Shown: one piece after another, positions 1 to 34,976 of the stretch
Layout: every line of letters begins with the position of its first letter
Position numbering within the stretch: position 1 is the first letter of the stretch
Virus record (IMG/VR): IMGVR_UViG_2671180676_000009
Reading direction: 5' to 3' (one strand)
Length of the DNA stretch: 34,976 nt
Origin: a virus
Taxonomy: Duplodnaviria; Heunggongvirae; Uroviricota; Caudoviricetes
Position numbers and translations under genes: made by a program
The notes under the pieces: model-generated
Told to the model about the DNA's origin: nothing
Databases searched by the model: none
The model's input: the letters and a program-made list of their open reading frames with translations, nothing else

Positions 1-252
1 ATGATGAACATCGAAGAACTGCGTAAAATTTTTTGTGAAGATGGCCTCTATGCTGTGTGCGTTGAAAATGGAAATCTTGTTAGTCATTACCGCATTATGT
101 GTTTGCGAAAGAATGGGGCTGCGTTAATTAATTTTGTGGATGCTCGGGTCACGGACGGATTTATCTTGCGCGAAGGTGAGTTTGTCACTTCATTACAGGC
201 ATTGAAAGAGATCGGAATAAAAGCTGGCTTTTCTGCTTTTTCAGGAGAATAA
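1..252 (+). CDS. rem: Rem-like small prophage protein (83 aa), function unknown
   Basis: 83-aa ORF starting at window position 1; matches my recollection of Qin Rem in size and position upstream of ydfU. Confidence 0.55.
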   Translation: MMNIEELRKIFCEDGLYAVCVENGNLVSHYRIMCLRKNGAALINFVDARVTDGFILREGEFVTSLQALKEIGIKAGFSAFSGE

Positions 253-318
253 ACTCATCTACAATCTTGCGCGGGGCTGAACTCCCGCTGAGTAACACCG
301 TGCCACCGGAGAAAACCG

Positions 319-597
319 ATGGCACGCAACGCAAAATATTACAATTCTGATAATTCGCCCGTTCTTGCCTGCACGCACGGGCGGTATTCTCACGCATTCA
401 AGTCTGAATGGTTCCAGCACCCTCCATGCACTGCAGAACAGGCCGAATGGCTGATTCATTCTTACCGCAGGCGCGGGTTCGAGGTTAAGAAAGCTCTCAG
501 TCTCGACTATCGGCACTGGATAATCTCTGTCAGGCTGCCTTATTCCGAACGCCCACCACGTGCGTCCCGCACTTCCCAGCAACGGATCTGGAGGTAA
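319..597 (+). CDS. Hypothetical protein (92 aa)
   Basis: ATG at 319 with GGAG 7 nt upstream; stop TAA 595-597 lies 1 nt before the GTG start of the next gene, suggesting translational coupling; no family recognised. Confidence 0.4.
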   Translation: MARNAKYYNSDNSPVLACTHGRYSHAFKSEWFQHPPCTAEQAEWLIHSYRRRGFEVKKALSLDYRHWIISVRLPYSERPPRASRTSQQRIWR

Positions 598-598
598 C

Positions 599-1648
599 GT
601 GCGGGTATTACTTAGACCTGTTCTGGTGCCTGAGCTTGGGCTGGTGGTCCTTAAGCCGGGCCGTGAATCCATACAGATATTTCATAATCCTCGAGTGCTG
701 GTGGAACCGGAACCAAAAAGCATGCGTAATCTGCCATCCGGAGTCGTTCCTGCCGTTCGCCAGCCGCTGGCGGAAGACAAAACATTGCTGCCGTTTTTTA
801 GTAACGAACGGGTGATTCGTGCTGCTGGCGGCGTTGGCGCATTGTCCGACTGGCTATTACGTCATGTTACATCCTGCCAGTGGCCTAATGGCGATTACCA
901 TCACACTGAAACAGTCATTCACCGTTATGGTACCGGCGCAATGGTGTTGTGCTGGCACTGCGACAACCAACTGCGTGACCAGACATCGGAATCACTGGAG
1001 CTGCTTGCTCAACAAAATCTGACAGCATGGGTGATTGACGTCATCCGTCACGCAATAAGCGGTACGCAGGAGCGGGAATTATCTTTGGCTGAATTATCCT
1101 GGTGGGCGGTCTGCAATCAGGTGGTGGATGCACTACCTGAGGCTGTATCGCGTCGTTCGCTGGGATTACCAGCGGAAAAAATCTGCTCGGTGTACCGCGA
1201 AAGCGACATCGTACCGGGAGAGCAGACCGCCACCAGCATATTGAAACAACGCACAAAAAATCTTGCACCGTTGCCTTACGCCCACCAGCAACAAAAATCA
1301 CCACAGGAAAAGACGGTGGTAAGCATCACCGTTGATCCAGAGTCTCCGGAATCTTTCATGAAGCTGCCTAAACGTCGCCGCTGGGTTAAGGAGAAATACA
1401 CACGTTGGGTTAAGACACAGCCGTGTGCTTGCTGCGGTATGCCAGCCGACGATCCGCATCATCTGATTGGTCACGGGCAGGGCGGAATGGGAACAAAAGC
1501 ACATGATCTCTTTGTGTTGCCTTTGTGCAGAAAGCATCACAACGAGCTGCATACGGATACAGTGGCATTTGAAGATAAGTATGGCTCCCAACTGGAGCTG
1601 ATATTTCGTTTTATCGATCGCGCGCTGACAATTGGCGTACTGGCGTAA
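599..1648 (+). CDS. ydfU: YdfU-like DUF968 protein with C-terminal Cys/His cluster (349 aa)
   Basis: GTG start at 599 preceded by GGAGG (590-594); C-terminus CACCG...DPHHLIGHG...CRKHHNELH; sits immediately upstream of Q as in Qin. Confidence 0.7.
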   Translation: MRVLLRPVLVPELGLVVLKPGRESIQIFHNPRVLVEPEPKSMRNLPSGVVPAVRQPLAEDKTLLPFFSNERVIRAAGGVGALSDWLLRHVTSCQWPNGDYHHTETVIHRYGTGAMVLCWHCDNQLRDQTSESLELLAQQNLTAWVIDVIRHAISGTQERELSLAELSWWAVCNQVVDALPEAVSRRSLGLPAEKICSVYRESDIVPGEQTATSILKQRTKNLAPLPYAHQQQKSPQEKTVVSITVDPESPESFMKLPKRRRWVKEKYTRWVKTQPCACCGMPADDPHHLIGHGQGGMGTKAHDLFVLPLCRKHHNELHTDTVAFEDKYGSQLELIFRFIDRALTIGVLA

Positions 1649-1661
1649 GTGGAGAACGAGC

Positions 1662-2414
1662 ATGAACCTTGAAGCCTTACCAAAATATTACTCCCCAAAA
1701 TCTCCAAAATTGAGCGATGACGCTCCAGCGACAGGCACCGGTTGTTTAACAATTACGGATGTAATGGCAGCGCAGGGGATGGTGCAGTCGAAAGCACCAC
1801 TTGGGTTGGCCTTATTTCTGGCAAAAGTTGGTGTTCAGGACCCTCAGTTTGCGATTGAAGGCCTGCTAAATTACGCGATGGCACTGGATAACCCGACATT
1901 GAACAAATTGAGTGAAGAAATCCGGTTACAGATTATTCCTTACCTCGTGAGTTTTGCCTTTGCTGATTACTCCAGGTCTGCGGCAAGTAAGGCTCGCTGT
2001 GAGCATTGTTCAGGTACGGGATTTTATAATGTATTGCGCGAAGTGGTGAAACACTACAGACGCGGGGAATCTGTAATCAAGGAAGAATGGGTGAAGGAAC
2101 TATGTCAGCATTGCCATGGTAAGGGCGAAGCCAGCACAGCGTGCAGAGGGTGTAAGGGTAAAGGGATTGTTCTGGATGAAAAAAGAACCCGGTTTCATGG
2201 CGTACCGGTATATAAGATTTGTGGGCGTTGTAATGGAAACCGGTTTAGTCGTTTACCGACCACGCTGGCACGACGTCATGTCCAGAAGCTGGTACCAGAC
2301 CTGACCGATTATCAGTGGTATAAGGGGTATGCGGACGTCATTGGTAAACTGGTAACAAAGTGCTGGCAGGAAGAAGCATACGCGGAAGCGCAATTGAGGA
2401 AGGTGACGAGATAA
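1662..2414 (+). CDS. quuQ: Late-gene antiterminator Q (250 aa, phage 21/82-like class)
   Basis: ATG 1662 with GGAG 7 nt upstream; four CxxCxG-type zinc-finger repeats (CEHCSGTG, CQHCHGKG, CRGCKGKG, CGRCNGNR); N-terminus MNLEALPKYY as in Qin QuuQ. Confidence 0.85.
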   Translation: MNLEALPKYYSPKSPKLSDDAPATGTGCLTITDVMAAQGMVQSKAPLGLALFLAKVGVQDPQFAIEGLLNYAMALDNPTLNKLSEEIRLQIIPYLVSFAFADYSRSAASKARCEHCSGTGFYNVLREVVKHYRRGESVIKEEWVKELCQHCHGKGEASTACRGCKGKGIVLDEKRTRFHGVPVYKICGRCNGNRFSRLPTTLARRHVQKLVPDLTDYQWYKGYADVIGKLVTKCWQEEAYAEAQLRKVTR

Positions 2415-2445
2415 ATGATTTTTGCTGAAGATGGCGACATGATGT

Positions 2446-2474
2446 TTGCATTTTTCAAAAAATATGGATAAAAT
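2446..2474 (+). promoter_or_regulatory. Putative late promoter pR'-like (TTGCAT, 17-bp spacer, TAAAAT)
   Basis: -35 TTGCAT 2446-2451 and -10 TAAAAT 2469-2474 just downstream of Q and about 45 nt upstream of an intrinsic terminator. Confidence 0.4.
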
Positions 2475-2520
2475 TTTTTCAACGATGGGCTTTGTATACC
2501 CGACGTTAAGAAAAAGTAGA

Positions 2521-2545
2521 AAACCCGCTGATGAGCGGGTTTTGT
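2521..2545. terminator. Bidirectional rho-independent terminator (candidate tR' for + strand, cspF terminator for - strand)
   Basis: Hairpin ACCCGCT-GATG-AGCGGGT flanked by an A-run upstream and a T-rich tract downstream. Confidence 0.6.
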
Positions 2546-2835
2546 GCTTTAAATGGGGCAATGGTAATGTTGAATCTCATCCCGGGACTCATGTCTGTTA
2601 ACTTATTATTTAGCTGGTGACTTGGTTATTTGCCTGATGTTTAAAATGTTTTCTTCCAGTACAATGTCCCTAAACACAATGAGTCTGCTTGTTATATTAT
2701 TAGCAGAGCTATTACGGCCAAAGTACAGCATAAGCTTTTAAAGCCAATCAACCAGTCATCAAGACAGACGGGGTTATTCATAAAAACTCTCCATGTGTGA
2801 TCCGATGGGGCCTGAAATTAAAGCTTTAATATAGC

Positions 2836-3048
2836 TCATGAAAGGTAAACATTGGCAGCTGAAGGGCCACGCAGACCATTTATCCGGCAAAATTCCACGC
2901 GTAATCCGGTGGTAATTTCTTCTGCATCGCGGAGATTGAGCGCTGAAACATGAAGCTGGACATCGATACGACCATCGGATGGGGTGATAAGACCCTTGCC
3001 GCTTTTGCCGTCAAAGGTTTTGACAATTCCTGTCATTTTACGGGACAA
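2836..3048 (-). CDS. cspF: Cold-shock protein family member CspF (70 aa)
   Basis: [26 protein letters not shown]... matches CspF/CspH branch lacking the canonical RNP aromatic motif. Confidence 0.9.
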
Positions 3049-3348
3049 AAAAATTCCTTAATACTGATAACTTGGCGCACTATACACACGTTCCTGAAGA
3101 AAGCTATAGTTTTTTGATGGGGTTGAAGATGGCTGGATGTCTAAAATAAACATTGCTTCATATGTTCAACTATGCGTTAATGATTGCGTCGGTTTGAAGA
3201 ACAGACGATATACGAAGTAGTTTACTAAAGCAGTTCTCATTTCAGGTGTTATTCACTTATTCCTTCTTTGAGTCTCTCCAATTAAGTACGAAGTCGTTTC
3301 TGTTATGCAAACCATTTATGCCGAAAGGCTCAAGTTAAGGAATGTAGA

Positions 3349-3564
3349 ATGTCAAATAAAATGACTGGTTTAGTAAAATGGTTTAACGCTGATAAAGGTT
3401 TCGGCTTTATTTCTCCTGTTGATGGTAGTAAAGATGTGTTTGTGCATTTTTCTGCGATTCAGAATGATAATTATCGAACCTTATTTGAAGGTCAAAAGGT
3501 TACCTTCTCTATAGAGAGTGGTGCTAAAGGTCCTGCAGCAGCAAATGTCATCATTACTGATTAA
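3349..3564 (+). CDS. cspB: Cold-shock protein CspB (71 aa)
   Basis: [38 protein letters not shown]...; long AT-rich leader upstream typical of cold-inducible csp genes. Confidence 0.95.
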
Positions 3565-3845
3565 AATTCATCGCTCGTCTGTATACGATAACGAAGAAGG
3601 CTGATGCCTGAGTAGAGATACGGACAGAGTAGTGAATATTGGATCTCTTTAATAAAAAGTAAGGAGGTCCAATACATGAAACAATGGCTAGCATATTTGG
3701 CAAAATCTTAATCAGGAAAAGTATGCTAACCATTGTGGTGAAGTGCAGGTTTGCTGCATGAATAGTTTTACAGCAGAAGCTAACTGCTGGCATGGCAAAA
3801 CAAAGTGCGTAAGTGGATGACTCCCACAAAAAGCACCACAATCTC

Positions 3846-3870
3846 AAACCCGCTCAGGCGGGTTTTTTAT
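3846..3870 (+). terminator. Rho-independent terminator
   Basis: Hairpin CCCGC-TCAG-GCGGG followed by TTTTTT at 3863-3868. Confidence 0.6.
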
Positions 3871-3927
3871 TATCTGCTTTAAATATATTATTAAAATATA
3901 AAAAATACTTGTTACTAATAAAATCAA

Positions 3928-4098
3928 TCAGGCTACAGCTTTAAGATTTGTCTGGAATACTTTGTTGCAATGAGGGCAGATCAAAAGGGCACCTTTTTGT
4001 ACTCTTGAAAAACTGTGTTCTGACTCTTGGGTGCAGTTTGGGCAGGAACATTTAACGAGATAATTACGGCGTGATTTTGAGTTTTTACGTTCTGACAT
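3928..4098 (-). CDS. Small C4 zinc-ribbon protein (56 aa), antisense to the late operon
   Basis: ATG at 4098 (minus) with AGGAAA 5 nt upstream; MSERKNSKSRRNYLVKCSCPNC-x18-CPHC (Cx2C...Cx2C) with basic N-terminus. Confidence 0.45.
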   Translation of the reverse strand: MSERKNSKSRRNYLVKCSCPNCTQESEHSFSRVQKGALLICPHCNKVFQTNLKAVA

Positions 4099-4317
4099 AG
4101 GCTTTTCCTGTATAAATGGCCGTATACAGTACACTAAATATGAAAACATTTCTCGTATTATTATTTTATATATGACTTTCTTTCAAAATAATTACCCACA
4201 TTTTTAATGTGTATGTTTTTTTAGCGCCGTTGAGAACAACGTGTGCTGTCAAAACTACCCCGTAGACTCCGATCTTTTCAAACATATTGCACCATCCGTG
4301 TACATCGGGGTGAGGAT

Positions 4318-4533
4318 ATGAAATCAATGGATAAGTTAACAACAGGTGTTGCCTATGGCACATCGGCGGGTAATGCTGGTTTCTGGGCATTGCAGTTACT
4401 CGATAAAGTAACTCCGTCACAGTGGGCTGCAATCGGTGTGCTGGGTAGCCTGGTTTTTGGCCTGCTGACGTATCTGACAAATCTTTATTTCAAGATTAAA
4501 GAAGACAGGCGTAAGGCTGCGAGAGGAGAGTAA
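4318..4533 (+). CDS. essQ: Holin, phage 21 S-type pinholin (71 aa) with dual-start motif MKSM
   Basis: [28 protein letters not shown]...[35 protein letters not shown]; RBS GGGGTGAGG before ATG; two TMDs. Confidence 0.9.
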
Positions 4534-4537
4534 TCCA

Positions 4538-4845
4538 ATGACTCAAGACTATGAACTGGTTGTGAAAGGAGTCCGTAATTTTGAGAATAAAGTTACGGTA
4601 ACTGTAGCCTTACAGGACAAAGAACGCTTTGACGGTGAAATTTTTGACCTGGATGTCGCCATGGACCGTGTTGAAGGAGCTGCGCTGGAGTTTTATGAGG
4701 CAGCAGCCAGAAGGAGCGTCCGGCAAGTCTTCCTGGAAGTAGCAGAAAAATTGTCAGAAAAAGTTGAGTCTTATCTGCAGCATCAGTACTCCTTTAAGAT
4801 TGAAAATCCTGCCAATAAGCACGAGCGTCCTCATCATAAATATCT

Positions 4846-4849
<4 letters not shown>
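4538..4849 (+). CDS. ydfR: YdfR-like protein (DUF1327) inserted between holin and endolysin (103 aa)
   Basis: ORF follows holin stop by 4 nt with GAGAGGAGAG RBS; matches Qin YdfR. Confidence 0.8.
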
Positions 4850-5873
<1,024 letters not shown>

Positions 5874-6234
5874 GGTAATATTAAATCGGAACATTTACAT
5901 CGCGGAATGTAAAATTTAAATAAAAAGGACTCTTCCATGAGCCAAAATTCCTGAAATCTTAAGGGTAAGATAAAAGGTCTTAATCAGAATGACACGTTTT
6001 ATTAATAAATAAAGCTATTCTTTCATTGCTGTGTTTTTCTTTACAAAAGTAATCCTTGCTATGGGTGGTTAATCATGCGTTAATGGTGTTCTGGTTTGTT
6101 ACAAATTTATCTGAAGCAGTCATTGTTATAATTTTATTATTTGTACCTCTTGAGATTTCCTTGTTGGTTTTTCTCTCTGATATTTTTTTCGGACCATTCT
6201 GCCCAAGGGCTAATTTCTTCAAAAGGTAATAATT

Positions 6235-6447
6235 ATGTCTAACAAAATGACTGGTTTAGTGAAATGGTTTAACCCTGAAAAAGGTTTTGGTTTCATCACG
6301 CCGAAAGATGGCAGCAAAGATGTGTTTGTCCATTTCTCAGCAATTCAGAGCAACGATTTCAAAACATTAACTGAGAATCAGGAAGTTGAATTTGGTATTG
6401 AGAACGGACCTAAAGGTCCTGCCGCTGTTCATGTAGTGGCGCTTTGA
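6235..6447 (+). CDS. cspI: Cold-shock protein CspI (70 aa)
   Basis: [42 protein letters not shown]...; long AT-rich 5' leader. Confidence 0.95.
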
Positions 6448-6652
6448 GGTAGACAATATTACAAACCATATTCACTTTAGATGCCCGTGTTGTCATGGTT
6501 CCCAGTATAGAACATCATCTTTTGATGTTTCTGACATGAATCCTTTCGGGGCAAAATGTATCTTTTGTAAATCAATGATGATTACATTTGATAATATTTC
6601 ACAATACTTAAATGCCAGCCGTCTGTCGTTGGATTTAAAAAAGTGAAAATGA

Positions 6653-6675
6653 AGGCTCCTTCGGGAGCTTTTTTG
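6653..6675 (+). terminator. Rho-independent terminator
   Basis: Hairpin GGCTCC-TTCG-GGAGCT followed by TTTTTT. Confidence 0.6.
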
Positions 6676-6718
6676 CTTGGTGTCTATTCGATGGATACTC
6701 ACATACTACGGTAACATC

Positions 6719-6949
6719 ATGAAAAAAATCATAGTTTTTTTTAACTCTGAACCAGCAGTGGTAGTGCCAGCGATGACTGGAGTTAACACCATCATGCGTG
6801 AATATCCAAATGGCGAAAAAACACACCTTACTGTAATGGCCGCAGGGTTTCCATCTCTGACCGGAGATCATAAAGTCATTTATGTAGCCGCGGATCGACA
6901 TGTTACTTCAGAAGAAATTCTGGAAGCAGCAATAAGGCTCTTGAGTTGA
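6719..6949 (+). CDS. Hypothetical small protein in the cold-shock locus (76 aa from MKKIIV; possibly ynfN/ymcE-like)
   Basis: ORF in the position occupied by ynfN in K-12 Qin (between cspI and gnsB); start chosen at first ATG after the terminator; weak RBS. Confidence 0.4.
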   Translation: MKKIIVFFNSEPAVVVPAMTGVNTIMREYPNGEKTHLTVMAAGFPSLTGDHKVIYVAADRHVTSEEILEAAIRLLS

Positions 6950-7120
6950 TTTGATGCTATTGCATTGATAATTCAGGAAAATTCTCTTTGTCTGCTTGTG
7001 TAAAATTTAGACTATCGTATGTTGATTATTGCGATGTTTCATCTTATCTTTTACACGTTTGCACCATATAATCGACTTACTGTGTAACTGGAAAGTCATA
7101 ACAGACTAAAAGAGGAAATG

Positions 7121-7294
7121 ATGAATATTGAAAACTTAAAAACAAAAGCAGAAGCAGATATTTCTGAATATATAACAAAAAAAATTATTGAACTTAAGAA
7201 AAAGACCGGGAAAGAAGTTACCAGTATTCAGTTTACCGCACGGGAAAAAATGACGGGTCTTGAAAGCTATGATGTCAAGATTAATTTAATCTGA
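7121..7294 (+). CDS. gnsB: GnsA/GnsB-family small protein (57 aa)
   Basis: MNIENLKTKAEADISEYITKKIIELKKKTGKEVTSIQFTAREKMTGLESYDVKINLI; GAGG 6 nt upstream; below the 60-aa cutoff of the ORF track. Confidence 0.7.
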   Translation: MNIENLKTKAEADISEYITKKIIELKKKTGKEVTSIQFTAREKMTGLESYDVKINLI

Positions 7295-7445
7295 TGTATT
7301 CAATAATAAAATTTATCCATAAACCTCGTTTTTACGGGGTTTTGTTATATTTGAATGGTTCCGAATATCTAAATCACAATTGTTGATGGTTTTTATTAAA
7401 CCAATGCAGTCCGGCTCAGGAGTGAGAGAAGCCGGACGTTATGGT

Positions 7446-7856
7446 TTAGCGTGGTAAGATCTGTGTAGTTTTCTGGATGCTTTCAGTAAATAGTAATGAA
7501 TTATCAAAGGTATAGTAATATCTTTTTTGTTCGTGGATATTTGTAACCCACCGAAAAACTCCTGCTTTAGCAAGGTTTCTTCTGTATTCCTGAAATGTGA
7601 TCTCTCTGGATTTCAGCTTATTAGAGGTCGTTTCTATAAGATGCCTATCCTTTGAAAATTTGACAGACACAATGTTTTTTAGGCCCTTTAATAACACTGT
7701 ATTATCATTTTTTAATACAATATGAACATTCTCTGTGGCTAAATAGTAAATGTAATGTGAGACATTGTGACGTTTTAGCTCAGAATAAAACCATTGATAG
7801 TTTAAATCGTTTCGAACTTTATCAAATATTTGTTTAAAAATGACTACCTGATCCAT
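7446..7856 (-). CDS. ydfO: YdfO-like DUF1398 protein (136 aa)
   Basis: [40 protein letters not shown]...; GGAAGG 7 nt upstream of ATG at 7856. Confidence 0.8.
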
Positions 7857-7913
7857 AGATAAACCTTCCATGTGATATGAGGGGGCGTAGTCTGCACGAT
7901 TATCTAAATTGCT

Positions 7914-8147
7914 TCAATCTGGTCTGACCTGTTTTCTGAGCAATTCAGTAATGTCACTCTTTTCTTTGTTTGCTTCAGAAGAAACTCTTTTTTCTGAGCA
8001 CAGTCTCCGGCGGCAGGCTTCAATGACCCAGGCTGAGAAATTCCCGGACCCTTTTTGCTCAAGAGCGATGTTAATTTGTTCAATCATTTGGTTAGGAAAG
8101 CGGATGTTGCGGGTTGTTGTTCTGCGGGTTCTGTTCTTCGTTGACAT
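7914..8147 (-). CDS. ynfO: Arc/Mnt-like ribbon-helix-helix protein (77 aa), homologue of the rightmost lambda ORF
   Basis: N-terminal basic tail then IRFPNQMIEQINIALEQKGS-GNFSAWVIEACRRRL (beta-strand/helix/helix pattern as in Arc); lies immediately beside cos. Confidence 0.7.
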   Translation of the reverse strand: MSTKNRTRRTTTRNIRFPNQMIEQINIALEQKGSGNFSAWVIEACRRRLCSEKRVSSEANKEKSDITELLRKQVRPD

Positions 8148-8346
8148 GAGGTTGCCCCGTATTCAGTGTCGCTGATTTGTATTGTCTGAAGTTGTTTTTA
8201 CGTTAAGTTGATGCAGATCAATTAATACGATACCTGCGTCATAATTGATTATTTGACGTGGTTTGATGGCCTCCACGCACGTTGTGATATGTAGATGATA
8301 ATCATTATCACTTTACGGGTCCTTTCCGGTGATCCGACAGGTTACG

Positions 8347-8358
8347 GGGCGGCGACCT
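8347..8358 (+). other. cos: cosN cohesive-end sequence GGGCGGCGACCT (12-nt lambda-type 5' overhang)
   Basis: Exact lambda left-end sequence GGGCGGCGACCTCGCGGGTTTTCGCTATTTATG preceded by the lambda right-end sequence ...CCGACAGGTTACG. Confidence 0.9.
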
Positions 8359-8530
8359 CGCGGGTTTTCGCTATTTATGAAAATTTTCCGGTTTAAGGTG
8401 TTTCCGTTCTTCTTCGTCGTAACTTAATGTTTTTATTTAAAATACCCCCTGAAAAGAAAGGAAACGACAGGTGCTGAAAACGAGCTTTTGGGCCTCTGTC
8501 GTTTCCTATCTCTGTTTTTGTCCGTGGAAT
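8359..8530 (+). promoter_or_regulatory. cosB: terminase small-subunit binding repeats R3, R2, R1 between cosN and Nu1
   Basis: CGTTTCC-type repeats at about 8399-8416 (R3), 8457-8471 (R2, inverted) and 8496-8512 (R1), as in lambda. Confidence 0.75.
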
Positions 8531-8535
8531 GAACA

Positions 8536-9055
8536 ATGGAAGTCAACAAAAAGCAGCTGGCTGACATTTTCGGTGCGAGTATCCGTACCATTCAGAACTG
8601 GCAGGAACAGGGAATGCCCGTTCTGCGAGGTGGTGGCAAGGGTAATGAGGTGCTTTATGACTCTGCCGCCGTTATAAGATGGTATGCCGAAAGGGATGCT
8701 GAAATTGAGAACGAAAAGCTGCGCCGGGAAGTTGAAGAACTGCGGCAGGCCAGCGAGACAGATCTCCAGCCAGGGACTATTGAGTACGAACGCCATCGAC
8801 TTACGCGTGCGCAGGCCGACGCACAGGAGCTGAAAAATGCCAGAGACTCCGCTGAAGTGGTGGAAACCGCATTCTGTACTTTCGTGCTGTCGCGGATCGC
8901 AGGTGAAATTGCCAGTATTCTCGACGGGATCCCCCTGTCGGTGCAGCGGCGTTTTCCGGAACTGGAAAACCGACATGTTGATTTCCTGAAACGGGATATC
9001 ATCAAAGCCATGAACAAAGCAGCCGCGCTGGATGAACTGATACCGGGGTTGCTGA

Positions 9056-9081
<26 letters not shown>
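8536..9081 (+). CDS. nu1: Terminase small subunit Nu1 (181 aa)
   Basis: MEVNKKQLADIFGASIRTIQNWQEQGMPVLRGGGKGNEVLYD... near-identical to lambda Nu1. Confidence 0.95.
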
Positions 9082-12762
<3,681 letters not shown>

Positions 12763-12782
<20 letters not shown>

Positions 12783-22475: not shown

Positions 22476-23219
22476 ATGACACAGGCAGAATCAGCGATTC
22501 TGGCGCACGCCCGGCGATGTGCGCCAGCGGAGTCGTGCGGCTTCGTGGTGAGAACGCCGGAAGGGGAAAGATATTTTCCCTGCGTGAATATCTCCGGTGA
22601 GCCGGAGGCGTATTTCCGGATGTCGCCGGAGGACTGGCTGCGGGCAGAGATGCAGGGTGAGATTGTGGCGCTGGTCCACAGCCACCCCGGTGGTCTGCCC
22701 TGGCTGAGTGAGGCTGACCGGCGGCTGCAGGTGCAGAGTGATTTGCCGTGGTGGCTGGTCTGCCGGGGGACGATTCATAAGTTCCGCTGTGTGCCGCATC
22801 TCACCGGGCGGCGCTTTGAACACGGGGTGACGGACTGTTACACGCTGTTCCGGGATGCTTATCATCTGGCGGGGATTGAGATGCCGGATTTTCATCGCGA
22901 GGATGACTGGTGGCGTCACGGTCAGAATCTCTATCTGGATAATCTGGAGGCCACAGGGCTGTATCAGGTGCCGTTGTCATCAGCACAACCGGGCGATGTG
23001 CTGCTGTGCTGTTTTGGTTCATCGGTGCCGAATCATGCCGCCATTTACTGTGGTGATGGCGAGCTGCTGCACCATATTCCTGAACAACTGAGCAAACGAG
23101 AGAGGTATACCGACAAATGGCAGCGACGCACACACTCCCTCTGGCGTCACCGGGCATGGCGCGCATCTGCCTTTACGGGGATTTACAACGATTTGGCCGC
23201 CGCATCGACCTTCGTGTGA
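22476..23219 (+). CDS. K: Tail tip assembly protein K with JAMM/MPN-type and NlpC/P60-type motifs (247 aa from first ATG; 199 aa if started at the internal ATG at 22620)
   Basis: HSHPGGLPWLSEAD (HxHx7Sx2D) and downstream DCYTLF...H motifs; overlaps I by about 100 nt. Confidence 0.85.
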   Translation: MTQAESAILAHARRCAPAESCGFVVRTPEGERYFPCVNISGEPEAYFRMSPEDWLRAEMQGEIVALVHSHPGGLPWLSEADRRLQVQSDLPWWLVCRGTIHKFRCVPHLTGRRFEHGVTDCYTLFRDAYHLAGIEMPDFHREDDWWRHGQNLYLDNLEATGLYQVPLSSAQPGDVLLCCFGSSVPNHAAIYCGDGELLHHIPEQLSKRERYTDKWQRRTHSLWRHRAWRASAFTGIYNDLAAASTFV

Positions 23220-23788
23220 AAACGGGGGCTGAAGCCATTCGGGCGCTGGCCACACAGCTCCCGGCGTTTCGTCAGAAACTGAGCGACGGCTGGTATCAGG
23301 TACGGATTGCCGGGCAGGATGTCAGCACGTCCGGATTAACGGCGCAGTTACATGAGACTCTGCCTGATGGCGCTGTGATTCATATTGTTCCCAGAGTCGC
23401 CGGGGCCAAGTCAGGTGGCGTATTCCAGATTGTCCTGGGGGCTGCCGCCATTGCCGGATCATTCTTTACCGCCGGGGCCACCCTTGCAGCATGGGGGGCA
23501 GCCATTGGGGCCGGTGGTATGACCGGCATCCTGTTTTCTCTCGGTGCCAGTATGGTGCTCGGTGGTGTGGCGCAGATGCTGGCACCGAAAGCCAGAACTC
23601 CCCGTACACAGACAACGGATAACGGCAAACAGAACACCTATTTCTCCTCACTGGATAACATGGTTGCCCAGGGCAATGTTCTGCCGGTTCTGTACGGTGA
23701 AATGCGCGTGGGGTCGCGGGTGGTCTCTCAGGAGATCAGCACGGCAGACGAAGGGGATGGTGGTCAGGTTGTGGTGATTGGTCGCTGA
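23117..23788 (+). CDS. I: Tail tip assembly protein I (223 aa)
   Basis: 223-aa ORF overlapping the K 3' end, as lambda gpI. Confidence 0.9.
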   Translation: MAATHTLPLASPGMARICLYGDLQRFGRRIDLRVKTGAEAIRALATQLPAFRQKLSDGWYQVRIAGQDVSTSGLTAQLHETLPDGAVIHIVPRVAGAKSGGVFQIVLGAAAIAGSFFTAGATLAAWGAAIGAGGMTGILFSLGASMVLGGVAQMLAPKARTPRTQTTDNGKQNTYFSSLDNMVAQGNVLPVLYGEMRVGSRVVSQEISTADEGDGGQVVVIGR

Positions 23789-23847
23789 TGAAAAACGTTT
23801 ATGTGAAACCGCCTCCGGGCGGTTTTGTCGTTTATGGAGCGTGAGGA

Positions 23848-26800
23848 ATGGGTAAAGGCAGCAGTAAGGGGCATACTCCGCGCGAAGCGAAGGACAACCT
23901 GAAGTCCACGCAGCTGCTGAGTGTGATCGATGCCATCAGCGAAGGGCCGGTTGAAGGTCCGGTGGATGGATTAAAAAGCGTGCTGCTGAACAGTACGCCA
24001 GTGCTGGACAGTGAGGGGAATACCAATATCTCCGGCGTCACGGTGGTGTTCCGGGCCGGTGAGCAGGAGCAGACACCGCCGGAGGGATTTGAATCCTCCG
24101 GCTCCGAGACGGTGCTGGGTACGGAAGTGAAATACGACACGCCGATCACCCGGACCATCACGTCGGCAAACATTGACCGACTGCGCTTTACCTTCGGTGT
24201 GCAGGCACTGGTGGAAACCACCTCAAAGGGGGACCGGAATCCGTCGGAAGTCCGCCTGCTGGTTCAGATACAGCGTAATGGTGGCTGGGTGACGGAAAAA
24301 GACATCACCATTAAAGGCAAAACCACCTCGCAGTATCTGGCCTCGGTGGTGGTGGATAACCTGCCGCCGCGCCCGTTTAATATCCGGATGCGCAGGATGA
24401 CGCCGGACAGCACCACAGACCAGTTGCAGAACAAAACGCTCTGGTCGTCATACACCGAAATCATCGATGTGAAACAGTGCTACCCGAACACGGCACTGGT
24501 CGGCGTACAGGTGGACTCGGAGCAGTTCGGTAGCCAGCAGGTGAGTCGTAATTATCATCTTCGCGGGCGCATTCTGCAGGTGCCGTCGAACTATAACCCG
24601 CAGACGCGACAATACAGCGGTATCTGGGACGGAACGTTAAAACCAGCATATAGCAACAACATGGCCTGGTGTCTGTGGAATATGCTGACCCATCCGCGCT
24701 ACGGCATGGGGAAACGTCTTGGTGCGGCGGATGTGGATAAATGGGCGCTGTATGTCATCGGCCAGTACTGCGACCAGTCGGTGCCGGACGGCTTTGGCGG
24801 CACGGAGCCGCGCATTACCTGTAATGCGTACCTGACCACACAGCGTAAGGCGTGGGATGTGCTCAGTGATTTCTGCTCGGCGATGCGCTGTATGCCGGTA
24901 TGGAACGGGCAGACGCTGACGTTCGTGCAGGACCGACCGTCGGATAAGGTGTGGACCTATAACCGCAGTAATGTGGTGATGCCGGATGATGGCGCGCCGT
25001 TCCGCTACAGCTTCAGCGCCCTGAAGGACCGCCATAATGCCGTTGAGGTGAACTGGATTGACCCGAACAACGGCTGGGAGACGGCGACAGAGCTTGTTGA
25101 AGATACGCAGGCCATTGCCTGTTACGGTCGTAATGTTATGAAGATGGATGCCTTTGGCTGTACCAGCCGGGGGCAGGCACACCGCGCCGGGCTGTGGCTG
25201 ATTAAAACGGAACTGCTGGAAACGCAGACCGTGGATTTCAGCGTGGGCGCAGAAGGACTTCGCCATGTGCCGGGCGATGTTATTGAAATCTGCGATGATG
25301 ACTATGCCGGTATCAGCACCGGCGGTCGCGTGCTGGCGGTGAACAGCCAGACCCGGACTCTGACGCTCGACCGTGAAATCACGCTGCCATCCTCCGGCAC
25401 CACGCTGATAAGCCTGGTTGACGGGCAGGGGAATCCGGTGAGCGTGGAGGTCCAGTCCGTCACTGACGGCGTGAAGGTGAAAGTGAGCCGTGTTCCTGAC
25501 GGCGTTGCCGAATACAGCGTGTGGGGACTGAAGCTGCCGACGCTGCGCCAGCGCCTGTTCCGCTGCGTGAGTATCCGTGAGAACGACGACGGCACGTATG
25601 CCATCACCGCCGTGCAGCATGTACCTGAAAAAGAGGCCATCGTGGATAACGGGGCGCACTTTGACGGCGACCAGAGCGGCACGGTGAATGGTGTCACGCC
25701 GCCAGCGGTGCAGCACCTGACCGCCGAAGTCACCGCAGACAGCGGGGAATATCAGGTGCTGGCGCGCTGGGACACGCCGAAGGTGGTGAAGGGCGTGAGC
25801 TTCCTGCTCCGTCTGACCGTAACAGCGGATGACGGCAGTGAGCGGCTGGTCAGCACGGCCCGGACGACGGAAACCACATACCGCTTCACGCAGCTGGCGC
25901 TGGGGAACTACAGGCTGACAGTCCGGGCGGTAAATGCGTGGGGGCAGCAGGGCGATCCGGCGTCGGTATCGTTCCGGATTGCCGCACCGGCAGCGCCGTC
26001 ACAGATTGAGCTGACGCCGGGCTATTTTCAGATAACCGCCACGCCGCATCTTGCGGTTTATGACCCGACGGTACAGTTTGAGTTCTGGTTCTCGGAAAAG
26101 CGGATTACCGATATCAGGCAGGTTGAAACCACAGCACGCTATCTTGGCACGGCGCTGTACTGGATAGCCGCCAGTATCAATATCAAACCGGGCCATGATT
26201 ATTACTTTTATATCCGCAGTGTGAACACCGTTGGCAAATCGGCATTCGTGGAGGCTGTTGGTCAGCCGAGTGATGATGCATCCGGTTATCTGGATTTTTT
26301 CAAAGGCGAGATAGGGAAAACCCATCTGGCTCAGGAGCTGTGGACGCAGATTGATAACGGTCAGCTTGCGCCTGACCTGGCTGAAATCAGGACGTCCATT
26401 ACGGATGTCAGCAATGAAATCACGCAGACCGTCAATAAGAAACTGGAAGACCAGAGTGCGGCAATTCAGCAGATACAGAAGGTTCAGGTTGATACAAATA
26501 ATAACCTGAACAGCATGTGGGCTGTGAAGCTGCAGCAGATGCAGGACGGACGCCTTTATATCGCGGGTATTGGTGCCGGTATTGAGAACACCCCTGACGG
26601 CATGCAGAGTCAGGTGCTGCTGGCGGCGGACAGGATTGCGATGGTTAATCCTGCGAATGGCAACACAAAACCGATGTTTGTTGGTCAGGGCGATCAGATA
26701 TTCATGAACGACGTGTTCCTGAAACGCCTGACGGCCCCCACCATTACCAGCGGTGGAAATCCACCGGCATTTTCCCTGACTCCGGACGGAAAGCTGACCG

Positions 26801-27345
26801 CTAAAAATGCGGATATCAGTGGCAGTGTGAATGCGAACGCCGGGACGCTCAACAATGTCACGGTAAATGAAAACTGTACGATTAAGGGCATGCTGGAGGC
26901 GACTCAGGTCAGAGGTGACTTCGTTAAAGCTGTATCCAAATCATTTCCGAAACAGGCTGGTACGTGGGGTAACACGGAAACACCAAACGGGACGGTTACA
27001 GTCACCATAAGCGATGATCATAACTTTGACCGTCAAATCATTATTCCGCCCATTATCTTTAACGGAATAGCGTATAGCGATCCGGGAAGTGGTAATAACC
27101 CGGGAGGTACAAGATACACGGGTTATGGTTTTGAAGTTCGCAAAAACGGTGTATTAATCGCATCCAGAGAAACTAAAGGGGCTATTCCCGGTAGCTACAG
27201 TGCGGTTATTGATATGCCGAGTGGCAGGGGAAGCGTCACTCTGGAGTTTAAGGTTTTCCATAAAGGCAATCAGTGGGCAGGTAATATCACCGACTGTACG
27301 GTGATTGTGACCAAAAAAGCGGCTTCAGGCATCAGTATTCGTTGA
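23848..27345 (+). CDS. J: Tail tip / host-specificity protein J (1165 aa)
   Basis: [41 protein letters not shown]...; lambda-like over most of its length but with a different, longer C-terminal segment. Confidence 0.9.
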
Positions 27346-27367
27346 AATATTTATAACCCCAATAAAT

Positions 27368-27392
27368 GGCGTCAGGAATGACGCCTTTTTTA
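27368..27392 (+). terminator. Rho-independent terminator after J
   Basis: GGCGTCA-GGAA-TGACGCC followed by TTTTTT. Confidence 0.7.
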
Positions 27393-27415
27393 TTGCAGAA
27401 AAGCGAGAGGTAATT

Positions 27416-28015
27416 ATGCGTAAAGTTTGTGCAGCCATTTTGTCCGCAGCCATTTGTCTGGCCGTATCCGGTGCGCCTGCATGGGCGTCTGAACATCAGT
27501 CCACGCTGAGCGCGGGGTATCTTCATGCCCGGACCAACGTTCCCGGCAGTGATGATCTGAACGGGATTAACGTGAAATACCGTTATGAGTTTACGGATAC
27601 GCTGGGGATGGTGACGTCATTCAGCTATGCAGGAGACAAGAATCGCCAGCTTACCCGTTACAGCGATACCCGCTGGCATGAAGATTCCGTGCGTAACCGC
27701 TGGTTCAGCGTGATGGCGGGGCCGTCTGTGCGCGTGAATGAATGGTTCAGTGCGTATGCGATGGCGGGCGTGGCTTACAGCCGTGTGTCGACTTTTTCCG
27801 GGGATTATCTCCGCGTAACTGACAACAAGGGGAAAACGCACGACGTGCTGACCGGAAGTGATGACGGTCGCCACAGCAACACGTCTCTGGCGTGGGGAGC
27901 TGGCGTGCAGTTTAACCCGACCGAATCCGTGGTTATTGATGTCGCTTATGAAGGTTCCGGCAGTGGTGACTGGCGCACTGACGGTTTCATCGTGGGTGTC
28001 GGTTATAAATTCTGA
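27416..28015 (+). CDS. lom: Lom outer-membrane protein (Ail/Lom family beta-barrel, 199 aa)
   Basis: Signal peptide [24 protein letters not shown]; C-terminal ...GVGYKF; AGAGG RBS. Confidence 0.9.
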
Positions 28016-28042
28016 TTAGCCAGGTAACACAGTGTTATGACA

Positions 28043-28068
28043 GCCCGCCGGTTCAGGCGGGCTTTTTT
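28043..28068 (+). terminator. Rho-independent terminator after lom
   Basis: GCCCGCC-GGTTCA-GGCGGGC followed by TTTTTT. Confidence 0.7.
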
Positions 28069-28079
28069 GTGGGGGGAAT

Positions 28080-31000
28080 ATGGCAGTACGGATTTCAGGT
28101 GTACTGAAAGATGGCGCAGGTAAGCCGATACAAAACTGCACCATTCAGCTAAAGGCCAGGCGCAACAGCACCACGGTGGTGGTGAACACAGTGGCCTCAG
28201 AAAACCCGGATGAAGCCGGGCGTTACACAATGGACGTCGAGTATGGTCAGTACAGCGTCAGTCTGTTGGTGGAAGGATTCCCGCCGTCACATGCCGGGAC
28301 CATCACCGTGTATGAAGATTCCCGACCCGGTACGCTGAATGATTTTCTCGGTGCCATGACGGAGGATGATGCCCGTCCGGAGGCTCTGCGCCGTTTTGAA
28401 CTGATGGTGGAAGAGGTGGCGCGTAACGCGTCCGCGGTGGCACAGAACACGGCAGCCGCGAAGAAGTCAGCCAGTGATGCCGGCACATCTGCCAGTGAGG
28501 CGGCAACCCATGCGACTGATGCTGCAGGCTCAGCGCGTGCAGCCAGCACGTCAGCCGGACAGGCCGCGACGTCGGCTCAGGAGGCGTCTTCCAGCGCAGG
28601 AACGGCATCAACAAAGGCCACTGAAGCATCAAAAAGTGCTGCCGCTGCAGAGTCCTCAAAAAGCGCGGCGGCCACCAGTGCCGGTGCCGCGAAAACGTCA
28701 GAAACGAATGCTGCAGCGTCACAAAAATCAGCAGCCACTTCTGCATCCACTGCGACGACGAAAGCGTCAGAAGCCGCCACTTCAGCCCGGGATGCGGCGG
28801 CCTCCAAAGAGGCGGCAAAATCATCAGAAACGAACGCCTCCACAAGCGCCAGCAGTGCAGCCTCCTCGGCAACGGCGGCAGGAAATTCCGTGAAGGCGGC
28901 AAAAACGTCCGAGACGAATGCTAAGTCTTCTGAAACGGCAGCGGAACAGAGCGCCTCAGCTGCGGCAGACTCTGAGACAACAGCTGCATCATCGGCCCGT
29001 GAGGCGTCCATTAAGGCAGAGGAGGCAGCAGTCAGTGCCACCGCCGCCGGAAAATCGGCAGAAAGCGCCGCATCATCCGCTTCAACAGCCACAACGAAGG
29101 CTGGCGAAGCCACTGAACAGGCCAGCGCAGCAGCGAGGTCTGCTTCCGCAGCGAAGACATCCGAAACGAACGCGAAAGCGTCGGAAACCAGCGCAGAATC
29201 CTCAAAAACGGCTGCCGCATCGTCCGCCAGTTCGGCGGCGTCATCGGCATCATCGGCGTCTGCTTCAAAAGATGAGGCGACCAGACAGGCGTCAGCAGCG
29301 AGGGGCAGCGCCACGACGGCATCCACGAAGGCGACAGAGGCTGCTGGCAGTGCGGCAGCGGCAGCACAGAGCAAAACGGGCAGAGGATATTGCATCCGCC
29401 GTGGCGCTTGAGGATGCGAGCACGACGAAAAAGGGGATAGTACAGCTCAGTAGTGCGACTAACAGCACTTCCGAGTCACTGGCGGCAACACCAAAAGCCG
29501 TTAAGGCCGCGTATGACCTGGCTAACGGGAAATACACCGCACAGGATGCAACGACAGCACAGAAAGGGATAATCCAGCTAAGCAGCGCGACCAACAGCAC
29601 GTCTGAAACGCTTGCCGCGACACCAAAGGCAGTAAAAGCAGAAACGTCTGCAGAAAGATCAGAACGGTGCGGATATCCCTGGCAAAGATACCTTTACGAA
29701 AAATATTGGTGCCTGCCGTGCCTTCGGTGGGTCAGTAAGCACAACAACAGGAAACTGGACGACTGCACAGTTTATCGAGTGGCTGGATTCTCAGGGAGCA
29801 TTTAACCATCCATACTGGATGTGCAAGGGTTCCTGGTCTTATGGCAATAATAAAATCATTACTGATACTGACTGCGGTAATATTCATCTCGCCGGAGCTG
29901 TCATTGAAGTAATGGGGATAAAGTCAGCGATGACGATCCGCATTACCACACCGACCACCTCCACTGGTGGTGGAACAACTAACGCCCAGTTTACCTATAT
30001 TAATCACGGAACAGATTATTCACCTGGCTGGCGAAGGGACTATAACTCCAGAAATAAGCCAACGGCATCAGAGATCGGGGCGTTACCGTCAGGTGGAACA
30101 GCAGTATCATCAGTTAATCTGGCTTCAAAAGGTCGGGTAACCGCGCTGACAGACAATACGCAGGGGGCAGCAGGTCTTGAGTTATACGAGGTGTATAACA
30201 ACGGATATCCAACAGCGTATGGAAATATCATTCACCTGAAAGGGATGACAGCCGTTGGCGAAGGTGAGTTACTCATCGGCTGGAGTGGTACAAGCGGTGC
30301 TCATGCTCCGGCATTTATTCGTTCACGACGGGATACGACCGACGCAAACTGGTCGCCGTGGGCGCAGCTTTACACCTCGGCTCATCCTCCTGCAGAGTTT
30401 TATCCAGTCGGTGCACCAATCCCGTGGCCATCAGATACCGTTCCGTCTGGCTATGCCCTGATGCAGGGGCAGACTTTTGACAAATCTGCATACCCGAAAC
30501 TTGCAGTTGCTTATCCGTCAGGCGTGATCCCTGATATGCGTGGCTGGATGATTAAGGGCAAGCCCGCCAGTGGTCGGGCCGTATTATCTCAGGAACAGGA
30601 CGGCATTAAATCGCACACCCACAGCGCCAGCGCATCCAGTACGGATTTGGGGACGAAAACCACATCGTCGTTTGATTACGGAACCAAATCCACGAATAAC
30701 ACCGGGGCGCATACCCATAGTATTAGCGGGACCGCAAATAGTGCCGGTGCGCACCAACACAAGAGTTCCGGTGCATTTGGTGGCACGAACACGAGCATTT
30801 TCCCTAATGGTTATACCGCGATTTCAAATCTAAGCGCGGGGATTATGAGCACAACAAGCGGTAGTGGCCAGACTCGTAATGCAGGGAAGACATCATCAGA
30901 TGGTGCTCATACCCACTCGCTGTCCGGCACTGCTGCAAGCGCAGGCGCACATGCACATACTGTCGGTATTGGTGCTCATACGCACTCCGTTGCGATTGGT

Positions 31001-31093
31001 TCACATGGACACACCATCACCGTTAACGCTGCTGGTAACGCGGAAAACACCGTCAAAAACATCGCATTTAACTATATTGTGAGGCTTGCATAA
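28080..31093 (+). pseudogene. stf: Side tail fibre gene stf split across three reading frames (junctions near 29373-29376 and 29654-29656)
   Basis: Frame 0 (28080-29411) has the Stf N-terminus and A/S/T-rich repeat; frame 1 has AKRAEDIASAVALEDASTTKKGIVQLSSATNSTSE...ATPKAVKA; frame 2 continues to the His-rich Stf C-terminus ...[14 protein letters not shown]. Confidence 0.75.
28430..29370 (+). repeat. Low-complexity Ala/Ser/Thr-rich repetitive segment of Stf with recurring KTSETNA-type units
   Basis: About 310 codons dominated by A, S, T, K, E with repeated AAKTSETNA / AKSSETNA motifs; yields long spurious ORFs in other frames and on the opposite strand. Confidence 0.7.
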
Positions 31094-31668
31094 TGGCATT
31101 CAGAATGAGTGAACAACCACGGACCATAAAAATTTATAATCTGCTGGCCGGAACTAATGAATTTATTGGTGAAGGTGATGCATATATTCCGCCTCATACA
31201 GGTCTGCCAGCAAACAGTACCGATATTGCACCGCCAGATATTCCGGCTGGCTTCGTGGCTGTTTTCAACAGTGATGAGTCATCGTGGCATCTCGTTGAAG
31301 ATCATCGGGGTAAAACTGTTTATGACGTGGCTTCCGGCGACGCGTTATTTATTTCTGAACTCGGTCCGTTACCGGAAAATGTTACCTGGTTATCGCCGGA
31401 AGGGGAGTTTCAGAAGTGGAACGGCACAGCCTGGGTGAAGGATACGGAAGCAGAAAAACTGTTCCGGATCCGGGAGGCGGAAGAAACAAAAAACAACCTG
31501 ATGCAGGTAGCCAGTGAGCATATTGCGCCGCTTCAGGATGCTGCAGATCTGGAAATTGCAACGGAGGAAGAAATCTCGTTGCTGGAAGCATGGAAAAAGT
31601 ATCGGGTATTGCTGAACCGTGTTGATACGTCAACTGCACAGGATATTGAATGGCCAGCACTGCCGTAG
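31093..31668 (+). CDS. tfa: Tail fibre assembly chaperone Tfa (191 aa)
   Basis: ATG overlaps stf stop (TAATG); [48 protein letters not shown]... as Tfa proteins. Confidence 0.9.
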
Positions 31669-31765
31669 GGTAAAACATATAAATTCTATAATTAGATGTA
31701 TCTTTCCATTTACGGCAAGGAAGGGGGCTTGGAAGACGTAAAGCATCTCACACCGAGATTATTTT

Positions 31766-32356
31766 TTATATGTCAGGTGTCTGAAGTTTTGCTTTGGCTC
31801 TTAAAATGGTTTGCCGCGAGGTTTTGAATTCCCGGGCAATGGCACTTATACTTACACCTGACTTAATTCGTTCGAATACCGCCTGTTTCTGTTCTTCATT
31901 TAACACAGGTGGTCGACCAAAACGTTTCCCTGCGCCGCGGGCTCTTACTATCCCGGAATGAGTGCGTTCAAGTAAAAGGTCTCGTTCAAATTCAGCGACT
32001 GCTGAAATTACTTGCATCATCATTTTTCCTGTTGGACTGGTCAGGTCAATGCCCCCCAATGCTAAGCAATGCACTCTGATACCTGTTTCGGTCAGTTGTT
32101 CCACTGTTTTCCTGATATCCATTGCATTACAACCAAGGCGATCCAGTTTTGTCACAATCAATTGATCACCACATTTCAGGCGAGCAAGCAACCGGTTAAA
32201 ACCAGGACGCTCACTGGTTGCTGCTGAGCCGCTAATGTGTTCTTCGATTATTTGCTGAGGTTTGATTTTAAAACCTGCACTTTCGATTTCCCGGCGTTGA
32301 TTTTCGGTGGTCTGATCCAGCGTTGATATCCGACAGTAAGCAAAAATTTGAGACAT
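31766..32356 (-). CDS. pin: Serine recombinase, Pin/Gin/Hin-family DNA invertase (196 aa)
   Basis: [20 protein letters not shown]... with catalytic Ser in CRIST, resolvase core and C-terminal HTH; convergent with tfa. Confidence 0.9.
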
Positions 32357-32672
32357 AGTGAGACTCTATACGAAATTGGTGTTCATATCATAATGCATCT
32401 CAGAAAATAATTATGATTATTTTTGTGCATATTTGTATGTACACGTTCGAAAATAAACGAATGCGTATGCAACCCCGTAATTTTGGTGAGACCCAAAATC
32501 GATTTTGTGAAAAATGGCTTTAACTCGGTTTGTTTTTCGAGTTCCGGGCGGACTCAAGGAAGAAGAATAGTGTTGCGTGTTATTTTAACCAGATTTCAAG
32601 TTGTTTGGTCGTGGAAAAGTGGAGCAAAATGTTGTTAAAGTGGAAAAATGATAAAAAAGTAAGTTTATTATA

Positions 32673-32906
32673 TTACATTTTACCATTTAAATTTTGGTTG
32701 TCTTTAAGAACTGATATCGCTGTTTGTAATAATTCTTTGTTATCCAGCCATGATTTTTTCTTTATGTTTCCTTCAATGTAATCAAGCAATGTTCTGGTAT
32801 TGATAGGTCTTCCCTGTTTTGCTACTTCCACTACAGCATCCCCTAGGATAATTCTTACTTCAGGAAGCTGCGCAGGGAACCACTTTAGGGTGTCTTTTGA
32901 TTTCAT
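32673..32906 (-). CDS. ydfK: YdfK/YnaE-family small protein (77 aa)
   Basis: MKSKDTLKWFPAQLPEVRIILGDAVVEVAKQGRPINTRTLLDYIEGNIKKKSWLD...; AAGGAA 7 nt upstream of ATG at 32906. Confidence 0.8.
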   Translation of the reverse strand: MKSKDTLKWFPAQLPEVRIILGDAVVEVAKQGRPINTRTLLDYIEGNIKKKSWLDNKELLQTAISVLKDNQNLNGKM

Positions 32907-33692
32907 GAAGATATTCCTTAAAATATTATTGATTTTCATTGCGATATTGTATGTCTGATTCAGGATATGTTGACTTATACATCGGTTTTGTCTGGGTTAT
33001 TGGATATGCCAATCCCTAATTTTATTAGGGCATGACTAAAAATGCTGAATATGATAAGGAGAGATGTGATTATCAGTATGCTGTTCATATAGCCTCGAAT
33101 TAGTAATGTGTTATATATGATATAGTTGACAATTTTTATCTTGGGTGTTCTTAAAGTTCGTAGATAAACATTGTCGTTTCAGGTATACAGGAATGCTAAC
33201 AGGTGGCAGCAAAAATCAGGCGGTTTATGGCGCAAGCTGAAGCGGCAACTGCAAACTATCTTATGCAGAGACTCTACACGGATTGGGTTTAAAAGTATAC
33301 ATAGATAACAGTTTTTATCTGAAAAAGAAAAATATCAAGGTGATATAGCCTATATGCCTTTGATGCGGAGGAATGAATGTGATGGGAGTGATGTATCTGA
33401 ATAGTTGAAAAACCGCAGACACGCCTTATGCAAGAACGTGCTGCGATTGGCTGGTAAATTTTTCGATAGTGTGAGTATTGAATGATTTCTAGCCGTTCTT
33501 GATTTTACGCATAAATCCATGAAAAAACTACTTATCTGTTGGGGAGTTTTTTTGGGGCATATATGGGACAGAAATAGGCCCCAGATAGACACTGAGATCG
33601 AACTTAGGATGCTTTTTAAAAAAATGCAACTATCTGAAAAAACCTAGAAAACGCCAAGGAAACCACAGGATGGGAAAAAACACCTGTGAATT

Positions 33693-34976
33693 ATGGATTT
33701 CCAGTTATATTCGCTCGGCGCAGCGTTAGTGTTTCATGAAATATTTTTTCCTGAATCATCAACGGCAATGGCGTTAATTCTGGCAATGGGAACCTACGGT
33801 GCAGGTTATGTGGCGCGTATTGTCGGAGCATTTATTTTCGGCAAAATGGGCGACAGAATAGGGCGTAAAAAAGTGCTCTTTATTACCATCACCATGATGG
33901 GGATCTGTACCACCTTAATTGGTGTGTTACCGACCTATGCACAGATTGGTGTTTTTGCACCCATCTTGCTGGTGACGTTGCGTATTATTCAGGGGTTGGG
34001 TGCAGGTGCGGAAATTTCCGGTGCCGGTACGATGCTGGCGGAATATGCGCCAAAAGGTAAGCGCGGAATTATCTCCTCATTTGTGGCTATGGGAACTAAC
34101 TGCGGAACCTTGAGCGCAACGGCAATCTGGGCCTTTATGTTCTTCATTCTCAGTAAAGAGGAACTGCTGGCGTGGGGATGGCGTATACCGTTCCTGGCGA
34201 GTGTTGTCGTGATGGTCTTTGCTATCTGGTTGCGTATGAATCTGAAAGAAAGCCCGGTCTTTGAGAAGGTTAACGACAGTAACCAACCGACAGCAAAACC
34301 TGCACCTGCTGGTAGCATGTTCCAGAGCAAATCCTTCTGGCTGGCAACAGGGCTGCGTTTTGGTCAGGCGGGTAACTCCGGGTTAATTCAGACTTTCCTT
34401 GCAGGCTATTTAGTGCAGACGTTATTGTTTAACAAAGCAATTCCAACAGATGCATTGATGATCAGTTCGATTCTCGGCTTTATGACCATTCCGTTCCTTG
34501 GTTGGTTATCCGATAAAATTGGTCGCCGGATCCCGTATATTATTATGAATACCTCCGCGATTGTGCTGGCATGGCCAATGCTTTCTATCATTGTAGATAA
34601 AAGCTATGCCCCGAGCACCATTATGGTTGCACTGATTGTGATTCATAACTGTGCGGTGCTGGGATTATTTGCTCTGGAAAACATTACCATGGCAGAAATG
34701 TTCGGCTGTAAAAACCGCTTTACCCGGATGGCTATTTCTAAAGAAATTGGTGGTCTTATCGCTTCCGGTTTTGGTCCTATCCTGGCGGGTATTTTCTGCA
34801 CCATGACGGAATCCTGGTATCCGATCGCCATTATGATCATGGCATATTCAGTGATTGGTTTAATCTCTGCGCTGAAAATGCCAGAGGTGAAAGACCGTGA
34901 TTTAAGTGCGCTGGAAGACGCTGCGGAAGATCAACCGCGTGTTGTAAGAGCTGCGCAACCTTCCAGAAGTCTGTAA
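33693..34976 (+). CDS. ydfJ: MFS metabolite:H+ symporter-family transporter, apparently N-terminally truncated (427 aa)
   Basis: ORF begins inside the conserved TM1 motif (MDFQLYSLGAALVFHEIFFPE); in-frame stop 6 nt upstream; 12-TM MFS features downstream (GDRIGRKK, RIIQGLGAGAE). Confidence 0.7.
   Translation: MDFQLYSLGAALVFHEIFFPESSTAMALILAMGTYGAGYVARIVGAFIFGKMGDRIGRKKVLFITITMMGICTTLIGVLPTYAQIGVFAPILLVTLRIIQGLGAGAEISGAGTMLAEYAPKGKRGIISSFVAMGTNCGTLSATAIWAFMFFILSKEELLAWGWRIPFLASVVVMVFAIWLRMNLKESPVFEKVNDSNQPTAKPAPAGSMFQSKSFWLATGLRFGQAGNSGLIQTFLAGYLVQTLLFNKAIPTDALMISSILGFMTIPFLGWLSDKIGRRIPYIIMNTSAIVLAWPMLSIIVDKSYAPSTIMVALIVIHNCAVLGLFALENITMAEMFGCKNRFTRMAISKEIGGLIASGFGPILAGIFCTMTESWYPIAIMIMAYSVIGLISALKMPEVKDRDLSALEDAAEDQPRVVRAAQPSRSL

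What the first reader, a model, noticed from the sequence alone, without database searches (positions are those of the whole stretch)
319..1648. DUF968 protein with a Cys/His cluster, translationally coupled to an unannotated upstream ORF
The 92-aa ORF (319-597) ends 1 nt before the GTG start of ydfU. The YdfU C-terminus (CACCGMPADDPHHLIGHG...CRKHHNELH) resembles HNH / zinc-binding nuclease motifs. The pair sits just upstream of Q, where lambdoid phages carry nin-region nucleases and resolvases, so it may be a nuclease module.
Basis: inference. Interest (0 to 1): 0.45.

Follow-up and report, generated by a model that had tools for sequence, protein, structure and literature searches.

The report
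Prophage HNH nuclease and small partner gene
In the Qin prophage of E. coli, ydfU encodes a predicted (already published) HNH-type DNA nuclease, and the ORF just upstream is a real, conserved small phage gene of unknown function that usually sits directly in front of such nuclease genes; this is an annotation gap, not a new kind of system.

Summary
ORF 319-597 (92 aa) ends 1 nt before the GTG of ydfU (599-1648), and its last codons (TGG AGG TAA) form the GGAGG ribosome-binding site of ydfU. No gene is annotated there in MG1655 NC_000913.3, although PGAP calls it a hypothetical protein in other genomes.

The 92-aa ORF is a genuine gene (phrog_1212). It is under purifying selection, has a confidently modelled beta-alpha-beta-beta core, is basic, and has no informative fold match. 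In about 85-90% of the sampled relatives it lies 1-2 nt upstream of a His-Me nuclease gene of four families (YdfU, a short YbcO/DUF968-like form, YbcO, NinG).

However, identical small proteins pair with different nucleases. Most YdfU homologues lack the small gene, and distant members have other genes in between. So "coupled gene pair in the nin region" is supported, but "dedicated two-protein nuclease module" is not shown.

The parts
271..326 (+). Two conserved RNA hairpins in the rem/small-ORF spacer. Hairpin 1 is at 271-288. Hairpin 2 is at 299-326 and pairs the SD (GGAG 308-311) and the AUG (319-321) of the small ORF.
   Evidence: Fold of 253-340 gives z = -3.45, with 0 of 200 shuffles as stable. 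The structure is kept in 6 haplotypes, with one G-C to A-U compensatory change in hairpin 1. There is no Rfam match. Function was not tested.
319..597 (+). Gene for a 92-aa small basic protein (phrog_1212 family; absent from the MG1655 reference annotation).
   Evidence: pI is 10.2.
319..396 (+). N-terminal extension (residues 1-26). It is found only in the Escherichia/Qin-type variant, is variable and is predicted disordered.
   Evidence: It is absent from the 66-aa homologues. pLDDT is about 50. dN/dS is about 1.4, but on few changes. No internal start codon lies near codon 27.
400..543 (+). Folded core of the small protein (residues 28-75): beta-alpha-beta-beta.
   Evidence: AF2 pLDDT is above 90, with E28-33, H39-52, E56-60 and E67-75. 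Conserved residues are F32, Y49, D63, L73 and P74. dN/dS is 0.11.
544..594 (+). Basic Pro/Arg-rich tail (residues 76-92, ...PPRASRTSQQRIWR), predicted disordered. W91 is nearly invariant.
   Evidence: dN/dS is 0.13 with synonymous variation present (pS 0.19), so the constraint is at the protein level.
589..601 (+). Coupling junction GGAGG-T-AA-C-GTG. The last two sense codons (TGG AGG) plus the stop of the small ORF form the SD of ydfU, and the GTG start follows 1 nt after the stop.
   Evidence: The junction is identical in 36/36 non-redundant Qin-type pairs. The analogous TGG-GGG-TGA-NN-ATG junction occurs before NinG, YbcO and short His-Me nuclease genes.
599..1648 (+). ydfU, 349 aa, a DUF968 protein.
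   Evidence: The start at 599 is supported by the conserved N-terminus MR(V/A)LL.P in homologues that lack the small ORF.
764..1168 (+). YdfU middle domain (residues about 56-190), confidently modelled. Its function is unknown.
   Evidence: AF2 pLDDT is about 85-94. hhalign finds no similarity to NinB, YbcN, DUF1367 or Rem (probability below 1%).
875..976 (+). Second Cys/His cluster with a beta-hairpin plus helix (residues 93-126; C93, H101, C118, C121, D122, N123, R126).
   Evidence: C93, Q94, C118, W119, D122, N123 and R126 are invariant even in P1 PdcB and the Vibrio homologue. H101 is invariant in A7. Strands are at 105-110 and 113-118, and the helix at 119-125.
1361..1645 (+). C-terminal His-Me (HNH, beta-beta-alpha-metal) nuclease domain (residues 255-349).
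1424..1552 (+). HNH motif proper (residues 276-318). Inferred Zn ligands are C276, C279, C310 and H313. Inferred catalytic/metal residues are H288, D303, H314 and H318.
   Evidence: C276, C279, D284-H288, D303, H314 and H318 are invariant in 26 sequences down to 39% identity. The profile aligns to YbcO and the IscB HNH. Residue roles are inferred by analogy, not tested.
1662..2414 (+). ydfT/quuQ, the Q-type antiterminator (context: the YdfU family lies directly upstream of the late-gene regulator).
   Evidence: The same order is seen in SfV, Klebsiella, mEp390, YeP2, Morganella and Salmonella phages. In P1 the homologue pdcB lies upstream of lpa.

Best explanation
ydfU encodes a two-domain nin-region DNA nuclease of a lambdoid prophage.

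- The C-terminal 95 residues form a zinc-stabilised His-Me (HNH, beta-beta-alpha-metal) finger of the DUF968/YbcO group. Its core is most like phage P1 Ref. It would cut DNA by the usual one-metal mechanism, with H288 as general base and H314/H318 (helped by D303) holding the metal. These residue roles are inferred.
- The conserved middle domain, with its own Cys/His cluster, probably supplies DNA or DNA-structure recognition. This is also inferred.
- The gene is transcribed at the end of the early-right operon, just before Q, like NinG, YbcO and RusA in other lambdoid phages.

The ORF at 319-597 is a real gene for an 11-kDa basic protein with a beta-alpha-beta-beta core and a disordered basic tail. 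Its last codons and stop codon create the Shine-Dalgarno sequence of ydfU. Ribosomes finishing the small ORF are therefore placed to reinitiate at GTG 599, which would be translational coupling. The geometry is shown; the coupling itself is inferred.

The most likely role of the small protein is a non-essential, nucleic-acid-binding accessory factor of the phage recombination/nuclease gene block. It is probably not a dedicated subunit of YdfU.
For: - Nuclease assignment: DUF968 at 255.9 bits against a cut-off of 27.8. PHROG 96 'HNH endonuclease' matches over the full length at 7e-171.
- Active site: motif residues are invariant.
- Literature: YdfU is placed with YbcO in His-Me group 7 (PMC5714182).
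- Small gene is real.
- Junction and SD.
- Neighbourhood: 71 of 84 combinations of a unique small-protein core with its downstream gene class are His-Me nucleases of four families, and 5 more are RusA.
- Co-inheritance: in all 22 sampled E. coli hits that cover the ydfU 5' part, the match also starts at or before position 309, so it includes the small ORF.
- Basic character: median pI is 9.7 and median net charge +5.
Against: - There are no biochemical data for YdfU or the small protein in the searched literature.
- Identical small-protein cores precede different nuclease families.
- The small protein's sequence tracks the upstream gene class instead: the closest cores with different upstream classes are only 58% identical.
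- YdfU-family genes in SfV, Klebsiella, Yersinia, Morganella and Vibrio phages and in P1 lack the small ORF.
- In Erwinia, Hafnia and Pantoea phages other genes intervene. In PhiR46_1 the next gene is a RecE-like exonuclease, and in PY54 it is an unknown ORF after a 48-nt gap.
- Tight stop/start packing is general in nin regions, so it is weak evidence of partnership.
- P1 PdcB has lost the equivalents of H288, H314 and H318, so not every family member need be a nuclease.
Confidence: 0.6

Rival explanations
1. The small gene is an independent nin-region accessory gene, comparable to NinD/E/F/H of lambda, with no functional tie to the nuclease. It ends up next to nuclease genes only because lambdoid nin regions keep a fixed gene order. 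The conserved gene-boundary sequence (TGG-GGG/AGG-stop-N1-2-start) would act as a recombination joint where modules are swapped.
For: - Identical cores pair with YbcO, NinG or the short His-Me nuclease.
- The small protein co-varies with the upstream gene, not the downstream one.
- Nuclease families occur without it.
- Distant members are separated from NinG by a methylase, NinF or other ORFs.
- Mosaic breakpoints lie at 302, about 1340 and 1648.
Against: - In the Qin type the upstream neighbour varies (rem, or hokD directly) while the small ORF stays fused to ydfU. All sampled hits that cover the ydfU 5' part include it.
- In about 100 non-redundant pairs nothing intervenes, and the spacing is fixed at 1-2 nt.
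- The next gene is almost always a DNA nuclease, even when the fold differs (RusA, RecE-like).
Confidence: 0.4
2. The small protein is an inhibitor or immunity-like partner that keeps the potentially toxic HNH nuclease in check. It would be made first and in proportion through coupling.
For: The gene lies immediately upstream of His-Me nucleases with a conserved coupling geometry. The literature reports a strong Rho-dependent terminator upstream of ydfU and treats such prophage genes as toxic (PMC9160355).
Against: - The same small protein would have to neutralise four different nuclease families and RusA.
- The nucleases occur widely without it.
- It is basic, like its putative targets, rather than an acidic DNA mimic.
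- There is no hit in PADLOC or in toxin-antitoxin families.
Confidence: 0.08
3. YdfU is not primarily a nuclease. It would be a DNA- or RNA-binding factor linked to late-gene activation, with the HNH finger acting as a zinc-binding interaction module.
For: - The family sits directly upstream of the late regulator in every context seen: Q in lambdoid phages and Lpa in P1.
- The most conserved motif across the whole family, including P1 PdcB, is in the middle domain.
- PdcB has lost the HNH catalytic histidines.
Against: - In the lambdoid members the full catalytic set (H288, D303, H314, H318) is invariant down to 39% identity, which implies selection for catalysis.
- The position before Q is also where NinG, YbcO and RusA lie.
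- P1 pdcB is non-essential (PMC10695390).
Confidence: 0.1
4. The 92-aa ORF is not a functional protein. It would be only a leader ORF, or a chance ORF, whose translation opens the ydfU ribosome-binding site.
For: The ydfU SD and GTG can pair with upstream codons of the ORF (CCCGCAC 567-573 with GUGCGGG 599-605). The MG1655 curators did not annotate it.
Against: - Purifying selection acts on the amino-acid sequence, with synonymous change present.
- The family is conserved down to 28-50% identity across Enterobacterales phages.
- The fold is modelled with confidence.
- The junction hairpin is no more stable than shuffled sequence (z = 0.6; family medians -0.9 to +0.6).
Confidence: 0.03

Closest known systems
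YbcO (DUF1364, PF07102; DLP12/phage 82 prophage, PDB 3g27) and the DUF968/DUF1364 'group 7' of the His-Me finger superfamily (Jablonska et al. 2017, PMC5714182)
   Same: Same beta-beta-alpha-metal zinc finger. The motifs align (HI..G..G.GTK..DL....C..CHDE). Same nin-region position before RusA/Q. YdfU of Qin is named explicitly in that group.
   Different: YbcO is a bare 96-aa finger. YdfU carries an extra 250 residues, including a second conserved Cys/His domain. Neither protein has been characterised biochemically in the literature searched.
Phage P1 Ref (RecA-dependent HNH nuclease, PF16786, PDB 3plw)
   Different: The Pfam score is below the 26.9-bit cut-off. Ref has a disordered basic N-terminus rather than the YdfU N-terminal and middle domains. 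RecA dependence of YdfU is untested.
Lambda NinG/Rap (PF05766), the branched-DNA endonuclease of the nin region
   Same: His-Me finger nuclease in the same genomic slot. In Gifsy-2, GF-2 and many prophages NinG is the gene that follows the small-ORF homologue, with the same 1-2 nt junction.
   Different: YdfU has no NinG Pfam hit. The domain architecture differs, and NinG is a separate group (24) in the His-Me classification.
Orf-HNH fusion proteins of Listeria/Staphylococcus phages (HNHc_6, PF16784; Curtis et al. 2014, PMC4118853)
   Same: An HNH finger at the C-terminus of a larger phage recombination-region protein. The HNHc_6 hit is 26.3 bits, just under the 26.6 cut-off.
   Different: The YdfU N-terminal part shows no profile similarity to NinB/Orf, YbcN or DUF1367 (hhalign probability below 1%).
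Phage P1 PdcB ('post-doc' gene B, unknown function, non-essential)
   Same: Full-length homologue of YdfU (26% identity over residues 32-348). It lies directly upstream of the late regulator (lpa) and is preceded by a small ORF (pdcA).
   Different: PdcA is not a homologue of the 92-aa protein (HMM search negative). PdcB lacks the catalytic histidines.
phrog_1212 / N15 'Orf QD1' / Gifsy-2 STM1021.1n / mEp237 gp51 (uncharacterised small phage proteins)
   Same: These are homologues of the 92-aa protein. They share the 66-aa core and the tail ending in W-G/R/K, and sit in nin or early-recombination regions.
   Different: The Qin/Escherichia variant carries an extra 26-residue N-terminal extension and is the only variant paired with the long YdfU nuclease.
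Lambda NinE and NinF (small proteins just upstream of ybcO in DLP12 [from my own recollection, not checked here] or of ninG in lambda)
   Same: The same slot (a small ORF immediately 5' of the nin nuclease, in tight stop/start contact) and the same lack of known function. No NinE or NinF was found in the flanks of the 176 loci that carry the small ORF.
   Different: No sequence relationship: no Pfam NinE or NinF hit for any of 33 family members at E up to 10. NinF co-occurs with the small ORF in Erwinia phage 59 and Pantoea PA-1.

Membership tests
DUF968 (PF06147) / His-Me finger superfamily | Match to the family HMM above the curated cut-off | tested here: met
   255.9 bits against 27.8, residues 160-346. 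PHROG 96 'HNH endonuclease' at 7e-171.
DUF968 (PF06147) / His-Me finger superfamily | Beta-beta-alpha-metal fold | tested here: met
DUF968 (PF06147) / His-Me finger superfamily | Catalytic His at the end of strand 1 and a metal-binding His/Asn on the helix; Cys/His zinc ligands flanking the finger | tested here: met
   H287, H288, D303, H314, H318, C276 and C279 are invariant and C310 is at least 90% conserved in 26 sequences down to 39% identity. They align to YbcO and the IscB HNH.
DUF968 (PF06147) / His-Me finger superfamily | Metal-dependent nuclease activity | not testable with these tools
   No biochemical report on YdfU or DUF968 was found.
NinG/Rap (PF05766) | Match to the NinG HMM | tested here: not met
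   No NinG hit for YdfU at E up to 1. A true NinG (Gifsy-2) scores 274 bits in the same library.
RecA-dependent nuclease Ref (PF16786) | Match to the family HMM above cut-off; nuclease activity that requires RecA filaments | tested here: inconclusive
   The HMM hit is 17.8 bits, below the 26.9 cut-off, but Ref is the best structural neighbour. RecA dependence is not testable here.
Orf/NinB-HNH fusions (HNHc_6, PF16784) | An Orf/NinB-like N-terminal DNA-binding domain fused to the HNH finger | tested here: not met
   HNHc_6 scores 26.3 bits against a 26.6 cut-off, and only over the finger. hhalign of YdfU 1-250 against NinB, YbcN and DUF1367 gives probability of 0.4% or less.
phrog_1212 (small ORF) | Match to the family HMM over its full length | tested here: met
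   E = 1.4e-34, residues 27-92 on profile positions 1-66 of 66.
NinE (PF05322) / NinF (PF05810) for the small ORF | Match to the family HMM | tested here: not met
   No hit for the window protein or for any of 33 family members at E up to 10. The sequences look unrelated on inspection.
Translationally coupled gene pair | Upstream stop within a few nt of the downstream start, with the downstream SD inside the upstream ORF, conserved among relatives | tested here: met
   TGG-AGG-TAA-C-GTG occurs in 36/36 Qin-type pairs, and TGG-GGG-TGA-NN-ATG before NinG, YbcO and the short His-Me genes.
Translationally coupled gene pair | Downstream translation depends on upstream translation | not testable with these tools
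   This needs reporter fusions. A hairpin that occludes the SD and start is possible but no better than shuffled sequence.
Toxin-antitoxin / anti-phage defence system | Match to known defence or TA protein models | tested here: not met
   No PADLOC hit for the small protein, YdfU or Rem. No NCBIfam hit for the small protein or YdfU; Rem has one sub-threshold SocB_toxin match, 14.9 bits against a 210-bit cut-off.

The most novel reading that the evidence does not exclude
The phrog_1212 small protein is a shared, interchangeable accessory factor for nin-region DNA nucleases. As a DNA- or DNA-structure-binding or host-factor-recruiting subunit, it would work with whichever nuclease is encoded next (four His-Me families, RusA, RecE-like). 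It would be delivered in fixed proportion by a conserved termination-reinitiation junction in which its C-terminal Trp-Gly/Arg codons double as the nuclease's Shine-Dalgarno sequence.
Probability: 0.22. Interest if true: 0.55.

Novelty: already known. Interest (0 to 1): 0.3.

Why it matters
There are three practical gains:

1. A real, conserved 92-aa gene is missing from the curated E. coli K-12 MG1655 record between rem and ydfU and could be added.
2. YdfU can be described more precisely: a two-domain protein with an intact HNH finger closest to P1 Ref and YbcO, plus a second conserved Cys/His domain that is shared with P1 PdcB.
3. A small, basic, uncharacterised phage protein family is shown to sit, with a conserved SD-in-codon junction, in front of interchangeable nuclease genes. 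This gives a cheap experimental handle on poorly understood nin-region recombination functions.

None of this changes current concepts. The HNH assignment was published in 2017, and nin genes are dispensable accessory functions.

Tried and rejected
1. NinE/NinF identity of the small ORF. No Pfam hit for 33 members. jackhmmer with lambda NinE, NinF, NinD and NinH found nothing in 176 loci. Rejected.
2. YdfU N-terminal part as an Orf/NinB, YbcN, DUF1367 or Rem relative. hhalign probabilities are 0.4% or less. Rejected.
3. P1 PdcA as a homologue of the small ORF, and hidden small ORFs upstream of the SfV, Klebsiella, P1 and Vibrio YdfU homologues. An HMM search with all filters off found nothing (best E = 0.32). 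Rejected.
5. An SD-occluding hairpin at the junction as the coupling device. The pairing exists but is no more stable than shuffled sequence, in Qin and in the other families. Inconclusive.
6. An alternative ydfU start at GTG 560 (362 aa). Rejected because homologues without the small ORF start at the equivalent of 599, there is no SD before 560, and PGAP agrees.
7. A programmed frameshift or fusion of the two ORFs. Only one in-frame fusion protein exists (P0187, one contig, caused by a small deletion). Rejected as a general feature.
8. A defence-system or toxin-antitoxin reading. No PADLOC hit for any of the three proteins, and no NCBIfam hit for the small protein or YdfU; Rem has only a sub-threshold SocB_toxin match, 14.9 bits against a 210-bit cut-off.
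9. Rfam families in 1-2600. None relevant.
10. Promoter and terminator scan of 1-2600. Nothing above chance between rem and ydfU.
It was rerun with database homologues.
12. A genome-contig scan with the broad alignment failed for lack of a conserved block. The narrower alignment returned only 9 Escherichia/Shigella-type loci.
Full report
**1. What is there**

The window starts in the Qin cryptic prophage of E. coli: rem (1-252), an ORF at 319-597, ydfU (599-1648), ydfT/quuQ (1662-2414), then cspF and cspB.

The ORF runs from ATG 319 to TAA 595-597 (92 aa). One base follows, and then the GTG of ydfU at 599. GGAGG at 589-593 lies 5 nt before that GTG and is made of the last two sense codons of the ORF (TGG AGG). 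GGAG at 308-311 serves the ORF itself.

The curated MG1655 record NC_000913.3 has no feature between rem and ydfU. PGAP-annotated genomes call the ORF a hypothetical protein, WP_012304870.1.

**2. YdfU**

- Family assignment. Pfam gives DUF968 (residues 160-346, 255.9 bits) plus sub-threshold HNHc_6 and RecA_dep_nuc hits. PHROG 96, annotated "HNH endonuclease", covers the whole protein.
- Model. An AF2 model was built on 26 homologues down to 39% identity. It has two confident parts. One is a middle domain (about 56-190). The other is a C-terminal domain (255-349) with a beta-hairpin and helix at 285-319.
- Active site. C276, C279, D284-H288, D303, H314 and H318 are invariant, and C310 is nearly so. 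The profile aligns to YbcO and the IscB HNH across the motif.

The HNH reading is therefore well supported, but it is not new. Jablonska et al. 2017 place YdfU of Qin with YbcO in His-Me group 7 and propose a recombination role. Curtis et al. 2014 discuss DUF968 as an HNH fusion. I found no biochemical work on YdfU.

**3.

- A second Cys/His cluster lies in the middle domain (C93, H101, C118, C121, then D122, N123, R126). It sits on its own beta-hairpin plus helix. This motif is the most conserved feature of the whole family.
- The family extends to SfV orf45 (58% identity) and to Klebsiella, Salmonella, Yersinia and Morganella phages. It also reaches Vibrio phage H20 (30%) and P1 PdcB (26%, full length).
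- PdcB keeps the middle-domain motif but has lost the equivalents of H288, H314 and H318. It is non-essential in P1 (PMC10695390).
- In every context examined the YdfU-family gene lies directly upstream of the late regulator: Q in lambdoid phages and lpa in P1.
- The YdfU N-terminal part is not detectably related to NinB/Orf, YbcN, DUF1367 or Rem.

**4. The 92-aa ORF is a real gene**

- It has 126 close homologues in Escherichia/Shigella and matches phrog_1212.
- An exhaustive profile search finds only 74 cluster representatives in 1.84 billion proteins, so the family is small.
- tblastn finds 37-48% identical 66-aa homologues in Salmonella (Gifsy-2, SPN3UB), E. coli (mEp237), Cronobacter and Klebsiella phages. 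It also finds them in Hafnia, Edwardsiella, Yersinia (PY54), Erwinia and Pantoea phages.
- The alignment shows a protein-like pattern, with F32, Y49, D63, L73, P74 and W91 conserved.
- Among 26 distinct Qin-type alleles, dN/dS is 0.11 in the core and 0.13 in the tail, with synonymous variation present. The Escherichia-specific 26-residue N-terminal extension looks unconstrained.
- AF2 models residues 28-75 as beta-alpha-beta-beta with pLDDT above 90. The extension and the basic tail (...PPRPSRTFQQRIWR) are disordered.
- The family is basic (median pI 9.7).
- It has no Pfam, NCBIfam or PADLOC family.

**5. Neighbourhood of the small gene**

I analysed about 176 loci. They came from IMG/VR, GTDB genomes and phage records, so the sample is biased towards the query types.

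- Downstream gene by unique small-protein core: NinG 23, long YdfU 21, a roughly 93-aa short His-Me nuclease 16, and YbcO/DUF1364 11.
  - The short nuclease belongs to phrog_131 and has sub-threshold hits to both YbcO and DUF968.
  - One of the 16 is fused to RusA.
- Less often the downstream gene is RusA (5), something else or a truncated gene (7), or PY54 ORF48 (1).
- Spacing is 1 nt in 36/36 Qin-type pairs and 2 nt in nearly all the others.
- The junction is TGG-GGG/AGG-stop-N1-2-ATG/GTG. The conserved C-terminal Trp-Gly/Arg codons therefore double as the nuclease's Shine-Dalgarno sequence. This is the geometry expected for termination-reinitiation coupling, but coupling was not tested.
- A hairpin can pair the ydfU SD and GTG with upstream codons. 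It is no more stable than shuffled sequence.

**6. Is it a two-protein nuclease module?**

The evidence is mixed.

For:
- The adjacency described above.
- In E. coli all 22 sampled megablast hits that cover the 5' part of ydfU also include the small ORF, with a recurrent breakpoint at 302 just upstream of its SD.
- The 92-aa variant is found only with long YdfU.

Against:
- Identical 66-aa cores precede different nuclease families (YbcO versus NinG, YbcO versus the short His-Me form).
- The closest cores with different upstream genes (DUF1367, YbcN, NinB) are only 58% identical. The gene is therefore co-inherited with its upstream neighbour and shuffled relative to the nuclease.
- Full-length YdfU homologues outside the Qin type have no small ORF upstream.
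- In Erwinia phage 59 a cytosine methylase and NinF intervene. In Hafnia and Pantoea phages other small ORFs intervene.
- In PhiR46_1 the next gene is a RecE-like exonuclease, and in PY54 it is an unknown ORF after 48 nt.
- Tight stop/start packing is normal in nin regions.

I therefore rate [quoted passage not shown] as the best reading. "Independent nin gene placed there by synteny" is a strong rival. "Inhibitor/immunity protein" and "mere leader ORF" are unlikely.

**7. Context**

The rem/small-ORF spacer (253-340) folds better than all 200 shuffles (z = -3.45). One of its hairpins (299-326) sequesters the SD and AUG of the small ORF. Both hairpins are conserved, and hairpin 1 shows one compensatory change. 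There is no Rfam match. A published survey lists the Rho-dependent terminator upstream of ydfU among the strongest in E. coli (PMC9160355). A poorly initiated small ORF would fit that, but this link is my inference.

**8. Verdict**

The HNH interpretation is correct but already published. The upstream ORF is a genuine, conserved gene missing from the K-12 reference annotation. The "module" idea is only partly supported. Interest is modest.

Noticed in passing
window 253-340: The rem/small-ORF spacer RNA is unusually stable (z = -3.45, 0 of 200 shuffles as stable). Hairpin 271-288 shows one compensatory G-C to A-U change in the O157 version. Hairpin 299-326 buries the SD and AUG of the small ORF. 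There is no Rfam family. It may relate to the strong Rho-dependent termination reported upstream of ydfU (PMC9160355).
   Followed up: partly
window 875-976 (YdfU residues 93-126): A second conserved Cys/His cluster (C93, H101, C118, C121, D122, N123, R126) sits on a beta-hairpin plus helix in the middle domain. It is invariant even in P1 PdcB and a Vibrio phage homologue, so it is better conserved than the HNH catalytic residues. It may be a degenerate second His-Me or treble-clef unit.
   Followed up: partly
L180 2405-3448 (phage P1 pdcB) and L180 3537-3989 (lpa): P1 PdcB ('post-doc' gene, unknown function) is a full-length YdfU homologue (26% identity) that lacks the HNH catalytic histidines. 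It sits directly upstream of the late promoter activator Lpa, just as YdfU-family genes sit directly upstream of Q in lambdoid phages.
   Followed up: partly
window 302, about 1331-1349, and 1623-1648: Megablast breakpoints recur across E. coli genomes. The small ORF plus YdfU residues 1-250 travel as one block, and the HNH domain (residues about 250-349) plus Q travel as another. This implies domain-level mosaicism inside ydfU at the disordered linker.
   Followed up: partly
L173 524-775 and L174 277-528; window 1-252: A Rem-like protein (phrog_340, E = 5.5e-8; best hit phrog_1813) also lies upstream of a 66-aa small-ORF homologue that is followed by RusA. The Rem / small-ORF neighbourhood therefore recurs outside the Qin type. 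Rem itself has no known function.
   Followed up: partly
P0187 (one NCBI contig); L114 3677-4318: Natural fusions exist. One is an in-frame fusion of the small protein to YdfU (438 aa, a small deletion at the junction). Another is a short His-Me nuclease fused to RusA (213 aa). The first may be a mutation or an assembly error.
   Followed up: no
window 1662-2414 (ydfT/quuQ): The Q-type antiterminator carries a DnaJ-like CXXCXGXG zinc-finger segment (Pfam DnaJ_CXXCXGXG, 35.4 bits, residues about 145-190) ahead of the Antiterm domain.
   Followed up: no
P0188, P0189, P0191 (607-aa products): Some database entries fuse YdfU and YdfT into one 607-aa product. They carry a newer Pfam family, PF27659, that is absent from the local Pfam copy. 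It may be a model for the YdfU N-terminal or middle domain, or for the Q N-terminus.
   Followed up: no
window 319-594 versus the common allele: The window's small protein has Ser86 (RTSQQRIWR), where most alleles, including the most widespread one, have Phe or Tyr (RTFQQRIWR). The exact window sequence is still found on 43 contigs.
   Followed up: no

Follow-up and report, generated by a model that had tools for sequence, protein, structure and literature searches.

ynfU, a small zinc-ribbon gene in the cargo slot of a Qin-like prophage, and its linkage to cold-shock-type genes

The open reading frame (ORF) on the minus strand at 3928-4098 of the window, by which we mean the whole stretch of viral DNA analysed here (34,976 nucleotides), is almost certainly ynfU (b4776), whose product is a stand-alone C4 zinc-ribbon protein of 56 residues. 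The ORF is thus a rediscovery of a gene that already has a name and an annotation. Together with cspF and cspB, ynfU very probably makes up low-GC cargo, in the order cspF← cspB→ ←ynfU, which occupies the variable slot between the antiterminator gene Q and the holin gene of a Qin-like prophage; ynfU itself appears to be a self-contained expression unit. The YnfU family as a whole is mostly non-phage and csp-linked. The best explanation that we can offer joins the identity of ynfU, its autonomous cargo status and a nucleic-acid-binding mechanism linked to the Csp proteins; as a whole it is a serious candidate, held with somewhat less than even confidence.

Identity and conservation of ynfU

The minus strand at 3928-4098 translates exactly as MSERKNSKSRRNYLVKCSCPNCTQESEHSFSRVQKGALLICPHCNKVFQTNLKAVA followed by a stop codon, that is, 56 codons for a protein opening with MSERKNSKSRRNYLVKCSCPNC and ending with CPHCNKVFQTNLKAVA. 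The Shine-Dalgarno sequence AGGA (4106-4109, minus strand) lies 7 nt 5′ of the ATG at 4098, in line with the 56-residue ORF with a good ribosome-binding site described in the first-pass annotation. The ORF list also holds a longer form of 73 residues, starting from the ATG at 4149. Its additional N-terminal residues are not conserved among homologues and overlap a conserved promoter-like block, and the RefSeq start is that of the 56-residue form. Hence, we take the 56-residue start as the correct one.

The DNA is 100% identical over 451 bp to ynfU of E. coli K-12 MG1655 (b4776, Qin prophage), annotated there as ‘putative zinc-binding protein YnfU’. The neighbours at the K-12 locus, cspB and essD/essQ, match as well. 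The K-12 gene itself does not differ in any way from that of the window; however, the window holds a Qin-like lambdoid prophage at full length, while Qin of K-12 is truncated. Over 25 kb the window is about 98% identical to Escherichia phage PhiR42_1. The 451-bp stretch is found in 1651 of 5426 complete E. coli genomes, nearly always as a single copy. The protein matches Pfam family PF23499 (YnfU) with E=3.5e-31 and 107.3 bits (cut-off 27), with residues 1-49 of 49 covered, and NCBIfam family NF038384 with E=1.1e-22 and 79.4 bits (cut-off 36). Thus translation, DNA identity to K-12 ynfU, both family profiles and dN/dS all bear on the identification of the gene.

Homologues were collected by a scan of one genome per species, which gave 80 species-level loci with 66 distinct full-length YnfU proteins of 51-60 residues. 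In word-indexed and exhaustive HMM searches the family is confined to Enterobacterales. Loci L016, L038, L048 and L050 carry Escherichia- or Enterobacter-type ynfU and neighbours on oddly labelled contigs (Veillonella parvula MAG, Vagococcus sp., Kocuria sabuli and Bacillota MAG); these labels are probably due to contamination or mis-binning.

The cysteine layout read from the translation is C19-x2-C22-x18-C41-x2-C44, with C17 in addition, so that the Cx2C-x18-Cx2C pattern proposed earlier is confirmed. C19, C22, C41 and C44 are invariant in 66/66 variants, and C17 is nearly so. The linker SEHS[FY]xRVQKG between the two CPxC knuckles, which stand 18 residues apart, is invariant in the 66 variants too. 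All of them have a pI of 9.4-10.0 and a net charge of +6 to +8, with an N-terminal tail that is always basic. The median pairwise dN/dS of ynfU is 0.10, which indicates strong purifying selection, and the entropy is 1.22 at the third codon position versus 0.32 at the second. Conservation, selection and translation in K-12 thus go far beyond chance for this ORF.

A search for remote homologues extended the family to Yersinia, Hafnia, Serratia, Erwinia, Cronobacter and Providencia; none of the members added by it has a known function. The divergent subfamily, formed by proteins of Yersinia, Hafnia, Cronobacter, Serratia and Erwinia and by a second copy in Citrobacter, has no C17 but keeps the four ribbon cysteines. 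Therefore, the zinc site is assigned to the C4 set.

The prophage slot and the signals around ynfU

The gene is flanked by cspB (CDS 3349-3564, plus strand) and by the P21-type holin gene essQ (4318-4533, plus strand). Farther to the left lie cspF (2836-3048, minus strand; annotated, with a CSD Pfam match), the third member of the unit, and the antiterminator gene Q (quuQ/ydfT, 1632-2414, plus strand; ORF list and annotation). cspB, annotated as such, has a CSD Pfam match with E=9.8e-32 and carries a cspA-type thermoregulator 5′ UTR (Rfam RF01766, 158.8 bits), gene and UTR together lying at 3188-3580. To the right of ynfU, and divergent from it, follows the P21-type lysis cassette of essQ, ydfR, rrrQ and rzpQ (4318-5873, plus strand). 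It is separated by cspI from ynfN (6719-6949, plus strand, within an uninterrupted ORF at 6677-6949), located by tblastn, ORF and annotation. In the K-12 record ynfN is marked as a frameshifted pseudogene, and no Pfam or NCBIfam family was found for it. As claimed in the first-pass annotation, ynfU faces the late operon, on the strand opposite to Q, cspB and essQ. Judged from the gene order, late transcription from the 3′ side of Q would run antisense to ynfU; the scan for the late promoter gave consensus matches only.

The GC content is 36-43% at 2401-4400, where cspF, cspB and ynfU lie, versus 48-60% in Q and the structural genes. The sister phage PhiR29_1, whose structural genes are 96% identical to those of the window and which shares its morphogenesis genes, carries in the Q-holin slot an OmpD porin gene on the opposite strand, replacing cspF-cspB-ynfU (locus L102, 909-2006). 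A YnfU homologue occurs in 8 phage records, and 511 phage records share DNA with the window. The earlier description of ynfU as a moron agrees with the low-GC Q-S slot, the porin gene in the slot of the sister phage, the conserved promoter-like block upstream of the gene and the putative hairpin terminator after it. The label fits, but the unit is the three-gene block cspF-cspB-ynfU, not ynfU alone. The lambdoid morons of the Q-S region (stx, the nmpC/ompD porin) and bor/lom are low-GC, autonomously expressed cargo between conserved late-region genes, as this unit appears to be. Unlike them, cspF-cspB-ynfU is a cold-shock-type unit that is present outside phages in many genera.

Two low-GC blocks (33-43% GC) flank the lysis cassette, cspF-cspB-ynfU at 2401-4400 and cspI-ynfN-gnsB-ydfO at 5601-8000. 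It looks as if the lysis genes and cspI had split one island, since ynfU and ynfN adjoin divergently in other genera. The Rfam cspA thermoregulator is found in the 5′ UTR of cspI as well (6090-6474, plus strand, 114.2 bits); therefore, the prophage carries two cold-sensing mRNAs.

Several further features of the prophage are given here as observations. The holin starts with MKSMDK, with two Met codons three codons apart (4318-4329, plus strand), and matches the Pfam family ‘Bacteriophage P21 holin S’. This start is presumably the dual-start holin/antiholin arrangement known for S21. A match to Rfam IS009 (220.9 bits, 31436-31634, plus strand) falls in the 3′ part of a 191-residue ORF (31093-31668), which by its position belongs to the tail-fibre-assembly region. 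A ydfK/ynaE-type gene (32673-32939, minus strand) is found where the prophage ends, with the chromosomal transporter gene at 33693 just beyond it.

The alignment of 81 distinct upstream regions shows that about 70 nt on the 5′ side of ynfU are kept from genus to genus irrespective of the flanking genes, and the same block is present in about 30 different flanking contexts. In the direction of ynfU the order is AAAATnAA..CnAGCnAT, about 14 variable nucleotides, GTG-TAnnGT and CAGGA; in the window these fall at 4160-4167, 4148-4155, 4126-4134 and 4106-4110. The GTG-TAnnGT block (GTGTACTGT here, 4126-4134, minus strand) is −10-like and stands at a fixed distance of 33-34 nt from the ATG, and its columns have near-maximal information content in the alignment. 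Relative to it, the AAAATnAA...CnAGCnAT block (AAAATAATAATACGAGAAAT here, 4148-4167, minus strand) has the position of an UP element or −35. CAGGA is kept in nearly all of the 81 sequences. RNAalifold, applied to positions −60 to +8 of ynfU from 32 species, predicted 0 pairs. Since no RNA structure is shared, we read the upstream conservation as a signal at the DNA level. A 7-bp hairpin of the E. coli sequence, CTGTATA/TATACAG (4108-4129), was considered as an RNA element and rejected, as it is not conserved.

Hence, the upstream block is a candidate promoter, which would consist of an UP-like element, a weak −35 and a TAnnGT −10. An alternative sigma-70 match, TTGAAA-18-AATAAT (4157-4186, minus strand), agrees with the consensus at 10/12 positions. 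It is treated as a candidate only, because the region has 4 consensus matches versus 3.6 in shuffled sequences. Comparison of the block by eye with the consensus sequences for Zur, Fur, CRP, sigma-E, sigma-32, sigma-54 and sigma-S gave nothing convincing, and no palindrome resembling a Zur or Fur box was seen by eye on the 5′ side of ynfU. Genomic SELEX (PMC5493296) placed RpoE and RpoH holoenzyme peaks in the spacer between essQ and cspB, at that time without an annotated gene. The peaks, at K-12 positions 1638930 (RpoE) and 1639072 (RpoH), convert to about 3997 and 3855 in the window. They may reflect the ynfU promoter region, at a resolution too low to say.

A GC-rich hairpin (3846-3865) separates cspB and ynfU, which converge on it. 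The terminator scan of the plus strand gives it as a canonical terminator, assigned to cspB. The minus-strand RNA folds into the hairpin too, with the 8-bp stem (z = −2.7) lying 62 nt beyond the stop codon of ynfU and UUUGAGAUU coming after it. The hairpin would thus serve as a terminator both ways, likely a weaker one for ynfU.

The stretch of about 280 nt from the cspB stop to this terminator also holds an 11-codon ORF, MKQWLAYLAKS (ATG 3676 to TAA 3711, plus strand), with a perfect Shine-Dalgarno sequence, TAAGGAGGT, 7 nt before it. The K-12 record has no annotation for this ORF. Its 52-nt string including the Shine-Dalgarno sequence (3660-3711) is exactly conserved in K-12, in PhiR42_1 and at three Escherichia-group loci. 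In other genera the gap between cspB and ynfU is much shorter.

With a promoter-like block about 30-70 nt upstream, AGGA and a hairpin terminator, ynfU appears self-contained, and it would therefore be made in the uninduced lysogen; the promoter and the terminator are assigned from sequence. Expression from the lysogen had been proposed on first reading, and published data agree with it. ynfU was found by Ribo-RET, which profiles ribosomes stalled at initiation (Weaver et al. 2019, bioRxiv 10.1101/511675). In the same work, chromosomally SPA-tagged YnfU was detected by western blot in uninduced MG1655, a cryptic lysogen, and it was the most abundant among the new small proteins described. A PIRT-seq transposon-reporter screen detected ynfU independently (PMC12350097). 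Once the prophage is induced, polymerase modified by Q would pass through the unit antisense to ynfU, probably silencing the gene.

No function of YnfU is reported in the literature searched. Papers on silver nanoparticles and on hypomagnetic fields name the gene in passing, and we give them no functional weight. As for its neighbours, cspB, cspI, cspF and ynfN are upregulated together in long-term stationary phase (PMC7406224), and YnfR, from the same island, is cold-induced (PMC6001520); ynfU was unannotated in both studies.

Linkage to csp genes and ynfN across genomes

A CSD gene is found within 700 bp of ynfU at 58 of the 80 species loci, and a nearby csp gene is absent from 22; Qin-like Q or lysis genes occur within 6 kb at only 10. 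Since the 80 loci are phylogenetically related, these counts overstate the number of independent events. Clustering of the ynfU flanks gives about 30 upstream contexts, and the csp neighbour is kept in 22 of them, which shows that the ynfU-csp pair moves as a unit. The density of csp genes within 700 bp of ynfU is at least 12-fold above that in farther parts of the same loci. With nine csp paralogues in the 4.6 Mb of E. coli, the enrichment of csp genes near ynfU is far larger at the scale of the whole genome. In 9 of 11 loci tested the neighbouring csp gene has the Rfam cspA thermoregulator. Nevertheless, the co-occurrence of csp and ynfU might simply reflect that both are short, AT-rich cargo accumulating at shared hotspots.

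The arrangement seen most often is ynfU→ ←cspB-like cspF-like→. A cspF-like gene follows ynfU by 180-213 bp on the same strand in Klebsiella and Raoultella. At 19 loci tblastn finds a ynfN homologue divergent from ynfU, 97-424 bp on its 5′ side; in the orientation of the window these loci read cspF← cspB→ ←ynfU ynfN→. Qin-type phages have the same order, but with the P21-type lysis cassette and cspI between ynfU and ynfN. Other genera have the cspF-cspB-ynfU triad as well, and so does phage PHB10, in which ynfN-ynfU-cspB-cspF lies next to the integrase gene, distant from the lysis genes. A Klebsiella phage has ynfU alone beside the holin gene, without a csp gene.

Clearly chromosomal, non-prophage contexts of ynfU were found in three genera. 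In Enterobacter these are GST and tautomerase genes, and in Klebsiella a PTS operon. In Lelliottia the order is liv transporter-ynaE-ynfU-csp-tRNAs-pgsA-uvrC, with the YnaE-family gene directly on the 5′ side of ynfU. Members of the divergent subfamily from Yersinia and the second copy of Citrobacter are mostly not csp-adjacent, and those from Hafnia and Cronobacter are loosely so.

Fold and possible role of YnfU

The AlphaFold2 (AF2) model of YnfU has a mean pLDDT of 71.5 and consists of a beta-ribbon and one short helix. Strands 12-16 and 25-29 flank C19/C22, and strands 38-40 and 47-49 flank C41/C44. Thus the predicted fold is a classical zinc ribbon with two knuckles, each between beta-strands, in agreement with the ribbon first proposed from the cysteine pattern.

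The best non-self Pfam match is the N-terminal ribbon of PhnA/YjdM (PF08274; E 1.3e-4, 22.4 bits, under the cut-off of 30.8), a two-knuckle zinc ribbon of similar length; the resemblance was remarked by Weaver et al. too (bioRxiv 10.1101/511675). Its solved representative, P. aeruginosa PA0128 (PDB 2akl), matches with E 1.4 in the PDB profile search, which covered all PDB sequences at E <= 10 and returned six chains. However, PhnA ribbons are N-terminal domains of larger proteins, while YnfU is stand-alone with a basic tail, and the relationship is at the level of fold only. Archaeal HVO_2753 and ribosome-bound zinc proteins of M. acetivorans, S. solfataricus and Pyrococcus give non-significant matches (E 0.27-1.2, TM about 0.4) and belong to another domain of life. 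Ribosomal protein L44e is also a weak, non-significant echo. A PHROGs search gave no family below E 0.002.

We tentatively suggest that YnfU, as a basic zinc ribbon, binds nucleic acid and works alongside the Csp stress proteins, a possible role to which its gene neighbourhood and charge point. The four invariant cysteines would bind one zinc ion and hold the small beta-ribbon. The invariant SEHS[FY]xRVQKG linker and the basic N-terminal tail would make up a surface that binds nucleic acid, with RNA or the ribosome as the most likely target. YnfU would then share with the Csp RNA chaperones a part in the post-transcriptional response to stress (cold shock, long-term stationary phase), and it would not be a phage regulator.

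YnfU might instead be a small modulator that binds a larger protein rather than nucleic acid, for example in the manner of a DNL-like chaperone-escort zinc finger, a doubtful possibility that nevertheless deserves to be weighed first. The DNL zinc finger (Tim15/Zim17/Hep1, PDB 2e2z) shares with YnfU the local pattern C-x2-C-x3-S-x-H-[ST]-x-S-[RK]...KG..L..CPxC. Tim15 is the best solved-structure profile match (E 0.025, over CxxC-xxS-H-S..KG..L-CPxC), and Pfam zf-DNL (PF05180) matches with E 0.074 and 13.5 bits against a cut-off of 27. The invariant SEHS[FY]xRVQKG surface could just as well contact a protein. Binding to a larger protein is the rule among characterised small proteins of bacteria, and Weaver et al. 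(10.1101/511675) expect protein binding for most small proteins. However, the DNL-type matches stay under every curated cut-off. The family comprises organellar Hsp70 escorts of eukaryotes and is named for a motif that YnfU does not have: the D-N-L motif (HLIAD-N/H-L), sought after the second knuckle, was not found, and the sequence past C44 is NKVFQTNLKAVA. Apart from csp and ynfN, there is no conserved partner gene, and the strongly basic charge is conserved.

A role directed at the phage itself is quite improbable. In this case the transcript or the protein of ynfU would hold the late/lysis operon in check, through interference of convergent transcription with read-through from Q or through control of the divergent holin gene, or would act in superinfection exclusion. 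The gene is antisense to the late operon and stands 219 bp from the holin gene, divergent from it, and ynfU of the Klebsiella phage occupies the same position next to a holin gene without csp. However, 70/80 species loci have no Qin-like phage genes nearby, and the cassette of PHB10 is distant from its lysis genes. Moreover, selection is strong on the protein sequence, not on transcription alone, and a PADLOC search gave no match to a defence family.

The first-pass annotation considered a TraR/DksA-like or Ogr-like regulatory role, and this found no support in profile, solved-structure or fold searches. YnfU is indeed a small, phage-borne C4 zinc protein, and TraR/DksA and Ogr/Delta proteins are likewise small, phage- or plasmid-borne and with four cysteines. 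Lambdoid phages carry TraR-like genes, and P2-like phages carry Ogr. However, the profile check against these families places neither PF01258 nor PF04606 among the best 25 of the 30 Pfam families at E <= 10 (listed E up to 0.48), and no DksA or TraR chain is among the six PDB chains (E <= 10). The x18 spacing of YnfU differs from the x17 of TraR/DksA and from the Cx2C-x22-Cx4C of Ogr, the modelled beta-ribbon with one short helix differs from the helical DksA-type finger, and most family members are outside phages. Hence, it is very improbable that YnfU binds the secondary channel of RNA polymerase as TraR/DksA do, or activates host or phage transcription as Ogr/Delta do. Least probable of all is a zinc (metal) buffer or carrier without a macromolecular target, to which the annotation ‘putative zinc-binding’ and the loose grouping of ynfU with iron-related genes in one preprint could point, since the lone C4 site of so small a protein (56 residues) serves a structural purpose in essentially all zinc ribbons known, the most conserved residues belong to the non-ligand linker, and the upstream region has, by eye, no Zur- or Fur-box-like palindrome.

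The nucleic-acid-binding ribbon working with Csp proteins has a functional analogy, and only that, in Lin28 and the plant CSDPs, RNA chaperones made of a CSD plus zinc knuckles. These proteins combine the CSD and a small zinc module, with CCHC retroviral-type knuckles, in a single polypeptide, whereas YnfU and the Csp proteins come from separate genes, with a C4 ribbon as the zinc module. By this analogy, YnfU could be the zinc-module partner of CspB/CspF-class proteins, co-binding RNA or the ribosome as a split counterpart of the eukaryotic CSD-zinc-knuckle chaperones, and cspF-cspB-ynfU-ynfN could be a mobile stress-adaptation module spread by lambdoid phages; we regard this extension as speculative and rather unlikely.

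What is new here is that the linkage to csp and ynfN gives an abundant small protein without an assigned function a testable context. It points to cold shock, long-term stationary phase and binding of RNA or the ribosome, and away from phage regulation and RNA polymerase binding. In Qin-like phages the Q-S slot houses a portable cassette of cold-shock-type genes. ynfU itself is not confined to phages; strong selection acts on it across Enterobacteriaceae, and it travels with cold-inducible csp genes and ynfN.

Follow-up and report, generated by a model that had tools for sequence, protein, structure and literature searches.

ynfO and ydfO beside cos in a Qin-like prophage appear to be mosaic neighbours rather than an obligate pair

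Introduction

The genes ynfO and ydfO, together with the families to which they belong, are already catalogued in E. coli K-12 and have homologues in phage lambda. In the K-12 Qin prophage, ynfO (b4533) and ydfO (b1549) lie between nohA and gnsB, while the DLP12 prophage has the lambda layout, with ybcV, ybcW and ylcI in a row and ybcW on the opposite strand between the other two. Their position recalls lambdoid "morons" such as bor, small AT-rich accessory genes of variable presence that sit between the lysis genes and cos and run opposite to late transcription. Unlike ynfO, however, bor is a lipoprotein gene with a known phenotype.

Among proteins, P22 Arc, Mnt and CopG resemble YnfO in their small size, N-terminal arm, strand motif (NLRWP in Arc, NIRFP in YnfO) and two helices. 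Asn11 and Arg13 of P22 Arc are base-contacting residues. The similarity of YnfO to Arc is not significant, and YnfO has neither a Mnt-like partner nor an antirepressor gene downstream. Antitoxins of the ribbon-helix-helix (RHH) type (ParD, KacA/TacA, MazE and the C-terminal domain of HicB) join an RHH domain to a C-terminal helix, a layout that YnfO appears to have; in contrast to them, YnfO has no conserved partner toxin, its tail is variable and its gene is dispensable in TraDIS.

Here we compare these systems with a copy of the two genes in a 34,976-nucleotide Caudoviricetes record (IMG/VR IMGVR_UViG_2671180676_000009), which we call the window. An earlier note on this DNA had proposed that the genes form a two-gene module, either an antitoxin/toxin or a repressor/effector pair, in a hotspot for accessory and defence cargo.

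Results and discussion

The genes lie at the cos end of a Qin-like prophage

The window is a Qin-like lambdoid prophage in which the terminase, portal, capsid and tail genes are all intact, and many E. coli chromosomes match its DNA at 99.8-99.9% identity. The features around the two genes are as follows.

7118-7294, plus strand: gnsB, convergent with ydfO
7446-7856, minus strand: ydfO coding sequence, 136 aa, DUF1398
7857-7913, minus strand: ynfO-ydfO spacer, 57 bp, in frame with both genes
7914-8147, minus strand: ynfO coding sequence, ATG start, 77 aa, DUF3950 / YlcI-YnfO family
8347-8371, plus strand: lambda-type cos left end, with the nick between 8346 and 8347
8536-9081, plus strand: nohA, a Nu1-type small terminase gene, divergent from ynfO
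9056-10981: large terminase gene, directly beyond nohA

The coordinates, strands, gene names and 57-bp spacing given in the earlier note agree with the open reading frame list and the RefSeq annotation, and the core sequence that it quoted for YnfO is correct. Its placement of the genes beside cos also holds, as the lambda left-end sequence GGGCGGCGACCTCGCGGGTTTTCGC begins at 8347 (window position 8346 corresponds to lambda 48502) and the nick is 199 bp from the ynfO ATG. RefSeq assigns the same two proteins, WP_001368374.1 (ynfO) and WP_000373090.1 (ydfO), to K-12 MG1655 and to the 99.9% identical locus of a wild isolate. In K-12 Qin the proteins, their spacing and orientation and the neighbours gnsB and nohA are identical to those of the window. 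K-12 Qin, however, is cut short after nohA, where a tail-gene fragment follows, whereas the window keeps its terminase, head and tail genes, and the window prophage is thus a much less decayed relative of Qin (9056 onward, against 7337-8819 of K-12 locus L002).

To the left of the two genes are the lysis genes and a set of small plus-strand accessory genes, cspI, ymcF, ynfR, ynfN and gnsB. ynfO and ydfO are the sole minus-strand genes in this area, so that their transcription opposes the late operon. The GC content is 31.6% in ydfO and 44.4% in ynfO, compared with a window average of 51.6%, and an AT-rich island of 27-40% GC spans cspI to ydfO (5800-7900). A terminator-like hairpin lies on the gnsB side of ydfO, at 7321-7342. 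The ydfO start at 7856 is preceded by a Shine-Dalgarno sequence, GGAAGG, at 7864-7869; an alternative in-frame ATG at 7871 would give a longer, 141-aa frame (7446-7871, minus strand).

A single TGA is the only break between the ynfO and ydfO reading frames. A database cluster of 761 sequences (P0122, 233 aa) presents a ynfO-ydfO "fusion" that reads this TGA as Trp. We rejected a natural YnfO-YdfO fusion as a gene-calling artefact: the TGA is there in the one locus that was read (L003, 1274-1975), and none of six P0122 loci translates to a fused protein with table 11.

Rfam and tRNA scans give no match in the ynfO-ydfO region. Elsewhere in the window, Rfam finds cspA-type thermoregulator leaders ahead of cspB and cspI (3188-3580 and 6090-6474) and, close to its other end, an IS009 RNA (31436-31634). 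Between cos and the Nu1 start there is a 26-nt inverted repeat, 81% complementary, at 8455-8511. Its position and CGTTTCC cores would fit the terminase-binding sites of lambda cosB.

The arrangement is a mosaic variant of the lambda right end

Aligned with lambda, the locus contains the following segments.

7985-8346: lambda-like block, 98% identical to lambda 48141-48502, comprising ynfO codons 1-54 and the 199 bp to the cos nick
7931-7984: Qin-type segment, 54 bp, coding for YnfO residues 55-72

The 54 bp sits where lambda has 613 bp (47528-48140) carrying lambdap79, and on its other side 7427-7930 is 84% identical to lambda 47023-47527. Lambda carries both families, as lambdap78 (DUF1398, 79% identical) and a 64-aa YnfO homologue (NC_001416.1 48109-48303, minus strand). 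Residues 1-54 of this homologue are 98% identical to YnfO, and its tail is different from and shorter than the Qin-type tail. Between the two lambda genes lies the opposite-strand gene lambdap79, and the gap is 613 bp longer than that of the window. Lambda and DLP12 otherwise share with the window the strand, the cos-side position and the upstream element of the DUF1398 gene. The RefSeq lambda record has no CDS for the 64-aa YlcI/YnfO frame, which lies just inside the right cohesive end.

The homology ends precisely between codons 54 and 55 of YnfO, so that the junction itself created the 23-residue Qin tail. In the Qin lineage, 54 bp stand in for the 613-bp lambdap79 segment, which leaves ydfO 57 bp behind ynfO and gives YnfO a new tail. 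A 2026 preprint reports that lambda evades the Vulcan defence by losing lambdap79 through recombination with Qin, and this recombination yields exactly the arrangement seen in the window.

The two families are not inherited together

Phage records hold many more YnfO relatives than DUF1398 proteins (152 and 43 records, respectively). We sampled 80 diverse IMG/VR loci, 75 of which are informative; a locus was counted as lacking DUF1398 only if its downstream sequence reached 1.2 kb. YnfO occurs without DUF1398 in 52 of these 75 loci and with it in the remaining 23. The cargo downstream of YnfO varies and includes p79, a PerC-like gene and a lipoprotein gene, among others, and in the Stx phage BP-4795 a solitary YnfO gene separates Rz from an unrelated terminase set. 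The reverse comparison gives the same picture: 24 distant DUF1398 loci (25-38% identity), from Klebsiella, Kluyvera, Pseudocitrobacter, Raoultella and Salmonella, each hold the gene singly on the chromosome, in surroundings that are unrelated, and in none of them is there a YnfO-like frame nearby. Two further loci (L305 and L307, 2501-5216) carry a lambda-type ylcI and a lambdap79 homologue, with a DUF1398 gene absent within 2.5 kb, and so show one more mosaic version of this region.

The adjacent ynfO-ydfO layout is nonetheless common, and it recurs with differing ydfO alleles, for example in PhiR49_1, where YnfO is 97% and YdfO 76% identical to the proteins of the window. YnfO is thus the constant gene at the genome end of lambdoid phages, and YdfO belongs to a varied set of interchangeable cargo genes downstream of it. 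The two-gene module of the earlier note does not stand up to these counts, to the lambdap79 gene that separates the families in lambda, or to the solitary chromosomal DUF1398 genes; what does stand is its description of the cos-side hotspot, which is indeed a variable cargo site but says nothing specific about this pair.

Outside lambdoid phages, a second YnfO branch, about 40% identical, occurs in PICI-type phage satellites across Enterobacterales, as lone opposite-strand genes inside an operon that runs from AlpA to primase. In capsid-forming satellites (L237-L241, 5001-5204), the DUF3950 gene lies alone between AlpA / AntA-like genes and the primase gene. Within the roughly 110 bp upstream of the satellite gene there are three copies of GTGTACCC(C/T)CAC, two direct and one inverted, which look like a candidate operator.

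We therefore lean towards regarding ynfO and ydfO, which occupy the far right end of a Qin/lambda-type prophage, as accessory genes with separate inheritance, mosaic neighbours that form no obligate pair, and we hold this to be somewhat more probable than its opposite. Both are read leftward from the cos end, against late transcription. The presence of the two genes here reveals nothing new in itself, and the useful outcome is a negative one: "a small RHH gene and a larger gene by cos", taken as a sign of toxin-antitoxin or defence function, fails when phages are compared. A puzzle goes with it, namely that the YnfO core of about 50 residues and its upstream DNA are near-invariant by cos despite differing terminase types and cargo.

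YnfO probably has a ribbon-helix-helix fold

YnfO matches Pfam DUF3950 (PF13132; E 2.7e-21, 75.6 bits against a cut-off of 25) and NCBIfam YlcI_YnfO_N (NF041551; E 3.3e-9, 36.6 bits against a cut-off of 30). Residues 1-50 comprise a basic arm and then a probable RHH domain, and residues 55-77 form a lineage-specific tail. Among the 120 closest relatives, the first 50 residues, MSTKNRTRRTTTRNIRFPNQMIEQINIALEQKGSGNFSAWVIEACRRRL, are near-invariant, while the C-terminal tails are wholly different from each other. When the lambdoid and satellite branches are aligned, R16, F17, P18, F37, S38, W40, V41 and C45 are invariant.

In PHROGs, YnfO alone reaches a HicB-like family at E 0.01 and an Arc-like one at E 0.32. 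Of 58 relatives, 26 match the HicB-like RHH PHROG (best E 2.2e-5) and five match the Arc-like phrog_228 (best E 1.3e-4), with others matching further Arc-like PHROGs; besides these two types, no annotated PHROG family type recurs among the 58. Seven relatives match Pfam HicB_lk_antitox. A YnfO profile search of PDB sequences returns no match. With hhalign, YnfO and Arc align in the expected register, NIRFP on NLRWP, but not significantly (E 0.011, probability 3.8%). Asn14 and Arg16 of the ...RNIRFP... segment fall on Arc Asn11 and Arg13.

The AlphaFold2 model of the YnfO monomer (mean pLDDT 70) has an unstructured basic arm, then the IRFP segment, then one helix at 19-32 and another at 37-73. 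A single chain would not be expected to form the strand, which belongs to a dimeric beta-ribbon, and the model does not form it. Nearly all of the top 50 Foldseek matches of this model in the PDB are RHH proteins, including ParD, MazE9, Arc, NikA, NikR, KacA, CdbA, PrpA, VapB, CopG, HicB and MatP, with a best E of 0.46 and none significant. Arc structures are among the top structural matches of YnfO, and Arc-like PHROGs are matched by its relatives. Each line is weak by itself, but they agree: the PHROG matches of the relatives, the helix layout and the types of Foldseek match make an RHH fold probable for YnfO, as the earlier note had suggested.

We propose that YnfO is an RHH DNA-binding domain of about 50 residues with a basic N-terminal arm, and that, as a dimer or tetramer, it most likely represses transcription from the 199-bp region before cos.

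Upstream DNA suggests a possible separate ydfO promoter and possible read-through

Two segments of non-coding or overlapping DNA may bear on regulation.

7889-7933, minus strand: element ahead of the DUF1398 gene, shared by Qin and lambda in the alignment
8217-8249: inverted repeat ATCAATTAATACG-N7-CGTCATAATTGAT, 70-102 bp upstream of the ynfO ATG

The 199 bp from ynfO to cos, including the inverted repeat at 8217-8249, are near-invariant in all lambda-type variants compared. The repeat is the sole operator candidate for YnfO and is where we would place its binding. In K-12, an RNA-seq analysis lists ybcW-ylcI as a convergent excludon with overlapping transcripts, indicating that ylcI is transcribed in a cryptic prophage.

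Over 74 bp, the DNA ahead of ydfO is conserved with that ahead of lambdap78, which has no YnfO gene before it, and the same element also precedes ybcV. In the window, this element runs across the end of ynfO, taking in its final codons and its stop. It contains a palindrome, GGTCAGACC, at 7921-7929, the core of a PdhR-box-like 17-mer at 7917-7933 that matches the box at 10 of 14 positions, and a -35-like TTGAAG (7912-7917) separated by a 17-nt gap from a -10-like CAGACT (7889-7894), the hexamers matching consensus at 4/6 and 3/6 positions. A consensus scan of 7100-8600 finds no sigma-70 promoter. We infer that the element is ydfO's own candidate promoter, weak and activator-dependent. PdhR SELEX sites have been mapped upstream of both ybcV and ydfO, and ybcV mRNA is down 10-fold in a pdhR deletion mutant by RT-qPCR (PMC7660256).

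No terminator is predicted in the ynfO-ydfO spacer (7857-7913), so transcription that starts at a ynfO promoter may continue into ydfO and contribute to its expression. Co-transcription of the two genes, and control of ydfO by YnfO, are accordingly possible. A stronger version would be an operon in the style of Arc and Ant, in which YnfO represses its own upstream promoter, ydfO is an effector on the same transcript, and YnfO sets how much YdfO is made in lysogens or shortly after infection. The arrangement of the genes on one strand, 57 bp apart and with no predicted terminator between them, is consistent with such an operon, as are the RHH-like character of YnfO with its Arc-like beta-strand motif, the conserved inverted repeat upstream of ynfO and the recurrence of the adjacency with other ydfO alleles, such as that of PhiR49_1. 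Yet the pairing is facultative, with an intervening gene in lambda and DLP12 and other cargo or none behind most YnfO genes; ydfO keeps the upstream element that it has in lambda, where no YnfO gene comes before; and both the YnfO tail and the junction have the look of side effects of a rearrangement. We consider this operon unlikely. The dedicated repressor/effector pair raised in the earlier note is not supported, as the families are not co-inherited and an opposite-strand gene separates them in lambda and DLP12.

YdfO is an orphan alpha/beta protein without a catalytic signature

YdfO matches Pfam DUF1398 (PF07166; E 1.5e-46, 157.7 bits against a cut-off of 22) and is identical at 135 of 136 residues to chain A of PDB entry 2HH8. 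This entry is an NMR structure from structural genomics with no function assigned, and the structure of YdfO has thus been public since 2006. The fold is an orphan alpha/beta fold. A HMMER search of 1.84 billion cluster representatives yields only 200 DUF1398 clusters, many of them fragments, and YdfO has no detectable relatives of known function. In the divergent full-length members of the family, no second Pfam, NCBIfam or PADLOC family recurs, and only L27, Y35, T41, A96, G99 and W103 are invariant. Judged by its residues, this set does not look catalytic. Given the lack of conserved catalytic residues, partner binding would be likelier than catalysis for YdfO.

Published observations on the gene are few. 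The gene is stress-inducible: its transcription is described as strongly but transiently induced by ionic liquid, and overproduced YdfO is cited as making cells more resistant to peroxide. By CRISPRi, the lambda homologue lambdap78 is non-essential and dispensable for plaque formation. In E. coli B-1109 (locus L322, 547-1734), IS1 lies in ydfO, which is in two pieces, and ynfO is intact. The reports on ydfO deal with overexpression and induction only.

A bolder generalization would make YlcI/YnfO a conserved class of RHH regulators, placed as lone opposite-strand genes at the first-injected cos end of lambdoid phages, lambda among them, and in the satellite AlpA operon, that control genome-end transcription and cargo such as YdfO, while YdfO itself would act by binding to modulate the host's stress physiology or its immunity. 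We offer this as speculation and think it quite improbable in full.

Defence and toxin-antitoxin functions are doubtful

Lambda DNA is injected right end first. The two genes would therefore be the first to enter the cell, a mild positional hint of a defence role in which these first-injected genes guard the incoming phage or the lysogen from other phages or from host immunity. ynfO and ydfO are indeed the outermost genes at the right cohesive end and are transcribed inward from it, the Rz-to-cos region is a variable cargo site, and the adjacent lambda gene lambdap79 triggers Vulcan, from which phages escape by losing lambdap79 through recombination with Qin. However, this is an argument from position only, lambda can form plaques when CRISPRi is directed at lambdap78, and no PADLOC model covers either protein: a search of PADLOC-DB 2.0 returns no family at E <= 1 for YnfO or YdfO. 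A role as defence or counter-defence cargo thus seems doubtful, and the defence cargo to which the earlier note alluded finds no counterpart here among PADLOC families.

The remaining proposal is a type II pair, in which YdfO would be a growth-arresting toxin and YnfO an RHH antitoxin that binds it through the C-terminal tail, with the operon autoregulated. Its appeal lies in the order of a small RHH gene followed by a larger gene on the same strand, 57 bp apart, in the identity of the best full-length Foldseek matches (ParD, KacA and 1Y9B, all RHH antitoxins with a C-terminal helix, at TM-scores of 0.53-0.59) and in the weak matches of YnfO relatives to HicB-like families. The genetics of K-12 argue otherwise. 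In published TraDIS data (PMC5821084 supplement), ynfO has an insertion index of 0.13 and ylcI one of 0.36, and both are called non-essential, so insertions are tolerated in ynfO while ydfO is intact. The same study treats antitoxins as a category apart when it compares sets of essential genes. It gives ydfO an index of 0.03 and calls the gene essential, by TraDIS only. Indices are also low for gnsB (0.05), ynfN (0.05) and cspI (0.08), as well as for ybcV (PMC5821084), and since these genes are low too and the DNA around ydfO is rich in AT, the scarcity of insertions in ydfO more likely reflects a regional cold spot. The cold spot at 5800-7900 is probably also why ydfO is called essential by TraDIS only.

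Further points against a toxin-antitoxin pair come from the proteins and their genes. The YnfO tail, which would be needed for contact with a toxin, is the least conserved part of the protein and differs in lambda; the 57-bp spacer holds promoter-like elements, which is atypical of such pairs; IS1 breaks ydfO in some natural strains; and YdfO overexpression is described as protective and not toxic. YdfO matches no toxin family in Pfam, NCBIfam, PHROGs or PADLOC. With families that are not co-inherited, a dispensable ynfO and a YdfO without toxin similarity or catalytic signature, the antitoxin/toxin pair that the earlier note had considered is very improbable.

Lambda control DNA in database records

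A set of contigs of about 3.5 kb is filed under taxa that have nothing to do with each other, such as Brevibacillus, Flavobacterium, Cohnella and Pedobacter; one of them is CP136411.1, "plasmid unnamed1" of Arcanobacterium hippocoleae. Four of the five such contigs that we checked, CP136411.1 among them, are 99.8-100% identical to lambda 45400-48488, and the fifth, of 2.6 kb, is 98.9% identical. These contigs are almost certainly sequencing control DNA, which accounts for the YlcI and DUF1398 records ascribed to S. aureus, Bacillus and the like.

What the first reader, a model, noticed from the sequence alone, without database searches (positions are those of the whole stretch)
8280..8530. Intact lambda-type cos (cosQ/cosN/cosB) inside the prophage
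The junction ...CCGACAGGTTACG | GGGCGGCGACCT | CGCGGGTTTTCGC... reproduces the lambda right-end/left-end join, with the 12-nt cohesive end at 8347-8358 and R3/R2/R1-like repeats before Nu1. Any DNA carrying this site can be packaged by a lambda-type terminase supplied in trans, even if this prophage's own head genes are defective.
Basis: partly seen in the sequence, partly recalled or inferred. Interest (0 to 1): 0.45.

Follow-up and report, generated by a model that had tools for sequence, protein, structure and literature searches.

The report
Ordinary lambda cos in Qin-type prophage
This is the normal DNA-packaging site (cos) of a lambda-like prophage, nearly identical to that of phage lambda and present in most E. 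coli genomes, so it is real but ordinary.

Summary
Window 8347-8358 is the exact lambda 12-nt cohesive-end sequence. Window 8011-8398 is identical, base for base, to the joined lambda right and left ends, which covers cosQ, cosN and I2. cosB keeps the lambda order R3-I1-R2(inverted)-R1 with unchanged cosN-cosB spacing, ahead of an intact Nu1/A terminase.

cosB differs from reference lambda at 7 positions. Six occur in plaque-forming phages (434, 2H10, PhiR34_1 and others). The seventh, T163A in the accessory R1 site, is rare.

The element is a full-length version of the Qin prophage at ydfJ. E. coli K-12 Qin equals this prophage minus window 9065-30137. The same cos occurs in 4612 of 5426 complete E. 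coli genomes.

A +1 frameshift in head gene C and a fragmented stf gene suggest a defective prophage. The frameshift could also be a sequencing error.

A lambda-specificity helper terminase can initiate at a lone chromosomal cos. Productive packaging also needs a second cos about 38-51 kb downstream, and there is none in the remaining 26.6 kb of the window. The documented outcomes are stalled, tailless particles and cos-stimulated recombination.

Already known; low interest.

The parts
8290..8527 (+). [quoted passage not shown]
   Evidence: Alignment to lambda. Extent of the insert taken from PMC4856287.
8317..8323 (+). cosQ, GGGTCCT, the packaging-termination element
   Evidence: Identical to lambda 48473-48479. 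The lambda coordinates of cosQ are from my own knowledge. The whole surrounding stretch is identical to lambda in any case.
8347..8358 (+). cosN: the 12-nt cohesive-end sequence GGGCGGCGACCT. With its symmetric 2-bp flanks it spans 8345-8360.
   Evidence: Single exact match in the window, identical to lambda bp 1-12.
8364..8396 (+). I2 segment (lambda bp 18-50) between cosN and cosB
   Evidence: Identical to lambda. Extent from PMC4856287.
8396..8411 (+). cosB R3 (lambda bp 50-65), AGGTGTTTCCGTTCTT. It carries C53T (window 8399), outside the bp 55-63 TerS contact segment.
   Evidence: R3 limits and contact bases from PMC9026076 and the phage 434 record annotation. The same T is present in phages 434 and 2H10.
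8420..8432 (+). cosB I1, the IHF site (lambda bp 74-86), unchanged. A73G (window 8419) lies one base outside it.
8454..8469 (-). cosB R2 (lambda bp 108-123), inverted, identical to lambda
8496..8511 (+). cosB R1 (lambda bp 151-166), CTGTCGTTTCCTATCT, carrying T163A at window 8508
   Evidence: The variant was absent from IMG/VR contigs, whereas wild-type R1 was found in at least 120.
8536..9081 (+). Nu1 (TerS, annotated nohA in E. coli), 181 aa, 98% identical to lambda. Residues 1-47, which include the recognition helix 17-24 and the wing 31-39, are identical.
   Evidence: Domain limits from PMC9026076.
9056..10981 (+). A (TerL), 641 aa, 99.5% identical to lambda gpA
12763..14083 (+). Head protease/scaffold gene C with a +1 frameshift (extra C at 12970, CC to CCC). 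The frame-1 product stops after 141 codons. The internal Nu3 frame is intact.
   Evidence: No E. coli complete genome in the collection shares the extra base.

Best explanation
This is the ordinary joined cos site of a lambda-like prophage of the Qin type, integrated in ydfJ. In the integrated or circular form the two virion ends are contiguous, so cosQ-cosN-cosB sits in the middle of the prophage, between the lysis genes and Nu1.

Inferred mechanism, taken from lambda:
- TerS (Nu1) dimers bind R3 and R2 across an IHF-induced bend at I1, with R1 as an accessory site.
- This anchors TerL (gpA), which nicks cosN 12 bp apart.
- The terminase-DNA complex docks on a prohead and DNA is translocated rightward, from Nu1 towards J.
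- cosQ+cosN of the next cos terminate packaging.

The site has lambda packaging specificity. On its own in the chromosome it can serve only as an initiation site. It gives productive particles only after excision and concatemer formation, or if a second cos lies about 38-51 kb downstream.

Shown here: sequence identity, subsite order and spacing, and intact cognate terminase genes. Inferred: that the site is actually cut and packaged.
For: - Window 8011-8398 is identical to lambda 48167-48502/1-52, and there are only 7 differences in cosB.
- Six of those 7 are present in isolated, plaque-forming phages, including 434. Phage 434 shares lambda's packaging specificity (PMC4669245).
- There is no indel between cosN and R2, so the critical cosN-cosB spacing is kept.
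- R3 contact bases 55-63 and the genetically defined bp 56/58/59 are unchanged (PMC9026076).
- Nu1 residues 1-47 are identical to lambda, and A is 99.5% identical and full length.
- Window 8347-26344 matches lambda 1-18002 at 97.2%.
- The neighbouring genes match the Qin prophage, and K-12 Qin aligns as a deletion derivative lacking window 9065-30137.
- The same cos is found in 4612 of 5426 complete E. coli genomes.
Against: - No experiment was done. Cutting and packaging are inferred from sequence.
- T163A in R1 was not seen in any phage record aligned, nor in IMG/VR. The combination C53T in R3 plus T163A in R1 is untested.
- Gene C is frameshifted, so the prophage may not use its own cos productively.
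- The left part of the prophage (int, xis, replication genes) lies outside the window, so the ability to excise and replicate is unknown.
Confidence: 0.9

Rival explanations
1. Relic site in a decaying prophage. The prophage can no longer build heads, so cos has no function for it. It acts only as a decoy or recombination hotspot when a lambda-specificity phage grows in the cell. The helper terminase cuts it, which starts abortive packaging of prophage plus host DNA and stimulates recombination that can move Qin genes into the helper.
For: - Gene C has a +1 frameshift and stf is split across three frames.
- K-12 Qin shows that this lineage decays while keeping cos at about 99% identity.
- Abortive packaging from a prophage cos is described in PMC4669245, section 18.
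- Recombination junctions between lambda and the defective prophage DLP12 cluster at cos (PMC3945230).
Against: - The C frameshift is a single extra base in a CC run and is unique among 3161 genomes carrying this segment, so it may be a sequencing error.
- stf is dispensable: the lambda reference also has it split.
- All other head, tail and terminase genes are full length at 87-100% identity.
- This rival concerns the current use of the site, not what the site is. It is compatible with the main explanation.
Confidence: 0.45
2. Functionally weakened cos. The substitutions in R3 (C53T) and R1 (T163A), together with the spacer changes, reduce TerS binding, so packaging from this site is poor or strictly IHF-dependent.
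For: - C53T changes a base that is C in all three lambda R sequences, and T163A falls in R1 at the position that corresponds to R3 bp 61-62, inside the contact segment.
- T163A is rare: 0 IMG/VR contigs carry it against at least 120 with the wild-type sequence.
Against: - C53T is present in viable phages 434 and 2H10.
- bp 53 lies outside the NMR-defined contacts 55-63 and outside the genetically defined bp 56, 58 and 59 (PMC9026076).
- R1 plays only a non-essential, accessory role (PMC4669245).
- R2, I1 and the spacing are unchanged.
Confidence: 0.1
3. The cos belongs to a phage-inducible chromosomal island or another satellite that hijacks helper terminase, rather than to a phage.
For: Gram-negative PICIs carry lambda-like cosN and cosQ sites (PMC9026076).
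Against: - PICI cosB sequences are completely different from the phage cosB and are followed by rpp (PMC9026076).
- Here cosB is lambda's own and is followed by Nu1, A and a complete lambda-type head and tail module.
Confidence: 0.01

Closest known systems
cos of bacteriophage lambda (NC_001416; cosQ-cosN-I2-R3-I1-R2-R1)
   Same: cosQ, cosN, I2, I1 and R2 are identical. The order, orientation and cosN-cosB spacing are identical. The cognate Nu1 DNA-binding domain is identical.
   Different: There are seven cosB differences: C53T (R3), A73G, T102C, G134A, deletion of G138, T145G, and T163A (R1). Upstream of lambda bp 48141 the sequence is Qin-type, not lambda.
cos/nohA region of the E. coli K-12 Qin cryptic prophage (and the cos/nohD region of DLP12)
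   Same: Same chromosomal element and same flanking genes: rzpQ, cspI, gnsB, ydfO, ynfO on one side of cos-nohA, and tfaQ, pinQ, ydfK, ydfJ' on the far side. Window 5150-9064 is 99.8% identical and window 30138-32725 is also 99.8% identical.
   Different: K-12 Qin lacks window 9065-30137 (A through most of stf). The window's cosB differs from K-12 Qin's at C53T, A73G and T163A.
cos of phage 434 (OL657226, subsites annotated by the depositors)
   Same: Shares 5 of the 7 departures from lambda, including C53T in R3. Same subsite layout. Phage 434 shares lambda's packaging specificity (PMC4669245).
   Different: 434 has additional changes (bp 23, 99, 139, 151, 176) and lacks T163A.
Full-length Qin-type prophages of E. 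coli W, cM8a and similar strains
   Same: Window 1-24000 aligns end to end at 98.6-98.7% with the same gene order.
   Different: Those prophages have an intact S49 peptidase gene (gene C) and a single 1024-aa stf gene. The window has a frameshifted C and a split stf.

Membership tests
lambda-type cos with complex cosB | 12-nt 5' cohesive-end sequence (cosN) with lambda identity and symmetric 2-bp flanks | tested here: met
   8345-8360 is CGGGGCGGCGACCTCG, identical to lambda.
lambda-type cos with complex cosB | Conserved 7-bp cosQ upstream of cosN | tested here: met
   GGGTCCT at 8317-8323. The whole stretch 8011-8346 is identical to the lambda right end.
lambda-type cos with complex cosB | cosB with subsites R3-I1-R2-R1 in that order, with R2 inverted | tested here: met
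   R3 8396-8411 (+), I1 8420-8432, R2 8454-8469 (-), R1 8496-8511 (+).
lambda-type cos with complex cosB | Exact cosN-to-cosB spacing; deleting as few as 3 bp causes a severe packaging defect (PMC9026076) | tested here: met
   No indel between lambda bp 1 and 137. The single 1-bp deletion lies between R2 and R1 and is shared by all nine other prophage and phage sequences aligned.
lambda-type cos with complex cosB | R3 bases contacted by TerS (bp 55-63; genetically defined bp 56, 58, 59) match lambda specificity | tested here: met
   bp 54-72 are identical to lambda. The only R3 change is bp 53 (PMC9026076).
lambda-type cos with complex cosB | Cognate TerS gene directly downstream, with the lambda recognition helix and wing | tested here: met
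   Nu1 starts at 8536. Residues 1-47 are identical to lambda Nu1.
lambda-type cos with complex cosB | Site is nicked by terminase and supports packaging | not testable with these tools
   Needs in vitro cos cleavage or a cosmid or helper packaging assay.
Qin-type lambdoid prophage at ydfJ | Gene order rem-ydfU-ydfT(Q)-cspF-cspB-essD-ydfR-rrrQ-rzpQ-cspI-gnsB-ydfO-ynfO-cos-nohA ... tfaQ-pinQ-ydfK-ydfJ' | tested here: met
   98.7% end-to-end match to the annotated cM8a prophage, and 99.8% to both flanks of K-12 Qin.
PICI cos (Rpp-dependent) | cosB unrelated to the phage cosB, followed by an rpp gene instead of terS | tested here: not met
   cosB is lambda's own and is followed by Nu1 and A.

The most novel reading that the evidence does not exclude
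The rare R1 variant (T163A) combined with C53T in R3 might define a subtly altered cosB. Alternatively, in some host genomes this chromosomal cos might pair with a second cos in the same orientation 38-51 kb downstream. A lambda-specificity helper could then package and transduce the right arm of the prophage together with the ydfJ-side host genes, as a natural 'passive prophage' substrate. Nothing in the window supports either reading, and both rest on known mechanisms.
Probability: 0.03. Interest if true: 0.35.

Novelty: already known. Interest (0 to 1): 0.08.

Why it matters
It matters little beyond annotation. The site marks the boundary between the late/lysis and morphogenesis modules of a Qin-type prophage. 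It tells us the element has lambda packaging specificity. It also shows that this copy is a fuller version of the K-12 Qin remnant.

A chromosomal cos can act as a decoy that wastes a superinfecting lambda-type phage's proheads. It can also be a double-strand-break hotspot that promotes recombination between phage and prophage. Both effects are already described in the literature (PMC4669245, PMC3945230).

Tried and rejected
1. Chance match: rejected. A 388-bp stretch is identical to lambda and the megablast E-value is 0.

3. Loss of R sites: all three are present, and only R3 and R1 carry one change each.

4. Phage 21-type or N15-type specificity: rejected, because the R sites and the Nu1 recognition helix are lambda's.

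5. PICI cos: rejected, because Nu1 and A follow rather than rpp.

6. A second cosN in the window that could terminate packaging: none within one mismatch.

7. An identical cosB elsewhere: none found. The best match among 5426 E. coli genomes is 188/189 (CUPF06) and the best phage match is 98.4%.

8. The gene C frameshift in other genomes, to separate mutation from sequencing error: it is unique to the window, so this is unresolved.

9. Rfam scan of the window: nothing at cos.

10. The source genome was not identified. No complete E. coli genome matches better than 98.7% over 24 kb.

11. The /data folder for scripts lagged behind fetched loci, so the multi-phage alignment was made with DNA alignment instead.

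Full report
**Observation**

GGGCGGCGACCT occurs once in the window, at 8347-8358, with no second copy even allowing one mismatch.

I fetched lambda NC_001416, joined its right and left ends, and aligned them globally to window 7947-8746.
- Window 8011-8398 is identical, base for base, to lambda 48167-48502 followed by lambda 1-52.
- That stretch contains cosQ (GGGTCCT, 8317-8323), cosN with its symmetric 2-bp flanks (8345-8360), and the I2 segment (lambda bp 18-50).
- Homology to the lambda right end begins at about window 7985.

**cosB anatomy**

I took subsite limits from two sources:
- Murialdo & Feiss 2022 (PMC9026076): R3 is bp 50-65, TerS contacts bp 55-63, and the genetically defined bases are bp 56, 58 and 59.
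- The depositor-annotated phage 434 record: R3 50-65, I1 74-86, R2 108-123 inverted, R1 151-166.

| Subsite | Window coordinates | Strand |
|---|---|---|
| R3 | 8396-8411 | + |
| I1 | 8420-8432 | + |
| R2 | 8454-8469 | inverted |
| R1 | 8496-8511 | + |
| Nu1 ATG | 8536 | + |

Relative to reference lambda, cosB has seven differences.

| Lambda position | Change | Window position | Location |
|---|---|---|---|
| 53 | C to T | 8399 | inside R3, outside contact segment 55-63 |
| 73 | A to G | 8419 | one base outside I1 |
| 102 | T to C | 8448 | I1-R2 spacer |
| 134 | G to A | 8480 | R2-R1 spacer |
| 138 | G deleted | after 8483 | R2-R1 spacer |
| 145 | T to G | 8490 | R2-R1 spacer |
| 163 | T to A | 8508 | inside R1 |

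No indel lies between cosN and R2, so the spacing that is critical for nicking is preserved.

**Do the differences matter?**

I aligned the window's left-end region with lambda, K-12 Qin, two other E. coli prophages, and six isolated phages: 434, 2H10, PhiR34_1, PhiR42_1, Kati and Turner.
- Six of the seven differences occur in one or more of these plaque-forming phages.
- C53T is present in 434 and 2H10. Phage 434 shares lambda's packaging specificity (PMC4669245).
- The 1-bp deletion is shared by every sequence aligned except reference lambda.
- Only T163A in R1 is absent from the phages. Among the aligned sequences it is shared only with a prophage of E. coli CUPF06.

An exact-match scan of IMG/VR found no contig with the variant R1 context. 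The wild-type context gave at least 120 contigs. R1 is described as playing a non-essential, accessory role (PMC4669245).

The cognate proteins are intact.
- Nu1 is 181 aa with only three substitutions: K48R, A75T and L132I. Residues 1-47 are identical to lambda, including the recognition helix 17-24 and the wing 31-39.
- gpA is 641 aa and 99.5% identical.

I therefore judge the site very probably functional with lambda specificity. This is inference from sequence; nothing was tested biochemically.

**Context**

Window 8347-26344 aligns with lambda 1-18002 at 97.2%. Every lambda head and tail protein from Nu1 to I is full length at 87-100% identity, with one exception.

The exception is gene C.
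- An extra C at window 12970 (CC to CCC) shifts the frame after codon 70.
- The frame-1 product then stops after 141 codons.
- The in-frame Nu3 coding part is unaffected.
- None of the 3161 complete E. coli genomes carrying this segment has the extra base. It is either a private mutation or a sequencing error.

The side tail fibre gene stf is split over three frames relative to the 1024-aa gene of strain cM8a. stf is also split in reference lambda.

Upstream of cos the sequence is not lambda.
- It matches the Qin prophage late region: rem, ydfU, ydfT (Q antiterminator), cspF, cspB, essD, ydfR, rrrQ, rzpQ, cspI, gnsB, ydfO, ynfO.
- The window ends in the interrupted host gene ydfJ (33693-34976).
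- K-12 Qin aligns to window 5150-9064 and window 30138-32725 at 99.8%. K-12 Qin is therefore this prophage minus window 9065-30137.
- The left arm of the prophage (int, xis, replication genes) is outside the window.

**How common is it?**

The 501-bp cos region matches 94 phage records. It matches 4612 of 5426 complete E. coli genomes, with a median of two copies per genome and up to nine. A joined cos in the middle of a lambdoid prophage is the expected textbook arrangement.

The mechanism below comes from the lambda literature (PMC4669245, PMC9026076, PMC4856287).
- This positions TerL to nick cosN.
- The terminase-cosB end complex docks on a prohead, and DNA is translocated rightward.
- Termination needs cosQ+cosN of a downstream cos.

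A lone chromosomal cos is therefore an initiation site only. Feiss et al. state the consequence explicitly. A lytically growing phage of the same specificity will initiate at a prophage cos and encapsidate prophage plus adjacent bacterial DNA. The motor then stalls when the head is full, which gives a tailless, non-infectious particle. A 2026 paper states that cos phages do not engage in lateral transduction (PMC12829572).

From 8347 rightward there are 25.3 kb to ydfJ. By inference, a lambda headful would therefore include roughly 23-26 kb of host DNA.

A helper would package this locus productively only in one of three situations:
- the prophage excises and forms concatemers;
- the prophage is tandemly duplicated;
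- another cos lies 38-51 kb downstream in the same orientation.

A documented consequence of cos in defective prophages is stimulated recombination with infecting lambda. For DLP12, half of the sequenced junctions lie next to cos, and the recombinants that took up DLP12 nu1 are viable (PMC3945230).

**Comparison, novelty and verdict**

The site passes every sequence-level membership test for a lambda-type complex cos. It fails the test for a PICI-type cos, because cosB is lambda's own and is followed by Nu1 and A rather than rpp.

It is a known feature, the Qin/nohA cos, in a known prophage family. The only particulars are one rare base change in the accessory R1 site and a possibly inactivating frameshift in head gene C.

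Novelty: already known. Interest: low.

Noticed in passing
window 12763-14083 (extra C at 12970): Head protease/scaffold gene C carries a +1 frameshift (CC to CCC). The product would be truncated to 141 codons. The extra base is absent from all 3161 complete E. coli genomes with this segment, so it is either a private inactivating mutation or a sequencing error.
   Followed up: yes
window 28080-31093: The side tail fibre gene stf is split over three reading frames (28080-29375, 29347-29640, 29639-31090) relative to the intact 1024-aa gene of E. coli cM8a. One cause is a 17-bp deletion at about 29639. A second discontinuity of about 43 bp lies near 29366-29376.
   Followed up: partly
window 9065-30137: E. 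coli K-12 Qin matches both sides of this interval at 99.8% and lacks the interval itself. The window therefore shows what the roughly 21-kb deletion in the K-12 cryptic prophage removed: A through most of stf.
   Followed up: yes
window 8508: The R1 variant T163A (CTGTCGTTTCCTATCT) appears rare. No exact matches were found in IMG/VR against at least 120 for the wild type. It is shared with a prophage in E. coli CUPF06.
   Followed up: partly
window 3188-3580 and 6090-6474 (+): Two Rfam cspA thermoregulator 5' leaders (RF01766) lie ahead of the prophage-borne cold-shock genes cspB and cspI.
   Followed up: no
window 31436-31634 (+): Rfam IS009 RNA family hit (RF02111, 220.9 bits) lying inside the tail fibre assembly gene tfaQ.
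   Followed up: no
window 23848-27345 and 27416-28015: The tail tip protein J is only 82% identical to lambda J (90% to cM8a J) and diverges in its C-terminal, receptor-binding part. The Lom homologue is 46% identical to lambda Lom. The host-range module therefore differs from lambda although the rest of the tail is 98-100% identical.
   Followed up: no
window 7914-8147 (-): The ynfO ORF (YlcI/YnfO family) runs across the left boundary of homology with the lambda right end (about window 7985). Lambda has no annotated gene at the matching position.
   Followed up: no

Follow-up and report, generated by a model that had tools for sequence, protein, structure and literature searches.

A mosaic lambda-type J protein with a long shaft and a 434-type tip of predicted OmpC specificity

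Gene J, its parts and its neighbours

The window, that is, the whole stretch of 34,976 nucleotides from a virus of the Caudoviricetes (IMG/VR record IMGVR_UViG_2671180676_000009), contains on its plus strand gene J for the tip attachment protein or central tail fibre (23848..27345), a single open reading frame of 1165 codons followed by a TGA stop. The protein carries the complete Pfam domain series of gpJ, consisting of FNIII-A_GpJ, Phage-tail_3, Ig_J, Ig_J_second, Phage_Tail_Tip and Ig_GpJ_C; the families PF24801, PF13550, PF24421, PF24489, PF09327 and PF12421 all score above their curated cut-offs, which identifies it as a lambda-type J by domain content. The position of the gene agrees with this assignment. 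Upstream lie open reading frames that match lambda M, L, K and I in size and order, and downstream lie lom, stf and tfa, an arrangement that equals the annotated gene order in lambda, 434 and PhiR42_1.

The J protein of lambda (NC_001416, 15505..18903; P03749) served as the reference for comparisons by BLASTP and MAFFT. The lengths given in the sequence-only reading, 1165 residues here and 1132 in lambda, are both correct according to the list of open reading frames and NC_001416. Overall the two proteins are 82% identical, with the identity distributed very unevenly along the chain. The hub and FNIII part (residues 1–805; 23848..26262, plus strand) is of the lambda/434 type, with 787 of its 805 residues identical to lambda (98%) and 794 identical to 434, which bears out the earlier statement that J is lambda-like over most of its length. 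Next follow, on the same strand, a divergent shaft block (residues 806–945; 26263..26682), a long variant that exceeds the lambda block by 28 residues and in which 57 of 112 residues are identical to lambda (51%), and a conserved island in the lower beta-prism (residues 946–1007; 26683..26868), where the fraction rises to 56 of 62 (90%). The remaining part, also on the plus strand, is a receptor-binding domain of the 434 type with OmpC as its predicted ligand (residues 1008–1165; 26869..27342), which shares 62 of 147 residues with lambda (42%) and is interrupted by 17 gap positions. At the DNA level the identity to lambda drops sharply, from 98% over positions 26788–26847 to 47% over positions 26908–26967. 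J combines three known modules in a mosaic: a lambda/434-type hub, a long shaft and, beyond the conserved island, a 434-type tip.

The departure of the C-terminus from lambda, which was the central claim of the sequence-only reading, is thereby confirmed, but its limits need correction. The peptide quoted as the beginning of the different region starts at residue 993 (nucleotide 26824), whereas the divergence begins approximately 13–15 residues later. Similarly, the interval assigned to the region (26280–27345) ends properly on the last base of the TGA codon, but its first position lies in codon 811, at the start of the shaft block that had not been described. The extra length had been implied to belong to the distal domain; 28 of the 33 residues by which J exceeds lambda J are instead located in the shaft block. 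The receptor domain contributes a net five residues, the same difference that gives 434 J its 1137 residues.

The base composition changes along the gene, with GC and GC3 values of 58.8% and 71.6% in the hub, 50.7% and 59.3% in the shaft, and 46.6% and 44.9% in the tip. The compositional step within J is strong (GC3 of about 45% in the tip, 26869–27342, versus about 72% in the hub, 23848–26262), and it is consistent with a tip module of separate origin.

Between J and lom, a consensus scan identifies a terminator-like hairpin, GGCGTCAGGAATGACGCC followed by TTTTTT (27368..27391, plus strand), at a place where a terminator is annotated in 434. The gene lom (27416..28015, plus strand) encodes an outer-membrane protein of the Ail/Lom type (PF06316, E 4e-122). 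Directly after it lies a second terminator-like hairpin (28042–28063), which matches the terminator annotation of 434. With one hairpin directly after J and another directly after lom, lom appears to be bracketed as a unit of its own. The side tail fibre gene stf (28080..31093, plus strand) is broken, its sequence being distributed over three open reading frames in three frames. Compared with the intact stf of PhiR42_1 (3078 nucleotides) it lacks 44 bp at one site and 17 bp at another, and each loss shifts the frame; the junctions lie near 29375 and 29649, and a 7-bp direct repeat, AGCAAAA, borders the 44-bp deletion. Among 5426 complete E. coli genomes, all of the ten best matches listed span 482 bp in two pieces and thus carry the longer form, with neither deletion. 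The break in stf reflects either a pseudogene private to this phage, comparable to the frameshifted stf of lambda PaPa, or a mistake in assembly. Should the deletions be genuine, the phage would lack side fibres, as does lambda PaPa, and would adsorb via J alone. The tail fibre assembly gene tfa (31093..31668, plus strand) is intact (PF02413 Caudo_TAP, E 3.6e-43). Just after tfa, on the minus strand, an open reading frame of 196 residues is found (31766–32356), the counterpart of which in PhiR42_1 is annotated as a serine recombinase of the PinQ/PinR type. In the regions 2500–4500, 5500–8000 and 31500–33500 the GC content is low (33–40%, versus about 57% in the structural genes), and here the prophage probably carries accessory or moron regions.

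The modules of J and their exchange

The family PF12421 (Ig_GpJ_C, 'C-terminal receptor binding domain') matches residues 1029–1164 of J with an E-value of 9.6e-26. A tblastn search with the last 161 residues of J against 50,697 phage records yields a bimodal distribution of identities: 74 records reach 90% or above, 169 stay below 60% and the range between is empty, so that the tip falls cleanly into a single allele class. Phage 434 belongs to the upper mode (94.4%), while lambda scores 38%. Alignment with lambda and other lambdoid J proteins, proposed in the sequence-only reading as a check, assigns the tip to the 434 allele: over residues 1008–1165 it is identical to 434 J at 150 of 158 positions (95%) without any gap. 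The same domain occurs unchanged in PhiR49_1 (158/158) and in Ayreon (100%). Close similarity to the C-terminal 150 residues of lambda J, named in the sequence-only reading as grounds for refuting its claim, is not observed; the identity is 39% over residues 1029–1165.

Relative to lambda, the tip shows indels at or near lambda positions 1012, 1048/49, 1077/78 and 1107. With 42% identity, a two-residue insertion near lambda 1012 and a six-residue deletion after lambda 1107, it does not belong to the LamB-type module of lambda; in the alignment, lambda S1012 and D1107 are equivalent to N1042 and N1146, respectively. The study by Maddamsetti et al. (2018, PMC6646904) gives the same four lambda sites as marks of lineage splits in the specificity region of J. 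Nor is the tip of the A8/phi330 type, being 45% identical to the tip of phi330 (phi330 J residues 887–1041). Judged by its sequence, the tip domain is a true homologue of the receptor-binding domain of lambda, but of another, already known allele class. Within this class it differs from 434 by nine substitutions (V1006I, E1008Q, S1032A, Q1036K, A1037V, N1047D, S1077D, R1127G and W1143R). Position 1143, which is W, R or G in 434-type alleles and W here, corresponds in the alignment to lambda H1104; D1107 of lambda lies three residues further on. In the AlphaFold2 monomer model described below, which is of low confidence, several of the nine differences are located in or beside loops.

Matches of J in the Protein Data Bank comprise lambda gpJ (8xcj and 8iyk) and A8 gpJ (9wca), with E-values of 1e-95 to 1e-104; the best match is A8 gpJ, mainly via the conserved beta-prism. 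Two candidates for the same tip were rejected. Phage phi330, which is OmpC-dependent and related to WGPS6, was ruled out as a sharer because its tip is of the A8 type. The gpJ of 1A2 was rejected as a 434-type protein on account of its different C-terminus, as seen by eye in the unaligned, machine-read DNA of the supplement to PMC11338833. The J gene of phi330 (PV189401, 17482–20610) is annotated as encoding only 1042 residues. A comparison of two alignments by eye indicates that the phi330 tip corresponds almost residue for residue to the A8 gpJ chain of 9wca, and the engineered A8 module and this natural Stx-phage tip thus appear to represent the same allele class.

In lambda, the counterpart of the shaft block comprises the alpha-helical shaft (lambda 809–861) and the top of the beta-prism (PMC11101478). 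The block is 51–52% identical to both lambda and 434, with the 28 extra residues present with respect to each of them. These residues lie within 26353..26445 (plus strand) and appear in the MAFFT alignment as two gap blocks, D836–N856 (21 residues) and Q860–L866 (seven residues). The long variant is shared with cdtI (99% identity) and with WGPS6 and PhiR42_1 (95–96%). An AlphaFold2 monomer model of residues 806–1165, calculated with 20 database homologues as input and used for rough secondary structure only, is poor, with a mean pLDDT of 51 and an unmodelled beta-prism, and represents a single chain of an obligate trimer. It places residues 841–890 in one long helix (pLDDT 56–65), and its tip domain has pLDDT values of 67–89. 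This long helix hints that the insertion may lengthen the helical shaft. No single register stood out clearly when the shaft was scored for heptads, and by analogy with lambda the shaft may form a coiled coil; if so, the 28 extra residues would correspond to exactly four heptads and would add approximately 4 nm. The literature search found no paper on length polymorphism of the J shaft or on its effect. As a tentative and rather doubtful suggestion, the long shaft may govern the distance over which the tip can extend across a capsule or O-antigen layer, or alter the force or the threshold at which the shaft refolds and opens the tail; in parallel, the W/R/G variation at position 1143 and the other loop differences from 434 may tune the choice of OmpC alleles that the tip accepts.

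The conserved island is 89–94% identical to lambda, 434 and PhiR49_1, contains long runs of invariant columns and hardly varies across the module combinations described below. It includes G992, the residue aligned with position 964 of lambda, at which chimeric gpJ proteins were joined (PMC11338833). From these alignments, the island is likely to be the crossover site between the shaft and tip modules. Combinations of the two modules were scored among the best 120 matches in a collection of 5.8 billion proteins. A long shaft is joined to an A8-type tip in 32 of these 120, and further combinations are a long shaft with a 434-type tip, a phi330-type shaft with a 434-type tip, and a short lambda-type shaft with a 434-type tip. 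Judged from these best 120 matches, the two modules are exchanged freely between relatives in the databases. PhiR49_1, for example, has the tip of the window at 100% identity but a short shaft, and cdtI and PhiR42_1 have the shaft of the window. The 'specificity region' of J (lambda 960–1132) is presented as an independently recombining module by Maddamsetti et al. (2018, PMC6646904). The tip swap in the window is real, ordinary and already published, the allele, the receptor class and the modular exchange all being known. Only the variant of shaft length, which reassorts on its own, has been described slightly less fully.

The predicted receptor

The host-range allele of 434 has been known since the 1970s. 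Receptor specificity is set by the C-terminal part of J, and replacement of lambda J by the tail-fibre gene of 434 moves adsorption from LamB to OmpC, the receptor of 434 itself (PMC3509688, PMC11101478). In the hybrid lambda h434 imm21 (OM418627), the sites that tell the two parents apart are of lambda type up to J codon 705 and of 434 type from codon 711 onwards, including lom and stf, which places the h434 host-range determinant either among the final ~430 codons of J or further downstream. Within these codons the differences between lambda and 434 are almost confined to the tip. Since the hybrid carries lom and stf of 434 as well, it does not on its own assign the use of OmpC to the tip.

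Two further tip alleles that occur naturally in the family, A8/phi330 and 1A2, likewise act on OmpC. For the A8 and 1A2 tips this follows from delivery experiments in which strains lacking both lamB and ompC were complemented with variants of ompC (PMC11338833), and for phi330 from a Keio knock-out and its complementation (PMC12502783). OmpC is thus the usual ligand in this family of J tips, LamB so far being documented only for lambda's own type. In addition Ayreon, which has the identical tip, was isolated on a derivative of E. coli K-12 (PMC5764929), so that the tip would recognise something displayed by K-12. On the basis of homology, the J protein of the window very probably binds OmpC rather than LamB. 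The suggestion in the sequence-only reading of a receptor other than LamB thus gains support from the 95% tip identity to 434, an OmpC user in the literature.

In the proposed mechanism, three copies of J would form the central tail fibre, as in lambda, and their Ig-like tip domains would dock on a trimeric outer-membrane porin, most probably OmpC. Binding to the porin would trigger a rearrangement of the shaft and prism, by which the tail tip opens for DNA ejection. By analogy, we infer that the OmpC specificity is retained in a copy with 95% identity and that triggering proceeds as in lambda. No reported receptor was found in the literature for cdtI, phi458, Ayreon, ev099, PhiR42_1, mEp332, Kati or Stx2a_WGPS6. 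The BASEL completion paper, a receptor-prediction preprint, the SNIPE paper (which used PhiR phages) and the Chi-site paper on lambdoid phages likewise name no receptor for any phage whose tip equals or closely resembles this one, and the literature search found no adsorption or knock-out data for the exact J sequence or for phages with a 100% identical tip. The distinction between OmpC and LamB is one that can be called from sequence alone, which makes it useful for host-range prediction and also helps the choice of gpJ modules for engineered lambda particles.

The nine substitutions might have shifted the specificity while the 434-type fold was kept, either to another porin, such as OmpF, or to only some OmpC variants, the one of K-12 not among them. 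Four substitutions within the specificity region can be enough for lambda to gain OmpF as a new porin, and D1107 is one of the two residues critical for this gain (PMC6646904); W1143, at a position that varies among the 434-type alleles, lies near the equivalent of this residue. OmpC is moreover polymorphic, and the A8 and 1A2 tips differ in the OmpC variants that they accept (PMC11338833). Such a shift is nevertheless unlikely, as an identity of 95% without indels is well inside one allele class, phages with the identical tip (Ayreon and PhiR49_1) have been propagated on K-12 or ECOR13, and no receptor-changing substitutions are known within the 434-type class. It is scarcely credible that the tip still binds LamB as in lambda, with the sequence difference reflecting neutral drift in a LamB-binding domain. 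The fold family (PF12421) is indeed common to the lambda tip, and the use of LamB by unrelated phages indicates that LamB binding tolerates diverse sequences (PMC11101478). However, the identity to lambda is only 39–42%, four indel sites are present, including the six-residue deletion at the lambda 1107 loop, and the nearly identical 434 tip is documented to depend on OmpC and not on LamB (PMC3509688).

The two frameshifting deletions in the neighbouring stf could also be taken to mean that J resides in a decaying prophage and is no longer a functional adsorption protein. J itself, however, is uninterrupted over its 1165 codons, and the head and tail open reading frames from Nu1 to tfa have the expected sizes, with the exception of stf. 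Positions 8000–32900 of the window are furthermore 96.8% identical, over 99% of their length, to the sequenced phage PhiR42_1. Loss of stf does not abolish infectivity in lambda PaPa (PMC12617516). Decay of J is very improbable, and a functional J that binds OmpC remains the preferred reading.

Comparison with known J proteins

Over the whole J gene, the DNA identity to ev099, cdtI, phi458, Ayreon, Kati, PhiR42_1 and mEp332 is 95–97%, and over positions 26280–27345 it is 99.3% for phi458 and 92.1% for WGPS6. Of 5426 complete E. coli genomes, 1164, or about one fifth, contain the 1083-nucleotide segment of shaft and tip, a genome being counted when at least 80% of the segment is covered.

The J protein of lambda (P03749; 8iyk and 8xcj) has the same domain architecture, with 98% identity in the hub and 90% in the island, and its tip belongs to the same family of Ig-like folds. 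In contrast, its tip is only 42% identical, its shaft is 28 residues shorter and its receptor is LamB, whereas OmpC is predicted for the J protein of the window. The J protein of 434 (UMO75286, OL657226) is 95% identical in the tip and 99% in the hub, and both phages have the J-lom-stf order and a terminator after J. Unlike the J protein of the window, 434 J has a short lambda-type shaft and a total of 1137 residues; the long shaft exceeds it by 28 residues and is 52% identical over residues 806–945. In addition, the nine substitutions between residues 1006 and 1143 separate the two proteins.

A8 gpJ (9wca and 9wcb) and phi330 J are members of the same family and have the same fold, and their use of OmpC is experimentally established (PMC11338833, PMC12502783). 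Their tip, 45% identical to that of the window, forms a separate allele class, which is often joined to a long shaft of the type found in the window. The break point, the indel sites and the independent inheritance of the tip observed in the window fit the specificity region of Maddamsetti et al. (2018, PMC6646904); the accessible part of that paper describes neither a separate shaft module nor its length variants. Close counterparts are also the J proteins of cdtI, phi458, Ayreon, ev099, PhiR42_1, mEp332, Kati and Stx2a_WGPS6, which all consist of 1165 residues, combine the same long shaft with a 434-type tip, and differ from the J protein of the window by point differences only.

What the first reader, a model, noticed from the sequence alone, without database searches (positions are those of the whole stretch)
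29365..29385. First frame break in side tail fibre gene stf at an A4 run
Frame 0 reads ...AAAAAQSKTGRGYCIRRGA-stop, while the +1 frame reads ...AKRAEDIASAVALEDASTTKKGIVQLSSATNSTSE, a conserved tail-fibre segment. The two authentic readings overlap at AAAA (29373-29376), consistent with one extra A. This resembles the classical laboratory-lambda stf frameshift that splits the fibre gene into two ORFs.
Basis: partly seen in the sequence, partly recalled or inferred. Interest (0 to 1): 0.55.

Follow-up and report, generated by a model that had tools for sequence, protein, structure and literature searches.

The report
44-bp deletion breaks prophage tail-fibre gene
The side tail fibre gene of an E. 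coli lambda-like prophage is broken here by a 44-base deletion between two short direct repeats, not by one extra A, which makes it an ordinary lineage-specific pseudogene in a decaying prophage.

Summary
The frame break is real. Frame 0 of stf (start 28080) leaves the authentic reading after Lys432 (AAA, 29373-29375) and stops at TGA 29409-29411. The conserved reading continues in the +1 frame.

The cause is not an extra A in the A4 run. Intact stf genes of phages PhiR42_1, mEp460 and SPF_0923 and of E. coli USMARC-51408 show that the window lacks 44 bp. That segment lay between two copies of the 7-bp repeat AGCAAAA, and one copy remains at 29370-29376.

A second deletion of 17 bp lies at 29639/29640. 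Putting both segments back gives one uninterrupted 1024-codon ORF.

Neither junction occurs in 5,426 complete E. coli genomes. Junction 1 is also absent from the phage records, the GTDB representatives and the metagenome contigs searched. Both deletions are present in at least ten independent public assemblies, including E. coli UVM2, so this is not an assembly artefact.

The lambda PaPa lesion is a different event: one C lost from a C4 run further downstream.

The truncated product keeps the tail-attachment domain and loses the fibre repeats and the receptor-binding end. The same prophage also has a frameshifted head-protease gene. This is an ordinary pseudogene, of low interest.

The parts
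28080..31093 (+). stf (side tail fibre) pseudogene, broken into three reading frames by two deletions
   Evidence: Synteny is J - lom - stf - tfa - pin. The gene is 94-96% identical to the intact stf of PhiR42_1 and mEp460. Restoring 44 + 17 nt gives one 1024-codon ORF.
28080..29411 (+). N-terminal fragment ORF of 443 codons: 432 authentic residues, an 11-residue out-of-frame tail (TGRGYCIRRGA) and TGA
   Evidence: Pfam finds only phage_tail_N (PF08400) at residues 1-134, E = 1e-71.
29370..29376 (+). Deletion-1 junction: the single retained copy of the 7-bp direct repeat AGCAAAA. Intact alleles have two copies, and the 44 bp from the start of the first copy to the start of the second is missing here.
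   Evidence: Alignments. The microhomology length of 7 was computed.
29377..29411 (+). Out-of-frame read-through after the junction (frame 0), ending at stop codon TGA 29409-29411
29371..29639 (+). Middle stf segment, authentic in the +1 frame (AKRAEDIAS...KAVKA). It carries the two Phage_fiber_2 repeats.
29638..29641 (+). Deletion-2 junction: 17 bp (AGCCAATGACAATGCTG) is missing between 29639 and 29640, with 2-bp microhomology (AG)
29640..31093 (+). C-terminal stf segment, authentic in the third frame. The 424-codon ORF from the internal ATG at 29819 (GenBank OAC06150.1) carries the Collar domain and the receptor-binding end.
28577..29395 (-). Spurious antisense ORF of 272 codons across the Ala/Ser-rich region. 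It spans junction 1 and is what gene callers annotate in public assemblies instead of the sense fragment.
   Evidence: Lambda has a comparable antisense ORF, orf206b.
31093..31668 (+). tfa (tail fibre assembly chaperone), intact
   Evidence: PF02413 Caudo_TAP; tfaQ

Best explanation
stf in this E. coli lambdoid prophage, inserted at the Qin/ydfJ site, was inactivated by a 44-bp deletion between two copies of the 7-bp direct repeat AGCAAAA. The repeats lay 44 bp apart in the Ala/Ser-rich shaft-coding region, and one copy is left at 29370-29376. The most likely mechanism is RecA-independent slipped-strand mispairing, or another microhomology-mediated deletion, during replication. This step is inferred.

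Because 44 = 3x15 - 1, translation shifts frame after Lys432 and ends 11 codons later at TGA 29409-29411. A second, 17-bp deletion 263 nt downstream (29639/29640) shifts the frame again.

The only sizeable product is a 443-residue fragment. It keeps the N-terminal tail-attachment domain and lacks the fibre repeats, the collar domain and the receptor-binding end. Any particles made would therefore lack side fibres, as in lambda PaPa. This consequence is inferred.

The allele is fixed in a small E. coli lineage. It belongs to a prophage that also carries a frameshift in its head-protease gene.
For: - **Lesion:** four intact relatives carry exactly 44 extra bases between AGCAAAA copies (PhiR42_1, USMARC-51408) or near-copies (mEp460, SPF_0923). 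Lambda itself has the corresponding segment.
- **Repair test:** re-inserting 44 + 17 nt gives one 1024-codon ORF, the same length as WP_260223107.1.
- **Microhomology:** only 0.27% of possible 44-bp deletions in this gene, and 0.11% of all 5-200-bp deletions, have 7 bp or more of flanking homology.
- **Private to a lineage:** 40-nt junction probes find nothing in 5,426 complete E. coli genomes. For junction 1, the two halves lie 44 nt apart in every top-listed hit, and 467 genomes hold both halves. For junction 2, the two halves lie 17 nt apart in the listed hits.
- **Reality:** both deletions are present, with 99.8-100% identity, in 11 fetched loci from ten public assemblies. These include UVM2, a phylogroup A, ST1091 bovine mastitis isolate (PMC4966475), and one ENA metagenome.
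- **Domain loss:**
- **Role of the N-terminal domain:** residues 1-94 of lambda Stf form the collar on the tail, and Stf binds OmpC (PMC12617516).
Against: - The slippage mechanism is inferred only from the flanking repeat. No hairpin or other structural promoter of deletion was detected.
- The order of the two deletions is unknown. No allele carrying only one of them was found.
- No read-level data could be examined.
- Expression of the fragments and the particle phenotype were not tested.
Confidence: 0.93

Rival explanations
1. One extra A in the A4 run: a +1 insertion in a homopolymer of an otherwise intact allele.
For: The two authentic readings do overlap at AAAA. Deleting one A restores the frame locally, giving ...AAAAAQSKRAEDIAS....
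Against: The one-A-removed allele would lack 15 codons that every intact relative examined has. That allele is absent from 5,426 complete E. coli genomes. A single 44-bp deletion between 7-bp repeats explains everything in one event.
Confidence: 0.03
2. Sequencing or assembly artefact: the 44 bp is present in the real genome.
For: No complete genome carries the junction. All carriers are short-read drafts or a metagenome.
Against: The same junctions occur in 11 fetched loci from ten assemblies with different accession prefixes and years, plus an ENA metagenome. All are gapless against the window. A 7-bp repeat is far too short to collapse an assembly.
Confidence: 0.02
3. Programmed translational recoding: ribosomes shift +1 at the A run and make a full-length fibre.
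For: None beyond the presence of an A4 run.
Against: Relatives encode this region in a single frame, so no conserved recoding site exists. A second +1 shift would be needed at 29639/29640. The product would still lack 15 + 6 codons.
Confidence: 0.005
4. The window is ancestral and the relatives gained 44-bp and 17-bp insertions.
For: None.
Against: The longer form is the one with an open frame. In the searches that show both halves of each junction, every listed hit has them 44 or 17 nt apart, and neither junction occurs in any of the 5,426 complete genomes. The longer form is also in lambda, which is only about 87% identical.
Confidence: 0.005

Closest known systems
Lambda PaPa (laboratory lambda) stf frameshift, which splits stf into orf-401 and orf-314
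   Same: It affects the same gene, at the same position in the genome (J-lom-stf-tfa). The outcome is the same: an N-terminal fragment of about 400-440 aa that keeps the tail-attachment domain, a separate C-terminal ORF, an intact tfa and loss of side fibres (PMC12617516).
   Different: The lambda lesion is the loss of one C from a CCCC run at stf nucleotide 1184. Here the lesion is a 44-bp deletion between 7-bp direct repeats, at a site equivalent to about nucleotide 985 of lambda stf, followed by a second, 17-bp deletion. The two have independent origins. The lambda lesion arose in laboratory stocks, and this one is in natural E. coli isolates.
Cryptic-prophage tail-fibre remnants of E. coli K-12 (Qin stfQ/ydfN-tfaQ-pinQ, Rac stfR)
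   Same: The chromosomal site and flanking genes are the same: tfaQ, pinQ, ydfK, ynfT and the truncated ydfJ, as annotated in the intact relative. The process is also the same, namely prophage gene decay.
   Different: Here the prophage is nearly full length (terminase to stf) and collinear with intact relatives, apart from four small indels in 25 kb. From my own knowledge, not tested here, K-12 Qin has lost most of its structural genes.
Deletions between short direct repeats by slipped mispairing (the classic lacI deletion spectrum; named from established knowledge)
   Same: One repeat copy and the intervening DNA are lost, the other copy is kept, and the repeat is 7 bp long. Flanking homology this long is very unlikely by chance.
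   Different: Nothing differs in kind. The mechanism is inferred from the footprint, not shown.
stf loss-of-function mutants selected experimentally in lambda on plates (PMC2762979)
   Same: Frameshifting indels spread along stf abolished the side fibres. Of 21 low-adsorption isolates, 19 had stf mutations, 15 of them frameshifts.
   Different: Those mutants were selected during lytic growth in the laboratory. There is no evidence here that the deletion was selected rather than neutral.

Membership tests
Lambda-type side tail fibre gene (stf) | N-terminal 'prophage tail fibre N-terminal' domain (PF08400) | tested here: met
   PF08400 covers residues 1-134, E = 1e-71.
Lambda-type side tail fibre gene (stf) | Position between lom and tfa, downstream of J | tested here: met
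   The order is J 23848-27345, lom 27416-28015, stf 28080-31093, tfa 31093-31668. The same order is annotated in relatives.
Lambda-type side tail fibre gene (stf) | Phage_fiber_2 repeats and a C-terminal collar/receptor-binding region in one continuous ORF | tested here: not met
   The domains are present only after in-silico repair. In the window they lie in two other frames, so this is a pseudogene of the family.
Lambda PaPa-type stf frameshift | Loss of one C from the CCCC run at stf nucleotide 1184 | tested here: not met
   Comparing J02459 with KT232076 locates the lambda lesion. The window's lesions are 44-bp and 17-bp deletions at other positions.
Homopolymer-run single-base frameshift | Run length differs by one base from intact alleles that are otherwise collinear | tested here: not met
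   Intact alleles differ by 44 bases, not by 1. No allele with AAA at the junction was found.
Short-direct-repeat (slipped-mispairing) deletion | The deleted segment is bounded by a direct repeat and one copy is retained | tested here: met
   AGCAAAA occurs twice, 44 bp apart, in PhiR42_1 and USMARC-51408, and once in the window.
Short-direct-repeat (slipped-mispairing) deletion | Arises by replication slippage, independently of RecA | not testable with these tools
   This is inferred from the footprint only.
Programmed ribosomal frameshift | The frame change is conserved among homologues at a slippery site | tested here: not met
   The homologues are in a single frame across this region.

The most novel reading that the evidence does not exclude
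Loss of the side fibres was selected rather than neutral in this lineage. Two independent out-of-frame deletions hit stf within 270 bp, while the other 22 kb of structural genes carry only one coding indel. This echoes the repeated selection of stf frameshifts in lambda grown in structured environments. Alternatively, the retained 443-residue collar fragment may still have a structural role on the tail.
Probability: 0.08. Interest if true: 0.3.

Novelty: new member of a known kind. Interest (0 to 1): 0.1.

Why it matters
The finding matters mainly for annotation. It corrects the cause of the break from a one-base homopolymer error to a 44-bp deletion between repeats. It shows that stf here is a true pseudogene with exactly two lesions. 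It also shows that public gene calls for these assemblies annotate a spurious antisense ORF instead of the real N-terminal fragment.

The two junction sequences are unique markers for a small E. coli lineage that includes the bovine mastitis isolate UVM2. Beyond that, this is one more natural example of the stf loss known from laboratory lambda, and it opens no new question.

Tried and rejected
- **Exact look-ups that found nothing.** I looked up the 443-aa sense fragment, the 295-aa +1 ORF and two fragments of the broken protease gene in the public gene-position index. None is on record, because gene callers do not call them.
- **Wider distribution.** I therefore could not tell whether those genomes carry the same deletions or other stf lesions.
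- **Cluster look-up.** The antisense ORF is not in the cluster collection.
- **Junction 1 elsewhere.** It was not found in the GTDB species representatives, JGI metagenome contigs, IMG/VR or the GenBank phage records.
- **Hairpin-promoted deletion.** Folding the deleted segments as single-stranded DNA gave nothing beyond the shuffled controls, with z = +0.8 and -0.5.
- **The one-extra-A model.** It fails on comparison with intact alleles and on the absence of the required precursor allele.
- **Strain H3.** I looked at it as a possible example of another stf lesion. There the region is a heavily rearranged prophage remnant at a different site, so it was not informative.

Full report
**Context**

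The window is the right arm of a lambda-like prophage of E. coli, ending in chromosomal DNA.

| Feature | Coordinates |
|---|---|
| terminase | 9056-10981 |
| portal | 11181-12782 |
| tape measure | 18885-21446 |
| J | 23848-27345 |
| lom | 27416-28015 |
| stf | 28080-31093 |
| tfa | 31093-31668 |
| Pin-type invertase | 31766-32356, minus strand |
| ydfK | 32673-32939, minus strand (first in-frame ATG; relatives annotate a 77-aa product) |
| ydfJ (N-terminally truncated) | 33693-34976 |

The closest complete genome, E. coli USDA-ARS-USMARC-51408, has the same gene order, annotated tfaQ, pinQ, ydfK, ynfT and ydfJ. This is the Qin prophage site. The last 5 kb of the window differs from that genome at only 5 positions, so the host is E. 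coli.

**Observation**

AAAA lies at 29373-29376. Frame 0 reads ...AAAAAQSKTGRGYCIRRGA and stops at TGA 29409-29411. The +1 frame reads ...AKRAEDIASAVALEDASTTKKGIVQLS. The gene is stf. Residues 1-134 match Pfam phage_tail_N (E = 1e-71). The +1 segment carries two Phage_fiber_2 repeats, E = 6e-37 in the repaired protein.

**What the lesion is**

A search of GenBank phages found uninterrupted stf genes that are 94-96% identical to the window:
- PhiR42_1, 3078 nt as annotated (3072 nt from the start codon used in the window)
- mEp460_ev081, 3072 nt
- SPF_0923

An alignment of these with the window shows exactly two indels in the conserved 5' two-thirds of the gene.

- **First deletion.** 44 bases are missing from the window. 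Intact alleles read CACAG-AGCAAAA-GTACGGCAGAATCCGCAGCAACGCGCGCCGAGACAGC-AGCAAAA-CGGGCAGAGG. The window reads CACAG-AGCAAAA-CGGGCAGAGG. One copy of a 7-bp direct repeat and the 37 bases between the copies have gone. The surviving copy is at 29370-29376.
- **Second deletion.** 17 bases (AGCCAATGACAATGCTG) are missing between 29639 and 29640.

The same two gaps appear against the E. coli chromosomal relative. Across 25 kb, the only other indels are a 1-base insertion at 12970 and a 1-base intergenic deletion at 23797.

Putting the 44 and 17 bases back gives a single 1024-codon ORF with no internal stop. This is the same length as the relative's protein. These two deletions are therefore the only lesions in stf.

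**Why it is not an extra A**

Removing one A does restore the local frame. The resulting protein would lack 15 residues (STAESAATRAETAAK or the equivalent) that every intact relative examined has, lambda included. A probe for that hypothetical in-frame allele found nothing in 5,426 complete E. coli genomes. One 44-bp deletion is the single-event explanation.

The 7-bp flanking repeat is itself strong evidence for that event. Only 0.27% of possible 44-bp deletions in this gene, and 0.11% of all possible 5-200-bp deletions, have flanking homology this long. The 2-bp homology at the second deletion is uninformative, because 14% of possible deletions have as much by chance. Neither deleted segment folds better than shuffled controls, so no hairpin contribution is indicated.

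I infer slipped-strand mispairing, or another microhomology-mediated deletion, in the repeat-rich Ala/Ser-coding shaft region. That region holds twelve direct repeats of 7 bp or more, spaced 100 bp or less apart, within a 600-nt stretch.

**Real or artefact, and how widespread**

Junction-specific 40-nt probes were designed so that neither half reaches the 28-base word size. They find no match in any of the 5,426 complete E. coli genomes, for junction 1 or junction 2. Every listed top hit to the flanks has the two halves 44 or 17 nt apart. Junction 1 is also absent from the GenBank phage records, IMG/VR, the GTDB species representatives and the JGI metagenome contigs.

The allele is nevertheless reproducible.
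- The exact 424-residue C-terminal ORF (OAC06150.1, E. coli) is on 5 public contigs.
- The exact 272-residue antisense ORF that spans junction 1 is on 11 contigs.
- All 11 loci I could fetch come from ten assemblies, including one ENA metagenome. They align to the window without gaps at 99.8-100% identity, so each carries both deletions.
- One carrier, LAUD00000000, is E. coli UVM2, a phylogroup A, ST1091 isolate from acute bovine mastitis (PMC4966475).

No allele carrying only one of the deletions was seen, so their order is unknown.

**Consequence**

This part is inferred. The largest product is a 443-residue fragment. It keeps the N-terminal domain, which in Ur-lambda forms the dodecameric collar that anchors the fibres to the tail (PMC12617516). 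It lacks the fibre repeats, the collar domain (Pfam Collar) and the receptor-binding end. The 424-codon ORF starts at an internal ATG with no visible Shine-Dalgarno sequence in the preceding bases. It has no attachment domain. Any particles would lack side fibres.

The prophage is probably not viable in any case. Its S49 head-protease gene, the counterpart of lambda C, has an extra C at 12970 that truncates it after about 69 authentic codons. This lesion too is reproduced in an independent assembly.

**Comparison with lambda PaPa**

Comparing J02459 (PaPa) with a lambda record that has an uninterrupted stf shows the classical lesion directly. One C is lost from AAAGCCCCACTGG at stf nucleotide 1184. 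That is a different type of lesion, about 170-200 nt downstream of the position equivalent to the break here, and it arose independently. The two cases share the outcome, not the event. stf frameshifts are also readily selected in lambda grown on plates (PMC2762979). Repeated loss of this gene is therefore known behaviour.

**Verdict**

The feature is an ordinary, lineage-specific pseudogenising deletion in a decaying prophage. It is a new instance of a well-known kind and of low interest.

Noticed in passing
window 29639/29640: There is a second frame break in stf. A 17-bp deletion (AGCCAATGACAATGCTG) with only 2-bp microhomology shifts the frame again. It co-occurs with the 44-bp deletion in every carrier assembly examined.
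   Followed up: yes
window 12763-14083 (lesion at 12970): The S49 head-protease gene, the counterpart of lambda C, is frameshifted by one extra C (GGACCACG to GGACCCACG) after about codon 69, with a stop at 13186-13188. The same lesion is in GCA_001576315.1 (L021, 100% identical over 9681-14282). Relatives have an intact 439-aa gene.
   Followed up: partly
window 28577-29395, minus strand: A 272-codon antisense ORF runs across the Ala/Ser-rich part of stf. Automatic gene callers annotate it in the public assemblies instead of the true 443-codon sense fragment. Lambda's orf206b is the same kind of antisense ORF.
   Followed up: partly
window 29819-31093; proteins P0002 and P0003: Near-identical 424-aa 'tail fibre' proteins starting at the same internal ATG are annotated in Shigella sonnei and on 35 other E. 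coli contigs. Their stf genes must therefore also be broken upstream.
   Followed up: partly
window 23797: A one-base deletion relative to E. coli USMARC-51408 lies in the spacer between the tail assembly gene I and J. It is next to a GC-rich hairpin (AAACCGCCTCCGGGCGGTTTT) and is probably of no consequence.
   Followed up: no
window 28039-28069: A terminator-like hairpin followed by a T run (CAGCCCGCCGGTTCAGGCGGGCTTTTTTG) lies between lom and the stf start codon.
   Followed up: no
window 31668-32356: A Pin-type serine invertase gene lies 98 bp downstream of tfa, on the opposite strand. No alternative tail-fibre cassette lies between them, so there is no obvious invertible segment for it to act on.
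   Followed up: no

Follow-up and report, generated by a model that had tools for sequence, protein, structure and literature searches.

Gene content of the window

The stretch of DNA analysed here (34,976 nt; in the following, the window) shows the gene order J - lom - stf - tfa that is expected for a lambdoid side tail fibre gene (stf). The locus is made up of the following features, all of them on the plus strand except the last:

27416..28015, + strand: lom, Ail/Lom outer-membrane protein (PF06316, E=4e-122), the neighbour upstream of stf
28080-31093, + strand: stf pseudogene in its whole extent, spread across three frames
28080..29369, + strand: stf segment A, codons 1-430, with the phage_tail_N domain and the Ala/Ser-rich shaft
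29370..29639, + strand: stf segment B, codons 446-534 and two bases of codon 535, in frame 1 with codons from 29371
29640..29805, + strand: out-of-frame tail of frame 1 with its stop at 29803-29805, not an authentic protein
29642..31093, + strand: stf segment C, codons 542-1024, in frame 2, the receptor-binding C-terminal part with Collar and His-rich GAHTHS repeats
31093..31668, + strand: tfa, tail fibre assembly protein of the tfaQ type, intact
31766..32356, - strand: serine recombinase (invertase) of the pinQ type, intact, directly downstream of tfa

At the corresponding place, E. coli W has one gene of 3075 bp, which encodes a “phage tail protein” of 1024 aa and is located between lom and tfaQ/pinQ/ydfK/ynfT/ydfJ, and these surroundings mark the position of the Qin prophage. 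The integration site of the prophage in the window adjoins ydfJ. Furthermore, the first 25 kb of the window can be aligned from end to end, with 98.6% identity, to the complete Qin-type prophage of strain cM8a. The cM8a-like gene order begins with rem, ydfU, Q/ydfT, cspF, cspB, essD, rrrQ, rzpQ, cspI, gnsB, ydfO and nohA and continues after nohA with terminase, portal, S49 peptidase, decoration protein, capsid and the tail genes up to J. No tRNA genes were found in the window.

Two smaller observations concern these surroundings. At ynfN, the window has one extra T (window 6735 versus L020 6720-6949). In cM8a, which is the best relative among complete genomes, ynfN is annotated as frameshifted, and the ynfN of the window may be the intact form. 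The adjacent pin gene suggested an invertible segment, an idea that was rejected since no inverted repeats flank the stf C-terminus and tfa. Near pinQ, neither a second tfa nor a second stf C-terminus of a Gin/Hin/Pin-type segment was found. The sequence AAACCNNGGTTT, which we take to be the core of the Gin/Hin/Pin-type crossover site, has no match within 27300-32500, which is a weak test.

Reading frames of the side tail fibre gene

The list of open reading frames (ORFs) gives three forward ORFs between lom and tfa, namely 28080-29411 (443 aa), 28918-29805 (295 aa) and 29819-31093 (424 aa), each in a different frame. A single uninterrupted ORF for the whole fibre, which characterizes a lambdoid Stf, is not present in the window. 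Comparison with the Stf of E. coli W (WP_000279140.1) reveals how the pieces belong together. Segment A has 12 substitutions in 430 codons, and its frame hits a stop codon at 29409-29411, so that translation begun at the stf start goes no further than 29411 and yields the 443-aa ORF. Segment B, which holds both Phage_fiber_2 repeats (PF03406, two stretches, E=6.2e-37), is identical between 29371 and 29637 to residues 446-534 (89/89). Segment C (29642-31093) agrees with residues 542-1024 at 483 of 484 compared positions.

Such near-identity to an intact Stf shows that frame 2 is not open here by chance. The initial annotation had taken frame 2 to be the authentic continuation of the protein and frame 1 to end in a junk tail, and both views hold: the former by the agreement with E. 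coli W Stf, the latter in that 29640..29805 is read out of frame. Its coordinates for the frame-1 stop (29803-29805), a TAA in frame 2 (29633-29635) and the motif GAAAG (29653-29657) are all correct as well. Frame 2 is open from this TAA to the stop at 31093, and the output of gene callers contains segment C only as the 424-aa ORF starting at the internal ATG 29819.

After repair of the breaks described below, the protein has the architecture phage_tail_N, two Phage_fiber_2 repeats and Collar. The phage_tail_N domain (PF08400) covers residues 1-134 over the full length of the profile (E=3.8e-71), and the Collar domain (PF07484) residues 798-845 (E=4.9e-11). Because its coding sequence is distributed over three frames and translation stops at 29411, the stf locus is classified as a pseudogene of the Stf family.

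The Ala/Ser-rich shaft-coding part of stf is also overlapped by long spurious ORFs at 28577-29395 (minus strand), 28303-28902 (minus strand) and 28474-28893 (plus strand). Public assemblies (L002, L021-L029) list an antisense ORF of 272 aa as a gene, and related loci one of 355 aa. These long ORFs across the shaft region are annotation artefacts. For the 443-aa N-terminal ORF, an exact-sequence look-up returned no record.

Two deletions break the reading frame

For a comparison at the nucleotide level, five intact stf genes were aligned, those of E. coli W, ARS-C101, the phages mEp460 and PhiR42_1, and Salmonella SPF_0923, all of which are single ORFs of 1008-1025 aa. Between window positions 28080-31093 and stf of E. 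coli W, the alignment contains 44 substitutions and exactly two gaps, of 44 bp and 17 bp. Both missing segments are present in all five intact homologues. The two junctions are located as follows:

29369..29370, + strand: first break, junction of the 44-bp deletion; lost are AGCAAAAGTACGGCAGAATCCGCAGCAACGCGCGCCGAGACAGC, residues SKSTAESAATRAETA, codons 431-445
29639..29642, + strand: second break, junction of the 17-bp deletion; lost are AGCCAATGACAATGCTG, codons 535-541, AANDNAE

A 7-bp direct repeat, AGCAAAA, stands at the start of the deleted 44-bp segment and again at the start of the DNA behind it (retained copy 29370-29376), which allows this gap to be shifted by 7 nt. The 17-bp gap is ambiguous by 2 nt (29639/29640 to 29641/29642), since AG both starts the segment and follows it. 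This second deletion lies directly after the second fibre repeat (...ATPKAVKA). Authentic codons resume in frame 1 at 29371 and in frame 2 at 29642, where AAA encodes K542. Both gap lengths are 2 modulo 3, so each deletion causes a +1 shift, and their combined loss of 61 bp leaves the frame unrestored. When both segments are restored in silico, a 1024-aa ORF is obtained which has 13 residue differences to the Stf of E. coli W. Thus, intact orthologues exist, and the loss in the window is derived, frame-shifting and uncompensated, as in a pseudogene formed by deletion. The initial annotation had stated that stf is frame-broken here, that the break near 29640 is the second of two and that the intact gene would have about 1000 aa. 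The alignment bears this out, with the 44-bp deletion after 29369 as the first break and 1024 aa after repair.

The same difference in length was seen in a broader sample. An 801-bp query around the break found a place covered to at least 80% in 818 of 5,426 complete E. coli genomes, and in all 30 matches listed this place spans 862 bp, which is 61 bp longer than in the window.

Apart from the gaps, the region from 28925 to 30450 differs by one substitution from E. coli W and by none from ARS-C101, which indicates that the deletions arose recently and on an otherwise intact allele. An origin of the junctions by recombination with a diverged stf allele was considered and rejected, as hundreds of bases on either side of each gap are identical to those of the intact allele. 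The 44-bp loss would most likely be due to replication slippage (slipped-strand deletion) between the 7-bp direct repeats. For the 17-bp loss, with flanking microhomology of only 2 bp, a simple 2-bp microhomology deletion or an illegitimate deletion may be assumed.

Farther upstream in stf, the substitutions relative to E. coli W and ARS-C101 are clustered at 28089-28261 (25 sites) and 28805-28924 (15 sites), a pattern that would indicate two mosaic recombination patches in the N-terminal part. A further side effect is found at the second junction, where the 17-bp deletion creates a small palindrome, GCAGAAACGTCTGC, at 29638-29651 with arms of 5 bp. It was flagged on the minus strand in a terminator scan and is probably incidental.

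The A3 run has its wild-type length

The second break had initially been ascribed to a run of three A's a few nucleotides downstream, with one surplus A at 29654-29656, introduced by polymerase slippage or a sequencing error, switching frame 1 to frame 2. The run itself is as follows:

29653..29657, + strand: GAAAG with the A3 run, of wild-type length

Two observations speak for this proposal. The area is delimited by the stop codon of frame 2 (29633-29635) and by the point where frame 1 ceases to resemble a protein, and deletion of one A does join frames 1 and 2 into one ORF. When this removal was carried out, the two frames fused as anticipated; the product has 724 aa when read from a spurious ATG at 28918, and 1018 aa with the first break repaired as well. 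However, the residues at the resulting junction do not match those of intact Stf. Moreover, the stretch GCAGAAAGATCAG with its A3 run is identical in the five intact genes and the window. It follows that the run has its wild-type length and that the apparent “ETSAE” is an out-of-frame reading of EKRLQK. A difference in A-run length to intact alleles, as slippage in a homopolymer would leave behind, was found in none of the five homologues: all of them share CTGCAGAAAGATCAG with three A's, and what is missing from the window instead is the 17-bp segment. This gap accounts fully for the change of frame and lies 14 nt upstream of the A3 run, at 29639/29640, the left edge of the interval 29640-29665 in which the break had been placed. 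A surplus A thus retains a negligible probability, and the second break is attributed to the 17-bp deletion.

Occurrence of the deletions in other assemblies

The sequence of the window from 24819 to 34976 is 100% identical to a draft contig at NCBI, NLWF01000043.1 (GCA_002510585.1). A literature search for the accessions NLWF01, GCA_002510585 and OAC06150 found nothing. Gaps in a draft genome may be artefacts of assembly or sequencing with the real gene being intact, and several observations would fit such an origin of both gaps. The contig matched by the window is from a draft whole-genome shotgun assembly, the shaft region of stf is repetitive, and an additional C in gene C of the same prophage (see below) sits in a short homopolymer. 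In addition, a search of the 5,426 complete E. coli genomes with 40-mers that have either junction at their centre gave no match, so neither junction occurs in any of these genomes. By exact search, the junction of the 17-bp deletion is also absent from the GTDB species-representative genomes and from JGI metagenome contigs.

A way to further carriers was provided by the 272-aa antisense ORF, which spans the 44-bp junction and is recorded in 11 contigs. Nine of these were fetched: eight from NCBI draft assemblies (NLWF, NLHX, NLWK, NONE, NLVI, NLWE, JACFBZ, CATRLJ) and one metagenome scaffold from ENA. All nine contain both deletions together, and a contig with only one of them was not found among the nine. 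In the part of stf that was compared (2.4-3.0 kb), seven show no difference from the window, and L024 and L029 have a single SNP each, 29658 A>C and 28385 T>A, respectively. Among the eight NCBI assemblies, six (NLWF, NLHX, NLWK, NLVI, NLWE, NONE) have similar prefixes and may share one project and pipeline, so these six are not fully independent. Nevertheless, the pair of junctions recurs in contigs with the unrelated prefixes JACFBZ and CATRLJ and in the metagenome scaffold, and two of the carriers have additional SNPs, both of which speak against an artefact. With 7 and 2 bp, the repeats on either side of the gaps are far below the k-mer length of assemblers, and the surroundings of the 17-bp gap occur only once. 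Base-calling errors do not typically take the form of 17- or 44-bp indels.

An artefact is therefore very unlikely. The recurrence of both junctions in nine contigs from separate assemblies points to an inherited allele: the lesion is present in separate isolates, as far as assembled contigs represent them. Judged by these contigs, both deletions are real heritable mutations of one E. coli lineage.

Gene C and the state of the prophage

A further lesion is located in the head region. The gene for an S49 peptidase (lambda C-like; head protease/scaffold) at about 12763-14083 has an extra C at 12970-12972, where CC is changed to CCC. All three intact homologues aligned at gene C (RL465 plasmid III, CI5 and cM8a) have CC. 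The extra base splits the 439-aa gene C into the ORFs 12616-13188 and 12956-14083; no other indel in the first 25 kb of the window disrupts a frame. The CCC may be due either to a genuine mutation or to a sequencing error in the homopolymer, and none of the contigs retrieved for stf extends as far as gene C.

Altogether, the prophage has at least three frame-breaking lesions, and with gene C also being frame-broken, it is probably defective. From the stf allele of the window, no full-length Stf would be made. Any particle that formed would be without side fibres and would adsorb via J alone, as does lambda PaPa.

Possible function of the broken gene

Taken together, the comparisons make it very probable that the window comprises the late region of a Qin-type lambdoid E. 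coli prophage in which stf has become a pseudogene through heritable deletions of 44 bp and 17 bp. It must be asked in this context whether the breaks are tolerated or even functional, either by programmed +1 frameshifting or by separate expression of fragments such as the 424-aa ORF together with Tfa. The 424-aa ORF is open, the whole receptor-binding part is kept, an intact tfa follows, and the sequence downstream of the breaks is nearly undecayed. This near absence of decay is equally well explained by deletions that are recent. Since the homologues are single uninterrupted ORFs, there is no conserved change of frame, as a programmed ribosomal frameshift at a defined shift site would entail. 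Frameshifting would also require two separate +1 events, and the 17-bp loss removes coding sequence and makes no known shift site.

Separate expression of the C-terminal fragment faces further objections. A sequence similar to a Shine-Dalgarno motif is absent before ATG 29819 (...CATCCATACTGGATG), and the fragment is devoid of phage_tail_N, the N-terminal domain of the Stf fibre family, which probably anchors the fibre on the tail. From its sequence context, the 424-aa ORF is thus unlikely to be expressed independently, and a function that depends on the breaks is regarded as extremely improbable. Only slightly more room is left for a wider version, in which the stf fragments are not dead (the 424-aa ORF and Tfa giving a separate product) or the loss of side fibres is positively selected in lysogens, and this, too, appears highly improbable. 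Such selection is hinted at by the fact that stf has been hit repeatedly and independently in different E. coli lineages, and by the stf frameshifts of lambda selected in the laboratory.

For annotation, the interpretation of stf as a pseudogene means that one stf pseudogene accounts for the three forward ORFs (443, 295 and 424 aa) and also for the long antisense ORF, all of them its pieces or artefacts, and that the correct repair is to re-insert 44 and 17 bp and not to delete one A.

Comparison with other stf alleles and known systems

The intact Qin-type Stf genes (WP_000279140.1 of E. coli W, WP_000279139.1 of ARS-C101, mEp460, PhiR42_1 and SPF_0923) are the closest known forms, with about 99% nucleotide identity outside the gaps. 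They have the same neighbours (J, lom, stf, tfaQ, pinQ, ydfK, ynfT, ydfJ) and encode the same domains as the repaired allele of the window. The difference lies in the reading frame, as the intact genes are single ORFs of 1008-1025 aa whereas the allele of the window is without 61 bp and spread over three frames.

Other Qin-type stf alleles have decayed independently, and here the same gene is inactivated by lesions which differ in position and type from those of the window. A 1-bp deletion of G at position 339/340 of the stf gene was found in four loci (L003, L005, L009, L010), and a 1-bp deletion of G at position 1761 in two others (L007, L008). In another two (L004, L006), the N-terminal two-thirds of stf are lost or replaced. 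In the Qin prophage of K-12, most of the stf region is also lost. The various independent lesions in other E. coli lineages imply that decay of stf is recurrent, while the pair of 44- and 17-bp deletions is specific to the lineage of the window.

A different kind of variation was observed in S. sonnei, where three contigs (L011-L013) have an stf allele with an in-frame insertion of 132 bp at gene position 1493, which we guess to be an extra fibre repeat. The one locus of these that was translated (L012) has an intact 1068-aa ORF, and databases list only a 424-aa protein for it. A gene call of 424 aa was consequently rejected as proof of a frame break, as L012 has this call and yet an intact ORF in its DNA.

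The stf of the window is an ordinary pseudogene of a decaying prophage, without a new mechanism, and its analogue is the stf frameshift of lambda PaPa. A passage in PMC12617516, citing Hendrix & Duda 1992, states that this frameshift (orf-401/orf-314), by which lambda PaPa differs from Ur-lambda, abolishes the side fibres; the same source explains that the side fibres of lambda are dispensable because J alone suffices for adsorption. Frameshifts in stf are readily selected in lambda (PMC2762979). The locus described here adds one more natural case of the loss of a side tail fibre gene in lambdoid prophages and fits the dispensability of Stf in lambda. In both systems, a lambdoid side tail fibre gene between lom and tfa is split into ORFs by frame-shifting mutation. 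In lambda PaPa, this is a single frameshift in a laboratory stock, whereas the prophage of the window is a chromosomal one of the Qin type with two deletions in stf (44 and 17 bp), and the C-terminal receptor-binding part of its fibre is of the Qin/mEp460 type, unlike that of lambda PaPa.

Follow-up and report, generated by a model that had tools for sequence, protein, structure and literature searches.

The prophage gene pinQ is very probably the resolvase gene of a decayed Tn3-family mini-transposon

In the window, a 34,976-nucleotide stretch of caudoviricete DNA (IMG/VR record IMGVR_UViG_2671180676_000009), a small serine recombinase gene lies between a tail-fibre assembly gene and a cold-shock gene. 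The tfa gene (31093-31668, plus strand; Pfam Caudo_TAP; tfaQ in E. coli annotation) has its stop at 31668 and converges with the recombinase open reading frame (31766-32356, minus strand, 196 aa; Pfam Resolvase and HTH_7) across a stop-to-stop gap of 97 bp, which confirms the placement beside stf-tfa given in a preliminary description of this DNA. On the other side, a ydfK-type gene (32673-32939, minus strand; ydfK in E. coli annotation) follows. The recombinase is identical to PinQ of E. coli K-12 at 196 of 196 residues and to PinR at 194 of 196, and the DNA flanking the gene is identical to the K-12 pinQ and pinR loci both upstream and downstream. The gene order tfa, pin, ydfK/ynaE, ynfT/ynaM is common to the Qin (pinQ) and Rac (pinR) prophages, and Qin has its insertion site in ydfJ, as does the window prophage, which carries a full tail region (J, lom, stf) in contrast to the truncated K-12 Qin. 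The stf gene of the window is frameshifted. The supposed orphan invertase is thus the known E. coli prophage gene pinQ; its transposon origin, described below, appears undescribed in the literature searched. The plaque-forming lambdoid phages 2H10, Tritos and mEp460 have the same layout, so it did not arise through decay of this one prophage.

In the Din family of phage invertases, the crossover site comprises 26 bp in the order half-site, AAACC, 2-bp core, GGTTT, half-site, and an inverted pair of such sites flanks the invertible segment. No such segment is found in cis, as had been noticed before. The window holds a single stf-tfa and no second tfa or tail-fibre C-terminus in inverted orientation, the 97-bp gap between tfa and pin has no coding content, and no inverted repeats above chance occur in positions 27000-34976. 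A search of the same interval for gix/hix-like sites reveals no AAACCNNGGTTT-type or pix-type crossover site and no flanking pair, and no AAACC-NN-GGTTT site is present near the pin locus. Across the whole window, AAACCNNGGTTT has four one-mismatch matches, at 7321, 10578, 13909 and 26668, all away from the pin locus and with no pair flanking a segment. The pix half-site has one match at three mismatches and none better, which is below chance expectation. No second res-like site or half-site cluster is found elsewhere in the window, where half-site counts are at chance level, or weakly above it for CACMAAAAT.

The closest relatives of PinQ are encoded on transposons. PinQ is 74-84% identical to Tn3-family TnpR proteins (83% to that of L027, 77% to that of Hafnia) and 36-38% identical to Gin, PinE and other phage invertases (see also PMC12529663). 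One homologue (P0014, 83-84% identical) lies 160 bp from a divergent Tn3-family transposase gene in seven of eight places, and another (P0116, 77% identical) does so in eight of eight. The transposase is full length (994 aa) in seven places for the former and six for the latter, with the N-terminal part only in the other two, and scores 1193 bits against NF033527, for which the cut-off is 500. On the pPCP plasmid of Y. pestis Java 9, ars cargo is followed by tnpR, a 159-bp gap and tnpA, so that the nearest relatives are tnpR genes beside tnpA in 15 of 16 places for the two homologues and again on pPCP. Gene order, res architecture and conserved 2-3' interface residues suggest that these relatives act as resolvases. 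The elements in L027-L034 and the pPCP ars transposon presumably resemble ISEc63 and Tn2502. A scan of genome contigs with the single protein returns only near-identical copies and a few relatives at 57-72%; a homologue in Erwinia phage LS-2018a is 60% identical, its neighbours being co-directional genes that lack annotation, and no clear repeats are seen there.

Comparison with these transposons places pin inside an 834-bp element (31723-32556), arranged as terminal repeat, tnpR, res, spacer and terminal repeat, from which a transposase (TnpA) gene is absent. One terminal repeat begins 8 bp past the end of pin and the other some 160 bp ahead of its start codon. The right repeat (31723-31757, plus strand, GGGGGCTTGGAAGACGTAAAGCATCTCACACCGAG) is degenerate, matching at 27 of 38 positions, with a 3-bp deletion, the 38-bp repeat GGGGTCCGCTTGGAAAACGGAAAATATCCCACGCTAAG that directly follows tnpR at the end of the Tn3-family elements in L027-L034. 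Homology downstream of pin spans 35 bp against the 38-bp repeat and stops exactly at its GGGG tip. The left repeat (32518-32556, minus strand, TGAGTCCGCCCGGAACTCGAAAAACAAACCGAGTTAAAG), also degenerate, aligns with the repeat GGGGTCAGTTTGGAATTCGGAAAATAAACCATGTTAAG of an IncF plasmid element and with the transposon repeat at about 26-29 of 38 positions, and homology to the plasmid element begins at its end. Both relics, of the 38-bp GGGG...TAAG type, are only about 70% identical to intact repeats. Just outside them lie identical copies of AGGAA (31718-31722 and 32557-32561), which resemble the 5-bp target duplications that Tn3-family transposition produces and that the intact relative L032 displays as TAATA on both flanks; because the left repeat has TGAG in place of the expected GGGG, the flanking duplication could also be read as 7 bp (CAAGGAA). 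The tfa and ydfK-type genes then represent the phage DNA to the left and right of the insertion. Neither the 5426 E. coli genomes nor the phage collection contains a match to a synthetic tfa-AGGAA-ydfK junction, used as query for an empty site in which tfa is joined to ydfK; the insertion is accordingly deduced from the repeats, the duplication and the homology boundaries, and not from a before-and-after pair.

Upstream of pin, 120 bp align over their full length with the intergenic res of the transposons and its three dyads. The subsite III relic (32367-32385, minus strand, TGAACACCAATTTCGTATA) is the best-conserved part, and beside it a -10-like hexamer, TATGAT (32387-32392), is conserved; by analogy with Tn3-family biology, this region may serve as promoter and operator. 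The subsite II relic (32398-32429, minus strand, TGCACAAAAATAATCATAATTATTTTCTGAGA) aligns with transposon TGTCCGAAAGTCAGCGAAATCACTTTCGGATA but has lost the CG cores of both half-sites. The subsite I relic, the former crossover site (32443-32468, minus strand, ATACGCATTCGTTTATTTTCGAACGT), is unique in the window and aligns with TGACCGAAACCGGTCGGTTTCGTACA; its right half-site TTTCGAAC is retained, while the left half and the centre are altered. Spacing within site I is 26 bp here, as against 28 bp in the gamma-delta site I. Half-sites in the transposon relatives are of the type TGTCCGAAA, which matches the gamma-delta res half-site. All three subsites are recognisably homologous, but only about two of the six half-sites keep the TTTCG core and four are degenerate. 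The res of the window is a relic and is probably no longer proficient in recombination.

The dyads that first drew attention to this region lie beside the crossover relic. They are present at, or within one base of, the positions given for them: TTTTGGTGAGACCCAAAA at 32481-32498, ATTTTGTGAAAAAT at 32502-32515 and, in the 5' part of pin, GGTTTGATTTTAAAACC at 32259-32275, one base from the earlier position; a perfect palindrome, CAAAATCGATTTTG, occupies 32494-32507. Perfect dyads with 6-bp arms number seven in 32357-32672 against 1.1 +/- 1.3 in 500 shuffles; these seven counts are nested and stem from three distinct dyads, and such dyads are common throughout the window (4.2 per kb). As a group only, and modestly, they exceed chance. 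A terminator test of the upstream dyads detects no terminator, and their predicted RNA folding is no better than that of shuffled sequences (z = -0.24). The spacer that holds them, between res and the left repeat (32476-32517; dyads at 32481-32498, 32494-32507 and 32502-32515), is shared with phage 2H10. There both arms of the central palindrome have changed together, so that it is kept (CAAAATCGATTTTG versus AAAAATCGATTTTT), whereas the copy on the IncF plasmid does not conserve the spacer dyads. The coding-region dyad GGTTTGATTTTAAAACC is specific to the phage lineage, the transposon homologues reading GGTTTTAACGTCAGACC instead, and a strict-consensus sequence scan finds no Fis site within pin, 32259-32275 included. 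This dyad is probably incidental, and its proposed role as an enhancer gains no support from such a scan, which Fis binding could nevertheless escape. The suggestion that relic recombination or operator sequences lie upstream of pin is borne out in substance, with the crossover relic located at 32443-32468 and not in the dyads themselves.

Two types of mobile element come closest to this one. The small Tn3-family transposons, with divergent tnpA-res-tnpR (3.8 kb in L027-L034), have the same three-dyad res, the 38-bp repeat past the tnpR stop and 5-bp duplications, but the window element differs from them in lacking tnpA and in its degenerate repeats and four degenerate half-sites. An intact version of the transposase-less element, with repeats and res preserved, is present on the IncF plasmid NZ_CP059908.1: the architecture (repeat, spacer, res, tnpR, repeat) and the kind of left repeat and spacer agree with those of the window, but consensus repeats, consensus TGTCCGAAA half-sites and arginine at the R71 position are still found in the plasmid copies. 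A total of 3773 plasmids have its left repeat and spacer. It adjoins pemIK in the single IncFII-type backbone inspected, and at a second locus pemK lies beside the resolvase gene. The plasmid element is likely the donor type, and its plasmid copies may plausibly serve multimer resolution. On one chromosome, 600 bp that are 100% identical to the transposon stand in place of the prophage sequence, which indicates that the two still recombine. This locus, L048, with arginine at position 76 in a phage context, was considered as an ancestral state and rejected, since the identity of its patch to the present-day transposon points to recent gene conversion.

Four lineage-specific changes stand out in the protein itself. 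Against the catalytic reference set (Y6, R8, S10, D36, R68 and R71), PinQ possesses Y7, R9, S11, E39 and R73, with the equivalent of R71 replaced by Cys76. The corresponding codon, TGT (32129-32131, minus strand), aligns with the active-site Arg71 of gamma-delta and Tn3 resolvase; arginine is found there in all 110 transposon-type homologues, Gin, gamma-delta resolvase and PinE, and cysteine in the phage lineage only. PinQ positions 3, 35, 61 and 76 correspond to gamma-delta R2, R32, E56 and R71, and the phage lineage has Q3, Q35, K61 and C76 where 98-100% of the 110 transposon-type homologues have R, R, E and R. At the 2-3' interface (R2, R32, K54, E56), whose residues build the accessory-site synapse, the window protein has Q3, Q35, R59 and K61 compared with R, R, R/K and E in the transposon clade, so that two to three of the four residues are changed; the gamma-delta/Tn3 residues R2, R32 and E56 are conserved in that clade, and PinQ lacks these as well as R71. 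In Tn3 resolvase, both R71A and R71K abolish recombination (PMC2794168). Cys76 therefore makes direct catalysis by PinQ questionable.

Despite these changes, the reading frame is under relaxed purifying selection. Omega is 0.15 against the transposon tnpR and 0.04-0.12 among transposon copies; within the phage lineage it is 0.375 (35 non-synonymous and 26 synonymous changes; neutral expectation 47 and 14), significantly below 1. The pin coding DNA of the window differs from that of phage 2H10 by 0.7% and the adjacent res relic by 12.6%. Cys76, Q35 and K61 are common to lineages 16% apart in protein, which indicates that the frame stayed open long after those changes; truncated or disrupted copies also occur (L021, L022, H265, H266). 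Of 5426 complete E. coli genomes, 2732 contain the 834-bp element.

Taken together, the evidence makes it very probable that pinQ is the resolvase gene of a decayed 834-bp Tn3-family mini-transposon and never had an invertible tail-fibre segment. A single transposition, for which a related transposase presumably acted in trans, would have placed the element between the tfa and ydfK genes of an ancestral lambdoid phage and duplicated AGGAA; inheritance or recombination would later have carried it into Rac and Qin as well as many live phages of the lambdoid group. Comparison with the intact copies shows that the terminal repeats and most TGTCCGAAA-type res half-sites have since decayed, that two to three 2-3' interface residues have changed and that the essential R71 has been replaced by Cys76, with the open reading frame and the promoter-proximal subsite III remaining intact. 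In cis, the most that PinQ may do is bind the relic sites near its own promoter, in autoregulation; as the prophage offers no partner site, local inversion or deletion would be impossible. Any present function would be exerted in trans, where, according to one report, PinQ changes how the P segment of e14 is oriented (PMC12529663). On account of Cys76, PinQ is likely a very slow recombinase at best, and it may act mainly by binding DNA.

The proposal of a host-range switch lost or locked at this locus does not survive these results. It would make pinQ an invertase of the Mu, P1 or e14 (Din) type whose adjacent tail-fibre/tfa cassette was deleted, leaving relic crossover or enhancer sites. The gene does adjoin stf-tfa convergently, much as P1 cin is positioned against its tail-fibre operon, and has dyads upstream. 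With Gin of Mu, Cin of P1, PinE of e14 and Hin, PinQ shares the small serine recombinase fold, HTH_7 and the tail-fibre neighbourhood, and its best match among solved structures is Gin (106 bits, compared with 79-84 bits for gamma-delta resolvase). But Din members are roughly 60-70% identical to one another and functionally interchangeable, and PinQ, at less than 40% to the phage invertases and 77-84% to transposon TnpR, has a different recognition helix (SRQTILRAK, compared with GVSTLYKRF in the Din family) and a transposon ancestry. Unlike Din systems, pinQ has no 26-bp crossover sites, no AAACC-NN-GGTTT motif nearby, no invertible segment and no enhancer recognisable from sequence, the putative enhancer dyad being lineage-specific and without a strict Fis match. 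Its upstream homology is to a transposon res and not to gix, cix or pix, and live phages with different tail-fibre modules have the identical cassette-less layout. The gene is enclosed so tightly by Tn3-type terminal repeats, with a 5-bp duplication outside them, that no room is left for a tail-fibre cassette. A former Din switch is already contradicted by these homology boundaries, and we consider it extremely improbable.

Three further proposals concern what the stranded gene does at present. PinQ may be an active invertase in trans, flipping the 1797-bp P segment of e14 at pix so that StfE2 is produced and T2 adsorption is blocked, with defence retaining the gene; this reported flipping is what links PinQ to the Din family (PMC12529663). 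According to that peer-reviewed paper of 2025, overproduction of PinQ raises P-segment inversion from 30% to 88%, deletion of pinQ lowers survival after T2 infection, the effect requires stfP, stfE and e14, and T2 induces pinQ (PMC12529663). These phenotypes argue for real recombinase activity despite Cys76. In addition, one pix half-site, CTCTCGAAAACC, resembles the family site-I half-site TGACCGAAACCG in the same register. The E56K substitution in Tn3 resolvase is an activating change that confers independence of accessory sites, and K61, its equivalent, together with the lost 2-3' interface residues would fit an enzyme freed from res. Against this stands the cysteine in place of an arginine without which Tn3 resolvase does not recombine DNA and cleaves it about 1000-fold more slowly, as does a recognition helix unlike that of the Din family. 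The P segment is, moreover, locked in a pinE single mutant (PMC12529663), which indicates that native PinQ alone is insufficient. Finally, the K-12-type P segment with pinE is present at a coverage of at least 80% in 170 of the 5426 genomes (288 records at an identity of at least 99%), whereas the element occurs in about half of them, so the P segment does not account for the upkeep of the gene in free phages or in the majority of hosts. We regard inversion in trans as a genuine possibility, held with considerable doubt. More tentatively, and rather unlikely in our judgement, PinQ and PinR could be exapted, catalytically crippled resolvases that act as sequence-specific DNA-binding modulators and do not recombine DNA; they might bias the direction of PinE-catalysed inversion of the P segment, through occupancy of a pix half-site or mixed synapses, or might repress host and prophage promoters. 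The gene might, alternatively, be a functionless, slowly decaying relic of a dead transposon that hitch-hikes with the lambdoid tail-fibre region, its intact frame reflecting youth and recombinational spread and not selection. Degradation of the terminal repeats, res half-sites, 2-3' interface and catalytic arginine would agree with this, as would the disrupted copies and a phage-lineage omega several-fold above that of transposon copies; but omega is significantly below 1, the shared Cys76, Q35 and K61 imply a frame long open, pin has diverged far less from 2H10 than the res relic beside it, and deletion phenotypes are reported (PMC12529663). Such a loss of all function seems unlikely.

For decades pinQ and pinR have been annotated as prophage "DNA invertases", and the literature now presents them as the first recombinase-activated phage-defence system. 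If pinQ is a stranded Tn3-family resolvase gene, nothing in the window is a broken host-range switch, and the origin changes the reading of the defence work, the controls that this work needs and the annotation of both genes. The points that matter most for that re-reading are the decayed sites, the lost accessory-site interface and the missing catalytic arginine. Should PinQ act as a modulator, the published inversion of e14 by PinQ would be modulation of another invertase and not catalysis by PinQ. In conclusion, the locus would illustrate clearly how a phage can gain an accessory gene through transposition of a plasmid-derived mini-transposon.

The rightmost part of the window comprises the tail end of a lambdoid prophage that is integrated within ydfJ, at the Qin site. 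J (23848-27345), lom (27416-28015), stf (28080-31093), tfa (31093-31668) and the 3' part of ydfJ (33693-34976) lie on the plus strand, while a 196-aa serine recombinase (31766-32356) and ydfK (32673-32939) are encoded on the minus strand. The recombinase gene is convergent with tfa, with 97 bp between both stop codons, and no second tfa or tail-fibre C-terminus follows in inverted orientation as an alternative cassette. Screening 27000-34976 for inverted repeats yields no meaningful one, and the search for gix/hix-like sites finds no Din-type crossover site in or near the pin locus; AAACCNNGGTTT is matched with one mismatch at four places, between 7321 and 26679, and no two of these pair around a segment. 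The orphan recombinase without a segment noticed in the preliminary description is confirmed: the partner site is absent from the prophage window, and nothing is invertible or resolvable in cis. The accompanying suggestion that a host-range switch was lost or locked is unsupported; instead, pinQ is very probably the resolvase gene belonging to a stranded mini-transposon of the Tn3 family. The neighboring stf is itself broken by deletions of 44 bp and 17 bp at ~29374 and ~29640 relative to the intact homologues of locus L001, K-12 stfR and phage 2H10; both shift the frame and split the gene into three ORFs, so the tail fibre of this prophage is inactivated independently of pin. Related genomes have ydfJ, which encodes an MFS transporter, annotated as a partial pseudogene without an N-terminus, because the prophage interrupts it; here it shows the position of the right attachment site of a Qin-type prophage far more complete than that of K-12.

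The recombinase is identical to K-12 PinQ at 196/196 residues (PinR, 194/196), and the flanking DNA on either side matches the K-12 pinQ and pinR loci without a difference. PinQ shares 36-38% identity with Gin, PinE, phi80 PinL and other phage invertases of the Din type; thousands of proteins encoded on plasmids and chromosomes, in Enterobacterales and beyond, are 77-84% identical to it. Judged from these sequences, PinQ is not a Din-type invertase by descent. Genomic contexts were inspected for two homologues at eight places each: at seven of them, P0014 (83-84% identical) is divergent to a Tn3-family transposase gene at a distance of 160 bp, and P0116 (77% identical) is so at all eight. Of these 15 places, 13 have a full-length transposase gene (994 aa, with DUF4158 and DDE_Tnp_Tn3) and two an N-terminal remnant, and the 994-aa protein scores 1193 bits against NF033527 (cut-off 500). 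On pPCP of Y. pestis Java 9 the order is arsHRBC, tnpR, a 159-bp gap and tnpA. In this arrangement the homologues show the tnpA-res-tnpR core that is classical for Tn3-family transposons, and the transposon ancestry of pinQ, taken alone, can be held with even greater confidence.

Intact elements extend 46 bp beyond the stop codon of tnpR and have the 38-bp repeat GGGGTCCGCTTGGAAAACGGAAAATATCCCACGCTAAG as their end, past which the flanks vary by locus, one locus showing a 5-bp duplication, TAATA. In the window, a degenerate right terminal repeat (31723-31757) matches at 27 of 38 positions with a 3-bp deletion, and its homology ends exactly at the GGGG tip. The place of tnpA is occupied by a left terminal repeat relic (32518-32556), whose inner TAAAG end points towards res and whose best match is GGGGTCAGTTTGGAATTCGGAAAATAAACCATGTTAAG of the IncF plasmid NZ_CP059908.1. 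The resulting element (31723-32556) is flanked by an AGGAA target duplication (31718-22 and 32557-61). These flanks are common to all phage and prophage copies, and no empty tfa-ydfK site is found in 5426 E. coli genomes and the phage collection, which together point to one old insertion that later spread. The flanking repeat can also be read as 7 bp, CAAGGAA (31716-31722, 32555-32561), because the outermost two bases of the left-repeat relic are CA where CC is expected; this is probably coincidence or a mutation of the repeat tip.

The region upstream of pin (32357-32475) is homologous to the transposon intergenic res, the resolvase site, over its whole length in multiple and pairwise alignments. 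The transposon consensus consists of three dyads of TGTCCGAAA-type half-sites and a -10 hexamer. In the window, the site I relic (32443-32468; consensus TGACCGAAACCG-GT-CGGTTTCGTACA) retains the right half-site with the left half and centre altered, the site II relic (32398-32429; consensus TGTCCGAAA-N14-TTTCGGA) has lost both CG cores, the -10 hexamer (32387-32392) reads TATGAT against TATAAT, and the site III relic (32367-32385; consensus ending in TTTCGTAC) is well preserved. The crossover site adjoining pinQ is degenerate. Relative to phage 2H10, the window has 4/591 nt changed in the pin coding sequence (0.7%) and 15/119 nt in the res relic (12.6%; 5881-6000 of the 2H10 locus); ~11 of the 15 differences fall within the site I and II relics or the short stretch separating them. 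Of the two relics, that of 2H10 is nearer the transposon consensus, and the divergence could reflect a recombination boundary or directed half-site loss. The dyad described in the 5' coding region of pin is present within one base of its stated position. The short dyads described upstream of pin are present too, at 32481-32515, in the spacer that separates res from the left repeat, and occur in 2H10 as well. The palindrome CAAAATCGATTTTG (32494-32507) becomes AAAAATCGATTTTT in 2H10-type copies, both arms changing with symmetry preserved; this single compensatory pair is weak evidence for a putative binding site. The upstream dyads are not conserved in the IncF plasmid copy and exceed the shuffled expectation, but the counts are nested; screening them finds no terminator and no unusual RNA fold.

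The same unit, likewise without a transposase (repeat, spacer, res, tnpR, repeat), is found on the IncF plasmid, where its repeats are intact and its res keeps the consensus. Sequence resembling the left repeat plus spacer occurs on 3773 plasmids of the plasmid collection, some copies having a resolvase gene and some interrupted by IS1. Among the repeat-plus-spacer loci inspected, L049 (pO26_H19_3) and L031, the left repeat and spacer adjoin pemI and pemK in the single IncFII-type backbone examined, and pemK is adjacent to the resolvase gene at a second plasmid locus; the unit may be a multimer-resolution module of the plasmids. On the E. coli chromosome GCA_910593615.1, a ~600-bp patch (3960-4560 of locus L048) 100% identical to the plasmid transposon tnpR sits in a prophage copy with the usual ynaE-pin-tfa context, and position 76 is Arg. 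This patch is a recent gene conversion between plasmid transposon and prophage relic, so both forms still recombine.

Of 5426 complete E. coli genomes, 2732 contain the 834-bp element 31723-32556 (at least 80% coverage), and a single genome can have as many as six copies. The convergent, cassette-less pin gene is also found in the plaque-forming lambdoid phages 2H10, Tritos, mEp460, Kati, HannyBb and Turner, and in Tritos its layout is unchanged beside a different tail-fibre module; the arrangement therefore represents a stable design rather than local decay. PinQ at 99-100% identity on short MAG contigs labelled Draconibacterium, Caldithrix and Alistipes, bins of unrelated phyla, most probably reflects contamination by E. 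coli or phage DNA, and the same caution is due for the "trematode" matches quoted in PMC12529663.

Compared with 110 transposon-type homologues (gamma-delta resolvase equivalents in parentheses), the phage lineage is fixed for different residues at a few positions where the transposon clade is 98-100% invariant. PinQ has Q3 for Arg (R2; retained in PinR), Q35 for Arg (R32), K61 for Glu (E56), C76 for Arg (R71; codon TGT at 32129-32131), T109 for Ala (M103), M113 for Thr (V107) and, in the HTH, S180 for Thr (A171) and A187 for Val (V178). The accessory-site synaptosome is assembled through four 2-3' interface residues, among them R2, R32 and E56; loss of the equivalents of these three matches the accessory-site decay. 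R71 is one of six Tn3 resolvase residues whose mutation abolishes recombination, strand cleavage becoming ~1000-fold slower (PMC2794168); Arg occupies this position in Gin, PinE and the gamma-delta and Tn3 resolvases. Cys76, Q35 and K61 recur in a second phage-context lineage (P0009, 84% identical, beside tfa), and the changes are therefore old. Against the nearest transposon tnpR, pinQ has dS 0.61, dN 0.094 and omega 0.15; omega is 0.04-0.12 among transposon copies and 0.375 within the phage lineage (dS 0.22, dN 0.082). The latter differences comprise 35 non-synonymous and 26 synonymous changes against a neutral expectation of ~47 and 14 (chi-square ~13), so the ORF is still constrained, less than a working resolvase.

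The current function of pinQ is uncertain. PinQ might autoregulate through putative binding at the retained subsite III and -10 region, as TnpR proteins do, and any biological role would be exerted in trans. That PinQ is a trans-acting invertase is conceivable yet doubtful. Cross-reaction is made conceivable by two sequence features: one pix half-site (CTCTCGAAAACC), from the crossover sites of the invertible e14 P segment, resembles the family's site-I half-site in register, and K61 and the lost 2-3' interface resemble changes known to deregulate resolvases. Kirigo et al. report that PinQ overproduction takes the P segment from 30% to 88% inverted, and that P inversion yields StfE2, by which T2 adsorption is blocked (PMC12529663). 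However, Cys76 occupies an essential catalytic position, deletion of pinE alone locks the P segment by that paper's own statement, and few genomes have a K-12-type P segment (170 at no less than 80% coverage, versus 2732 with the pinQ element). A preprint claims that antioxidant genes are repressed by PinR, which would agree with a DNA-binding role. A non-catalytic modulator is rather unlikely, and a functionless pinQ slightly more so. These three estimates overlap and are not meant to form a complete partition.

In conclusion, the pinQ gene, its name and its orphan status are already known. Its transposon origin, which is based on the repeats, duplication, res relic and plasmid donor form, is absent from the literature searched, as are Cys76 and the interface substitutions. 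The finding is a modest but useful reinterpretation of pinQ, rather than a new type of system.

What the first reader, a model, noticed from the sequence alone, without database searches (positions are those of the whole stretch)
33600..33720. Prophage/host junction truncates an MFS transporter gene
The transporter ORF starts at an ATG in the middle of the family's conserved TM1 motif (MDFQLYSLGAALVFHEIFFPE), with an in-frame stop 6 nt upstream. No frame upstream encodes the missing N-terminal 25-35 residues or the first half of TM1, so the gene's 5' end was most likely displaced by prophage integration, with the att core near 33.69 kb.
Basis: inference. Interest (0 to 1): 0.5.

Follow-up and report, generated by a model that had tools for sequence, protein, structure and literature searches.

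The report
Qin-type prophage junction inside ydfJ
This is the right-hand end of a Qin-type lambda-like prophage that integrated inside the E. coli transporter gene ydfJ and cut off its first 28 codons; the junction is real, but it is well known and already published.

Summary
Window 33693-34976 is the 3' 1284 nt of ydfJ, an MHS-family MFS transporter gene. It is 426/427 aa identical to residues 29-455 of the intact 455-aa YdfJ found in E. coli strains with an uninterrupted rspA-rspB-ydfJ-ydfI locus. Homology to that locus starts at window 33687; everything upstream is prophage (ynfT, ydfK, pinQ, tfaQ, tail fibre and so on).

The attachment core is TGAATTATGGATTTC (33687-33701). Its partner, TGAATTTATGGATTTC, sits at the other prophage end in related genomes, 37 bp from a tyrosine integrase and right after rspB plus the missing 84-nt ydfJ 5' piece. 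The block identical between the phage and host versions is TTATGGATTTC (33691-33701).

The missing N-terminus is not encoded anywhere in the window. Orthologues in other Enterobacteriaceae genera all carry it, so the long form is ancestral. Of 5426 complete E. coli genomes, 2009 have the uninterrupted site.

Ramisetty and Sudhakari 2019 describe exactly this truncation ("lacking 28 codons"). Nakamura et al. 2021 defined the 18/19-bp att sequence of ydfJ prophages. Interest is low.

The parts
33693..34976 (+). 3' part of ydfJ (codons 29-455 plus stop) of an MHS-family MFS transporter; a pseudogene remnant lacking 28 N-terminal codons
   Evidence: 426/427 aa identical to residues 29-455 of intact YdfJ of strain U1. 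TIGR00883 scores 453.5 bits, starting at profile position 7. PGAP annotates the same sequence in K-12, O157, O169 and JP538 as 'incomplete; missing N-terminus'.
33687..33701 (.). attR core TGAATTATGGATTTC. It reaches 33704 (TGAATTATGGATTTCCAG, 18 bp) if the imperfect extension is counted
   Evidence: attB is TGAATTTATGGATTTC(CAG) at L003 3001-3019. attL is TGAATTTATGGATTTC(AAG) at L004 2589-2607. The two halves of the split attB query overlap by 19 nt, positions 112-130. The core occurs once in the window; 0.07 matches are expected by chance at up to 2 mismatches.
33691..33701 (.). TTATGGATTTC, the 11-bp block identical in the phage-derived and host-derived versions of the core. Strand exchange must fall inside it (inference)
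   Evidence: attR keeps the phage form TGAATT-ATGG in K-12, O157:H7, O169:H41 and the window, although the phage arms differ. attL keeps the host form TGAATTTATGG in three genomes.
33687..33689 (+). TGA stop in frame with the ydfJ remnant. It lies in the phage-derived half of the core and blocks any translational fusion from phage DNA
   Evidence: Read directly from the sequence. In attB the same TGA is out of frame (CTT GAA TTT ATG) because the host copy has one more T.
33089..33686 (.). Non-coding right arm of the prophage (the P-arm side of attP), between ynfT and the core
   Evidence: Identical in K-12 Qin. About 94% identity back to position 33553 in the O157:H7 ydfJ prophage, and 93.6% back to 33413 in the O169:H41 one. 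No Rfam family at gathering score. No promoter-like site on the + strand after 32897-32924.
32975..33088 (-). ynfT (YnaM/YnfT family small protein), a prophage gene
   Evidence: ORF found; annotated at the same offset in K-12 and JP538.
32673..32906 (-). ydfK (cold shock protein YdfK), a prophage gene
   Evidence: ORF found (an 88-aa ORF runs from an upstream ATG); annotated as 234 nt in K-12 and JP538.
31766..32356 (-). pinQ, a serine invertase of the prophage
   Evidence: Pfam Resolvase 2.5e-36 and HTH_7 2e-11; annotated pinQ in K-12 and JP538.
1..33686 (+). Late half of a Qin-type lambdoid prophage (rem, ydfU, Q antiterminator, lysis genes, terminase, head, tail, tail fibre, tfaQ). The window starts inside the prophage
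   Evidence: Window 1-12000 is 99.8% identical to a prophage in ARS-C101 annotated with these genes. That prophage continues about 15.4 kb further left (window position 1 maps to L004 18001) to int, xis and the attL core at L004 2589-2604 next to rspB.

Best explanation
The site is the attR junction of a Qin-type (PPydfJ) lambdoid prophage.

How it arose. A phage tyrosine integrase recombined the phage attP with a bacterial attB that lies inside codons 26-33 of ydfJ. These codons encode the conserved TM1 motif L-E-F-M-D-F-Q. The gene was split in two:
- The first 84 nt, together with any promoter and read-through from rspAB (inferred), stayed at attL beside rspB and the integrase gene.
- The remaining 1284 nt lie here at attR.

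What the remnant looks like. Its ATG is simply Met29 of the native protein. The TGA two codons upstream belongs to the phage half of the core, which has one T fewer than the host half.

Likely consequences (inferred, not shown):
- The remnant has lost its native promoter and ribosome-binding site, its cytoplasmic N-terminus and the first part of TM1, so it is probably non-functional.
- Because the crossover falls in an 11-bp identity block, precise excision would rebuild an intact ydfJ.
For: - Homology to the uninterrupted rspB-ydfJ-ydfI locus begins at window 33687.
- The remnant is 426/427 aa identical to residues 29-455 of the intact protein.
- The core is duplicated at attL in ARS-C101, O103:H2 CEC12044 and CFSAN064036. 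It is followed 37 bp later by the stop of an integrase gene (Arm-DNA-bind_2 plus Phage_integrase domains) and then by an excisionase.
- The attB query splits into positions 1-130 and 112-241 in interrupted genomes, a 19-nt overlap. 2009 of 5426 genomes are uninterrupted.
- 76 of 80 species-representative loci match from query residue 1-7, with 79-99% identity; most are from other Enterobacteriaceae genera. All 26 full-length N-termini among the first 30 listed carry the invariant GWLGTALEFMDFQLYSLGAALVFHEI, so the long form is ancestral.
- Published: Qin integration at the 5' end of ydfJ causes promoter loss and loss of 28 codons (PMC6379469). ydfJ is listed as the Qin insertion site in strains W, K-12, B and Crooks (PMC3032704). 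An 18/19-bp att sequence of PPydfJ was defined from an attP PCR amplicon (PMC8112680, S7 Fig legend).
Against: - The other att copy and the integrase are not in this window. They were seen only in related genomes, and no complete genome in the collection matches the window end to end (best is 97.5% over 20000-34976).
- Loss of function of the remnant was not tested. The ORF is still fully open, and a preprint lists ydfJ among genes whose RNA changes on DicC induction (PMC11430063), so it is transcribed to some degree.
Confidence: 0.97

Rival explanations
1. The 427-aa ORF is the genuine full-length gene and ATG 33693 is its native start. On this view the 455-aa form in other strains is an N-terminal extension or an annotation artefact.
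For: The ORF is open and begins with ATG. It still passes the TIGR00883 cut-off. From my own recollection, not checked here: it was long annotated as a 427-aa protein in K-12.
Against: - The 28 extra residues are conserved across Enterobacteriaceae genera.
- They align to the start of the MHS, ShiA, ProP and MFS_1 profiles.
- The DNA upstream of 33687 is phage DNA, unrelated to the rspB-ydfJ spacer.
- PGAP flags the gene as missing its N-terminus.
- No Shine-Dalgarno-like sequence is evident within about 15 nt of the ATG (my reading).
Confidence: 0.01
2. The truncation came from a deletion, an IS element or illegitimate recombination next to a prophage, not from integrase-mediated site-specific insertion into ydfJ.
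For: IS elements do disturb this neighbourhood in some strains: IS1 sits in rspB in strain 203740 and near ydfJ in strain 4848.
Against: - No host sequence is lost. attL plus attR reconstitute attB exactly, with a short duplicated core.
- A tyrosine integrase and an excisionase sit next to attL.
- Prophages with diverged arms (O157, O169, O103) use the very same junction.
- attP has been recovered experimentally for a ydfJ prophage (PMC8112680).
Confidence: 0.01
3. Integration is not inactivating. The remnant would be expressed from a phage-end promoter as a functional 427-aa transporter, as Rac does for ttcA and e14 for icd, where the phage supplies a replacement end.
For: - The ORF is intact, with only 1 aa difference from an uninterrupted allele.
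- ydfJ RNA responds to DicC in K-12.
- Phage-supplied gene ends are known for Rac/ttcA and e14/icd (PMC6379469).
Against: - An in-frame TGA lies two codons upstream, so no phage-encoded replacement N-terminus exists.
- No + strand promoter-like site lies between 32925 and 33693.
- No Shine-Dalgarno-like sequence is evident within about 15 nt of the ATG (my reading).
- The invariant first part of TM1 (AAVSGWLGTALEF) is gone.
- High sequence identity may simply reflect recent or repeated integration.
Confidence: 0.05

Closest known systems
Qin cryptic prophage of E. coli K-12 and its attR junction in ydfJ (pseudogene ydfJ')
   Same: - Sequence across 33300-34100 is 99.8% identical to K-12; across the aligned 33560-33800 it is base-for-base identical.
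- Same gene order: tail fibre, tfaQ, pinQ, ydfK, ynfT, ydfJ'.
- Same 28-codon loss as published (PMC6379469).
   Different: K-12 Qin is a degraded remnant: its tail-fibre CDS is annotated as partial, missing its N-terminus, and from my own recollection it spans only about 20 kb. The window carries the full late region (terminase, head, tail, J), as in strains W and ARS-C101.
PPydfJ prophages of STEC (Sp11/Sp12 of O157:H7 Sakai, PPydfJ of O26:H11 11368), with an 18/19-bp att sequence
   Same: Same integration site and same core. The O157:H7 attR reads ...tgaattATGGATTTCCAG, like the window. My 18/19-bp extended core matches the published length (PMC8112680).
   Different: The STEC prophages carry effector genes, and a DinI-like gene sits next to attR. 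Their arms are only about 94% identical to the window, and only from 33553 onward.
Lambda-type integration into a coding sequence: Rac in ttcA, e14 in icd
   Same: A tyrosine integrase with an arm-binding domain, a short core inside a gene, and attL/attR flanking a lambdoid prophage.
   Different: Rac and e14 supply a substitute gene end, so the host gene stays functional (PMC6379469). Here the phage side supplies a stop codon and no replacement N-terminus.

Membership tests
Qin / PPydfJ prophage attR junction | The host flank is the 3' part of ydfJ, continuous with the uninterrupted allele from the core onward | tested here: met
   Alignment with U1 and 203740 is identical from 33691 (33687 with a 1-nt gap); 426/427 aa identity.
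Qin / PPydfJ prophage attR junction | An empty site (attB) exists in strains without the prophage | tested here: met
   2009 of 5426 complete E. coli genomes cover the attB query without interruption. Annotated rspB-ydfJ(1368 nt)-ydfI loci are seen.
Qin / PPydfJ prophage attR junction | A second copy of the core lies at the opposite prophage end, next to an integrase and beside the ydfJ 5' fragment and rspB | tested here: met
   Seen in ARS-C101, O103:H2 CEC12044 and CFSAN064036. It is outside this window, so it was not seen in the window's own genome.
Qin / PPydfJ prophage attR junction | A lambda-type tyrosine integrase (arm-binding plus catalytic domains) and an excisionase | tested here: met
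   Arm-DNA-bind_2 5.5e-24, Phage_integrase 5.8e-18, DUF1233 excisionase 2e-31, on the ARS-C101 copy.
Qin / PPydfJ prophage attR junction | Prophage genes ynfT, ydfK, pinQ, tfaQ and tail fibre directly inside attR | tested here: met
   ORFs; matching annotation in K-12 and JP538.
Qin / PPydfJ prophage attR junction | Excision and integration activity (attP formation) | not testable with these tools
   Published for PPydfJ-R of O26:H11 strain 11368 by PCR of attP (PMC8112680). Unknown for this prophage.
MHS family of MFS transporters (TIGR00883) | Whole-protein score above the curated cut-off | tested here: met
   453.5 bits against a cut-off of 443.45.
MHS family of MFS transporters (TIGR00883) | Complete N-terminus including all of TM1 | tested here: not met
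   The match starts at profile position 7. The intact form starts at position 1 (its residue 23). MFS_1 alignment of the remnant starts only at profile position 33.

The most novel reading that the evidence does not exclude
In strains with a complete Qin-type prophage and an intact integrase and excisionase, the insertion could act as a reversible switch ('active lysogeny'). Excision would rebuild ydfJ and re-join it to rspAB, turning a sugar-acid uptake and catabolism cluster on in a subpopulation. That could explain why the remnant ORF stays perfectly open. Nothing here tests this.
Probability: 0.05. Interest if true: 0.4.

Novelty: already known. Interest (0 to 1): 0.07.

Why it matters
It matters little beyond correct annotation.
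- The ORF at 33693-34976 should be called a ydfJ pseudogene remnant at the prophage attR, not a 427-aa transporter.
- The prophage boundary can be set at 33687-33701.
- The case shows that a tool-free reading of an ORF start inside a conserved TM1 motif, with an adjacent stop codon, correctly located a prophage junction.
- Biologically it confirms that ydfJ is a very common integration hotspot: about 62% of complete E. coli genomes are occupied. The insertion separates ydfJ-ydfI from rspAB.

Tried and rejected
- Other att copy in the window: only one match to the core, even at 2 mismatches. The window starts inside the prophage, so attL is simply not included.
- Missing N-terminus elsewhere in the window: searched by tblastn and blastn-short; only chance hits.
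- Promoter upstream of the remnant: no promoter-like site on the + strand between 32925 and 33693. The one terminator-like site is on the - strand and is no more than shuffles give.
- Structured RNAs between pinQ and ydfJ: only sub-threshold Rfam hits (CssrB 25 bits against 76 gathering; a mir-263 hit that is certainly chance).
- Arm-type integrase sites: in a reconstructed attP (window 33401-33701 plus L004 phage side), the only exact 9-mer repeat was TGAAAAAAC, at -167 and -52. That is too little to call.
- TM1 boundaries from a solved structure: no PDB relative at E <= 1e-10. Kyte-Doolittle hydropathy was not sharp enough to set the boundaries, so I relied on profile coordinates.
- Exact source genome: no complete genome in the collection matches the whole window.
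- Papers linking rspAB-ydfJ-ydfI to L-gulonate catabolism: the held library gave nothing usable. That link rests on my memory only and is not used as evidence.

Full report
**Observation**

The ORF at 33693-34976 (+) starts with ATG and encodes MDFQLYSLGAALVFHEIFFPE... It has an in-frame TGA at 33687-33689. The window ends exactly at the ORF's stop codon.

The product is an MHS-family MFS transporter: TIGR00883 scores 453.5 bits against a cut-off of 443.45. The match starts only at profile position 7. An intact 455-aa allele matches from profile position 1 at its residue 23, and Pfam MFS_1 aligns from profile position 2 at residue 21 of that allele.

The three frames upstream of the ATG are full of stops. 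The missing residues are not encoded anywhere in the 35-kb window.

**What lies on each side**

Megablast of 33300-34100 against 5426 complete E. coli genomes gave two kinds of match:
- 2572 genomes share the whole stretch.
- A large class matches only from query position 388, which is window 33687.

In that second class (strains U1 and 203740) the annotation is rspA, rspB, a 1368-nt ydfJ and ydfI, with no prophage. The alignment shows identity from 33691 onward, or from 33687 with a 1-nt gap. Upstream there is no similarity.

In K-12 the sequence is identical to the window across the aligned 33560-33800. The annotation there is tail-fibre fragment, tfaQ, pinQ, ydfK, ynfT and then ydfJ, flagged 'incomplete; missing N-terminus'.

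The remnant is 426/427 aa identical to residues 29-455 of the U1 protein.

**The other end**

The window starts inside the prophage, at rem. Its first 12 kb are 99.8% identical to a prophage in strain ARS-C101. That prophage continues about 15.4 kb further left (window position 1 maps to L004 18001) to excisionase, integrase and then rspB.

Between rspB and the integrase lies the missing piece:
- The rspB-ydfJ spacer.
- The first 84 nt of ydfJ.
- The core TGAATTTATGGATTTC (L004 2589-2604).
- Phage DNA (AAGAGTCAT...), with the integrase stop codon 37 bp after the core.

A 36-codon ORF (MTIEKHERSTKDLVKAAVSGWLGTALEFMDFKSHAC*) remains there. The integrase has Arm-DNA-bind_2 and Phage_integrase domains, and the neighbouring gene is a DUF1233 excisionase.

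**The core**

| Site | Sequence | Location |
|---|---|---|
| attB | gcgctTGAATTTATGGATTTCcag | L003 3001-3016 |
| attL | same host form, followed by aag | L004 2589-2604 |
| attR | cacctgTGAATTATGGATTTCcag | window 33687-33701 |

attR has one T fewer than attB and attL. The shorter form is found in K-12, O157:H7 and O169:H41 although their phage arms differ. The longer form is found in all three attL copies examined. The one-base difference is therefore between attP and attB, not a later mutation.

The crossover must lie in the 11-bp identity block TTATGGATTTC (33691-33701); this is my inference.

When the uninterrupted attB region is used as a query, interrupted genomes match as two pieces, positions 1-130 and 112-241. 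The 19-nt overlap agrees with the '18- or 19-bp att sequence' published for ydfJ prophages (PMC8112680).

The phage form of the core puts its TGA in frame with the remnant. In attB the same TGA is out of frame.

**Polarity**

One representative genome per species was scanned with the intact protein. Of the 80 loci kept, 76 match from query residue 1-7, at 79-99% identity; most are from other Enterobacteriaceae genera. Every full-length N-terminus among the first 30 listed (26 loci) carries the invariant N-terminal stretch ...AAVSGWLGTALEFMDFQLYSLGAALVFHEI.

Only three loci match residues 29-455 alone: the E. coli representative, E. ruysiae, and a contig filed under a Caldithrix MAG. The fourth exception (L036) matches from residue 1 but lies close to a contig end, so my fixed-position translation missed its start. 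The long form is therefore ancestral and the 427-aa form is derived.

The 11-bp block is exactly conserved in 38 of 79 orthologue loci. The full 16-bp core is conserved in only 2.

**Frequency**

2009 of 5426 complete E. coli genomes (37%) have the uninterrupted site. About 47% share this particular Qin-type right arm. An earlier survey found Qin in 48% of 638 strains (PMC6379469).

**Mechanism**

Shown:
- Site-specific insertion of a lambdoid prophage into codons 26-33 of ydfJ.
- Conservative junctions with a short duplicated core.
- An integrase and excisionase next to attL.

Inferred:
- The remnant has lost its promoter context and ribosome-binding site. No + strand promoter-like site lies in the last 770 nt of phage DNA. 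No Shine-Dalgarno-like sequence is evident within about 15 nt of the ATG (my reading).
- It has also lost its N-terminal tail and the first part of TM1, so it is most likely non-functional.
- Precise excision would restore the gene.

Not tested: whether this prophage still excises, and whether the remnant is translated. A preprint lists ydfJ among Qin-region genes whose RNA changes after DicC induction (PMC11430063), so some transcription occurs in K-12.

**Comparison with the literature**

This is a published case:
- The E. coli W genome paper lists ydfJ as the Qin insertion site in strains W, K-12, B and Crooks (PMC3032704).
- The SE11 paper places a lambda-like prophage at this locus together with Sp11-Sp12 of O157 Sakai and Qin (PMC2608844).
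- Nakamura et al. 2021 defined the att sequence from an attP amplicon (PMC8112680).

Unlike Rac/ttcA and e14/icd, the phage does not supply a replacement gene end (direct reading).

**Verdict**

The case is already known and of low interest. The only refinements here are:
- The exact coordinates in this window: core 33687-33701, identity block 33691-33701.
- The one-base attP/attB difference, which creates the in-frame stop.
- An updated occupancy figure across 5426 genomes.

Noticed in passing
window 28080-31093: The tail-fibre gene is split over three reading frames (ORFs 28080-29411, 28918-29805, 29819-31093). The intact gene in strain JP538 is 3075 nt (L009 8282-11356). The window copy is 61 nt shorter, with a break near nt 1297 and 18 gap positions further on. 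It is probably a pseudogene or carries sequencing errors, so this prophage may not make infectious particles.
   Followed up: partly
window 1-34976: No complete E. coli genome in the collection matches the window end to end. Positions 1-12000 are 99.8% identical to ARS-C101, but the best match to 20000-34976 is only 97.5%, in two pieces. The prophage is a mosaic of Qin-type modules.
   Followed up: partly
L013 (SMXE01000224.1, 'MAG: Caldithrix sp.'): A contig filed under a Caldithrix metagenome-assembled genome carries a truncated ydfJ (residues 29-455) that is 100% identical at the protein level to the E. coli U1 query. It is almost certainly an E. coli contaminant contig in that bin.
   Followed up: no
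L015 (Escherichia ruysiae NZ_CABVLQ010000001.1): The E. ruysiae representative genome also matches only residues 29-455 of YdfJ. The same integration site therefore appears to be occupied outside E. coli proper. The junction itself was not inspected.
   Followed up: no
L004 2512-2622 (ARS-C101 attL): A 36-codon ORF remains at attL. It consists of the first 31 ydfJ codons fused to 5 phage-encoded codons (MTIEKHERSTKDLVKAAVSGWLGTALEFMDFKSHAC*). It presumably still sits behind the native ydfJ ribosome-binding site and rspAB transcription. It is not annotated.
   Followed up: no
L004 11419-13932 (ARS-C101 prophage early region, outside the window): The early region of the related prophage carries a QueH-like gene, a hypothetical gene and a KwaB-like (Kiwa anti-phage) domain protein, followed by a truncated ISNCY transposase. 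This looks like a defence or moron cargo island.
   Followed up: no
window 33308-33445 (+): A weak, sub-threshold Rfam match to CssrB (a Shigella chromosomal sRNA): 25.3 bits against 76 gathering, E = 0.025. It lies in the non-coding prophage arm upstream of ynfT and ydfK. It is probably chance or a distant remnant.
   Followed up: no
window 27900-32500: pinQ encodes a full-length serine invertase (196 aa; Resolvase and HTH_7 domains, N-terminal domain matched end to end). However, the tail-fibre and tfaQ region shows only short imperfect inverted repeats (17-20 nt, 80-88% complementary) and no alternative tail-fibre cassette. An invertible segment is not evident.
   Followed up: partly
L002 1071-2866 (strain 203740): In this strain ydfJ is uninterrupted, but rspB is split by an IS1 insertion. 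The same cluster is disrupted by a different mobile element.
   Followed up: no
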